Assembly: GCA_035390665.1 (NCBI GenBank) | Contig: DAOOUC010000002.1 | Span: 1-32,000 of the forward strand | Length of the DNA stretch: 32,000 nt | From: an archaeon | GTDB lineage: Archaea; Iainarchaeota; Iainarchaeia; Iainarchaeales; CSSED10-239 | Reading direction: 5' to 3' | Shown: positions 1 to 32,000 of the stretch, piece after piece | Position numbering within the stretch: the first letter of the stretch is position 1 | Layout: the number at the start of each line of letters is the position of its first letter | Translations under genes and position numbers: made by a program | The notes under the pieces: model-generated | Seen by the model: the letters and a program-made list of their open reading frames with translations, nothing else | Told to the model about the DNA's origin: nothing | Database searches by the model: none

Positions 1-156
1 GAAGTAAAGGGAAAAGACATAATTGTAAGAGGTCACAACAAATACAATACTGGCCAAACAGCAGGAAATATTGAAAAAACCACAAGAGTTGTTGGAAGAG
101 ATTTCAGAATATTTGATGATGGTTGTTATATTGTTGAAAAAGCAAAGCAGGAATGA
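1..156 (+). CDS. rpl6: 50S ribosomal protein L6 (uL6), C-terminal fragment; the gene starts upstream of the window
   Basis: Frame 1 is open from base 1 and reads [51 protein letters not shown]. The [11 protein letters not shown] tail resembles archaeal L6 C-termini. It sits directly before L32e as in the archaeal spc-like cluster. Confidence 0.75.
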
Positions 157-497
157 TTATGAGTAATGATACACCAAACTTTAGAGGGCATTTCCCAATT
201 ACACTTAGAAGAACAAAACATAATAGAAAAGTTCAGAAATGGAGATATCCAAGAGGTATTGATAGACACATGTCTGAAAAGAAAGGACCTCAGCCAAAAA
301 TAGGATATGGTCATAAATCTGAATTAAAAGACGCGCACCCTTGTGGTTTAAAAGAATGTTTAATTAGATCTAAAACAGACCTTTTAAAATTAGAAACAAA
401 AGATGTTGTAATTAGATTTAGTGCAACTCTTGGTGAAAAGAAAAAATTAGAATTAAAAGCACTTGCAAAAGAAAAAGGATATAAAGTAATTAATTAA
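153..497 (+). CDS. rpl32e: 50S ribosomal protein L32e
   Basis: The [24 protein letters not shown]...[10 protein letters not shown] region is typical of L32e. The start overlaps the L6 stop by ATGA. Synteny L6-L32e-L19e. Confidence 0.9.
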
Positions 498-511
498 ATT
501 GGTGTAATTAT

Positions 512-961
512 ATGAAATTAAATAAATTAAAAGATATTTCAGGAACACTTCTTAAGAAAAGTAAACACAAGTTAGTTGTTGATAAAAAAGCTTATGATGA
601 CAACAAAGAATTTGTAGATAAGGCAATAACTAAACAAGATGTTAGAGAAATAATCTCAAAAGGAGTTATTAAGAAAAAAGCAGATACTGGGCAATCAAGA
701 GGAAGAGCAAGAGTCCTTTTAGAAAAAAAGAAACTTAAAAGAAAAAGAGGACAAGGAAAAAGAAAGGGAACGCCACAGGCAAGACAGAAAAGAAATACTT
801 ATAATGAAAGAGTAAGAGGTCTTAGAAAAAGATTAAGAGAATTAAGAAAAGAAGACAAATTAAATGATAAAGTTTATAGTAAAATTTATCTTATGATTAA
901 AGGAAATTATTTTAGAGGAAAAAAACATTTAGAAGAATATATTAGTGGTGAAAATAAATGA
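512..961 (+). CDS. rpl19e: 50S ribosomal protein L19e
   Basis: N-terminal KLVVD...ITKQDVREIISKGVIKKK..TGQSRGRARV followed by an Arg/Lys-rich tail, typical of L19e. GGTG lies upstream of the ATG. Confidence 0.9.
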   Translation: MKLNKLKDISGTLLKKSKHKLVVDKKAYDDNKEFVDKAITKQDVREIISKGVIKKKADTGQSRGRARVLLEKKKLKRKRGQGKRKGTPQARQKRNTYNERVRGLRKRLRELRKEDKLNDKVYSKIYLMIKGNYFRGKKHLEEYISGENK

Positions 962-1470
962 CATCAGGACCAACTTATAAAACTCAGTTCAAAAGAAGAA
1001 TTGAACAAAAAACAGATTATAAGAAAAGATTAGCAATTCTTAAATCTAAAAAAGACAGAGTAGTCTTGAGAATATCTAATGTATCAGTAAAAGCACAATT
1101 AATTAGATATGATAAAGATGGAGACAAAACAATTGTTTCTGCATATTCAAAAGAATTAATTGCTTTAGGATATACAGGAAATATAAAAAACACTCCTGCA
1201 GTTTATCTAACAACATTATTACTTTGCCAAAAAGCAAAAAAAGCAGGCATTAAAGAAGTTGTTTTTGACTTAGGTGCAAGAAATTATAAATCAGGCAATA
1301 AAATATTTGCTGGATTAAAAGCAATTGTTGATAGTGGAATTGATTGTCCACACAACGAGAAAGCATTCCCTACAAAAGACAGAATAGAAGGAAAAGTAAT
1401 TTCAGGTTATTTAAAAAAACCTGTTGATAAAGAATTTACAACAGTTAAAGAAAAAATATTAAAGATGTGA
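958..1470 (+). CDS. rpl18: 50S ribosomal protein L18 (uL18)
   Basis: GPTYKTQFKRRIEQKTDYKKRLAILKSKKDRVVLRISN matches the archaeal L18/L5e N-terminus. ATGA overlap with L19e. Confidence 0.9.
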   Translation: MTSGPTYKTQFKRRIEQKTDYKKRLAILKSKKDRVVLRISNVSVKAQLIRYDKDGDKTIVSAYSKELIALGYTGNIKNTPAVYLTTLLLCQKAKKAGIKEVVFDLGARNYKSGNKIFAGLKAIVDSGIDCPHNEKAFPTKDRIEGKVISGYLKKPVDKEFTTVKEKILKM

Positions 1471-1477
1471 TTATTTT

Positions 1478-2194
1478 ATGTGTGCGTTTAGAGAAAGAAA
1501 CAGCAGAGATAAAGGAAGAAGAAGAGAAAAAGAAAAGGAAAAAGTTTTTGATAAAGATTTATGGCTTCCAAAAACAGAACTAGGTAAGAAAGTAAAATCT
1601 GGAGAAGTTTCTTCACTTGATGATGTTTTCAAACTTGGAAAAAAAATAATGGAACCAGAAATTATCGATTATTTTATTCCTGAATTACAAATGAAAGTTA
1701 TTGATGTTAAGAAAACAACAAGAGTAACAAGAGCAGGAAGACATTTCTCTTTTAGAGTTTCTGTAATTATTGGAGACGGAAACGGACACATAGGCGTTGG
1801 TACAGGAAAGAATATTGAAAGAATTATAGCACAGCAAAAAGCAATCAAAGAAGCAAAATTAAATCTTGTTCCAATAAAAAGAGGTTGTGGATCTTGGGAA
1901 TGTAATTGTTCAAAAAAGCATTCTGTTCCTTATAAAATTATAGGAAAATGTTCATCTCTTAGAGTTGAATTACTTCCAGCACCAAACGGAATTGGTTTAG
2001 CTGCAAGTGATACAATTAAACCAGTTTTAACATTAGTTGGAATAAAAGACGTTTGGTCTAATACTAGAGGTGCAACAGACACGAAATTAAACTTTGTTAG
2101 AGCAACAATTGATGCTTTATATAAAATTTCAGAATTGAAATCAAGAGAGCCAAGTGCTGAATCTGAAATAAAAGAAGAAGAAAAAGGTAATTAA
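1478..2194 (+). CDS. rps5: 30S ribosomal protein S5 (uS5)
   Basis: RVTRAGRHFSFRVSVIIGDGNGHIGVGTGK core plus the archaeal RGCGSWECNC..HSVPYKIIGKC segment. Synteny L18-S5-L30. Confidence 0.9.
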   Translation: MCAFRERNSRDKGRRREKEKEKVFDKDLWLPKTELGKKVKSGEVSSLDDVFKLGKKIMEPEIIDYFIPELQMKVIDVKKTTRVTRAGRHFSFRVSVIIGDGNGHIGVGTGKNIERIIAQQKAIKEAKLNLVPIKRGCGSWECNCSKKHSVPYKIIGKCSSLRVELLPAPNGIGLAASDTIKPVLTLVGIKDVWSNTRGATDTKLNFVRATIDALYKISELKSREPSAESEIKEEEKGN

Positions 2195-2196
2195 AT

Positions 2197-2661
2197 ATGT
2201 TTGCAATATTAAGAGTAAGAGGACCAATTAAGGTTAATGTAGATATTGAACACACAATGAAATTATTAAGACTTACAAGAGTTAATCATTGTGTAATATA
2301 TCCTGAAGACAAGAAAATAAAAGGAATGTTATTTAAGATAAGAAACCTAGTTACTTATGGAGAAATAACAAATGAAACCTTAAAGAAAATGCTTGTAAAA
2401 AGAGGATTTGTTTATACAGATAAAGGAAAATTACTTAAGTTTAAAGAACAATATACAGATGAAAAGAAAATAGATAAGCTTGTTGAGGATTTAATTGCTG
2501 GAAAAGTTAAGATGAATGATGTTAATTTAAAACCAGTATTTAGATTAAAGCCACCAACAAAAGGATACGACAGAAAAGGAATTAAAAAAACATTTAAGGA
2601 AGGCGGAGTTCTAGGATATAGAGCAGACCACATAAATAAATTACTTTTAAAAATGATTTAA
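2197..2661 (+). CDS. rpl30: 50S ribosomal protein L30 (uL30, L7e type)
   Basis: MFAILRVRGPIKVNVDIEHTMKLLRLTRVNHCV is a typical L30 N-terminus. Synteny. Confidence 0.9.
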   Translation: MFAILRVRGPIKVNVDIEHTMKLLRLTRVNHCVIYPEDKKIKGMLFKIRNLVTYGEITNETLKKMLVKRGFVYTDKGKLLKFKEQYTDEKKIDKLVEDLIAGKVKMNDVNLKPVFRLKPPTKGYDRKGIKKTFKEGGVLGYRADHINKLLLKMI

Positions 2662-2674
2662 ATTTGGGATAATT

Positions 2675-3043
2675 ATGGGTAGAACAAAAGTTGATAGATT
2701 AAGAGGAAAAAGAACTCACGGTCACGGTAACACAAAGAACGCAAGAGGTTCTGGTTGTACTGGTGGAAAAGGTAGAGCTGGATCCACAAAACACAAATTC
2801 ACTAAATATTATGTTGATTTTGGCCAGAGAATAACACTTAAGGCAAAAACAAAATTAAAAACAATTACATTAGAAGCATTATCTGGATTAATTAAAGATC
2901 AGAAAGAAATAAATTTAAAAGAAATGGGTTATGATAAAATCTTAGGAAAAGGAAAATTATCAAAACCAGTAATAATAAAAAATGCAATTGCAACAGAAAT
3001 TGCAAAAGAAAAAATAGAAAGCATTGGGGGAAAACTTGAATGA
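2675..3043 (+). CDS. rpl15: 50S ribosomal protein L15 (uL15)
   Basis: RLRGKRTHGHGNTKNARGSGCTGGKGRAGSTKHKF glycine/basic N-terminus typical of L15. Directly upstream of secY. Confidence 0.88.
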   Translation: MGRTKVDRLRGKRTHGHGNTKNARGSGCTGGKGRAGSTKHKFTKYYVDFGQRITLKAKTKLKTITLEALSGLIKDQKEINLKEMGYDKILGKGKLSKPVIIKNAIATEIAKEKIESIGGKLE

Positions 3044-4374
3044 GTTTCTTTGATGGCCTTTTAAAGGCATTACCTGCAGTTAAGGACCCTAGTAAGGTTC
3101 CAACTACAAGGCAAAAATTGCTTTGGACTTTAATTGTTTTGGTTATTTATTTTATACTTGGTACAATAAGTTTAATTGGACTTGATCCAAGTAAGACTGC
3201 AAGTCTTGGAATGTATCAAATGATTCTTGCAAGTGATATCGGTACATTAATTACTCTTGGTATTGGGCCAATTGTTTTAGCATCAATTATTTTACAATTG
3301 CTTGCAGGAGTAAAAATAATTAATTTTGATTTTTCTAATCCTGCAGAAAGAGCAAGATTTACAGGAACACAAAAATTATTAGCAATAATATTATCTTTAG
3401 TTCAAGCATTTATTTATGTTAAATTTGGAATGCTTGCTCCACTTCCAGGAATGCTTTGGTTAGTGGTTTTGCAGGTTTTCATAGGTGCAATGATTGTATT
3501 GTATCTAGATGAAGTAGTAAGCAAATATGGAATTGGTTCAGGAATTGGATTATTCATCGCGGCAGGAGTTTGTCAAACAATTATTTGGAGAATTTTTAGT
3601 TTTCCAGTAACTTCTCAAAATTATCCTGGTGGACTATTATTCCAAGGAATACAATTATTGATGAGTGGTGCAACACTTGAATTATTATCAGTAGTATTAC
3701 TTCCAATAATTTTTACAATTGTTGTTTTCTTAGCAGTAGTGTATGCAGAAAGCGTACATGTTAATATTCCATTAACAGTTGGAAGAAGCGGCATGGGTGC
3801 TAACTTTCCAGTTAAATTAATGTATGTTTCAAATATGCCTGTAATTTTAGCCGCAACATTGTTTGCAAATGTTGCATTGTTAGCAACTTTATTTAAAAAT
3901 ACGGCAGCAGCAAATGTTTTAATTCCTTTATCCAATTTTTTGACTGCACCTCACGAACTATTACAAAATATAATTATGGGCGCAGCAACAGGAAGTATGT
4001 TATTACATGCACTTGGATACACAATAGTTTTTGTTTTAATTTGTGTAATCTTTGGAAAATTTTGGATTGAAGTGGGTGGACAAGGAACAGAAAATGTTGC
4101 AAGTCAATTACAAAGATCAGGAATGTCTATTCCAGGATTTAGAAGAGATGAAAGAGTTTTAGTTTCTGTATTAAACAGATATATTCCAACAATTGTGATT
4201 CTAGGATCAATATTTGTTGCATTATTAGCTGTATTAGCAGATCTCACAGGAGCAATAGGTACAGGAACAGGAATATTATTAACAGTTGGAATAGTTTATA
4301 GATTTTATGAACAATTGGCAAAGGATCAATTATTTGAATCCGGGAATTTTTTAAAACAAATGATGGGTAAGTGA
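3040..4374 (+). CDS. secY: Preprotein translocase subunit SecY
   Basis: 444 aa polytopic membrane protein with the GIGPIVLASIILQLL SecY signature. ATGA overlap with L15. Canonical position after L15. Confidence 0.95.
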   Translation: MSFFDGLLKALPAVKDPSKVPTTRQKLLWTLIVLVIYFILGTISLIGLDPSKTASLGMYQMILASDIGTLITLGIGPIVLASIILQLLAGVKIINFDFSNPAERARFTGTQKLLAIILSLVQAFIYVKFGMLAPLPGMLWLVVLQVFIGAMIVLYLDEVVSKYGIGSGIGLFIAAGVCQTIIWRIFSFPVTSQNYPGGLLFQGIQLLMSGATLELLSVVLLPIIFTIVVFLAVVYAESVHVNIPLTVGRSGMGANFPVKLMYVSNMPVILAATLFANVALLATLFKNTAAANVLIPLSNFLTAPHELLQNIIMGAATGSMLLHALGYTIVFVLICVIFGKFWIEVGGQGTENVASQLQRSGMSIPGFRRDERVLVSVLNRYIPTIVILGSIFVALLAVLADLTGAIGTGTGILLTVGIVYRFYEQLAKDQLFESGNFLKQMMGK

Positions 4375-4380
4375 TGTTTG

Positions 4381-4857
4381 ATGAATGTGCCAATGATTGA
4401 CAAATGGGTTGATTTGATTTTTATTGCAGTTATTTTTGTAATAACCAATAGAACAATACAACATTTATTTGCGGATCCTAAAGAGTATTTTTTTGTTAAA
4501 AGAAGAAATAAAGAAATACAAGAAGAAATGAAAGGGCTAATGGCAAAGAACGACTACATAGCTGTTCAAGAAAAACAAAAAGAAGCATTTAATTTAATGT
4601 CAAGACAATTTAAGTCTTTATTTAAAACAATGATTCCATTATTATTATTGTCTTTACCATTCCTATATGTTATAAATAAGTTTTATGGGCCAATACAATA
4701 CATTGTAACAACATTTCCATGGAGTTTTGATTTGTATGGTTTTTGGACATTTTTCTTTATAACATTTATATTATCAATAATTACAAACAATGTTTATGAC
4801 AAAATATTTGAAAAAAAATATGCAGATTATGTTCCTGCAGATTATAAAAAAAAATAA
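4381..4857 (+). CDS. DUF106/EMC3-TMCO1-like membrane protein (archaeal YidC/Oxa1-like insertase candidate)
   Basis: N-terminal TM, a charged coiled segment (KRRNKEIQEEMKGLMAKNDYIAVQEKQKEAF..MSRQFKSLFKTMIP), then two further TMs. It occupies the slot of the COG1422/DUF106 gene that follows secY/adk in archaea. ATG at 4381 is preferred over the track TTG at 4378. Confidence 0.7.
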   Translation: MNVPMIDKWVDLIFIAVIFVITNRTIQHLFADPKEYFFVKRRNKEIQEEMKGLMAKNDYIAVQEKQKEAFNLMSRQFKSLFKTMIPLLLLSLPFLYVINKFYGPIQYIVTTFPWSFDLYGFWTFFFITFILSIITNNVYDKIFEKKYADYVPADYKKK

Positions 4858-4907
4858 TTCATTTATAAATAAATTTATATATAATATACATATACGGTGA
4901 AAAAAAT

Positions 4908-5249
4908 ATGCCTAATCCAAATCAAAAATTTAAGAAACATAAAAGTACAATAACTCCTGGTAAAAGAAATTCAAGAGTAATTGTAAAAAAGAAAACATCA
5001 AATCATAAGTGTGCAGTATGTAAAAGTACATTACATGGTATGCCTCATGGAAAAAGAACATTTGAGGTTAAAAAATTAAGTAAAACAGAAAGAAGACCAG
5101 AGAATTTATTGTCAAGTGTTTTATGTCCAAAATGTAGACAAATTGCATATCAAGAAGCAGTAATGTTAAAGAATAATATTAAGCAAGAAAAAGATTTAGA
5201 TTTAAGATATTTAAAATATATAAAAATGATAATGAAAAAAATTGAGTGA
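4908..5249 (+). CDS. rpl34e: 50S ribosomal protein L34e
   Basis: TPGKRNSRVIVKKKTSNHKCAVCKSTLHGMPHGK...CPKC zinc-ribbon-like pattern typical of L34e. GGTGA SD 7 nt upstream. Confidence 0.85.
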   Translation: MPNPNQKFKKHKSTITPGKRNSRVIVKKKTSNHKCAVCKSTLHGMPHGKRTFEVKKLSKTERRPENLLSSVLCPKCRQIAYQEAVMLKNNIKQEKDLDLRYLKYIKMIMKKIE

Positions 5250-5255
5250 TTTTTT

Positions 5256-5414
5256 ATGGGTTTATTAAAAGTTGGAAAAAAATGCACAATAATGCAAGGA
5301 AGAAATTTTGGTAAAAAAATTATAATAGACAATTTAGATTCTAAATTTGTTTATTATAAAAATAAAGACAAAGTTGAAAAGATAGGAATACAACATGTAT
5401 TTCCTTTAGAATAA
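5256..5414 (+). CDS. rpl14e: 50S ribosomal protein L14e (short, 52 aa); absent from the supplied ORF track
   Basis: My own translation gives MGLLKVGKKCTIMQGRNFGKKIIIDNLDSKFVYYKNKDKVEKIGIQHVFPLE*. The KOW-like VGKKCTIMQGRNFGKK..IID...FV pattern and the H-V-FP-L ending fit L14e. A GAGTGA SD-like motif lies upstream. It holds the expected L34e-(cmk)-L14e position. Confidence 0.75.
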   Translation: MGLLKVGKKCTIMQGRNFGKKIIIDNLDSKFVYYKNKDKVEKIGIQHVFPLE

Positions 5415-5433
5415 TTAAAAATGTGAAATATTT

Positions 5434-6048
5434 ATGGCAAAAAAACAAGATAAAAAATCACAGGAAAATACTCCAAAGCAAAATAAAGGAAAGGCTTCTG
5501 CAGGTAAAGTTTTAAAAGTTGAAAAATCAACTCCACAAACAGATAAATTAAAGATGTCTAAAGCTAAACCAAAGCCAAGTCATTTTAATGCTGCAAAAGA
5601 AGGTGCAGACTTTAAACAAATAGTAAGAATATCAAATAGAGATGTTCCAGGTTATATGACTATTGCAGATGGTTTGACTCTGGTTTATGGAATAGGAAAA
5701 AGATCAAGTAAAATTATAGAAGAAATATTTTTTGAGAAATCAGGAAAAGTAATTACAAAAGTAGGTCATTTATCTGATGAAGATATATTAAAGATCGAAG
5801 ACATAATAGTTAATTTAGACAAATATGTGCCTGCTTGGTTATTAAATAGACCTAAAGAAAGAGACGGGGGCCAAGCACAATATATCATGGCTGATTTAAA
5901 GCTAGTTGAAAGAAAAGAACTTCAAAGACTTGGAAAAATAAAAAGTTATAGAGGTTTAAGATTACAATGGGGTCTAAGAGTAAGAGGCCAAAAAACAAAA
6001 TCAACTGGAAGAAGACATGGTACTATTGGTGTTAACAAAAAGAAATAA
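5434..6048 (+). CDS. rps13: 30S ribosomal protein S13 (uS13) with a ~57-aa Lys-rich N-terminal extension
   Basis: The core from FKQIVRISNRDVPG...GIGKRSS...YRGLRLQWGLRVRGQKTKSTGRR is S13. TGTGA SD-like motif before the 5434 ATG. Confidence 0.9.
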   Translation: MAKKQDKKSQENTPKQNKGKASAGKVLKVEKSTPQTDKLKMSKAKPKPSHFNAAKEGADFKQIVRISNRDVPGYMTIADGLTLVYGIGKRSSKIIEEIFFEKSGKVITKVGHLSDEDILKIEDIIVNLDKYVPAWLLNRPKERDGGQAQYIMADLKLVERKELQRLGKIKSYRGLRLQWGLRVRGQKTKSTGRRHGTIGVNKKK

Positions 6049-6073
6049 GGCATGAAAAAAACGGTGAATAAAA

Positions 6074-6622
6074 ATGGGTGAACCTAGAAAATTAAGTAGA
6101 AGGTATGATGTACCAAGAAAATTGCACGATAAACAAAAAATGATTATCGATAATAAACTAACAAAAGAATATGGTTTAAAAACTAAAAAAGAAATTTGGA
6201 AAGCAGAATCTGTTGTTAGAAATTATAGAAAAGTTGCAAGAAGTCTTTTAGCAGGAAATGTTGATAATTATGAGAAAAGACATGCAGAACTTTTAGGAAG
6301 ATTACAGAAGATGGGTATCTTTACAAAAGATCACACAATAGATGATGTTTTAAAATTACAAGCATCTGATATTTTAGAAAGAAGATTACAAACACAAGCA
6401 TTTAGAAGAGGATTAGCATTAACACCAAATCAAGCAAGACAATTAATTGTTCATGGGCATGTTATTGTAAACGGAGTTAAGAGAACAGCACCAGGTTCAA
6501 TCGTAATGGCAGGAGATTCAATTGCTTATAAAAATACAAAAATAAAAGCAGTAATTGACAAATCACTTGAACAAAAAGGTAAACCAGCATTAAAAGAAAC
6601 AAAAAAGGAGAGTGAACAATAA
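6074..6622 (+). CDS. rps4: 30S ribosomal protein S4 (uS4)
   Basis: S4 domain RRLQTQAFRRGLALTPNQARQLIVHGHVIVNG. GGTGA SD. Synteny S13-S4-S11. Confidence 0.92.
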   Translation: MGEPRKLSRRYDVPRKLHDKQKMIIDNKLTKEYGLKTKKEIWKAESVVRNYRKVARSLLAGNVDNYEKRHAELLGRLQKMGIFTKDHTIDDVLKLQASDILERRLQTQAFRRGLALTPNQARQLIVHGHVIVNGVKRTAPGSIVMAGDSIAYKNTKIKAVIDKSLEQKGKPALKETKKESEQ

Positions 6623-7012
6623 ATGGCAGCTCCAGGAAAAACAGGTATAGTAAATATTTTTGCTTCAAGAAATAACACCTTGATTGTTTTAACAGATGAA
6701 ACCGGAGCAGAAGTTATTGCAAAATGTTCTGGTGGACAAATGACAAAATCACAACATAAAGAAGGATCACCTTACATTGCAACAAAAATTGCTCAAACAA
6801 TTGCAGATAAAGCTAATGAAAAAGGAATAAAGAATGTTCACGTTAAGATAAGAGCACCAGGTGGAAATTTATATTATAATCCAGGACAAGGTGCAGAATC
6901 ATCATTAAAGACATTAACAAGAGCAGGTCTTAATATTTTAAGTATTTCAAACACTACACCAGTCCCACACGATGGTTGTAGAAAACAAGAAAAGTTTAGA
7001 AAGAAAAATTAA
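6623..7012 (+). CDS. rps11: 30S ribosomal protein S11 (uS11)
   Basis: GIVNIFASRNNTLIVLTDETG...GIKNVHVKIRAPGG...GAESSLKTLTRAGL typical of S11. The start abuts the S4 stop. Confidence 0.92.
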   Translation: MAAPGKTGIVNIFASRNNTLIVLTDETGAEVIAKCSGGQMTKSQHKEGSPYIATKIAQTIADKANEKGIKNVHVKIRAPGGNLYYNPGQGAESSLKTLTRAGLNILSISNTTPVPHDGCRKQEKFRKKN

Positions 7013-7030
7013 GGTTAAAAAGGGAAAAAA

Positions 7031-7768
7031 ATGGTAAAAATAACATATCTTGATAAAGATGATAAAACACATAGGTTTTTAGTTGAAGGTACAGAAATTA
7101 CTAACTTAAATGTTTTAAGAAGAAAGATAGGTTATTGTTTAGACGTGTATGCAATTGATGAAGTTGACTTTTATGAAAACGATTCAGTAATTGTTGATGA
7201 AATGCTTGCAAATAGATTAGCATTATGTCCATTAACAACACCAGAAAATACAACAGGAAAAAAAGTAACTTTAAGTTTAGAAAAAACAGGTCCTTGTACA
7301 GTTTATTCAGGAGATCTTAAATCTAATGATAATGATATTGCACCAGTTTATGACACCATTCCATTAACAAAATTAAAAGAAAATCAAAATTTAAGATTAG
7401 ATGCATATGCAACACAAGGACAAGGAAGGACACACGTTAAATTTTCTCCAGCAATTGTATCTTATTCAATATTACCAGAATTAGAAATATTAAGAGGGTG
7501 CGATAGTTGTGAATTATGTGTAAAAGCTTGCCCAGTTAATTGTATTAAAATGGCATCAGGTAAACCAAAAATGGATGATGTTAATAAATGTATTAATTGT
7601 CAAGCGTGTGTTGATGCATGTCCAAAAAGTTGTTTAAAATTAAATGATACTAATAACTATATATTGTCAATAGAATTAATAGGCCAAATGGAAGTTTCAA
7701 CAATAATAAAATTATTAGATAGATATTCAAAAGAATATTTTATGTTACTTAAAAAGAAATTTAAGTAA
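7031..7768 (+). CDS. rpoD: DNA-directed RNA polymerase subunit D (Rpo3) with an inserted ferredoxin-like 2x CxxCxxCxxxCP domain
   Basis: Position after S11. N-terminal dimerisation-domain pattern (..LRRKIGYCLDVYAIDEVDFYENDSVIVDEMLANRLALCPL). Motifs CDSCELCVKACP and CINCQACVDACP. Confidence 0.88.
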   Translation: MVKITYLDKDDKTHRFLVEGTEITNLNVLRRKIGYCLDVYAIDEVDFYENDSVIVDEMLANRLALCPLTTPENTTGKKVTLSLEKTGPCTVYSGDLKSNDNDIAPVYDTIPLTKLKENQNLRLDAYATQGQGRTHVKFSPAIVSYSILPELEILRGCDSCELCVKACPVNCIKMASGKPKMDDVNKCINCQACVDACPKSCLKLNDTNNYILSIELIGQMEVSTIIKLLDRYSKEYFMLLKKKFK

Positions 7769-7776
7769 TTTGATTT

Positions 7777-7858
7777 GCTGGGGTTCCCGAGCGGTCAAAG
7801 GGGCTGGACTTAAGATCCAGTGCTTAGTGCTTCACAGGTTCGAATCCTGTCCTCAGCA
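7777..7858 (+). tRNA. tRNA-Leu (anticodon UAA), type II with a long variable arm; no encoded CCA
   Basis: Hand-folded cloverleaf. Acceptor GCTGGGG/CCTCAGC (one G-U). D arm CCC-GAGCGGTCAAA-GGG. Anticodon stem CTGGA/TCCAG with loop CTTAAGA. 13-nt variable region. T arm ACAGG-TTCGAAT-CCTGT. Discriminator A. It starts 8 nt after the rpoD stop. Confidence 0.85.
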
Positions 7859-7992
7859 GAGCTGGTTTCGCTCATGTTAAAAAAATCTAAAGATTTTTTG
7901 GCATCCTAAAAACCAACAGGTTTTTATGAGCTCGCACGCAATGTTTGCTAGATCCCAAAGAAAAATAAGAATTGATATTTAAAAATTAAAAA

Positions 7993-8361
7993 ATGATGAA
8001 AATTATGAAAGCATTAGATAAAAAGAATTTACAAACTCAGAAATTAATATCTGAATTATATAGATTATCAAAAGATAAGAAAAAAGAAGTTTATGCAGTA
8101 GTTGCTAAATCTCTAATGGCGCCAACTAGAAAAATAAATGGTGTTAATTTCTTTAAATTACAAAAATCAAGTCACGTTGTTGATGGCGACATAATTGTAA
8201 TTCCAGGAAAATTACTTGCGGTTGGAACATTAGAAAAGAAAATTACAATATATGCAAACGGTTTTTCTGAAAGCGCAAAAGCAAAATTTAAAAATATAAA
8301 ATTATTATCTGATTTGATAAAGGATAATGTAGACTATAAAAAAATTAAATTAATTAAATAA
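7993..8361 (+). CDS. rpl18e: 50S ribosomal protein L18e
   Basis: ..VYAVVAKSLMAPTRKINGVNFFKL...DGDIIVIPGKLLAVGTLEKKITIYANGFSESAKAK matches the L18e pattern. It precedes L13-S9. Start ambiguous among ATGs at 7993, 7996 and 8005. Confidence 0.85.
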   Translation: MMKIMKALDKKNLQTQKLISELYRLSKDKKKEVYAVVAKSLMAPTRKINGVNFFKLQKSSHVVDGDIIVIPGKLLAVGTLEKKITIYANGFSESAKAKFKNIKLLSDLIKDNVDYKKIKLIK

Positions 8362-8377
8362 TTTTTGGTGAATTTTT

Positions 8378-8794
8378 ATGAAAGTAATAAATGCAAAAAA
8401 TAAAATTTTAGGAAGACTTTGTACAGAGATTTCTTCTGCTCTTTTAAGAGAACAAGATAAGATTATTGTTGTTAATGCAAATGATGCAATAATAACTGGT
8501 CAAAAAGACAACATAATGGAAAGATTCCAAGAAAGAACACATAGAAGAGGAAAAGGAAATCCATCAAAGAATGCAAAATATCCAAGATATCCAGATAAGA
8601 TGGTAAAGTTTGCAGTAAGAGGAATGCTTCCAAGAAATGCAAGAGGAACTGCAGCATTAAAGAAATTAAAAGTATTTATTGATGCTCCAGAGGAATATCA
8701 AAAAGACTTACCAAAAGCAGTCGAAGTTCCGAAAGTTAAAGGAATGAAATTAAATGAAATTTGTAAATTATTAGGTGCAAAATTAAAAATTTAA
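8378..8794 (+). CDS. rpl13: 50S ribosomal protein L13 (uL13)
   Basis: VINAKNKILGRLCTEISSALL...MLPRNARG typical of L13. GGTGA SD. Confidence 0.9.
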   Translation: MKVINAKNKILGRLCTEISSALLREQDKIIVVNANDAIITGQKDNIMERFQERTHRRGKGNPSKNAKYPRYPDKMVKFAVRGMLPRNARGTAALKKLKVFIDAPEEYQKDLPKAVEVPKVKGMKLNEICKLLGAKLKI

Positions 8795-8809
8795 ATTGTG
8801 TGAAAAAAT

Positions 8810-9211
8810 ATGGTAAAATATCATTGTGTAAAAGCTTCAAGAAAGAAAGCAATAGGAAGATGTATGGTTAAACCTGGAACAGGTAAAATTCATATTAATG
8901 GTGCTCCATTAGAGGCCTATTATAGCGGTTATAAACAAGGATTAATAAGAGAGCCAATGCTTCTTTTAGACGAAGAATCAAATAAACTTGATTATTTTGT
9001 TAATGTTAAAGGCGGAGGAATAATGTCTCAAGTTCAAACAGTAAGATCTTGTATTGCAAAAGGAATCCTTGCTTTTAATAATAAAGAAAAATTAAAAGAA
9101 AAAATTATGAGATATGATAGACACCTTCTTGTCGATGATGTAAGACAAAAAGAACCTAAGAAACAATTAGGTAAAGGTGCAAGAAAGAAGAAACAACACT
9201 CTAAAAGGTGA
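8810..9211 (+). CDS. rps9: 30S ribosomal protein S9 (uS9)
   Basis: GRCMVKPGTGKIHINGAPLE...VKGGGIMSQVQTVRSCIAKGIL...DDVRQKEPKK.GKGARKKKQHSKR typical of S9. Confidence 0.9.
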   Translation: MVKYHCVKASRKKAIGRCMVKPGTGKIHINGAPLEAYYSGYKQGLIREPMLLLDEESNKLDYFVNVKGGGIMSQVQTVRSCIAKGILAFNNKEKLKEKIMRYDRHLLVDDVRQKEPKKQLGKGARKKKQHSKR

Positions 9212-9218
9212 AATATAT

Positions 9219-9413
9219 ATGATTTGTCCTGTAAGATGCTTTTCCTGTGGTCAGGTTGTTGCTCACAAATATGATGAGTATGTTAAATTAACTACTAAAG
9301 AAAAAAAAAGCCCAGAAGAAGCACTTAATATTTTAGGTATAAAAAAATATTGTTGTAGAAGAATGTATTTAACACATGTTGAAGTCATTGATGACATTAT
9401 GAAATATAATTAA
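9219..9413 (+). CDS. rpoN: DNA-directed RNA polymerase subunit N (Rpo10)
   Basis: MICPVRCFSCGQVVAHKYDEY...YCCRRMYLTHV is the RpoN/Rpb10 zinc motif. AAGGTGA SD at 9205-9211. The track start at 9177 lies inside S9 and is rejected. Confidence 0.9.
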   Translation: MICPVRCFSCGQVVAHKYDEYVKLTTKEKKSPEEALNILGIKKYCCRRMYLTHVEVIDDIMKYN

Positions 9414-9425
9414 ATGTGAAAAATT

Positions 9426-10289
9426 ATGGATAAGAAAGCAGTAAAAGAAACTCAAGATAAACCACAAAATTCTGGAAGAACATTAGTAAATGTTGATTTA
9501 TATTTAAAAAACGGAATACATATTGGAACTAAATATAAAAACGGGCCAATGAGAAAATTTGTATTTAAGTCAAGAAATGATAAAATCAATGTCATGGATG
9601 TTCAAGGAATCGATAAAAGAATAAAGATGTCTGTTGATTTTATTTCAAAATATGAACCACAAGATGTTGTATTTATTTCAAGAAAGAAATATGCACTTCC
9701 AGGGGTTAAGATTTTAGAACAAGCATTTGGTTATAAGTCTAAGTTAAATAGATTTATTCCAGGAACTTTTACAAATCCTGAATCAGAACACTTTATTGAA
9801 CCTAAATTAGTTTTTATTGCAGATCCTAATGTTGATAGACAAGCAATTATTGAAAGCACAAAAGCAAATATTCCAGTAATTGCTCTTTGTACAACTTCAA
9901 GTAATACAAGGAATGTTGATTTTATTATTCCTTATAACAATAAAGGAAGAAAATCAGTTGCTTTGTATTTTTGGATATTAATTAGAGAGCTTGAATTAAG
10001 AAACGGAGTTATTAAATCAGATAAAGACTTTGCATACACAATTGATGACTTAGTATATAATTCAGAAAATGGAGAAAAAGAAGTAGATGAAGAAAATGTT
10101 GTTTCAAGAAAAAGAGTTAGAAAAGTAAGTTCTAAAACACCAACAAGAAGACCAACAACAGCAAGAAAACCAACAGACGCTCCAAGAAGACCATACACAA
10201 GAAGAACACCAATTACAACACCAGCAGCAACAACACCTGTTGCAACAGAAACAGCAGCAGAAACTCCAAAAGTTGAAGAAAAAGTATAA
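9426..10289 (+). CDS. rps2: 30S ribosomal protein S2 (uS2) with a ~60-aa Pro/Thr/Arg-rich C-terminal tail
   Basis: LYLKNGIHIGTKYKNGPMRKFVFKSRNDKINVMDV...PVIALCTTSSNTRNVDFIIPYNNKGRKSVAL is the uS2 core. Confidence 0.9.
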   Translation: MDKKAVKETQDKPQNSGRTLVNVDLYLKNGIHIGTKYKNGPMRKFVFKSRNDKINVMDVQGIDKRIKMSVDFISKYEPQDVVFISRKKYALPGVKILEQAFGYKSKLNRFIPGTFTNPESEHFIEPKLVFIADPNVDRQAIIESTKANIPVIALCTTSSNTRNVDFIIPYNNKGRKSVALYFWILIRELELRNGVIKSDKDFAYTIDDLVYNSENGEKEVDEENVVSRKRVRKVSSKTPTRRPTTARKPTDAPRRPYTRRTPITTPAATTPVATETAAETPKVEEKV

Positions 10290-10359
10290 ATAAATAGGTT
10301 TATTTATTTATCGATAATATATATATAATAGTTTTAATTAATTAAGGTGAAAAAGGCAA

Positions 10360-11085
10360 ATGCAAAATAATAAAGTATTAAATTTATTGTTAGAGTTTGG
10401 ATTAACAGAATATGAAGCAAAAACTTTGACAACTTTATTTAATTTTGTAGAAGCTGATGCTCCACACATTAGTAGGAATGCAGAAATTCCAAAAACAAGA
10501 ATTTACGATGTTCTAGAAAAATTAAAAGAAAGAGGATTGGTTCTTGAAGTTTATGGTAGGCCAAAAAGATATAAGGTAATAGAACCAAACGAGATTTTTA
10601 AATATTTAATGGATGAAAAACAGAAACAATTATCTGGTCTTGATAAACAAGTAAAAGATATTTTAAGTAAAGACAATTGGATGGCACAAGTTAATTCTGT
10701 TCAAGAAAAAATATTACAAGTTAAAAGTATTAAAGATTATAACAAAATATTATCTCAAGAATTTGAAGGTGCTGAAAAATCAATTACTGGTTTTACACGT
10801 TTTGACGAAAGAATCGATGCATTTAGATCAATTTATGAAAAACCAGAAGTTTCAGTAAATTTAATATCTAAACCATTGTCAAAAGACTACGACTTACCAA
10901 GCAATTTTAAGATTCAAGAAAAAGATCACTCAATGGATGCTTTTATTGTTGATAAGAATAAAGTTATTATGTCATTAAATGATTTGTCAACACCAAAAGA
11001 AACATATCATTTAACTATTTTAAAAAACAATCCAAGTTTAACAAAAGCAATAACTACTCATTTTGATGATTATTGGAAAAAGTAG
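10360..11085 (+). CDS. TrmB-family transcriptional regulator (N-terminal winged HTH)
   Basis: LLEFGLTEYEAKTLTTLFNFVEADAPHISRNAEIPKTRIYDVLEKLKERGLV is a typical TrmB HTH. AAGGTGA SD. Confidence 0.8.
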   Translation: MQNNKVLNLLLEFGLTEYEAKTLTTLFNFVEADAPHISRNAEIPKTRIYDVLEKLKERGLVLEVYGRPKRYKVIEPNEIFKYLMDEKQKQLSGLDKQVKDILSKDNWMAQVNSVQEKILQVKSIKDYNKILSQEFEGAEKSITGFTRFDERIDAFRSIYEKPEVSVNLISKPLSKDYDLPSNFKIQEKDHSMDAFIVDKNKVIMSLNDLSTPKETYHLTILKNNPSLTKAITTHFDDYWKK

Positions 11086-11100
11086 TTTTTCTCTTTTTTT
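11086..11100 (+). terminator. Oligo-T tract (TTTTTCTCTTTTTTT), a likely archaeal terminator after the TrmB-like gene
   Basis: T5 and T7 runs directly after the stop codon. Archaeal RNAP terminates at oligo-T. Confidence 0.5.
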
Positions 11101-11115
11101 ATTTAAATAAAAAGC

Positions 11116-11125
11116 TTTAAATATA
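11116..11125 (+). promoter_or_regulatory. TATA box TTTAAATATA with an A-rich BRE-like upstream flank, for the small pilin gene
   Basis: AAAAAGC-TTTAAATATA ends 22 nt before the ATG and no SD is present, so the mRNA is probably leaderless. The same TTTAAATATA decamer recurs at 14336 and 25496. Confidence 0.45.
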
Positions 11126-11146
11126 TTTGTAGCTTTAAGACTATTT

Positions 11147-11464
11147 ATGTTTAAATTTAAGAGATTAAATTCTAAAGGGCAAGGCACTCTTGAGATGTTA
11201 ATAATACTTGGAATATTAATTCTTGGAGCAGTTATTTTTTCAATGATCTATATTGGGAATATAAGAAAAGAAAATAAAGTAAATAAATCAGAAGACACCT
11301 CTGTTTCAGACTTTAATTCTTCACTATACACTTATGAAGTTCCTGCACAAACTGGTTTTAATTTTAATTTTGAAGATGCCCTAATTTCTATTAGTTTATT
11401 ATCCTTAATTGGAATGTTTAGGCCAATTCCTATTTTTAAGATAATCAACCAGAAAGTAATATAA
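11147..11464 (+). CDS. Small type IV pilin-like protein (class III signal peptide, QxSxE/DUF361-like)
   Basis: MFKFKRLNSKG|QGTLEMLIILGILILGAVIF has a basic N-terminus, a K-G cleavage context, Gln at +1, Glu at +5 and a hydrophobic helix. Confidence 0.65.
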   Translation: MFKFKRLNSKGQGTLEMLIILGILILGAVIFSMIYIGNIRKENKVNKSEDTSVSDFNSSLYTYEVPAQTGFNFNFEDALISISLLSLIGMFRPIPIFKIINQKVI

Positions 11465-11487
11465 ATATTCTTATCTTTAAATTAATA

Positions 11488-14325
11488 ATGAAAAGAAATA
11501 TTTATTTATTACTATTAATTAGTTTAATTCTATTTGTAAGTGTTGTTTATGCAAAAGAAAGCACTGTAGAAGAATCACAAATAGAAGAAGGCAATTTAGA
11601 CTTTTACAAATATCCAGATGTATTTTATCCACCAGAAGAAGAACTTGCAAAGCAAGGCATGACTTTAGAAAGTTACAAGCAAGCATTAAAGCGAAGCGCG
11701 CCAAAGAATCGAAACTCAAGTGTCAACAACATTTGGGGCACATGTCCAACAACTGGAACAGTAAAGATTCCAGTGTTGCTTGTAAAATTTTCTGACAAAA
11801 ACATCACAACTTACAATTTATCAGATATTAATAATTATTTTAATTCACAAGACATCAATTCTAATTTTATAAGTGTGAGCAAATACTATAATATGCAATC
11901 ATATGGAACTCTTAATTTTGTCTTCGATGTTTACGATTGGACAACCATGCCACAAACTTTTGCTTACTATTCAGCAAATAATGTTACCGAATATCAATTA
12001 CCAATTGATGCGTATACTACTTTCAATCCATCTGTAGATTTTGCACAATATGATAACGATAATGATGGCAGAATTGATGGTGCAGTTATAATTTATCCAG
12101 ATATTGGAAAAACTACCTCGTTAGGAATTTGGCCACAAACACGAATCTTAAAAGCAGATTTTGATTATTTATTTGATAACAAATATTTAGGAAATACTTC
12201 GTTAGTTTCTGAAAGAAAAAGTGACACTTCCAATTATTTTGCAACAGTAATAGCAATACACGAGCTTGCACACATTCTTGGACTTCCGGATTTATATTCT
12301 TTAAATCCGCAAGGAACTTTTGATGAAGGACCAATTTATCAAATGTCTATGATGATATTTAAAGATTATACGTCAACAACAAATCATTGTTTAAATAAAC
12401 CAATTAATCTTGATGTTTGGTCAAGATATTTTTTAGGTTGGATAACTCCAAAAGAGTTGAATACTTTTGATGATAAAAATCAAACTTTAAGAAGTGTAAA
12501 TTATTATCCTGATGCTGTAATATTAAAAAATAATAATCTTTTAGATAGAGAATATTTTATAATTGAAAATAGACAGAGAGACTCAAATGTATCTAATTTA
12601 GATAAATGCCTGTTTTCTAATTCTTCGCCGTACAATATCGGAGGTTTTGCAATTTATCATGTTGATGAGAATAAAATTGAAGCCCATTATCCAAATATAA
12701 ATGGCAATGTTAATTGGGATCCAGATGGTAATTATTATGATGATACAACCAGGCCAGGAATAACTTATGAGAAAAATTATGTTACTTCTTTAAATTCATT
12801 TACAATACAAGTTGCAGATTTATATTATTATCAAAACACCCTTCCCGGAATTAGGGAGTATTTTGATGAAAACCATCATTTAAGACCAGGATATACAACA
12901 TTTGATATGACAACAAAATCATATTCAGGAAATCCAAATCCATTAATTAGATTCCAAGCATGGTCTGGGCCAACAGATAATATTAAAACGGCAACAATAT
13001 TGATTGCAGAAGATACAATTACTCCAATAATCGATTACAATAGTGGAACTTATCCAGAAGGAACGGAGTTTGTTATTTCTACGACAACTCCAGATTCAAT
13101 AATTTATTATACAACTGATGGATCAACTCCAAATTTTAATTCTCCCCAAATAGAAAGTGGCTCTGCAATAACATTGCCTGTTGGAACAATAACATTAAAA
13201 GCAATGGCGAAAGGGGAAGATTATTATAAAAGTGAAATTATTACCAGAACATACACAATAACCGGGACAGTTGCTAATCCACAAGCAACACCAGCAAGTG
13301 GTTTTGTAGATTATGGTACCCAAGTTAGTTTAAGCACAACAACTGATGGAGCAACAATAAGATATATTCTAGATGGAAGCGAACCAACAGAGAGTAGTTC
13401 AATTTATAGTTCTCCAATAACCATAACACAAGACACAATAATAAAAGCAAGAGCATTTAAAGAAAATTGGCAACCAAGCGATATAGTTGAATTTAACTAT
13501 ACAGTAAATGTAGTTGTTGCACCTGTTGCTTCACAAGAATCAGGAGTATTAGATTTTAGAACTCCAGTTACTTTAAGTACTACAACAACTGGAGCAACAA
13601 TAAGATATACAATAGATGGAACAGAACCAACAGCAACTTCACCAATATATACTTATCCAATATATGTTGTAAGGCCAATTACATTAAAAGCAAAAACATT
13701 TAAGACAGGACAAGAACCAAGTGATACATCAAGTTATGATTATCAAGTAAAATTATCAAATCCTAAATTTAATATTGATTCAGGAAATTATCCATTTACT
13801 ACTAAAATAATTTTAACATCAGATGTTCCAGGAGTACAAATATATTATACAACAGATGGATCTGATCCTAATGATGGACAATTATATACTGCTCCATTAA
13901 GATTATTAGAAGATACACAACTAAGAGTAATATCAAAAAGAATAGATTATGTTGATAGTGATATTATACAAAAAGATTATAGCATATCTCATCAAGAACA
14001 ACAAGTTCCAACACTATTAATAAATCCAAGAACCCCGAGAGCTTATGAAAATTTTGATATAACATATATAACAGAAAGACATTGGGAAGACGATATTAAT
14101 TTTTCAATAAATAATATGAATGGTTGTACTTTTAATTTAAGACATCCATTGCTATATAATGATGGCCATTATAGTTATTATATTTTTGAAAACAATAGAT
14201 GTATAAGAAGACAACAAAGAAGATTAACTTTTGTTGCAAGTAATCAGAACGATTTAGAAAGAGTAGATACAGAAATAACAATACTAGATTCTGGAATAAC
14301 AGCAATTGCTGTTGGACGAGAATGA
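11488..14325 (+). CDS. Secreted M6/immune-inhibitor-A-like zinc metalloprotease with four C-terminal CHB_HEX_C-like repeats
   Basis: Sec signal MKRNIYLLLLISLILFVSVVYA. The IPVLLVKFSD beta-strand motif and HELAHILGLPDLY (HExxHxxGxPDxY, nt 12259-12297) are typical of M6 peptidases. Four ~80-aa repeats carry the YTTDGS.P / IRYT.DG.EPT signature. Confidence 0.75.
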   Translation: MKRNIYLLLLISLILFVSVVYAKESTVEESQIEEGNLDFYKYPDVFYPPEEELAKQGMTLESYKQALKRSAPKNRNSSVNNIWGTCPTTGTVKIPVLLVKFSDKNITTYNLSDINNYFNSQDINSNFISVSKYYNMQSYGTLNFVFDVYDWTTMPQTFAYYSANNVTEYQLPIDAYTTFNPSVDFAQYDNDNDGRIDGAVIIYPDIGKTTSLGIWPQTRILKADFDYLFDNKYLGNTSLVSERKSDTSNYFATVIAIHELAHILGLPDLYSLNPQGTFDEGPIYQMSMMIFKDYTSTTNHCLNKPINLDVWSRYFLGWITPKELNTFDDKNQTLRSVNYYPDAVILKNNNLLDREYFIIENRQRDSNVSNLDKCLFSNSSPYNIGGFAIYHVDENKIEAHYPNINGNVNWDPDGNYYDDTTRPGITYEKNYVTSLNSFTIQVADLYYYQNTLPGIREYFDENHHLRPGYTTFDMTTKSYSGNPNPLIRFQAWSGPTDNIKTATILIAEDTITPIIDYNSGTYPEGTEFVISTTTPDSIIYYTTDGSTPNFNSPQIESGSAITLPVGTITLKAMAKGEDYYKSEIITRTYTITGTVANPQATPASGFVDYGTQVSLSTTTDGATIRYILDGSEPTESSSIYSSPITITQDTIIKARAFKENWQPSDIVEFNYTVNVVVAPVASQESGVLDFRTPVTLSTTTTGATIRYTIDGTEPTATSPIYTYPIYVVRPITLKAKTFKTGQEPSDTSSYDYQVKLSNPKFNIDSGNYPFTTKIILTSDVPGVQIYYTTDGSDPNDGQLYTAPLRLLEDTQLRVISKRIDYVDSDIIQKDYSISHQEQQVPTLLINPRTPRAYENFDITYITERHWEDDINFSINNMNGCTFNLRHPLLYNDGHYSYYIFENNRCIRRQQRRLTFVASNQNDLERVDTEITILDSGITAIAVGRE
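13018..13986 (+). repeat. Four tandem ~240-nt coding repeats (chitobiase/hexosaminidase C-terminal-like domains) inside the protease gene
   Basis: Repeat units start near 13018, 13261, 13507 and 13750. Units 2 and 3 share DNA identity, including a 19-nt run ggagcaacaataagatata. Confidence 0.7.
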
Positions 14326-14335
14326 TACGAAAAGA

Positions 14336-14345
14336 TTTAAATATA
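14336..14345 (+). promoter_or_regulatory. TATA box TTTAAATATA with a GAAAAGA BRE-like flank, for the pilin-signal adhesin gene
   Basis: Same decamer as at 11116. It lies 46 nt before the ATG, with a TGTGA SD-like motif in between. Confidence 0.45.
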
Positions 14346-14390
14346 CTAATAATGTATATTTAGATATATATTTAGAAATGTGATTAATAA

Positions 14391-16139
14391 ATGTTTAAAT
14401 CAAAAAAAGGACAAATTGCTTTAGAAGTATTAGTAATATTTGGTGTTTTAGTTATCGGTTCAATAATTTTTGGACTATTTTATATGAATAATGTTAAAGA
14501 CATTTTAGTTGAAGGACCAGGAACTAAACAAGATAAGAATGGCGGCGGAGATGTTTATGATGATTTAGAAGGTTCTTTAATATACAATGAAGAACAACAG
14601 ATTGGATCTAGTTCTCACGGTATAACCGGAGGTAGCGGAGGTTCTAGTGGGACAGGAGGAACAGACGACCCAGAAGACCCACCAGTTCCATATTGTGGAG
14701 ATGGGGAGTGTAATGGAACAGAAACCACAATTAGTTGTCCACAAGATTGTACAGCAGGATATTTCTTTGGAAGTTTGGAATTAAGTATATTACCAGAAGA
14801 TATAGCTTATACTACAGATAAAATTACAATTAATGTAACATTTGAAAGTGACGCGCAATCTTCTCAAATATCACAAATTAATATAAAAAAATACAATTTA
14901 GATGATTATGCTTATTATGATACAATAGATTGTGGATTAATGGATTATGATAATAATTATACTTATTTAAATGTAGGAGAATTATTGCCATTACAACCAG
15001 GATATTTAACAGGTTCTTTTGATTTTATTTGTAATCAATCAGGATACTATGAATTTACTTTTTCTATAAATACAGGAGAAGACACTATAACTAATTATAT
15101 AAATAAAGAAATCGTAGAACCAGAGCAACCATTAGAATTTATTTCAGTCTGGGATACAGATTATACTGGTTCTGGACTTACAAAAAATAATGAAATCTTA
15201 CTTCCTTTAATTAATAGTGGAAATTATGATTTTTATGTAGATTGGGGAGATGGGGAAATAACGCACATTACAAATAATGATAGCAAAACAGTGCTTTATG
15301 CATTTTCTGGTGTTGACTACGATGGTGTAGCAAAACACGAATATATTCGCCCAGGAGAATATATTGTTACAATAACAGGGACAATAGAAGGATTTACTTT
15401 TGTAAGACCAGATTTTATGGGTGGCGTTCCAGTTGATGCAATAAAATTAAAAGAAATTTCACAATGGGGGCCTTTAAGATTAGGAAGTCAAGGACAATAT
15501 TTTAAAAGTGCACAAAATTTAGTAATAACTGCAACAGATTTATTAGATACCAGTGATGTAACTGATATGTCTTACATGTTTTCAGAATGTACATTAACTG
15601 ATGTTCCAAGGATAAGCGAATGGGACACCTCAAACGTAACAGATATGAGCCGTATGTTTTATTATTCACCTAATTTCAATCAGCCACTATCATTTGATAC
15701 TTCAAATGTAAGAGATATGAGTCACATGTTTTATTATGCGACAAAGTTTAATTCTGTAATTGATTTTGATACTTCAAATGTTGTGAATATGCAATCTATG
15801 TTTGAAGGCGCTAGAAAATTTAATCAGCCACTATCATTTAATACTTCAAATGTAACAGATATGAGTTATATGTTTTATGCTGCTGAAGATTTTAATTCAT
15901 CTATAAATTTTAATACATCAAGTGTTACCAATATGGCCAACATGTTTAATTTTGCACGGAATTTTAATCAACCATTAAACTTTGATACTTCAAATGTAAC
16001 CAATATGGACGGGATGTTTTATTTTGCAGAGAATTTTGATCAAAACATAAGTAATTGGAATGTAAATTATGTACTCTCATGGGTCTATATGTTTGAGGGC
16101 TGCCCAATACGAAATGAGTATAAACCACAGTTTAGATAG
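14391..16139 (+). CDS. Pilin-signal (class III) protein fused to a Gly/Ser linker, a Cys-rich module and eight DUF285/BspA-like repeats; putative pilus-displayed adhesin
   Basis: MFKSKKG|QIALEVLVIFGVLVIGSIIF has Gln +1 and Glu +5. A GGSGGSSGTGGT linker and YCGDGECNGTETTISCPQDC follow. FISVWDTDYTG...YDFYVDWGDGE precedes 24-aa repeats of the form DTSNVTDMSxMFYxAxxFNQPLSF. Confidence 0.75.
   Translation: MFKSKKGQIALEVLVIFGVLVIGSIIFGLFYMNNVKDILVEGPGTKQDKNGGGDVYDDLEGSLIYNEEQQIGSSSHGITGGSGGSSGTGGTDDPEDPPVPYCGDGECNGTETTISCPQDCTAGYFFGSLELSILPEDIAYTTDKITINVTFESDAQSSQISQINIKKYNLDDYAYYDTIDCGLMDYDNNYTYLNVGELLPLQPGYLTGSFDFICNQSGYYEFTFSINTGEDTITNYINKEIVEPEQPLEFISVWDTDYTGSGLTKNNEILLPLINSGNYDFYVDWGDGEITHITNNDSKTVLYAFSGVDYDGVAKHEYIRPGEYIVTITGTIEGFTFVRPDFMGGVPVDAIKLKEISQWGPLRLGSQGQYFKSAQNLVITATDLLDTSDVTDMSYMFSECTLTDVPRISEWDTSNVTDMSRMFYYSPNFNQPLSFDTSNVRDMSHMFYYATKFNSVIDFDTSNVVNMQSMFEGARKFNQPLSFNTSNVTDMSYMFYAAEDFNSSINFNTSSVTNMANMFNFARNFNQPLNFDTSNVTNMDGMFYFAENFDQNISNWNVNYVLSWVYMFEGCPIRNEYKPQFR
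15546..16110 (+). repeat. Eight tandem 72-nt (24-codon) coding repeats, with 34-nt near-identical DNA copies 144 nt apart
   Basis: caatcagccactatcatttgatacttcaaatgta (15677-15710) versus taatcagccactatcatttaatacttcaaatgta (15821-15854). tttgatacttcaaatgt recurs at about 15693, 15765 and 15981. Confidence 0.8.
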
Positions 16140-16140
16140 T

Positions 16141-16584
16141 TTATATTTTTTCTCTTTTTATTTTTCCTAATTTTAGTATTTGCTTAGATAATGGATCTCC
16201 GTATTCTTTAAAGTAATAGACTTCTTTAAACCCAAGTTCCACTAAAAACCTAGAACAAATAGTACAAGGGGAATAACTACAATATAGTGTTGCATCTTTA
16301 AGGTCAATACCCTTCTTTAAAGCATTAAGAATAGCCCTTTGCTCAGCACAAAGCCCAGTACATAGCTCATTTCTTTGCCCTGGCCTCATTTTAAAATACT
16401 CTTTAGCACAACCAATAACAGAACAAGGCGGAATAGTTGAGCTGTTACCATTATACCCAGAAGATAGGATTTTTCCATTTTTAACAATAACTGCCCCAAT
16501 TTGTTTTCTTAAACAAAGTGATAGTTTTTCTTGTTTTTTAAGTTCTTTAAGTATTTCTGTTGATACCATGAAAATATCAAACAT
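16141..16584 (-). CDS. Cytidine/deoxycytidylate deaminase family protein (dCMP deaminase-like)
   Basis: Zinc motifs CAEQRAILNA and PCTICSRFL, with the ComEB-like upstream segment GCAKEY...GQRNELC. Convergent with the adhesin gene, stop codons 1 nt apart. Confidence 0.7.
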   Translation of the reverse strand: MFDIFMVSTEILKELKKQEKLSLCLRKQIGAVIVKNGKILSSGYNGNSSTIPPCSVIGCAKEYFKMRPGQRNELCTGLCAEQRAILNALKKGIDLKDATLYCSYSPCTICSRFLVELGFKEVYYFKEYGDPLSKQILKLGKIKREKI

Positions 16585-16650
16585 AAATCTATTTAAAAAG
16601 CTTACTTTAGTATATATTATATATAATATAAAATCTTTTTTCTAAAGAAA

Positions 16651-16685
16651 AAAGCCGATGAAAAAACAAATATTTTGGAGGTTTT
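16651..16685 (+). promoter_or_regulatory. Kink-turn hairpin in the L7Ae 5' UTR that embeds the SD (candidate L7Ae autoregulatory site)
   Basis: C-stem AAAGCC(16651-56)/GGUUUU(16680-85). 3-nt bulge GAU. Tandem sheared G60.A79 and A61.G78. A62.G77. Then four A-U pairs and loop CAAAUA. GGAGG (16677-81) lies on the non-bulged strand and the ATG is at 16690. Confidence 0.6.
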
Positions 16686-16689
16686 AAAT

Positions 16690-17169
16690 ATGGCAGAATT
16701 TGTTAAGTTTTCAGTACCTGAGGATCTTAAGAATCTTCAAGCTGACGTTATTTCAAAAGTTTCTAAATCAGGAAAGATTAAAGTAGGAATTAATGAAGTA
16801 ACAAAAACAATAGAGAGAAATACAGCTAAATTAGTTGTTATTGCTCAAGATATATCACCTGCAGAAATTGTAATGCACGTTCCAATAATCTGTAAGGAAA
16901 AAAGCATACCTTTTACATACGTCTCAACAAGAGAAGAACTTGGAAAGATTTCAGGTATCGGCGCAAAAGCAAGTGCAATAGCAATTGTTGATGAAGGAGT
17001 ATTAAAGAAGGAATTTAGTGCTTTATTATCAAAGATAGAAGAAATTAGTGGAGTTACCGCAAAATCAAAACCAGAAGCAAAAGAGGAAAAGCCAAAAGTA
17101 GCTGATAAAAAACCAGCAGCAGAGAAAAAACCAGTAGCAAAAAAAGAAGTTGCTGAAAAGAAAGAATAA
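16690..17169 (+). CDS. rpl7ae: 50S ribosomal protein L7Ae (k-turn binding) with a Lys/Pro/Ala/Glu-rich C-terminal tail
   Basis: GINEVTKTIERNTAKLVVIAQDISPAEIVMHVPIICKEKSIPFTYVSTREELG is the L7Ae core. ATG at 16690 with a GGAGG SD is preferred over the track TTG at 16675. Confidence 0.9.
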   Translation: MAEFVKFSVPEDLKNLQADVISKVSKSGKIKVGINEVTKTIERNTAKLVVIAQDISPAEIVMHVPIICKEKSIPFTYVSTREELGKISGIGAKASAIAIVDEGVLKKEFSALLSKIEEISGVTAKSKPEAKEEKPKVADKKPAAEKKPVAKKEVAEKKE

Positions 17170-17185
17170 AGGGGGTTGAATATTT

Positions 17186-17395
17186 ATGCCAGAAGAAGGA
17201 GTTCCAGCAGAAATTGTTGAAATTGTTGGAAGAACAGGTTCAAGAGGCGAAGCAACCCAAGTTCTTTGTAGAATTTTAGATGGCTTTGAAAAAGGAAGAA
17301 TTAAGAAAAGAAATGTAAGAGGCCTTGTAAAAAAAGGAGATGTCTTAATCTTAATGAATCCAGAATCTGAAGCAAAGGATATTAGAGGAAGATAA
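17186..17395 (+). CDS. rps28e: 30S ribosomal protein S28e
   Basis: PAEIVEIVGRTGSRGEATQVLCRILDG...RNVRGLVKKGDVLILMNPESEAK typical of S28e. Synteny L7Ae-S28e-L24e. Confidence 0.92.
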   Translation: MPEEGVPAEIVEIVGRTGSRGEATQVLCRILDGFEKGRIKKRNVRGLVKKGDVLILMNPESEAKDIRGR

Positions 17396-17410
17396 AAACG
17401 GTGAAAACAA

Positions 17411-17614
17411 ATGAATTGTACATTTTGTGGTAAGGAAATAAAGAGAGGCACTGGAATTATCTTTGCTAAGAAAGATGGAACAGTAAGTTACTTTTGTTCA
17501 AGTAAATGTAAGAAAAATCAATTAGAAAAAAAATACAAACCATTAAAGACAAGATGGACAGACACATACCACATTGAAAAAACAAGACATCAAAAAAAGC
17601 AAGCTGCTCAATAA
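17411..17614 (+). CDS. rpl24e: 50S ribosomal protein L24e
   Basis: CTFCGKEIKRGTGIIFAKKDGTVSYFCSSKCKKN is the L24e zinc-ribbon N-terminus. GGTGA SD. Confidence 0.92.
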   Translation: MNCTFCGKEIKRGTGIIFAKKDGTVSYFCSSKCKKNQLEKKYKPLKTRWTDTYHIEKTRHQKKQAAQ

Positions 17615-17620
17615 AAGCAC

Positions 17621-17638
17621 TTTCTTTTTTATTTTTTT
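17621..17638 (+). terminator. Oligo-T tract TTTCTTTTTTATTTTTTT after L24e
   Basis: T-runs 7 nt after the stop codon. A TTTTAAAAG promoter-like motif follows, before aIF5B. Confidence 0.5.
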
Positions 17639-17656
17639 AGTTAAAGTTTTAAAAGA

Positions 17657-19411
17657 GTGATAACCATAGTTTATAGACAACCAATAATTACTGTTATGGG
17701 TCATATTGACTCTGGAAAAACAACATTTTTAGACAGAATTAAAGGTACAAGTATTGTAGATAAAGAAGCAGGAAAAATAACACAACACATTGGTGCAACA
17801 GAAGTAACAATTGAAACAATAAATAAATTTAGTGGGCATTTAGTAAAGAAATATAATTTCGAACTAATGATTCCTGGATTATTATTTATAGACACACCAG
17901 GACATAATGCTTTTGATAATCTCAGAGAAAGAGGGGGTTCTTTAGCTGACTTGGTAGTCTTAGTAATGGATATTAATAAAGGATTACAGGTTCAAGATAT
18001 TCAAACAATTAATATTTTGAAAATGTATAAGGTCCCTTTTATTGTAGTTGCAAACAAGATAGATTTAGTTTCTGGATTTAACAGAGACGATAAAGACATT
18101 TTAGTTTGTCTAAACAATCAATCAAAAAATGTTTCAGAAAAATTAGAAGAATTATTATATAGAATTGTTGGGCAATTATATGATAAAGGCTTTGCTGCTG
18201 AAAGATTTGATAGAGTTAATGATTTTACAAAACAGATTGCAATAATTCCTGCAAATGTTTCAAATGATTTAGGTCTTCCAGAAAGCATTTTGTTTTTATC
18301 AGTATTAAGTCAAAAGTTTTTAGGGAAGAAACTAACAATAGAAGATAATGATTACATGCAAGGGGCAGTTCTTGAAGTTGGAGAACTAAAAGGAATTGGT
18401 TCAACTGCAGATGTCATTGTTTATCAAGGACAATTGAAAGTAAAAGATGAAATTTGCTTTCCAACAAGAAGCGGGCTAAAATGCTCAAAAATAAAAGCAT
18501 TATTAAAGCCAAACTTTATGACTGCAGTAGATAAAAAATGCGCTTATGAAAAAATTGAAAGTGTAAGTGCAGCAGCAGGAATAAAAATTGTGGCTCCAGA
18601 GATTGCAGATTGTCTTCCAGGAGCAGTAATTGTCTCAGCAGAAGATAAAGTAGCTATTGAAAATTTAAAAAATAAAGCATATGCTTGTTTAGTAAAAGGA
18701 AGCACAGGTGCTTTTGTAAAAGCAGACACTTTGGGGTCTCTTGAAGCATTGCACAAATTGTTGGACAAAGAATGTGTTGCTATCGCCAGTTCAGATATAG
18801 GCGATTTTACAAATAGAGATCTTTTAGAGTTAAAGATATTACATGAAAAAAATAAAGAACAAGGAGTATTGTTTTTATTTAATGTTAAAATTAATCAAGA
18901 GTTTTTAGATGAGATAGAGAAGCTGAAAATCCCTATATTTAAAAACAATATCATATATAAATTAATTGAGGACTACCAAGAATGGTTATCCAAATTAAAA
19001 AAGCAAGAAAAAGATAAATTACTAAAGGAAATAATTTATCCATGTAGTTTTAAAGTACTTCCAAATTTTATTTTTAGAAGTTGTAAACCAGCAGTTGTTG
19101 GTGTAAGAATTCTAGAAGGACGTTTAGTTGTTGGTTCAAACCTTGAATTAAATGGAAATAAAATTGGAGAAGTTGAAGGCATACAATCAGAAGGAAAAGC
19201 AATAGATGTTGCAACAGAGGAATCTGAAGTTGCAGTTTCTATTAGAGATGCAACCTATCTTAAAGACTTTAAGGAAGGAGACATCTTAAAAGTAAGTTTA
19301 ACTCTTGAAAATATTTCAAATCTAGAAAAGTTAGAAGGAGACTTAAGTTCAAGAGAGCAAGAGTTAATAATTCAAGCAAAAAATGAAATTTATAAAAAAC
19401 AAAATCAATAA
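17657..19411 (+). CDS. infB: Translation initiation factor aIF5B (IF2 family GTPase)
   Basis: G motifs GHIDSGKTTFLD, DTPGH and NKID. 584 aa. Probable GTG start at 17657 (N-terminus uncertain). Confidence 0.9.
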   Translation: MITIVYRQPIITVMGHIDSGKTTFLDRIKGTSIVDKEAGKITQHIGATEVTIETINKFSGHLVKKYNFELMIPGLLFIDTPGHNAFDNLRERGGSLADLVVLVMDINKGLQVQDIQTINILKMYKVPFIVVANKIDLVSGFNRDDKDILVCLNNQSKNVSEKLEELLYRIVGQLYDKGFAAERFDRVNDFTKQIAIIPANVSNDLGLPESILFLSVLSQKFLGKKLTIEDNDYMQGAVLEVGELKGIGSTADVIVYQGQLKVKDEICFPTRSGLKCSKIKALLKPNFMTAVDKKCAYEKIESVSAAAGIKIVAPEIADCLPGAVIVSAEDKVAIENLKNKAYACLVKGSTGAFVKADTLGSLEALHKLLDKECVAIASSDIGDFTNRDLLELKILHEKNKEQGVLFLFNVKINQEFLDEIEKLKIPIFKNNIIYKLIEDYQEWLSKLKKQEKDKLLKEIIYPCSFKVLPNFIFRSCKPAVVGVRILEGRLVVGSNLELNGNKIGEVEGIQSEGKAIDVATEESEVAVSIRDATYLKDFKEGDILKVSLTLENISNLEKLEGDLSSREQELIIQAKNEIYKKQNQ

Positions 19412-19427
19412 AAGAGGTGTATGAAAT

Positions 19428-19841
19428 TTGAGATTAACATTGTCAGATTCAAAAACAAAAAAAAGTTATAATGTGGAAGCAGATGAGAAATTAAAACTTC
19501 ATTTACTTGGAAAGAAGATAAAAGATGAAGTTGATTTATCAAGTATTTCTCCAGGTTTAAAAGGAATAATAACTGGTGGATCAGATAAGCAAGGCTTTCC
19601 AATGCACACAAAACTTGACTCTGAAAGTTCTAAAAAAATATTAACCACAAAAGGTTTAGGTTTTAAAACAACAAGAAGTGGAGAAAGAAGAAGAGTAAGA
19701 GTTGCAGGAAGAATAATTATTGATAAGACTGCTCAAGTTAATATAAAATTAACAGCAGGAGAAACAACAGGCTTTGATGAAAGATTCCCAAAGCAAAAGA
19801 AAGAAGAAGATTCTTCAAAGAAAGGAAAAAAGAAAAAGTAA
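19428..19841 (+). CDS. rps6e: 30S ribosomal protein S6e
   Basis: RLTLSDSKTKKSYNVE....LGKKIKDEVD....GLKGIITGGSDKQGFPM...RRRVRVAG typical of S6e. TTG start with an AGAGGTG SD 8 nt upstream. Confidence 0.88.
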   Translation: MRLTLSDSKTKKSYNVEADEKLKLHLLGKKIKDEVDLSSISPGLKGIITGGSDKQGFPMHTKLDSESSKKILTTKGLGFKTTRSGERRRVRVAGRIIIDKTAQVNIKLTAGETTGFDERFPKQKKEEDSSKKGKKKK

Positions 19842-19844
19842 TTT

Positions 19845-19937
19845 AAAAAACTAAATTGAAAATTATGGAAGAGTTTTTCTTTTTTTAGAAAAAAGAAACA
19901 CTCGGCAAAGAAAAAACTAAATTGAAAAATATGGAAG
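19845..19937 (+). repeat. 27-nt direct repeat (26/27 identical) at 19845-19871 and 19911-19937, flanking a hairpin
   Basis: aaaaaactaaattgaaaaTtatggaag versus aaaaaactaaattgaaaaAtatggaag. The second copy contains the aIF2-gamma ATG (19931). The first copy opens a 7-codon ORF, MEEFFFF*. Confidence 0.85.
19871..19903 (+). terminator. Long A/T hairpin with a T7 run after S6e (14 of 15 positions paired, loop TAG)
   Basis: GAGTTTTTCTTTTTT-TAG-AAAAAAGAAACACTC. The oligo-T arm would act as an archaeal terminator. Confidence 0.5.
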
Positions 19938-21121
19938 CAGTACAATCGGTCCTAAATATTGGAGTTGTTGGTCATGTTGATCATGGGAAAACCACATTAA
20001 CTTCTAAGATTACAGGACAATCAACAGATAGACATTCTGATGAAATTAAGCAAGGTATATCTATAAAATTAGGATATGCAGATGCTTGTTTTTATAAGTG
20101 TAAAACCTGTAAAGGGTTACAAGCATATGGTGTTACAAAGAAATGTCAGTTGTGTGGTGGAGAAAGAGAACTTGTAAGAAAGGTTTCTTTTGTTGATGCC
20201 CCAGGTCACGAAACATTGATGGCAGTAATGCTTTCTGGTGCAACACTTTTAAATGGGGCAATACTTGTTATTGCAGCAAATGAAGAATGTCCACAACCAA
20301 GAACAGTTGAACATTTCTCTGCATTAAAGATGCATGGAATAAAACACATGGTTGTTGCTCAAAATAAATTAGATTTAGTTACAAAAGAAGAAGCACAAGA
20401 AAATTATAAAAAAATTAGAAAGTTTTTAGATGATGAAGGATACTCTCATGTTCCAATAATTCCAACATCTGCTCATTTTGATGCAAACATTGATGCTTTG
20501 GTTTATGCTTTGCTAGATAGTATTCCTGTTCCGGAATTAGATACTACTTCTCCATTAAAAATGAGAATTGTTAGATCTTTTGATATTAATAAACCAGGAA
20601 TAACTGTTGATAAATTAAAAGGCGGAGTATTAGGCGGAGCAATAATTTGTGGAACACTTTCAGAAAAACAAAAAGTTTGGTTGTATCCAGGAATCACTAA
20701 GCCAATTGAATTGACAGTAGAATCATTAAATTCTAATGGTGTATTTTTTAAAAAAGTACACGCAGGCGGATTGATTGCAATTGGAACAGATCTTGATCCA
20801 TTCTTTGTCTCTGGAGATAAGATGATTGGGCAATTAATTTGTGAAGAGAGTTCAAAACCATTAATGACACAAGAGATGGAATTAAAGTATTCCAGAATTG
20901 ATAGATTATTAGATTCAAATAAAGACTCTCTAAAGATTGGAGAAAATATTGTTTTAATTATTGGAACTGCAGCACATTTAGGCACAATAAAAAAGATTAA
21001 AGGAGACACTTTGTCGGTGTCTTTAAAAAATCAAGCAGTTTATTATAAAGATGAAACAATAGCGATTAGTAGATTAATAAGTGGACGTTGGAGATTGTCT
21101 GGATATGCACACGCAAGATAG
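19931..21121 (+). CDS. eif2g: Translation initiation factor aIF2 gamma subunit
   Basis: NIGVVGHVDHGKTTL, DAPGH, QNKLD and the zinc knuckle CKTCKG...CQLCGG. ATG at 19931 is preferred over the track TTG at 19922. Confidence 0.92.
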   Translation: MEAVQSVLNIGVVGHVDHGKTTLTSKITGQSTDRHSDEIKQGISIKLGYADACFYKCKTCKGLQAYGVTKKCQLCGGERELVRKVSFVDAPGHETLMAVMLSGATLLNGAILVIAANEECPQPRTVEHFSALKMHGIKHMVVAQNKLDLVTKEEAQENYKKIRKFLDDEGYSHVPIIPTSAHFDANIDALVYALLDSIPVPELDTTSPLKMRIVRSFDINKPGITVDKLKGGVLGGAIICGTLSEKQKVWLYPGITKPIELTVESLNSNGVFFKKVHAGGLIAIGTDLDPFFVSGDKMIGQLICEESSKPLMTQEMELKYSRIDRLLDSNKDSLKIGENIVLIIGTAAHLGTIKKIKGDTLSVSLKNQAVYYKDETIAISRLISGRWRLSGYAHAR

Positions 21122-21512
21122 GGTTGCAAATATTATCATTGACACAAATGTCTTAATCTATATGTATGAACTTAAAAGAGATGTTTTTGAGTTTGCGTTA
21201 AATGTTTTACCAAATGGTAAATTCTTCGTGTTAGATAAGTCAATTATAGAGCTTGAAAAAGTCTTTAAAGACAAACCAAGAAAATTGATATTATTAAAAA
21301 ATTTCATAGAGAAGTTAATTAGTTTAAAAAAATTTGAAATATTAGAAGTTAAAAATGAATTATTTGAAAAATATAAAAAAGTGGATAATTTATTAATATA
21401 TTTTAGCAATAATTATATAATATACACGAATGATAAAATACTGAAAAACAAAATAAAAAAAAAAGGAAATAAAGTTTTAACATTAAGATTACATGATGTT
21501 TTTTTAAATTAA
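21105..21512 (+). CDS. PIN-domain protein (Fcf1/Utp24-like, COG1412-type)
   Basis: NIIIDTNVLIYMYE (first acidic residue) and ..IIYTNDKILKNKIKKKGNKVLTL (T-x-D motif). Conserved position between aIF2-gamma and rpoE. It overlaps the aIF2-gamma 3' end by 17 nt if ATG 21105 is used. Confidence 0.65.
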   Translation: MHTQDRVANIIIDTNVLIYMYELKRDVFEFALNVLPNGKFFVLDKSIIELEKVFKDKPRKLILLKNFIEKLISLKKFEILEVKNELFEKYKKVDNLLIYFSNNYIIYTNDKILKNKIKKKGNKVLTLRLHDVFLN

Positions 21513-21531
21513 AAAAAAGGGGTTTTATAAA

Positions 21532-22146
21532 ATGGGATATAAAAAATATACTTTGGAAGGCATTGTTTCAATTGCTCCTCAAAGATTATCTGGGGAATTA
21601 AAAGATATTATTCTTAATCAACTTTGTTATGATTATGAAGGAGTTATTGATAAAAACATAGGAGTAATAGTAGCAGTAACAGAAGTATTGTCTCACGATA
21701 TCGGAGAGATTGTCCCAGCAGACCCAAATGTTTTCTTTAAAGCAAAGTTTTCAGTAATTGCATACTATCCAAAACTTCATGAAATTGTTAATGGTGTAGT
21801 GACACAAGCAACAGATTTTGGTGCATTTATTAAAATTGGACCATTTGAAGGTTTATGTCATGTATCTCAAGTTATGGAGGATTTTAATTCCTATAATGCT
21901 GAATTACCAGGATTTACAGGAAAAGAATCAAAACAAACTTTAGTTGTTGGAGATAACGTTGTTGCAAGAATTGCAAATGTTAGTTTGAAACCAAGCATTA
22001 CAGAAACAAAAATTGGTTTAACAATGAGACAATTTGGTTTAGGTAAAGCAGATTGGCAAAAACAACCAGTAAAGAAAGAAAAGAAAACAACTACAAAGAA
22101 AGAAACAAAGAAAGAAGAAACAAAACCTAAAGCAAAAAAGAAATAA
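21532..22146 (+). CDS. rpoE: DNA-directed RNA polymerase subunit E (Rpo7), S1 domain, Lys-rich C-terminal tail
   Basis: N-terminal Rpb7-like fold pattern and S1 motif NGVVTQATDFGAFIKIGPFEGLCHVSQV. Followed by spt4. Confidence 0.88.
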   Translation: MGYKKYTLEGIVSIAPQRLSGELKDIILNQLCYDYEGVIDKNIGVIVAVTEVLSHDIGEIVPADPNVFFKAKFSVIAYYPKLHEIVNGVVTQATDFGAFIKIGPFEGLCHVSQVMEDFNSYNAELPGFTGKESKQTLVVGDNVVARIANVSLKPSITETKIGLTMRQFGLGKADWQKQPVKKEKKTTTKKETKKEETKPKAKKK

Positions 22147-22160
22147 AATGGTGATATTTA

Positions 22161-22376
22161 ATGGTATACAAAGCATGTAGAAAATGCAGAAAAATAGTTG
22201 AAGATGAATTTCTAGATGACAAAGAAACAGTTAAAGAGTGCCCTATTTGTGGATGTACTGTATTTACAACTTTTTGGAAAGGTAATGCTTTAATTATTGA
22301 TCCAGAAAACTCAGATATTTCAAAAGCAATGGAAGTAAAAACTCCAGGAAGATATGCATTAAGATTAAGTAGGTGA
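22161..22376 (+). CDS. spt4: Transcription elongation factor Spt4 (RpoE'')
   Basis: Zinc ribbon CRKCRK...CPICG followed by F...WKG..IIDPE.S.I typical of Spt4. GGTGA SD. Confidence 0.85.
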   Translation: MVYKACRKCRKIVEDEFLDDKETVKECPICGCTVFTTFWKGNALIIDPENSDISKAMEVKTPGRYALRLSR

Positions 22377-22383
22377 ATGAACA

Positions 22384-22689
22384 ATGAATGTAGAAATTGA
22401 AAAACAAAGAAATGAATTATTGCACAGAACAACAATTGTTGCAAAAATTAAAGGAGTAAAAACACCAAGCAGAAAAGAACTTTTAAAGAAGGTTGCTGCA
22501 ATGCTTGGAAGTGATGAAAAATTAATGGTTGTTGATAAGATAAGTCAAGAATATGGTAAACAATCAAGTATTGCTTATCTAAAGGTTTATGATTCTTTAA
22601 ATTATTTAAAAGAATTAGAATTAAAACACAAGATAAAAAGAACAGGCGATCTTGAAGATAAAAAGCCAGTAGAAGAAAAAGGTGAATAA
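22384..22689 (+). CDS. rps24e: 30S ribosomal protein S24e
   Basis: NELLHRTTIVAKIKGVKTPSRKELLKKVAAMLGSDEKLMVVDKISQEYGKQSSIAYLKVYDS typical of S24e. Confidence 0.9.
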   Translation: MNVEIEKQRNELLHRTTIVAKIKGVKTPSRKELLKKVAAMLGSDEKLMVVDKISQEYGKQSSIAYLKVYDSLNYLKELELKHKIKRTGDLEDKKPVEEKGE

Positions 22690-22691
22690 TT

Positions 22692-22916
22692 ATGGGTAAG
22701 AAGAAAGGCGGCGGACCAAAAAAAGGCAAGACAAAGCACACAAAGACAGATAGAATAAAAGTAAGTAAGTTTTATTCTGTTTCTGGAGATAAAGTTGAAA
22801 GAATTGGGAAAGAATGTCCGAAGTGTGGAACAGCAGTTAAGATGGGTGCACACAAAGGCAAAGATGGAAAAACAAGATATGCTTGTGGAAAATGCGGTAT
22901 GAATGTTTTTGAATGA
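22692..22916 (+). CDS. rps27ae: 30S ribosomal protein S27ae
   Basis: Zinc ribbon CPKCG...ACGKCG with a basic N-terminus. Follows S24e. Confidence 0.88.
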   Translation: MGKKKGGGPKKGKTKHTKTDRIKVSKFYSVSGDKVERIGKECPKCGTAVKMGAHKGKDGKTRYACGKCGMNVFE

Positions 22917-22926
22917 TTGAATAATT

Positions 22927-23466
22927 ATGCAATTCATACCAGAAGATTTTCTTCTAGATGTTTTTCTTTTTCTAATTCCTTTTTATTTTGTTTTTTTATT
23001 TGATAGAGTTACTAATATTAAATTAGCATTTTATACTCTTGGATTAAAGTCAATTAAATTTAAAGAACTTTTAAAAAATAGTTTAACTATCTTTTTACTT
23101 TTGTTTTTTTTAAGTTACCTTCTTGGTTTTTTTTCTGTTTTTTTTAATGTTTCTGATTTAGAGGTTGTTGGTAAAGAGATTTTAAATTTTCCATTTTCTG
23201 TGGTTATTTATCTTTTTATAATAAGGGTATTTTTAGAAGAATGGTTCTTTAGAGGTTTCTTGGTTCCAAGAGTTGGAATTGTATTTTCTAGTTTGATTTT
23301 TGCAATTGGCCATCTTTCTTATGGCTCAATAATAGAAGTTCTTGGTGCTTTTGTTTTAGGTGTTTTCTTGGCAAGCACTTACAATAAAACAAAAAATCTT
23401 TGGCCTAACATTATTGCACACACACTATATAATCTTATTATTTACTTATTTCTTTTAATTGCCTAA
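22927..23466 (+). CDS. CPBP-family (CAAX/Abi) intramembrane metalloprotease
   Basis: Polytopic membrane protein with EEWFFRGFL (EExxxR), FAIGH and HTLYN motifs. Confidence 0.85.
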   Translation: MQFIPEDFLLDVFLFLIPFYFVFLFDRVTNIKLAFYTLGLKSIKFKELLKNSLTIFLLLFFLSYLLGFFSVFFNVSDLEVVGKEILNFPFSVVIYLFIIRVFLEEWFFRGFLVPRVGIVFSSLIFAIGHLSYGSIIEVLGAFVLGVFLASTYNKTKNLWPNIIAHTLYNLIIYLFLLIA

Positions 23467-23554
23467 TAACTAAATATAGTTAACTAATTCCCAATAAAAC
23501 AATTACTAAAGTTTAAAGGGCATTTAGATTTATGGTACAATTAATTAGTTTTAA

Positions 23555-23830
23555 TGTTCCTTTTGGAACATAAAAAAGGGGTTAGTATATATATACTGCT
23601 AACAACACAAATATTTTGGAAATTGGTACAAATCCAAAGAATTCTAGAAAAACTAGAAAAGGAGCATAAACGGATTTCAACGAGATCTTCCAGGGGGGGT
23701 TTTATAGTTGCTGGGACAAGAAAAATTTAACTCTGGAGTATCGGAGTTGGCACAGGCAGGAGGAACATGCTATTACCTGGCTTGAAGGTCGAAACAGAAT
23801 TTAGTTTGGTTTCCTCTCTTGCCTATTACT
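23555..23830. ncRNA. Hairpin-dense, locally GC-enriched non-coding stretch; candidate structured RNA of unknown class (strand unresolved)
   Basis: Perfect hairpins ATGTTCC-TTTT-GGAACAT (23555) and TTCTAG-AAAAA-CTAGAA (23642). Also TTTGGA..TCCAAA (23614). A G7 run at 23693. Possible long-range pairing GGCAGGAG (23755-62)/CTCTTGCC (23816-23). GC is far above the flanking intergenic DNA. No start-to-stop ORF of 60 codons or more. Confidence 0.3.
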
Positions 23831-23885
23831 ATTTCTTTAAAAAACAAAAGGTTTTAAAACTTCTATGTAGTTATTATTTTTAGTT

Positions 23886-24749
23886 ATGGTGATAAATGTG
23901 GTTGTGAAAAAAAAAGTAATAAGTACAAAAAAGAGCATTAGTAAAAAAAAAGAAGTTATAAAAAAACCAACTGCCAAAAAAGAAATAGAATTAAAAAAAA
24001 TAGACAAGTCTAAATTTTTCTTACTTAAAAAAAGAATACATGAAAAGGAAGAAAATGAATTTGGAAAATTTGATTTACATTTACATAGTAAATATTCTTC
24101 TTGTGCAGTAACTGAGCCAGAAACTATTGTAAAGAAGGCAAAAGAAGTTGGCCTTAAAGGATTTGCAATAACAGATCACAACACTATAAGAGCGTGGCCT
24201 GCTTTAACAAAACTTGCTAAAGCAAATGATTTAATATTTATCCCAGGTCAAGAAATTGATGTAACATTTAATGGTAAAAAAATAGGACATGTCTTAGCAT
24301 TATTTACTTATGATAAGATTGTTTCCACAGATATTTATGAAGTTGTTGATGAAGCAAAGTCTCAATCAGCATTATTATCTTTACCACATGCATTTGATTT
24401 TGGGAGAGCATTTAAAGGATTAGAATATCTTTCTCAAAATGGACCAATATCTAAATATATTCCTGCAATGGAAACCTTTAATTCAAGAGTAATGAGAGAA
24501 AATGCAAACAAAGCAGCAAAAGATTTTGCAGAAAAAAATGGATTATTACAGACTGCTGGTTCTGATGCACATATGCCTTATGAAATAGGTAATGGATATT
24601 TGATAGCTAAAGCAAATACAGAATTAGATCTTTTAAGAGAAATAAAACTTGGAAGAGTTGTAACTAATGGAAGATTATCTGGACTTAAACCAAAGATTCA
24701 AACACTTGGCGCATACATGAATCTTTTACAGGATAGAAATTTTAAATAG
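23886..24749 (+). CDS. PHP-domain metal-dependent phosphoesterase with a Lys-rich N-terminal extension
   Basis: FDLHLHSKYSSCA, FAITDHNT and GSDAH motifs of the PHP superfamily. Start uncertain. Confidence 0.8.
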   Translation: MVINVVVKKKVISTKKSISKKKEVIKKPTAKKEIELKKIDKSKFFLLKKRIHEKEENEFGKFDLHLHSKYSSCAVTEPETIVKKAKEVGLKGFAITDHNTIRAWPALTKLAKANDLIFIPGQEIDVTFNGKKIGHVLALFTYDKIVSTDIYEVVDEAKSQSALLSLPHAFDFGRAFKGLEYLSQNGPISKYIPAMETFNSRVMRENANKAAKDFAEKNGLLQTAGSDAHMPYEIGNGYLIAKANTELDLLREIKLGRVVTNGRLSGLKPKIQTLGAYMNLLQDRNFK

Positions 24750-25464
24750 TTAAAATTTTTCTTAAATTTATTTCTTTGTCTAGATTTTCAATAATTCCAT
24801 CCATGTGTCCAGCACCAACTACAACCACAATATTTTCTTCTGGAATTTTTTGTAAATGATAAGCAATAAATTGATCTCTTTCATCAATTAATATTTCTTT
24901 AAATTTTTTGTGTCTTTTAGAATAAAGTTTCATTATTTCTTCTATTATCTCAGATTTATCTTCTTCAGTTTCAACTTCTGACATAAGTTTTTCAATATTT
25001 ATTTTTTCTAGTTCTTTTTTTGGAATAAATAAACCTCCAAAAATTAATTTTAATTTTTCTCCAAAGGTTAATCTTTTAAGTAGTTTTTGTAAAGTGATGT
25101 TTATATCTCTGTCAACAAGATAGACTTTTGCTTCAATTTCTTTTGCGCTATTAAATGCGGAAACCATTTCTTCACCAGGGTTCATATTAAATTTCTTAGC
25201 GATGCCCTTTTGTAGTCCCCCAAGTGTATAACCTAAAAGAAAAGCAGATTTATTTTTAGTTTTAAAAATATCTTTTAGTTTTGGTTTTTTTTCTTTGTCA
25301 GGGTTAAGAAGCCCTAAAAGCCTATTAAAATCTAGTTCTAAGCAAACAGCAGTTGGTTTTTTTTCAAGAATTATATTTCTTACTTGTTCTGCGCTTTTTG
25401 AAGAAACATGTGCTGTTCCAATGATTGTGATATGTTTGTTTTCAAAATCTATTTCTTTTATCAT
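24742..25464 (-). CDS. TraB/PrgY-family protein
   Basis: ITIIGTAHVSSKSAEQVRNII...PTAVCLELD, GEEM, LVDRDI, IDERDQFIA and VVVGAGHMDGI motifs. 8-nt convergent overlap with the PHP gene. Confidence 0.85.
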   Translation of the reverse strand: MIKEIDFENKHITIIGTAHVSSKSAEQVRNIILEKKPTAVCLELDFNRLLGLLNPDKEKKPKLKDIFKTKNKSAFLLGYTLGGLQKGIAKKFNMNPGEEMVSAFNSAKEIEAKVYLVDRDINITLQKLLKRLTFGEKLKLIFGGLFIPKKELEKINIEKLMSEVETEEDKSEIIEEIMKLYSKRHKKFKEILIDERDQFIAYHLQKIPEENIVVVVGAGHMDGIIENLDKEINLRKILTI

Positions 25465-25495
25465 TTTTATTCAATATATATAAAAGACAAAACAT

Positions 25496-25505
25496 TTTAA
25501 ATATA
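25496..25505 (+). promoter_or_regulatory. TATA box TTTAAATATA upstream of the large surface-protein gene (divergent region shared with traB)
   Basis: Same decamer as at 11116 and 14336. It lies 46 nt before the ATG. Confidence 0.4.
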
Positions 25506-25550
25506 TAATATATTATATATTACTATAAACCATTTAAATGTGTTAAAAAA

Positions 25551-28500
25551 ATGATAAAGAAAATAATAATATTCTTAATGTTAATTATATTTAGTGCAAA
25601 TGTTTTTGCATATACAACAAATACAATTAATATTACTTCAAGTTATGCAAATAGTTCGGGAAATATTAATTTTACTGGAACAGCAACAGGAGAACTAAAT
25701 GAGCAATTACAATTAAATGTATCTTCTGGAGGAGACGGGGTAGGAATAGATTTTAATGTTACAATTGTTAGTGGTAATTTTTCAGGAAGTTTTAATATTG
25801 CTATTGATGGAGAATCAAGTTCTGGCACAGTTCCTACAATTAAAACCAATTCTTTTGATACAATTAGATTAAAAGATAAACAAAATTCAGATAAAAACGA
25901 CACAATCATAGTTGATTCAGTAAAACCAACAAATTCAGCAGCCCTAACTATTTCTGTGCTTGGCGACAATTATTTAAATTATTATTCTGGTAGCATAAAT
26001 GTAAGTTATGTTCCCGGAACATTATCTGATTCTGGATCTTCGGGAATAAGTAATCACATTATTACTGTTGTTCCTGTTACAGAAATTAATAATTATTTAT
26101 CATCCACAAGAAAATTTATAAATGCAAGTACAGACAACAATAAAACAATCAATTCTTTGTCTCCAGTAATTCCTGATGGAAATTATTTTGTAGTAATTGA
26201 TGCTAATGATTTGGCTGGAAATTATTCTTTATCTGATTCTGTTTTAGCAACAAAAAAAAATGTTTATTTTGATAATACAAAACCAGAAATTTCAGCTGTA
26301 TTAATTGGAACTACAGAAAAAACAATCGACACAAATAAAATTTATATCCCAAATACTAGTTTTATTTTAACTATTTTATTAGAGGATTCTTCAGGAATAG
26401 AACAAACAAGTTCATTAACAGTAATACGCCCCGATGCTTTACCAAGATATAGTAATTATGATGCTACAAATGGTTTTGTAATTAGTTCTACAGACATTGG
26501 AAGCGGGTGGGAAGATGGAGACATTTTTAGAGTATCAATTGATGCTAACGATAATGTCAATAACAGATATACTTATGATTTTAATATAATAATTGATACC
26601 ACAAAACCAACAACACCAAATAAAAACACAACAACAATAGAAGATCTTGACAAGAATGTAACAATTACTTGGGCAAAAGATGCATCAACAGATGTAGGTT
26701 CTGAATTAAAGGAATATAGGGTTTATAAAAGCACAACTACATTTACAACAATAACAAATCAAACTCTTGTGTGTACAACAGGAACAACAACTTACACATG
26801 TAAAGACACAGATGAAAAAAATTTAGATGAAGTTTATTATTATGGACTTGTTGGCGTAGATAATGCAGGAAATATTAGTGACTCCAATACTCAGTCTATT
26901 TGGACAGGGCCAGAATGTGATATAGAAATAAATGATGGTAATGAATATACAAATCTATCAAGTGTTGATATAAATATTAGTTATTCAGATGATGTAAATT
27001 TAGTTGCATTTAGTTGTAATGGCACTTCTTTTTCTAGCTATCAAGAGTTAGATGAAGATGATGATGAAGCTTCTAAAACATTTACAATAACTTCTGGAAA
27101 CGGTTGTAATTCAGATGAAGACGAAAAAACAATTTATGCAAGAATAAAAACAACTGATGAAGACGATCCTAGAACAACAATTTGTTCTGCAGAGATATAT
27201 TACGATACCACTGCACCAAATATTCCTACAAATATTAAAGCAATAACTCAAGCAAATGGAAGCATAAAATTATCATGGGATGATTCTGAAGATGAAAATA
27301 CGGATTCTTATGTTACTTATAGAGTTTATTATTCCTTAACTAATAATGTCACAAGCACATCGTCTTATTTTGAAGTAGAAGATAATACTTATACCCACAA
27401 CCCAAATCAAGACACAAATGTTTATTATAAATTAAGTGCAATAGATGAGGCAGGAAATCAATCTTCTTTATCTGCAACAATAACAGGTGTTGCAAAAAAG
27501 ATTGGCGCAGATTTAACAATTTCAATAACCCCTTCAAATACAGATGCAAATATTTTATATGTGGGTAGTGGAATAAAAACAATAAAGTATATTAGTGATG
27601 AATCTTTAGTAGGAACTCCACAAGTAAGTGTAAAGCAAGGAACAGATTCTTTTGTTACAATTATAACAACATATAATAATTCTAATAAAACAGGTCAAGG
27701 CGAATTTAATTTCACAAAGTCAGGAAATGGAACAATAAAAATTATTGCAACAAATAATAATAATGAGATTTCAACATCAGAATTAAGTTTCACTATAGAT
27801 ATTAATGCCCCTACATTTGATTATAACTATTCTGATTCAAACGGCACATTTTTATTTAATTTAAAAGACTATTCTTCTGATATACACAGAGCACAATATT
27901 TATTAGACGACTCGGAAGAAATCTGTTTGAGAAATAAAACAGATAGTAATTTCAATTGTATATTTGATTCCACAGGTACAGCCGATGGGAACCATTTAGT
28001 TTCAATAATAGTATATGATCGTGCATTAAATATTACAAAAAAAGAAACAAGTATTGTAATTGACAACGTTGATGAAGACCAAATACTTTCTACAACATTA
28101 AAACTAGAATTAGATGTTAATATAGAAAAAACAAAAGACAATTTAGAATTATTTGAAGCCCTTAATTTATTAAAAGAACTAGATAGTTCTATAAAAACAA
28201 AATTTGAATTGGCAAAAGCAGACAAGTCAGATGGGGATCAATTATTTGGGCAATCAAAATTTTTAGAAGCAAAAGAAAAGTATTTGTTAGTGAAAGATTC
28301 ACTTATTGAAATAGATAACAATCTTCCAAAAATTGAAATAATAAACACCACAGAAACAGATGCAATTTATGATGAAAATTCAACAGTTCCTCAAGGATTA
28401 ATAATGGATTCAAATGCAATAACAGATACTATAAACTTGTATAAAACAAAAGATATAAAAATTATTAGAAATTTTGATGTAATTAAAATAGAGAATCACA

Positions 28501-29111
28501 AATTCTTTTCTGTTACTCTTAAAATTACTAATTCAGGTACAACAAGCAAGCAAATAACAATTATGGAAGAAATTCCAAAATCTTTTAGTACAAGTATAAA
28601 AAATCTTTCATTTACAGAGCAAATAGATATTTTATTAGCAGATCCAATAATAAAATATAGTGTAGAAATACCTGCAGGTCAAACAAAAGAAATTACATAT
28701 AGATTAATGACACCAATAACTGATGTGGATTCTATAACAAAATATAACACCATAAATAAAAGCTTCGTTGCTCCAGTAATATTAAGCGGGGAAATTCAAA
28801 AAGAAAAATTTAATATTAAAAAACCAGTTAATACAAATTTGTTTATTTATCTAATCTCTATTGTTGTTTTATTTATAATAATATTATTAATACTTAATGC
28901 AATTACAACCTTTAAAAATAAACAAGTAAAAATTGAAATAAAAAAAGATTCAAAAACAGAAATGTCTGATTATTTAGGAAATATAAAACAGGAAAATGTA
29001 AAAAATGAAGAATTAGAAGAAACAGCAAAGATTGTGGATGAAAAAAAACAATCTGCAGATAAATTCCAAGAGAATTATGATTATATTCTTTCAGCAATAA
29101 AAAAAAGATAA
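25551..29111 (+). CDS. Large (1186 aa) type I membrane-anchored surface protein, S-layer/adhesin-like, with Ig/Fn3-like modules
   Basis: Signal peptide MIKKIIIFLMLIIFSANVFA. Many N-x-S/T sequons. Recurring domain-boundary motifs D.(T/V)KP(T/E) and DTTAP. Fn3-like segments ending in VD.AGN.S. C-terminal TM LFIYLISIVVLFIIILLILNAI (about nt 28836-28913) plus a charged ~85-aa tail. Confidence 0.7.
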   Translation: MIKKIIIFLMLIIFSANVFAYTTNTINITSSYANSSGNINFTGTATGELNEQLQLNVSSGGDGVGIDFNVTIVSGNFSGSFNIAIDGESSSGTVPTIKTNSFDTIRLKDKQNSDKNDTIIVDSVKPTNSAALTISVLGDNYLNYYSGSINVSYVPGTLSDSGSSGISNHIITVVPVTEINNYLSSTRKFINASTDNNKTINSLSPVIPDGNYFVVIDANDLAGNYSLSDSVLATKKNVYFDNTKPEISAVLIGTTEKTIDTNKIYIPNTSFILTILLEDSSGIEQTSSLTVIRPDALPRYSNYDATNGFVISSTDIGSGWEDGDIFRVSIDANDNVNNRYTYDFNIIIDTTKPTTPNKNTTTIEDLDKNVTITWAKDASTDVGSELKEYRVYKSTTTFTTITNQTLVCTTGTTTYTCKDTDEKNLDEVYYYGLVGVDNAGNISDSNTQSIWTGPECDIEINDGNEYTNLSSVDINISYSDDVNLVAFSCNGTSFSSYQELDEDDDEASKTFTITSGNGCNSDEDEKTIYARIKTTDEDDPRTTICSAEIYYDTTAPNIPTNIKAITQANGSIKLSWDDSEDENTDSYVTYRVYYSLTNNVTSTSSYFEVEDNTYTHNPNQDTNVYYKLSAIDEAGNQSSLSATITGVAKKIGADLTISITPSNTDANILYVGSGIKTIKYISDESLVGTPQVSVKQGTDSFVTIITTYNNSNKTGQGEFNFTKSGNGTIKIIATNNNNEISTSELSFTIDINAPTFDYNYSDSNGTFLFNLKDYSSDIHRAQYLLDDSEEICLRNKTDSNFNCIFDSTGTADGNHLVSIIVYDRALNITKKETSIVIDNVDEDQILSTTLKLELDVNIEKTKDNLELFEALNLLKELDSSIKTKFELAKADKSDGDQLFGQSKFLEAKEKYLLVKDSLIEIDNNLPKIEIINTTETDAIYDENSTVPQGLIMDSNAITDTINLYKTKDIKIIRNFDVIKIENHKFFSVTLKITNSGTTSKQITIMEEIPKSFSTSIKNLSFTEQIDILLADPIIKYSVEIPAGQTKEITYRLMTPITDVDSITKYNTINKSFVAPVILSGEIQKEKFNIKKPVNTNLFIYLISIVVLFIIILLILNAITTFKNKQVKIEIKKDSKTEMSDYLGNIKQENVKNEELEETAKIVDEKKQSADKFQENYDYILSAIKKR

Positions 29112-29114
29112 TAA

Positions 29115-30296
29115 ATGATTAAAGGTTTAGAAACAAAAATTGTTGTTGTGGGTGGGGGGCCAGCAGGTCTTTATTGTGCTTATCTTATTAAAAGATTTAA
29201 CCCCAGTATACTTGTAACATTAATTGAATCTAAAAAAGAAATATATTCTTCTTGTTGTAGTGGTCATGTTTCTATTAAAGGAATAAATGAATTAAAGTTA
29301 GCACCATTCATAGATTTAGAAAAATTAACAATTAATAGAATAAGAGGCGCAAATATCTTTGGTCCAAATGGAACAAATTTAGAAGTTAGAACAAAGCAAT
29401 ATCAAACAATTGTAATAAACCGAGGAGAATTAGATAAAGAGATAGAAAAACTAGCAAAAAACAGCGGTGTAGAAATCTTATGTGGTTATCAAGTTGTTGC
29501 AATAGATGAAGATTCAATAAAGGTAAATATTATTGATGAAAACAGATTAATTAATATAGATTATAATTATTTAATAGGTGCTGATGGTCCAAATTCAATA
29601 GTAAGAAATAGTTTTTCTCAAAAAAATAATAATGACGCTTTCATAAATACCTATCAAATAACTGCAACAGGAAATTTCAAAAAAGATATGGTTAGTGTTT
29701 ATTTTGGGGACTATGCTAAAAATTTCTTTGCTTGGATTATTCCAGAAGATACAACAACTGCACGAATTGGAATTGGAACAACTTTTGGTTATAATCCAAA
29801 AGAAGCACTTAATCAATTTATATTTAAGCAAGAATTAAAATTATCAAATATTAAATTTAATTGTTCTGGAATTATTCCAATCTCTAAACCATTAGATACC
29901 TATTTTTACAAAAATAGATTGTTGATTGGAGATGCAGCTTGTTTTGTTAAAGCAACAAGTGGTGGAGGATTAGTTTTTGGTTTAAAGAGTGCAGAAATTG
30001 CAGCTCAAACGATTACTGATAGATTTAAAAAATTTCAAAATGTAAACAATTATAATAAAAATTTAAAAAAATATATTTATGATTTAAATCTTCATTATAA
30101 AATCCACAACTACATCTATAATAAAACAAATTATGAATTCGACGAGCTTTTAAAAAAATTAAAAGAAGCAGGAATAGAAGAATTTCTAAATAGCTTTGGT
30201 AATATTGATTATCCAAGTAAAATTATTCCAAATCTGATTTTTTATCCTAAATTTATAGTATTTTATAAAGAATTTATAAGGTTTGTAAAATCTTAG
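29115..30296 (+). CDS. Geranylgeranyl reductase family flavoprotein (digeranylgeranylglycerophospholipid reductase-like)
   Basis: KIVVVGGGPAGLYCA Rossmann motif, GADGPNSIVR and IGDAACFVKATSGGG. Confidence 0.7.
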   Translation: MIKGLETKIVVVGGGPAGLYCAYLIKRFNPSILVTLIESKKEIYSSCCSGHVSIKGINELKLAPFIDLEKLTINRIRGANIFGPNGTNLEVRTKQYQTIVINRGELDKEIEKLAKNSGVEILCGYQVVAIDEDSIKVNIIDENRLINIDYNYLIGADGPNSIVRNSFSQKNNNDAFINTYQITATGNFKKDMVSVYFGDYAKNFFAWIIPEDTTTARIGIGTTFGYNPKEALNQFIFKQELKLSNIKFNCSGIIPISKPLDTYFYKNRLLIGDAACFVKATSGGGLVFGLKSAEIAAQTITDRFKKFQNVNNYNKNLKKYIYDLNLHYKIHNYIYNKTNYEFDELLKKLKEAGIEEFLNSFGNIDYPSKIIPNLIFYPKFIVFYKEFIRFVKS

Positions 30297-30367
30297 TGCA
30301 TAGCATACTCTTTTATTTGTTTTTATAACAAAATATAATATATTTATATTAAAATTGAGGTGGAAAA

Positions 30368-32000
30368 ATGAAAAAAGTAATAATATTAGGTATATTAGCG
30401 ATTTTTTGTTTAAATATATTTGGAATAGTTAATTCTGAAGAATTAACTCAAGATACAACAGCTAGCGGAAATAATTCAACAGTTTGTACAATGGACGTAA
30501 TGACTTGTCCTAGTGGTATGACAGTGCCAAGAGTGCCAGAATTAAACTGTGAATTTGCTCCTTGCCCTCAATATTCAGATAGTACAACAGGAATTGGGCA
30601 AGTAAGTGATGTAGTAATAGTAAATCCTACAACAACGGTTGTGGAAACAACAACAGAGGATAAAAAAGAATGTCAAACACAAGTGCAAGCAATTAATGCA
30701 CAAATTGTTGAAAAAGACAAAGCATATAAAGAAGAATTAAAATTATTATTGCCTGCTTATCAATCTGCAAAAGAAGAATATCTTAAAGCACTAACAGAAT
30801 ATAAAAAGTGTATTTCAGAGAAAATTTCTACAAAAATGACAGATTCAATTAATTCAACAGTAAGTTCTCAAGCAGGTACATCAGGAATGACAGCAAATAT
30901 TGCGGTAGCAAATATGACAGAAAGGTGGGTTAAACAAAATACAAGTATTTCTGAAACTCCGCAAGTTGCTAGTGCAATTATGCCAATTGAGAATATAAAT
31001 GTAAATGAATTAGATTTAGAAATTATAGAATTACCAGAAACAGATTCAATTAACTGTAAAGAACAAAGAATTTTGTTAAATGAAAAACAAGTAAAAATTA
31101 AAGCAGAAATATTAAAAATAAAAGAATTAAGAGAAAAATACAAAGCAGATGAAATTTCAGTAAAAGAATTACAAGCACAAAGACAAGAAATTATAAGAAG
31201 TTGTTATCCAGGTAATCCTGCTAGTGTAATAAAAGAAGAATGTATTGTTCCTAAGGAATTATTAGAACAAAGAAAAGAATTAGAGAAAAGACTAATGGAA
31301 TTACAAACAAATTTTACATCTGAAGATAATGCAAATAAAGAAGAGTTTATTTTAAAACACAGACAAGTAAAAGAAGAATATGGACAAGTTTCTGAAAAAA
31401 TAAATAGTATTGAAAAGGCATGTAAACAAACAGCAAGAGTAGTTACTCAAGTAGATAGATGTAAACCAGACGAAGGATTGTTACAAGAAATTGAAAAATA
31501 TAAAAAAAGCTTGTTAACAGAAACAGATCCTGATACATTATATAAATTAAGAATAGCATTAGATTATGCAATAAAAAAAATGAATGCTGGCTGTGGAATT
31601 AGCTCAGTAGAAGGAACAACAGAAGTTTCAACTAAACCTGTTTCAGAAACAGAAATATTAAAACAAGAGATACAAAGATTAAAATTAGAGATTCAAAAGA
31701 AAGATAATGAAATCAAATCTCTAAGAGAATCAATGAGAGAATTTACTGGAGAAATGAAATCTGCTAATGCTGAAAAAAAGAAAGAATTATTAGAGACCAA
31801 TTTTGATAAAGTTTTAGAGCATACAGCAGCAGTAATTAAATCCAGAATTACAAAATTAGAAGAAAAAATAACTGATATAGAAACAACAGAAACTATTTCA
31901 GAAGAAAATAAAAAGAAAATAATTTCAGATTTAAATAACAGAATTGCATCTTTGACACAAGTATTAGATAAATTAAATACTGCAACCACAGCTGAAGAAT
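30368..32000 (+). CDS. Secreted Cys-motif plus long coiled-coil protein, 3'-truncated by the window end; absent from the ORF track
   Basis: My own translation is open from ATG 30368 (GAGGTGG SD) to base 32000 with no stop. Signal peptide MKKVIILGILAIFCLNIFGIVNS. Motif CTMDVMTCPSGMTVPRVPELNCEFAPCP. Then more than 400 aa of K/E/Q/L-rich heptad-like sequence. Confidence 0.75.
   Translation, partial: MKKVIILGILAIFCLNIFGIVNSEELTQDTTASGNNSTVCTMDVMTCPSGMTVPRVPELNCEFAPCPQYSDSTTGIGQVSDVVIVNPTTTVVETTTEDKKECQTQVQAINAQIVEKDKAYKEELKLLLPAYQSAKEEYLKALTEYKKCISEKISTKMTDSINSTVSSQAGTSGMTANIAVANMTERWVKQNTSISETPQVASAIMPIENINVNELDLEIIELPETDSINCKEQRILLNEKQVKIKAEILKIKELREKYKADEISVKELQAQRQEIIRSCYPGNPASVIKEECIVPKELLEQRKELEKRLMELQTNFTSEDNANKEEFILKHRQVKEEYGQVSEKINSIEKACKQTARVVTQVDRCKPDEGLLQEIEKYKKSLLTETDPDTLYKLRIALDYAIKKMNAGCGISSVEGTTEVSTKPVSETEILKQEIQRLKLEIQKKDNEIKSLRESMREFTGEMKSANAEKKKELLETNFDKVLEHTAAVIKSRITKLEEKITDIETTETISEENKKKIISDLNNRIASLTQVLDKLNTATTAEE

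Follow-up and report, generated by a model that had tools for sequence, protein, structure and literature searches.

Between two translation gene clusters

The central part of the DNA analysed here (the window, a stretch of 32,000 nucleotides from one contig) carries an accessory gene set that is probably a lineage-specific, recombination-diversified surface adhesin/protease locus of a tiny-genome Iainarchaeota (DPANN) archaeon. The accessory core (11147-16139) comprises the genes for a small class-III-signal (cIII) protein, an M6 metalloprotease, and a cIII-DUF285 adhesin (Table 1). It lies at the boundary between a left cluster, S13...S2-TrmBL2, and a right cluster, L7Ae-S28e-L24e-aIF5B. The S2 gene ends at 10289 and the L7Ae ATG is at 16690, with its ORF opening at TTG 16675. 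Inspection of both sides confirmed that the flanks are ribosomal/translation clusters, as the first-pass annotation had described, and an ORF check of the window recovered all five intervening ORFs at the coordinates given by that annotation. The collinear plus-strand genes are separated by spacers of 61, 23, and 65 nt. That annotation had treated 10360-16584 as one island; an accessory core is real, but it is confined to the three secreted genes.

Table 1 Features of the locus and its boundaries (positions in the window).
Feature	Position	Strand	Evidence and remarks
TrmBL2-like winged-helix regulator, 241 aa	10360-11085	+	PF01978; left boundary, backbone gene, not cargo
BRE-like A-rich flank and TATA (AAAAGCTTTAAATATA)	11110-11125	+	Repeat search; serves the small-protein/M6 unit
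Small class-III-signal protein, 105 aa	11147-11464	+	PF04021, 22.5 bits
Sec-signal M6 zinc metalloprotease, 945 aa	11488-14325	+	TIGR03296; CHB_HEX_C_1
Hyper-divergent block 1 (M6 catalytic domain)	11600-13200	+	53-72% nt identity to L001
Second BRE/TATA copy (AAAAGATTTAAATATA)	14330-14345	+	55 nt upstream of the adhesin ATG
Modular class-III-signal adhesin-like protein, 582 aa	14391-16139	+	PF03382, TIGR02167, PF04021; AF2 model
Hyper-divergent block 2 (adhesin head)	14600-16140	+	40-71% nt identity to L001 per 200-nt bin
Tandem 72-nt (24-aa) DUF285 repeat array	15624-16043	+	Repeat search
dCMP/cytidine-type deaminase, 147 aa	16141-16584	-	PF00383; right boundary, outside the surface module

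All comparable loci share the backbone RpoN-S2-TrmB-[X]-L7Ae-S28e-L24e-aIF5B. The accessory status assigned earlier to the three secreted genes was upheld, as position X is empty in six related genomes (L016, L017, L018, L021, L022, L023), where TrmB runs straight to L7Ae over 117-275 nt. In the subclade of the window, X is a cIII-DUF285 gene with or without M6, and in the Forterrea group and L048/L066 it is M6 plus a cIII protein.

Domain architecture of the secreted proteins

Profile searches of the ORFs bore out the earlier pilin-signal, M6, and DUF285 assignments. Both M6-partner proteins in the window start with the class-III signal of the lineage, K-[GA]|Q-x-[SA]-x-E, and a helix; the form present in the two, K-G|Q-x-x-L-E plus a hydrophobic helix, is common to 32 distinct proteins of the lineage. 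The 105-aa protein scored slightly below the PF04021 cut-off (23.7 bits), and contains, in order, K-G|QGTLE, a hydrophobic helix, a conserved SDFNSxLxxYExP..GFNFN stretch, and a hydrophobic C-terminal tail.

The 582-aa protein matched DUF285 (PF03382) at 194 bits against a cut-off of 25, the PARCEL repeats (TIGR02167) at 74.5 bits, and PF04021 at 16.3 bits, below the cut-off of 23.7. The identical protein at NCBI is named a BspA family LRR surface protein. Its N-terminal part consists of K-K-G|QIALE with a helix (aa 1-33) and a G/S/D-rich disordered linker (aa 34-100), followed by a CGDGxC...CPxDC knot and a head composed of an Ig-like β-sandwich (aa 123-243), a WGDG domain (aa 251-385), and a DUF285/PARCEL (BspA-type) domain (aa 386-582). 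The BspA-like/DUF285 (PARCEL) proteins of Mycoplasma, Listeria, and oral bacteria have the same 24-26-residue repeats (PF03382, TIGR02167) and likewise a presumed role in adhesion. However, the window adhesin is predicted to be anchored via its class-III signal and helix and not via a lipoprotein or sortase signal, and its Ig-like and WGDG domains come before the repeats.

The 945-aa protease passed the M6 domain model TIGR03296 (123.6; cut-off 110.8) and fell below the cut-off of PF05547 (15.6 vs. 22). The zinc site of its catalytic domain (~aa 35-510), HELAHILGLPD (HEXXHXXGXXD, aa 258-268), is intact and invariant in an alignment of 22 relatives. The catalytic domain is followed by four CHB_HEX_C/Fn3_assoc β-sandwich repeats (~aa 515-830; CHB_HEX_C_1, 208 bits over four stretches) and an uncharacterised Cys-containing C-terminal domain. 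No membrane anchor was evident in the protease, and it may therefore simply be released. Immune inhibitor A of Bacillus (InhA, PDB 4YU5) and the M6 peptidase PrtV of Vibrio resemble it in their zinc site and TIGR03296 assignment, in being secreted, and in having β-sandwich accessory domains at the C-terminus. However, the relation is very distant (profile match to 4YU5, E = 1e-4; PF05547 below cut-off), and the window protease is archaeal, ends in four CHB_HEX_C repeats and an unknown domain, and is encoded in synteny with class-III-signal genes.

The three genes can be read from the sequence as two transcription units, one for the small cIII protein and the M6 protease and the other for the cIII-DUF285 protein. 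Since the M6 gene begins 23 nt downstream of the small gene, the two are probably co-transcribed, and since the TATA of the first box begins 31 nt upstream of the small-protein ATG, their transcript is probably leaderless. A GTGAT Shine-Dalgarno-like element precedes the adhesin start. The box that had been described before both pilin-signal genes, AAAAG[C/A]TTTAAATATA, is indeed present at both, but it is not specific to them, because the same box is found upstream of a 1186-aa S-layer-like gene (25496) and a further copy is found within an ORF (30409). The box is therefore the strong BRE/TATA consensus of the lineage. In the window, TTTAAATATA occurs six times against 1.5 expected, a count reached in 2 of 100 shuffles.

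Recurrent pairing of M6 proteases with class-III-signal proteins

Conserved order and co-occurrence of all three secreted genes were found within the species only (L001, L105-L108). L004 has the adhesin and then the protease, L006 and L009 carry just the adhesin, and L109 and L110 are without the M6 catalytic domain; the small protein is absent from all five of these loci, each of which keeps the adhesin. In the sister species L109/L110, one gene fuses the small-protein N-terminus to the CHB_HEX_C region with no M6 catalytic domain, and residues 1-66 of the 105-aa protein are homologous to the N-terminus of this 541-aa cIII-CHB_HEX_C protein of L109.

The conserved unit is instead a pair, an M6 protease beside a class-III-signal protein. 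The linkage of protease and pilin signal suggested earlier proved real and recurrent across the lineage in a survey of M6 neighbours, with an adjacent cIII gene in 22 of the 47 M6 clusters found. A class-III signal was present in 25 of 72 M6 neighbours, compared with 7 of the 627 ORFs in these loci that do not adjoin M6 (odds ratio 47, p = 6e-21, with related loci treated as independent and no correction for phylogeny). In all 33 adjacencies the two genes run in the same direction, separated by a median of 77 nt, and the cIII gene is upstream of M6 in 18 and downstream in 15. The pairs span 32-70% M6 identity and occupy at least three genomic positions: the TrmB-L7Ae site, upstream of the L3 cluster (L002, L003, L037, L046), and elsewhere. 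The partner heads are variable and adhesin-type, including DUF285, GLUG/M26_N, CHB_HEX_C with InlB B-repeat, RCC1 propeller, and Big_7.

Alternatively, the TrmB-L7Ae operon boundary may be a permissive spot that collects unrelated accessory secreted genes, with M6 and cIII genes being neighbours as abundant, fast-evolving surface genes that are not coupled. This would fit the unrelated cargo at the junction (a 346-aa cytoplasmic protein in L014 and a 153-aa protein in L024), the synteny break there in L015, and the lack of mobility genes and of a conserved order. However, we consider it rather unlikely given the strong enrichment of the adjacency over other ORFs of the same loci, its constant co-direction with short gaps, its recurrence at different chromosomal positions across divergent M6 proteins, and the fusion of the small-protein N-terminus to the protease C-terminal repeat region in some relatives.

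Boundary genes

The 241-aa regulator matched PF01978 (TrmB HTH) at 68 bits (cut-off 25.6), and its family profile aligned over the full length with TrmBL2 of Thermococcales (PDB 5BPD, E = 2e-13), through the wHTH, the coiled coil, and the short C-terminal domain. However, its score of 40.8 is far below the NCBIfam equivalog cut-off of 530. In each of the 26 comparable Iainarchaeota loci, a TrmB-type gene comes directly after S2, with or without cargo, and in the window a terminator-like oligo-T tract (11086-11104) lies between it and the small gene; contrary to its earlier designation, it is not a local island regulator. The deaminase gene (PF00383, 70 bits) converges tail-to-tail on the adhesin gene and is 99% identical in L001. 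It stands by itself between TrmB and L7Ae in L011-L013, making it an older resident than the secreted genes and not an island member.

These results bear on the proposal that all five genes form one dedicated episymbiont host-attachment module, with TrmB as its regulator and the deaminase included. The collinearity and short spacers of the four plus-strand genes, the DPANN lineage, the absence of adk, cmk, and ndk from the places in the window where they would usually be found, and the predicted symbiotic lifestyle of the relative Forterrea (PMC5905446) are in line with it; some Iainarchaeota have been considered free-living (PMC5905446). However, the proposal is improbable, as TrmB follows S2 in every relative, six of them with nothing before L7Ae, and resembles a global regulator, the T tract parts it from the small gene, the deaminase can occupy the site by itself, and conservation of the gene trio stops at the species.

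Likeness to class-III-signal display systems

The earlier statement that no system of this composition had been described was too strong, since class-III-signal proteins with functional heads are established as modular pilins and bindosome proteins (PMC8179133; bioRxiv 10.64898/2026.04.22.720090). We regard the locus as an uncommon version of known surface-protein systems, in particular modular-pilin surface display, rather than as a machine of a new kind. Modular type IV pilins, such as PilB (vWA module) and PilC (lectin module) of Streptococcus sanguinis (PMC8179133), also graft a ligand-binding module onto a class-III signal and N-terminal helix, have a role in adhesion, and build many architectures upon one N-terminal chassis. 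In contrast, the window proteins are archaeal, bear an EppA-type K-G|Q signal, and have no recognisable globular pilin domain; a 60-90-residue disordered linker and Cys knot directly follow the helix, and the genes lie outside a pilus operon and form pairs with the gene for a secreted M6 protease. The Sulfolobales bindosome sugar-binding proteins (bioRxiv 10.64898/2026.04.22.720090) are likewise functional extracellular proteins with a pilin-type signal whose genes lie apart from the assembly machinery. However, their heads are solute-binding proteins and their partner an ABC transporter, whereas the heads here are of adhesin type (DUF285/GLUG/CHB_HEX_C/RCC1) and the partner is a protease.

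Neither the window nor the ±8-10 kb around any related locus was found to contain genes for a prepilin peptidase, assembly ATPase, or platform protein, and we therefore infer processing and display of the cIII proteins from their signal only. The signal of both proteins has Q at +1 with E at +5, and the small protein is about as long as a pilin, as would be expected of a type IV pilus structural operon with the 105-aa protein as major pilin and the 582-aa protein as tip adhesin of one filament. This reading is quite improbable in view of the lack of assembly genes nearby, the absence of the small protein from five relatives that have the adhesin, and its hydrophobic C-terminal segment, which is conserved in the family alignment and unusual for a filament subunit. 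Furthermore, the family, with short and long forms, has only 17 representatives in 1.84e9 proteins. The 60-90-residue disordered linker argues against cIII proteins as ordinary filament subunits. An integrated mobile element or provirus remnant with surface genes would explain the patchy distribution and the insertion relative to other genomes but is extremely improbable, as no integrase, transposase, border tRNA, or flanking direct repeats were found at the locus, its base composition was not distinct from that of the backbone, and it has no relatives in IMG/VR.

For the adhesin/protease locus that we favour, the signal suggests that an EppA-type prepilin peptidase encoded elsewhere would cleave the class-III proteins, whose N-terminal helix would act as a membrane anchor or place them in or on a type IV filament. 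With its long, flexible linker and Cys-knot stalk, the adhesin may then hold the Ig-like/DUF285 head outward for ligand binding, and the CHB_HEX_C repeats may keep the presumably co-expressed protease at glycosylated surfaces. The protease would degrade proteins at the bound surface, possibly the envelope of a host or neighbour or environmental protein, and the products could feed an auxotrophic cell.

Strain divergence and domain exchange

The backbone DNA of the window is 99-100% identical to that of the strain L001, against which both hyper-divergent blocks were defined. The M6 catalytic domain shares 54% amino acid identity with L001 but 59-60% with proteases of other organisms, and the C-terminal part of the protease is 90% identical to L001. 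The adhesin is a mosaic whose closest relatives are L109 for the Ig-like domain (70%), L110 for the WGDG domain (74%), and L001 for the signal and linker (92%). These differing best matches indicate recombinational domain shuffling, with catalytic and head domains swapped between genomes that otherwise differ little. In the same phylum, Ca. Forterrea is reported to undergo homologous recombination with localized variable regions (PMC5905446), and Nanoarchaeota surface proteins show elevated non-synonymous variation (PMC6142677). At the window locus, recombination may use the flanking backbone and the conserved 5' modules for signal and linker as homology arms, and would swap heads and catalytic domains and so diversify specificity between strains.

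This pattern resembles flexible surface-protein islands and the pilin antigenic variation of Neisseria (pilE/pilS), in which variation is also concentrated in surface-exposed domains of near-identical genomes. Conserved 5' portions, variable heads, and recombination as the source are shared with Neisseria, Nanoarchaeota, and Forterrea. However, no silent cassette store was found for the window locus, whose exchange is not within one genome and swaps whole domains, including the catalytic domain of an enzyme, between strains and species. The window allele itself is stable, as four further assemblies, which come from different samples, carry it unchanged.

Gene content and conserved surroundings of the island

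The first-pass annotation had placed five ORFs between the S2 stop codon (10289) and the L7Ae start codon (16690) and read them as what looked like one dedicated cell-contact module, plausibly for host attachment, wedged between conserved clusters. All five were reproduced at exactly the same positions, the flanks proved to be the expected archaeal ribosomal and translation genes, and the domain calls were upheld by profile searches, with the class III signal model PF04021 scoring just below its cut-off. It was also correct that adk and cmk (SecY-S13 slot, 4375-5433) and ndk (L24e-aIF5B slot, 17615-17656) are absent from their usual archaeal slots in the window. The accessory island proper is 11147-16139, which leaves out the first and the last of the five genes.

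Features of the TrmB-L7Ae interval in the window
Feature	Length	Position	Remark
TrmB-family protein	241 aa	10360-11085	
Small protein	105 aa	11147-11464	
M6 protease	945 aa	11488-14325	
Class-III-signal DUF285 adhesin	582 aa	14391-16139	
Deaminase	147 aa	16141-16584	convergent
M6 C-terminal region from the second CHB_HEX_C repeat, spacer, adhesin signal and linker		13400-14600	block

Scanning species-representative genomes with the TrmB-family alignment yielded 21 loci, with Candidatus Iainarchaeum, "ainarchaeum", Diapherotrites and Ca. Forterrea multitransposorum among their titles; the organisms belong to the phylum Iainarchaeota, kingdom Nanobdellati (DPANN). All loci were annotated by BLASTP with the window proteins. 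The order RpoN-S2-TrmB-[X]-L7Ae-S28e-L24e-aIF5B, where X is a cargo slot, was kept in every comparable locus. The slot was empty (117-275 nt) in L016, L017, L018, L021, L022 and L023, and held the deaminase only in L011-L013, a class-III-signal DUF285 protein with the deaminase in L006 and L009, and the same protein followed by an M6 protease, with the deaminase, in L004 and L007. The arrangement of the window was found in L001 and L105-L108. In the Forterrea group (L019, L051, L058) the cargo was an M6 protease and a class-III-signal CHB_HEX_C protein, in L048 and L066 it was a 388-aa class-III-signal protein and an M6 protease, and unrelated cargo occupied L014 and L024. The site thus shows the presence/absence polymorphism at a conserved position that marks an accessory island. 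In one further locus, L015, the TrmB-L7Ae junction is the exact point at which synteny is lost: from 5702 on, TrmB is followed not by L7Ae but by genes that look like housekeeping genes by inspection, including one for a cation-pump-like membrane protein and one for a GTPase.

In a neighbour-joining tree of L13, S9, S2 and TrmB, the DUF285 adhesin was universal in the subclade of the window, the protease was patchy, and the small protein was confined to the window's own species; sister groups of the subclade had the deaminase only. Locus L005 opens with a 41%-identical class-III gene running off the contig.

Since TrmB is kept after S2 in every comparable locus, whatever the slot holds, the TrmB-family gene is, judged by gene order, a lineage-wide backbone gene and not the local regulator of an island. 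Its HTH domain matched PF01978 with 68 bits, and the family profile aligned over its full length (positions 1-241) with residues 1-260 of the global regulator TrmBL2 (5BPD, E 1.8e-13). The TrmBL2 equivalog NF041141 scored 40.8 against a cut-off of 530, and the sugar-sensing equivalogs NF040851 (49 against 600) and NF047390 (56 against 650) matched only the N-terminal ~100 residues. The deaminase (dCMP/cytidine deaminase domain, 70 bits) was likewise removed from the island as an older resident, being alone at the site in L011-L013. A partial-domain match to an anti-phage dCTP deaminase (62.8 bits against 400) was set aside.

The 16-mer AAAAG[C/A]TTTAAATATA stands 5' of both pilin-signal genes, as the first reading had observed. 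The TTTAAATATA TATA box also occurs at -55 of an S-layer-like gene (25551), and another copy lies within an ORF; the box therefore represents a strong promoter consensus of the lineage and not an island signature. Two strongly promoted units are likely, one consisting of the small protein and the protease (23-nt spacer) and the other of the adhesin. A T-rich tract separates TrmB from the small gene, and T-rich repeat matches represented terminator-like tracts. Scans for sigma-70 promoters and intrinsic terminators, whose models are not applicable to archaea, gave no enrichment. The S-layer-like protein itself (1186 aa, 25496-29111) combines a Sec signal with a long Ig/Fn3-like body; its C-terminal part has a transmembrane anchor and a charged tail. 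In addition, the C-terminal tails of S2 and L7Ae (10100-10289 and 17040-17169) are of low complexity and rich in P/T/A/K/E, and lengths differ widely among relatives (S2 229-354 aa, L7Ae 150-245 aa).

The secreted metalloprotease

The protease passed the M6 domain model TIGR03296 (123.6 bits against 110.8). Pfam PF05547 scored 15.6 against 22 on the window protein and is present in many relatives. The motif HELAHILGLPD (HEXXHXXGXXD) lies at aa 258-268, and H258, E259, H262, G265 and D268 are shared by all 22 sequences aligned. The N-terminus carries a Sec-type signal by inspection, and four CHB_HEX_C/Fn3_assoc repeats lie C-terminal of the M6 domain. The family profile reached the InhA structure 4YU5 (E 1.1e-4, positions 97-302), whereas the single sequence had essentially no match in the PDB. 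Judged by these profile and motif matches, the window protease is a distant M6 member. Its C-terminus (13980-14325) forms a Cys-containing domain (...NGCTFN...ENNRC...) matched by no Pfam model; the same domain, duplicated, ends the class-III CHB_HEX_C protein of L109 and L110 (L109 about 1950-2569).

Proteases combining M6 and CHB_HEX_C domains were also found on three contigs of 55% GC with bacterial-looking neighbours (L029, L032 and L035; L035 M6 at 7743-11036), where they share 47-48% identity with the archaeal protease of 29% GC, and some close homologues are labelled Bacteroidales or Cloacimonetes by NCBI. These contigs and labels suggest that this protease type was transferred between domains of life.

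The class-III-signal proteins

Both the small protein (MFKFKRLNSKG/QGTLEMLIILGILILGAVIF) and the adhesin (MFKSKKG/QIALEVLVIFGVLVIGSIIF) begin with a basic leader and K-G/Q-x-x-L-E, then a hydrophobic helix. This agrees with a class III signal, taken as a short basic leader ending in G/A, a polar residue at +1, an acidic residue at +5 and a hydrophobic helix of ~20 residues. The same pattern occurs in 32 distinct proteins of the lineage, with G+11, G+16, F+20 and Y+24 also conserved. PF04021 gave 22.5 and 16.3 bits (cut-off 23.7), and relatives also fell just under it, e.g., a 989-aa protein of L019 with 23.5.

The adhesin passed the DUF285/PARCEL models PF03382 (194.4 against 25) and TIGR02167 (74.5 against 30), its repeats being of the BspA/DUF285 type and encoded by a 72-nt tandem array. 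Its N-terminus has a class-III signal and no lipobox, and the Mycoplasma lipoprotein family NF045896 gave 123.7 bits against a cut-off of 500. The AF2 model comprised a helix (6-33), a disordered stretch (32-122), a confident beta-sandwich (123-243) and confident repeats (390-580), with the WGDG domain modelled poorly. As modelled, the adhesin has the shape of a tethered head, not that of a normal filament subunit. Foldseek comparison of the model with the PDB returned just generic Ig-like beta-sandwich matches (E about 1e-3); model and comparison were informative for the domain boundaries only. A PDB search with the single adhesin sequence gave essentially no match.

The family of the small protein has 17 representatives among 1.84 billion proteins. 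The 105-aa ORF could be taken for a dead remnant of a longer gene. However, intact short relatives of the protein that share its conserved hydrophobic tail, and in L045 also its conserved motif, lie upstream of other M6 genes (L045, P0214, P0215), and decay as the sole explanation was therefore dropped.

Recurrent pairing of M6 proteases with class-III-signal proteins

A metagenome scan with the protease alignment yielded 79 loci, of which L026-L068 represent the protease's own family. After collapsing the M6 genes at 95% identity (n = 47), a gene with the class-III motif was adjacent to 22. The motif was found in 25/72 neighbouring ORFs and in 7/627 non-adjacent ORFs of the same loci (odds ratio 47, Fisher p 6e-21, a test that ignores shared ancestry). 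In all 33 adjacencies the two genes pointed the same way; the median gap was 77 nt, and the class-III gene lay upstream of M6 in 18 and downstream in 15. Pairs were located at the TrmB-L7Ae junction, upstream of the L3-L4-L23 cluster (L002, L003, L037, L046) and elsewhere.

The partners share an N-terminal module, K-[GA]/Q-x-[SA]-x-E-x-L-x-I-x-G...G...F...Y, in 32 distinct proteins of 88-1805 aa, and their heads vary among DUF285, GLUG/M26_N, CHB_HEX_C with an InlB B-repeat, RCC1 propeller and Big_7. The linkage of protease and pilin-signal protein proposed at first thus held as an enriched pair with interchangeable heads, but not as a fixed module of three or five genes. In L036 (59-8166 and beyond) the pair is tandemly duplicated, as a class-III GLUG protein, M6, a class-III protein and M6.

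Domain exchange between closely related strains

The window DNA is 99.99-100% identical to contigs of four other assemblies (L105-L108), showing that this allele is real and stable. The backbone of L001, from another sample, is 99-100% identical to the window at the nucleotide level (1.5-11.0 kb and 16.2-20.7 kb). The M6 catalytic domain (11600-13200) is only 53-72% identical and the adhesin head (14600-16140) only 40-71%, and the 13400-14600 block remains 92-97% identical.

Each domain has its own nearest relative. At the amino acid level, the catalytic domain shares 54% identity with that of L001 and 59-60% with proteases from other organisms, among them the copy at the L3 site of L003, whereas L001 matches the last 375 residues at 90%. 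In the adhesin, the signal and linker are nearest to L001 (92%), the Ig-like domain to L109 (70%; L001 32%, L110 none) and the WGDG domain to L110 (74%; L001 45%), and L004, L110 and L009 share about 54% identity with the repeats. In backbone DNA, L001 is by far the nearest of these to the window; L109/L110 (88-89% nt) come next and L004 (78%) is more distant. This domain-by-domain mosaic, at odds with backbone kinship, is consistent with an exchange of domain cassettes by recombination, for which the backbone and the conserved 5' modules would serve as homology arms. In Ca. Forterrea, a member of the same phylum, localized recombination has been reported (PMC5905446), and surface proteins of Nanoarchaeota show elevated non-synonymous variation (PMC6142677).

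L109 and L110 differ mainly in the adhesin head. Their first island gene encodes a 540-aa class-III protein without an M6 catalytic domain; its N-terminal 66 residues resemble the window small protein (52%) and the remainder the C-terminal repeat region of the window protease (34%).

A second small hypervariable patch was found at 7801-8000, a bin 74% identical to L001 within surroundings of 99-100%, covering the 3' end of tRNA-Leu(TAA) and the following spacer; this tRNA sits between RpoD and L18e. In L001 the DUF285 gene lies in four ORFs (12871-14828) and SecY and RpoD are also split (1543-2874, 5531-6268), which points to frameshift errors in the assembly, not pseudogenes.

Filament machinery and mobility

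No ORF with a PilB/FlaI-type (T2SSE-type) Walker A motif or with the GxGD motif of A24 prepilin peptidases was found in the window or in the 8-10 kb on either side of the related loci examined, and T2SSE, T2SSF and A24 Pfam matches were absent from window ORFs of at least 80 aa and from the gene lists of related loci. An assembly ATPase and platform protein together with pilins, which define a type IV filament cluster, were accordingly lacking at the loci examined.

Base composition did not mark the island as foreign (GC 0.25-0.33, like the flanks), and Rfam, tRNA and repeat searches revealed no mobility gene or integrase, border tRNA or flanking att-like repeats at the island, the only Rfam or tRNA hit in the window being the tRNA-Leu at 7776-7859. 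A viral origin was rejected, as neither the protease alignment nor the adhesin alignment found relatives in IMG/VR. Partial-domain NCBIfam matches far below cut-offs (CPR_pilus_PamR, E 1e-3; DUF499_antiphage) were set aside.

Possible function and relation to known systems

In Methanococcus, EppA substrates typically have Q at +1. An EppA-type peptidase may cleave the class-III proteins behind K-G, whereupon the N-terminal helix would keep them either in the membrane or in, or attached to, a type IV filament. The protease would be exported via Sec without an anchor, its CHB_HEX_C repeats plausibly holding it on glycosylated surfaces, and its target could be a host envelope or an environmental protein. 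The role in host attachment proposed by the first-pass annotation is plausible.

A bolder reading, which we consider improbable, is a two-component contact tool of Iainarchaeota, in which a modular pilin-signal adhesin would be shown on or near a type IV filament and a co-expressed M6 protease would open or digest the proteinaceous envelope of the bound partner. The locus would then act as an expression site: homologous recombination, with the conserved class-III signal and linker sequences as handles, would exchange the adhesin heads and the catalytic domains of the protease as cassettes, and strains would thereby track different hosts or prey.

The island class-III proteins match the architecture of the modular pilins of bacteria (PMC8179133) and also that of the class-III-signal functional proteins of the archaeal bindosome (bioRxiv 10.64898/2026.04.22.720090) and the adhesin-like proteins of TFF loci (bioRxiv 10.64898/2026.04.22.720090; PMC6393860). 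A full-text literature search found no paper joining DPANN with DUF285 or with immune inhibitor A. What appears to be new is the recurrent M6/class-III pairing in Iainarchaeota, together with the exchange of cassettes at the level of domains, in a fixed position next to ribosomal operons.

To our knowledge, Iainarchaeota have no cultured member, and we know little of how DPANN archaea recognise or exploit other cells. The locus provides concrete candidates, namely the conserved pairing of a secreted metalloprotease, predicted to be active, with pilin-signal adhesins. With it, the idea of modular pilins, established in bacteria, reaches a DPANN lineage. The locus also shows domain-level shuffling at a fixed chromosomal site that includes the catalytic domain of an enzyme. 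Furthermore, two strains with 99-100% identical backbone DNA and different protease and adhesin domains constitute a natural experiment, which makes questions of specificity testable.

Directly 3' of the M6 and class-III pair in L002 (14518-16488) and L003 (12403-14400) lies a gene for a 656-aa protein with a Sec signal. The L002 protein ends in a pretoxin-HINT domain, which hints at a polymorphic-toxin-like companion of the pair in that locus.

Follow-up and report, generated by a model that had tools for sequence, protein, structure and literature searches.

A small-genome DPANN archaeon related to the Diapherotrites encodes, on the forward strand at positions 14391..16139 of the 32,000-nucleotide stretch of DNA analysed here (the window), a 582-residue protein that we read, with a probability of roughly 0.6, as an archaeal modular pilin, a type IV pilin-like protein of the Epd or class III-signal kind. 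Its layout follows the definition of a modular pilin given by Raynaud et al. (2021), with an N-terminal pilin module, a linker and a module that is not specific to pili, here without a globular head.

Gene and architecture

The open reading frame begins with an ATG, no start being possible further upstream according to the open reading frame listing, and has exactly the limits given in a preliminary description of this DNA. It is a real gene, built as that description had it: sequence inspection recovered the signal, the linker, four cysteines, a WDT..WGDGE region and the repeats. The product is labelled by NCBI as a 'BspA family leucine-rich repeat surface protein [archaeon]'. An AF2 model of the whole protein (pLDDT 84.4) gives an N-terminal helix, a disordered tether, two beta-sandwiches and an LRR-like solenoid in agreement with the proposed architecture, the PDB matches of the solenoid being weak. 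The order of modules is kept in orthologues of 48-65% identity, and the middle modules are gained and lost among close relatives. The features, with the evidence for each, are as follows.

14391..16139 (+): whole gene, class III-signal/DUF285 modular surface protein (open reading frame list; independent contigs)
14391..14411 (+): leader MFKSKKG, 7 residues, basic, ending in Gly, with a predicted prepilin-peptidase cut after G7 (family conservation)
14412..14489 (+): hydrophobic helix Q8-N33 opening the mature protein, Glu at +5 (AF2, family, PF04021)
14490..14687 (+): disordered Gly/Ser/Asp/Glu-rich tether of roughly 65 residues with the short motif DVYDDLEGSLIY (AF2, composition, relatives)
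14688..14756 (+): 4-Cys module PYCGDGECNGTETTISCPQDC (Cys at 102, 107, 116 and 120)
14757..15125 (+): beta-sandwich (Ig-like) domain 1 (AF2 strands 126-242, pLDDT about 85-95)
15126..15404 (+): PKD-like beta-sandwich, FISVWDT...VDWGDG (AF2 strands 250-335)
15405..16136 (+): modelled DUF285/PARCEL LRR-like solenoid, an N-cap and eight repeats of roughly 24 residues, the repeats from nt 15546 (HMMs, AF2)

The N-terminal signal and its family

At its extreme N-terminus the protein has MFKSKKG, a short basic leader whose last residue is Gly, followed after the predicted cut by QIALEVLVIFGVLVIGSIIFGLFYMN. The segment QIALEVLVIFGVLVIGSIIFGLFY has Gln in position +1, Glu in position +5 and a hydrophobic stretch of 26 residues, where at least 20 hydrophobic helix residues are expected of such signals, and AF2 models residues 5-32 as a helix (pLDDT about 90). 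The preliminary description had read the motif as QxSxE; its Gln and Glu are present, whereas position +3 is Ala, so the motif is QxAxE. Searched with PF04021, as had been proposed, the protein aligns over the whole profile at residues 5-30 but scores 16.3 bits (E=0.0094), below the gathering threshold of 23.7. Membership of TIGR04205 (archaeosortase D/PIP-CTERM-associated class III protein) was rejected, the score being 17.7 bits against a cutoff of 65 and the match being confined to the N-terminal helix.

Evidence at the level of the family comes from a profile built on residues 1-75. In an exhaustive search of representatives it matched, among 1.84 billion proteins, 130 protein cluster representatives of 54-1805 residues, all at the extreme N-terminus. 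Against a word-indexed database of 5.8 billion sequences the same profile gave one match, because E-values for 75 residues are harsh at that database size. Conservation was scored in 132 sequences, comprising 125 of the 130 profile matches and seven close relatives: Gln+1 and Glu+5 are each present in 132/132, an invariance that is partly built in because these columns were invariant in the query profile itself, while G/A at -1 occurs in 130/132 and Lys at -2 in 117/132. Position +3 is Ser in 88 of the 132 and Ala in 37, the leaders are mostly 5-11 residues long, and G+11, G+16, F+20 and Y+24 are conserved along the helix. PF04021 is matched at E<=0.01 by 43 of 115 N-terminal relatives (best 2.7e-7), and two members of the family are named UPF0333 by JGI. 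These family-level data make the assignment of the N-terminus as a predicted Epd/EppA-type class III (prepilin) signal, first suggested from this one protein, a solid one; the PF04021 score of the protein by itself is weaker evidence. The resulting signature, K-[GA]/Q-x-[SA]-[IL]-E (predicted cut at the slash) with a G/G/F/Y-patterned helix, is sharp and is missed by current annotation.

In related genomes the same N-terminus stands in front of many different proteins. More than 80 members of the family are large and carry varied cargo, including CHB_HEX_C (21 members), GLUG (18), Big_7, M26_N, PKD, DUF285, RCC1 and LamG domains. Others are stand-alone proteins of 54-105 residues, and short stand-alone pilin candidates lie beside cargo proteins in the window and at loci L015, L016 and L018.

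Tether, stalk and modelled solenoid

Residues 36-93, between the helix and the large ectodomain that ends in DUF285, have pLDDT values below 50, which supports the flexible linker expected there; the linker GGSGGSSGTGGT lies at residues 80-91, and the tether segment is conserved in close relatives. At +44..+48, 33/130 members of the family have a motif resembling D-[FY]-x-x-D-L, whereas shuffled sequences lead one to expect about 6, and the conserved short tether motif DVYDDLEGSLIY may complete a minimal pilin module. The 4-Cys module follows where it had been placed, its cysteines spanning nt 14694-14750. CG[DN]GxC is found in 29 of 125 N-terminal relatives, and since the module is variably present among close relatives it behaves as a swappable one.

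The first beta-sandwich domain, which is missing from the relative P0003, and the PKD-like sandwich form a stalk together with the 4-Cys module. A Foldseek search of the PDB with the whole model returned proteins with beta-sandwiches in tandem, among them RbmA, SdrG and complement MG domains. The WDT..WGDGE region that had been pointed out falls in the second of these sandwiches, with VWDT...VDWGDGE at residues 253-288. This PKD-like module precedes the DUF285 repeats in most family members, is conserved across 60 diverse DUF285 proteins, and gives weak PKD_4/PKD matches in relatives and a weak PamR/RbmA-like match.

Repeats start at residues 386, 412, 436, 460, 484, 508, 532 and 557. Eight had been announced, each of 24 residues; eight were found, seven of them clear and the eighth a degenerate cap at the C-terminus, and the first spacing is 26 residues, most others being 24. 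At the DNA level Tandem Repeats Finder reports a 72-nt period in 5.2 copies. The match to PF03382 (DUF285), a search suggested at the outset, is far past chance at 194.4 bits (cutoff 25, E=5.5e-58), and the PARCEL repeat TIGR02167 scores 74.5 bits (cutoff 30); by the family HMM cutoffs, then, the protein is a DUF285/PARCEL repeat surface protein. A closer identity with the Mbov_0838 PARCEL lipoprotein (NF045896) was discarded, the score being 123.7 bits against 500 and the likeness confined to the shared repeats. Because generic beta-sandwich proteins dominated the whole-model Foldseek search and made it uninformative on the solenoid, residues 340-582 were modelled alone (pLDDT 95.4). The top PDB neighbours of this model are all LRR proteins, including the BspA-like 4h09, through weak matches (best E=6e-3, range to 0.1; TM 0.3-0.43), and a search of the PDB by sequence found no relative. 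The repeats are modelled as an LRR-like solenoid.

Genomic neighbourhood

Two neighbouring genes bear on the reading of the protein.

11147..11464 (+): 105-residue stand-alone class III-signal protein, leader MFKFKRLNSKG followed by QGTLEMLIILG... (motif scan, PF04021 22.5 bits)
11488..14325 (+): M6-like metalloprotease with a Sec signal and four CHB_HEX_C domains (TIGR03296, PF13290)

The 105-residue protein, two genes upstream of the 582-residue one, was found by a looser motif scan allowing Gly at +2. It belongs to the same N-terminal family (P0176), and its PF04021 score (E=1e-4) is slightly under the gathering threshold, making it a candidate for a filament-forming pilin. Between the two genes lies that of the metalloprotease (TIGR03296 123.6 bits, cutoff 110.8; PF13290 E=1e-62), and the pair formed by the protease gene and the 582-residue gene is syntenic in L005, where the 48%-identical orthologue lies. 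Neither the window nor the DNA up to 10 kb from the related genes inspected showed a secretion ATPase, a TadC/ArlJ platform or a prepilin peptidase; rough scans of every fetched locus for the Walker boxes of secretion ATPases and the GxGD motif of prepilin peptidases gave no match, and seven context look-ups on other family members revealed no machinery genes.

Proposed filament incorporation and its alternatives

For the 582-residue protein we infer cleavage, filament incorporation and ligand binding in the following way. A prepilin peptidase of EppA or PibD type would cut between G7 and Q8 at the cytoplasmic face, and the helix would be drawn out of the membrane by a type IV filament machine whose genes lie in another part of the genome. 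The helix would then pack among short pilins, for example the 105-residue neighbour, at low stoichiometry or at the tip. Incorporation into a pilus, or capping of one, is plausible. The tether would let the ectodomain of roughly 50 kDa hang off the filament, and the DUF285 solenoid would bind a ligand on a surface or host cell. Several observations count against this reading: the PF04021 and TIGR04205 scores below their cutoffs, the lack of machinery genes in the window and the loci inspected, the partly built-in invariance of Gln+1 and Glu+5, and the missing globular head. Since there is no such head and the chain is predicted to be disordered past the helix, the assembly interface would be only the helix, perhaps together with a short motif.

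Repeat-rich genes are commonly misassembled, and this sequence comes from metagenome assemblies, so an artefact of assembly or gene calling, in which two unrelated genes for a pilin and a DUF285 protein were fused, deserves mention. Its probability is negligible, however: the identical 582-residue frame stands on at least four independent assemblies, separately built by JGI (two samples), ENA and Logan, its orthologues keep the module order, and the architecture is seen again in separate lineages (L010, L015). That the N-terminus is an ordinary Sec signal peptide or an uncleaved signal anchor, its likeness to a prepilin being coincidental, is very improbable. Such a reading would account for the sub-threshold PF04021 score, but it leaves unexplained the invariant or near-invariant residues at -2, -1, +1 and +5 in the family, and the many relatives that do match PF04021 speak against it as well. 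Moreover, the roughly 26 hydrophobic residues lead into MNNVKDILVEGPG without a site of the Ala-x-Ala type, whereas the neighbouring protease and an 1186-residue protein do show typical Sec signals (...VYA/KE and ...VFA/YT).

A genuine class III signal could also serve display at the membrane in the manner of a bindosome, an outcome that we hold to be rather unlikely but worth serious consideration. The signal would be cut and the helix would remain within the cytoplasmic membrane, or within a pseudopilus of very small length, with the long tether and stalk pushing the DUF285 domain through the envelope. The class III signal would then be the general route by which this lineage anchors its surface proteins and would not serve to build adhesive pili. 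The sugar-binding proteins of Sulfolobales provide the precedent, having class III signals that are processed by PibD and depending on a filament-type machine without forming long pili, and class III-signal binding proteins are now reported to be widespread (bioRxiv 10.64898/2026.04.22.720090). One filament could hardly hold more than 80 large proteins of very varied cargo; the missing pilin head, the tether of about 65 residues and the distance of the genes from pilus machinery in the loci inspected are also in keeping with membrane display. Against it, the invariant Glu+5 and the conserved G/G/F/Y pattern are what filament-packing helices typically show, the stand-alone proteins with the same module that adjoin cargo proteins are of the size of Epd/Flp major pilins, and bacterial modular pilins with bulky cargo do enter pili (PMC8179133).

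Comparison with known systems

Epd pilins (PF04021, the former DUF361, UPF0333) share with the protein a short, basic, Gly-terminated leader, Gln+1, Glu+5 and a long hydrophobic helix; the EppA substrates of M. maripaludis have leaders of 5-13 residues that end in Gly, then +1 Gln and +5 Glu, and their mature pilins measure 54-63 residues (PMC3875500). The family described here likewise includes headless stand-alone members, and the 582-residue gene is away from machinery genes in the loci inspected, just as M. maripaludis pilin genes are scattered and apart from the machinery (PMC3875500). Unlike Epd pilins, the protein has about 480 extra residues (stalk and DUF285 cargo), stays below the PF04021 threshold and belongs to a DPANN archaeon, not a methanogen, and its processing by an EppA-type peptidase is predicted. 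With bacterial modular type IV pilins such as PilB and PilC of Streptococcus sanguinis it shares the succession of N-terminal pilin module, linker and binding module. Those proteins carry the N-methylation motif IPR012902, usually a small globular pilin domain, and a short linker, whereas this one has an archaeal PF04021-type signal, a pilin module that is essentially helix only and a long disordered linker, its binding role being putative.

Bindosome substrates of Sulfolobales (GlcS, AraS, TreS) also place a large non-pilin ectodomain behind a class III signal, are also encoded away from the assembly machinery, as the 582-residue protein is in the loci inspected, and belong to the archaeal class III-signal binding proteins thought to be displayed via a type IV filament machine (bioRxiv 10.64898/2026.04.22.720090). 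In contrast, the cargo here is an LRR-like repeat on a beta-sandwich stalk, not a solute-binding protein, with no ABC-transporter link, and Sulfolobus class III signals lack the Q+1/E+5 signature (PMC3875500). The protein resembles DUF285/PARCEL/BspA-family LRR proteins in its DTSNVTxMxxMF repeats of 24-26 residues after an FxxxWxT...VDWGDG module, and its order of PKD-like and DUF285 domains is common to thousands of bacterial and archaeal proteins. Most DUF285/PARCEL proteins begin with a Sec signal or that of a lipoprotein, and many close with a sorting domain, of T9SS or another type; unlike them, this protein starts with a class III signal.

Origin of the design

The preliminary description called the architecture unusual and the repeat bacterial in type, and neither judgement held. 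Bacterial modular pilins combining IPR012902 with IPR005046 (DUF285) are already listed (Dataset S1 of PMC8179133), with nine proteins carrying one DUF285 match, four carrying three, and more; because the design is already catalogued in bacteria, the present protein adds an archaeal example to a known kind of system. Archaea commonly have DUF285, and for the non-repeat part the closest relatives that bear a name come from Nanoarchaeia and Asgard archaea. The phylogeny that had been proposed as a check on bacterial origin, a neighbour-joining tree of the non-repeat module without bootstrap and with most leaves unnamed, groups the family with Nanoarchaeia and Loki-, Thor- and Heimdallarchaeota, the Bacteroidota and Planctomycetota clusters being separate. 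Given this grouping with named archaea, the idea that the DUF285 part came recently from bacteria is rejected as unsupported. In a 2010 study no PARCEL repeats were found in archaeal genomes (PMC2996958), a report of absence that is now outdated. Further archaeal class III-DUF285 fusions occur at L010 and L015, and P0055 may be another archaeal pilin-like-DUF285 fusion, its hydrophobic N-terminus appearing by eye to be of a different pilin-like type.

Implications

Contact with other cells is thought to be a necessity for DPANN archaea. Papers on their genomes often describe the machinery of pili but no pilins that can be recognised (PMC9563170), and Epd-like 'system 1' filament machinery is listed among the systems present in these archaea (bioRxiv 10.64898/2026.04.22.720090), a statement on the group and not evidence for this genome. 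The N-terminal family supplies candidate pilins and pilus-displayed adhesins for one DPANN lineage, and with them testable targets for host attachment. It extends a design principle known from bacteria and reveals no new mechanism.

A broader reading, which we regard as speculative and doubtful, is that in this Diapherotrites-related lineage the conserved minimal Epd-type pilin module would be a universal handle for a large and quickly reshuffled cargo, comprising adhesin and enzyme domains that include DUF285, CHB_HEX_C, GLUG, RCC1 and LamG, and that multi-adhesin heteropolymeric filaments formed with the short pilins would be the main tool of attachment to host or substrate. If this were true, the lineage would be the archaeal parallel to Saccharibacteria, for which an episymbiosis driven by pili has been described.

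The gene and its setting

The target of this analysis, the open reading frame at 14391..16139 (+), encodes 582 residues from the most upstream possible start codon, and each of the features named in the preliminary description was found in its translation.

Features read from the translation of the target (+ strand)
MFKSKKG, then QIALEVLVIFGVLVIGSIIFGLFYMN: leader and predicted mature N-terminus
GGSGGSSGTGGT stretch: present
Cysteines: residues 102, 107, 116 and 120
VWDT...VDWGDGE segment: present
Eight repeats of ~24 residues: starts at 386, 412, 436, 460, 484, 508, 532 and 557, the last a degenerate cap

The repeats give the DNA a 72-nt period, and the protein matches Pfam DUF285 (PF03382, E=5.5e-58), as had been proposed, together with the NCBIfam PARCEL repeat model TIGR02167 (74.5 bits, cutoff 30). 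A chance pattern is ruled out. The NCBI entry for the protein reads 'BspA family leucine-rich repeat surface protein [archaeon]'.

The surroundings, of ~29% G+C, encode archaeal information processing (SecY, many ribosomal proteins, RpoD, L7Ae, S28e, L24e, aIF5B, S6e, aIF2-gamma, Rpb7, Spt4, S24e) and a geranylgeranyl reductase-like protein. The nearest informatively named relatives of SecY carry the label Candidatus Diapherotrites (best 77% identity, several more at ~50–54%) and point to a DPANN archaeon.

Archaeal surface proteins are often N-glycosylated, and the ectodomain of the target may be heavily so, because residues 108–552 hold twelve N-x-S/T sequons, several within the DTSNVT repeat core.

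The N-terminal signal

The preliminary description had assigned the N-terminus to the class III (prepilin-type) signals. Judged from the target alone, this is suggestive only: PF04021 aligns over its full profile to residues 5–30 at 16.3 bits, below the gathering threshold of 23.7, and TIGR04205 falls far under its cutoff. Support from the family is much stronger. Among seven close relatives (47–65% identity), the first 70 residues are nearly constant, while whole downstream modules have been gained or lost. When representative proteins (1.84 billion) were searched with a profile of residues 1–75, 130 clusters matched at E<=0.001, always at the extreme N-terminus; the matching proteins range in length from 54 to 1805 residues. 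Counting from the predicted cleavage site (G7/Q8 in the target) in 132 sequences (125 profile matches and the seven relatives), Gln+1 and Glu+5 occur in 132/132, figures biased upward by a query profile already invariant at both. The leader, mostly 5–11 residues, carries Lys at −2 in 117/132 and Gly or Ala at −1 in 130/132; Ser or Ala occupies +3 in 125/132. The strict N-terminal placement and the pattern conserved along the helix (Gly+11, Gly+16, Phe+20, Tyr+24) were not forced by the search. PF04021 reaches E<=0.01 in 43 of 115 members (best 2.7e-7), and two are named UPF0333 by JGI. The same signature has been described for pilins that EppA processes in Methanococcus maripaludis: their leaders of 5–13 residues end in Gly and precede Gln at +1 and Glu at +5, and the major pilin has only 62 residues after cleavage (PMC3875500).

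About 45 residues past the cleavage site, 33 of 130 members carry a D-[FY]-x-x-D-L-like motif (DVYDDLEGSL in the target), against ~6 expected from shuffling. This motif may be what completes a minimal pilin module, which at ~60 residues would match Epd/Flp pilins in size.

Cargo and neighbouring genes

The N-terminal module stands alone in 45 family proteins of <200 residues. Behind it, longer members carry CHB_HEX_C/Fn3_assoc (21 members), GLUG (18), Big_7, M26_N, PKD, DUF285, RCC1 or LamG; CHB_HEX_C is its most frequent cargo in this lineage (21/115). Two genes lie directly upstream of the target:

11147..11464 (+): 105 aa, stand-alone family member, beginning MFKFKRLNSKG then QGTLEMLIILGILILGAVIFSMIY...
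11488..14325 (+): 945 aa, Sec-type signal, M6 (InhA-like) metalloprotease domain, then four CHB_HEX_C/Fn3_assoc domains

The 105-residue protein, at 22.5 bits barely below the PF04021 threshold, is a candidate stand-alone pilin; a second hydrophobic stretch (ALISISLLSLIGMF) lies close to its C-terminus. A 429-kb contig (L005) that carries a 48%-identical orthologue keeps the pairing of protease and DUF285 genes, and has no counterpart of the 105-aa frame at this syntenic locus. Two further loci encode class III–DUF285 fusions: in L010, 1047 aa with the module order of the target and ~26 repeats, and in L015, 509 aa with CHB_HEX_C and DUF285, adjoining a 79-aa pilin. P0055 (NCBI label Nanoarchaeia) has DUF285 after a hydrophobic N-terminus that, judged by eye, is of a different pilin-like type.

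The target start codon is preceded at 46 nt by an TTTAAATATA box (14336..14345), and the start codon of the short gene at 21 nt by an identical copy (11117..11126); a shorter box, TTTAAAT, just precedes the protease gene (about 11474..11483). These may be separate promoters of the archaeal TATA type, one per gene.

In related genomes, family genes recur at particular sites while their cargo differs from one occurrence to the next (L012, L015, L016, L023; L010, L018, L022); in the first four loci they lie around position 10000. One such site is flanked by a divergent KaiC-like ATPase (PF06745) gene and by ScpA/ScpB/Lon. At a second, the family gene is downstream of L10/P1, Hef helicase, ERCC4, S8e, a ~975-aa surface protein and a small membrane protein of exosortase-like type (PF09721). 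Other genes in L010 and in the window are as follows:

L010 5234..5791 (+): 185-aa multi-pass membrane protein, counterpart of the exosortase/archaeosortase-like gene of L022
L010 6948..9908 (+): 986-aa Sec-signal surface protein ending ...SPLSGFLTLGNAGLIILGLIILVVLVIIFRRR, resembling a sorting signal of the PGF-CTERM type
L010 13181..15952 and 15986..18727 (+): paralogues of 923 and 913 aa, both starting MNSKAQMEVIILIGVF..., a shortened class III motif variant with Glu at +3, not +5; one has a CGNGFCETGESCSSCPSDC module, the other long Gly-rich repeat runs (...VGGLxG...)
Window 22927..23466 (+): 179-aa CPBP-family intramembrane protease, in conserved synteny downstream of S27e; Rce1-like (PF02517, E=1.8e-16) and rejected as a prepilin peptidase
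Window 25551..29111 (+): 1186-aa protein with a Sec signal (…ANVFA/YT), numerous repeats predicted to be beta-rich, one transmembrane segment near the C-terminus and a charged tail on the cytoplasmic side; its only Pfam match is a weak one to the GOLD domain, it is kept at the same position in relatives, and it may belong to the S-layer or envelope

Predicted structure

An AlphaFold2 model of the whole target, built on a 60-sequence alignment, has a mean pLDDT of 84.4.

Segments of the AlphaFold2 model
Residues 5–32: helix, pLDDT about 90
Residues 36–93: disordered, pLDDT below 50
Between this stretch and the first beta-sandwich: small Cys module
Residues 126–242: beta-sandwich
Residues 250–335: second beta-sandwich, PKD-like
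About residue 350 to the C-terminus: solenoid, pLDDT 96–98

The expected N-terminal helix and C-terminal solenoid are both predicted, and a globular pilin head is absent. Against the PDB, the whole model matched generic tandem beta-sandwich proteins only, and a sequence search of the PDB gave no close solved relative. Residues 340–582 modelled alone (pLDDT 95.4) had only leucine-rich repeat (LRR) proteins as top neighbours (Nogo receptor, LRRC8, TSH receptor, BspA-like 4h09, TpLRR), so that 'LRR-like solenoid' is a reasonable term for the predicted fold, although these matches are weak (E from 6e-3 upward, TM-scores 0.3–0.43).

Filament or membrane display

We favour, at a probability of about 0.6, a modular pilin in which a class III signal and a DUF285 region are built into a filament that displays a binding module. 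A prepilin peptidase would remove MFKSKKG, a type IV filament machine would lift the helix from the membrane into a filament mainly of short pilins, and the tether and stalk would present the solenoid for binding, at the tip or in small numbers along the shaft; we infer each of these steps. Such presentation on pili has been shown for bacterial modular pilins (PMC8179133). The assignments to a class III signal and to DUF285 are supported, and the pilus part of the reading is plausible. Genes for a secretion ATPase, a platform protein or a prepilin peptidase were found neither in the window nor within 10 kb of any relative inspected. A scattering of pilin genes is normal in archaea (PMC3875500) and Epd-like 'system 1' machinery has been reported in DPANN (bioRxiv 10.64898/2026.04.22.720090), reports that are not evidence for the target's own genome.

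The main rival, a bindosome-like or purely membrane-tethered display, is less likely; the very wide range of cargo, the long tether and the lack of a pilin head all fit it. A simple Sec signal or anchor is very unlikely, because the hydrophobic stretch of ~26 residues is followed by no small-x-small site; the two neighbouring secreted proteins, in contrast, have ordinary Sec signals. That the target arose in assembly is scarcely credible, since independent assemblies from JGI (two samples), ENA and Logan all contain the identical protein.

Relation to known modular pilins

The architecture had been described as unusual and its repeat as bacterial-type, and neither view held. Raynaud et al. (PMC8179133) have catalogued 264 architectures among over 1,200 modular pilins of bacteria; their Dataset S1 has 36 occurrences of IPR005046, which is DUF285 (PMC2996958), and includes the combination IPR012902-IPR005046 in nine proteins with one DUF285 match and four with three. 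Class III signals have likewise been described on large proteins of archaea (bioRxiv 10.64898/2026.04.22.720090). A 2010 statement that DUF285 is missing from archaea (PMC2996958) is outdated, because proteins of the Asgard groups Loki-, Thor- and Heimdallarchaeota and of Nanoarchaeia are among the best matches of the target. When the non-repeat module was placed in a rough neighbour-joining tree, the target family grouped with these archaea, apart from Bacteroidota and Planctomycetota clusters. The target is a new archaeal case of a known modular-pilin design. Beyond this, it is of interest that a single minimal pilin handle appears to serve many surface domains throughout a whole DPANN lineage.
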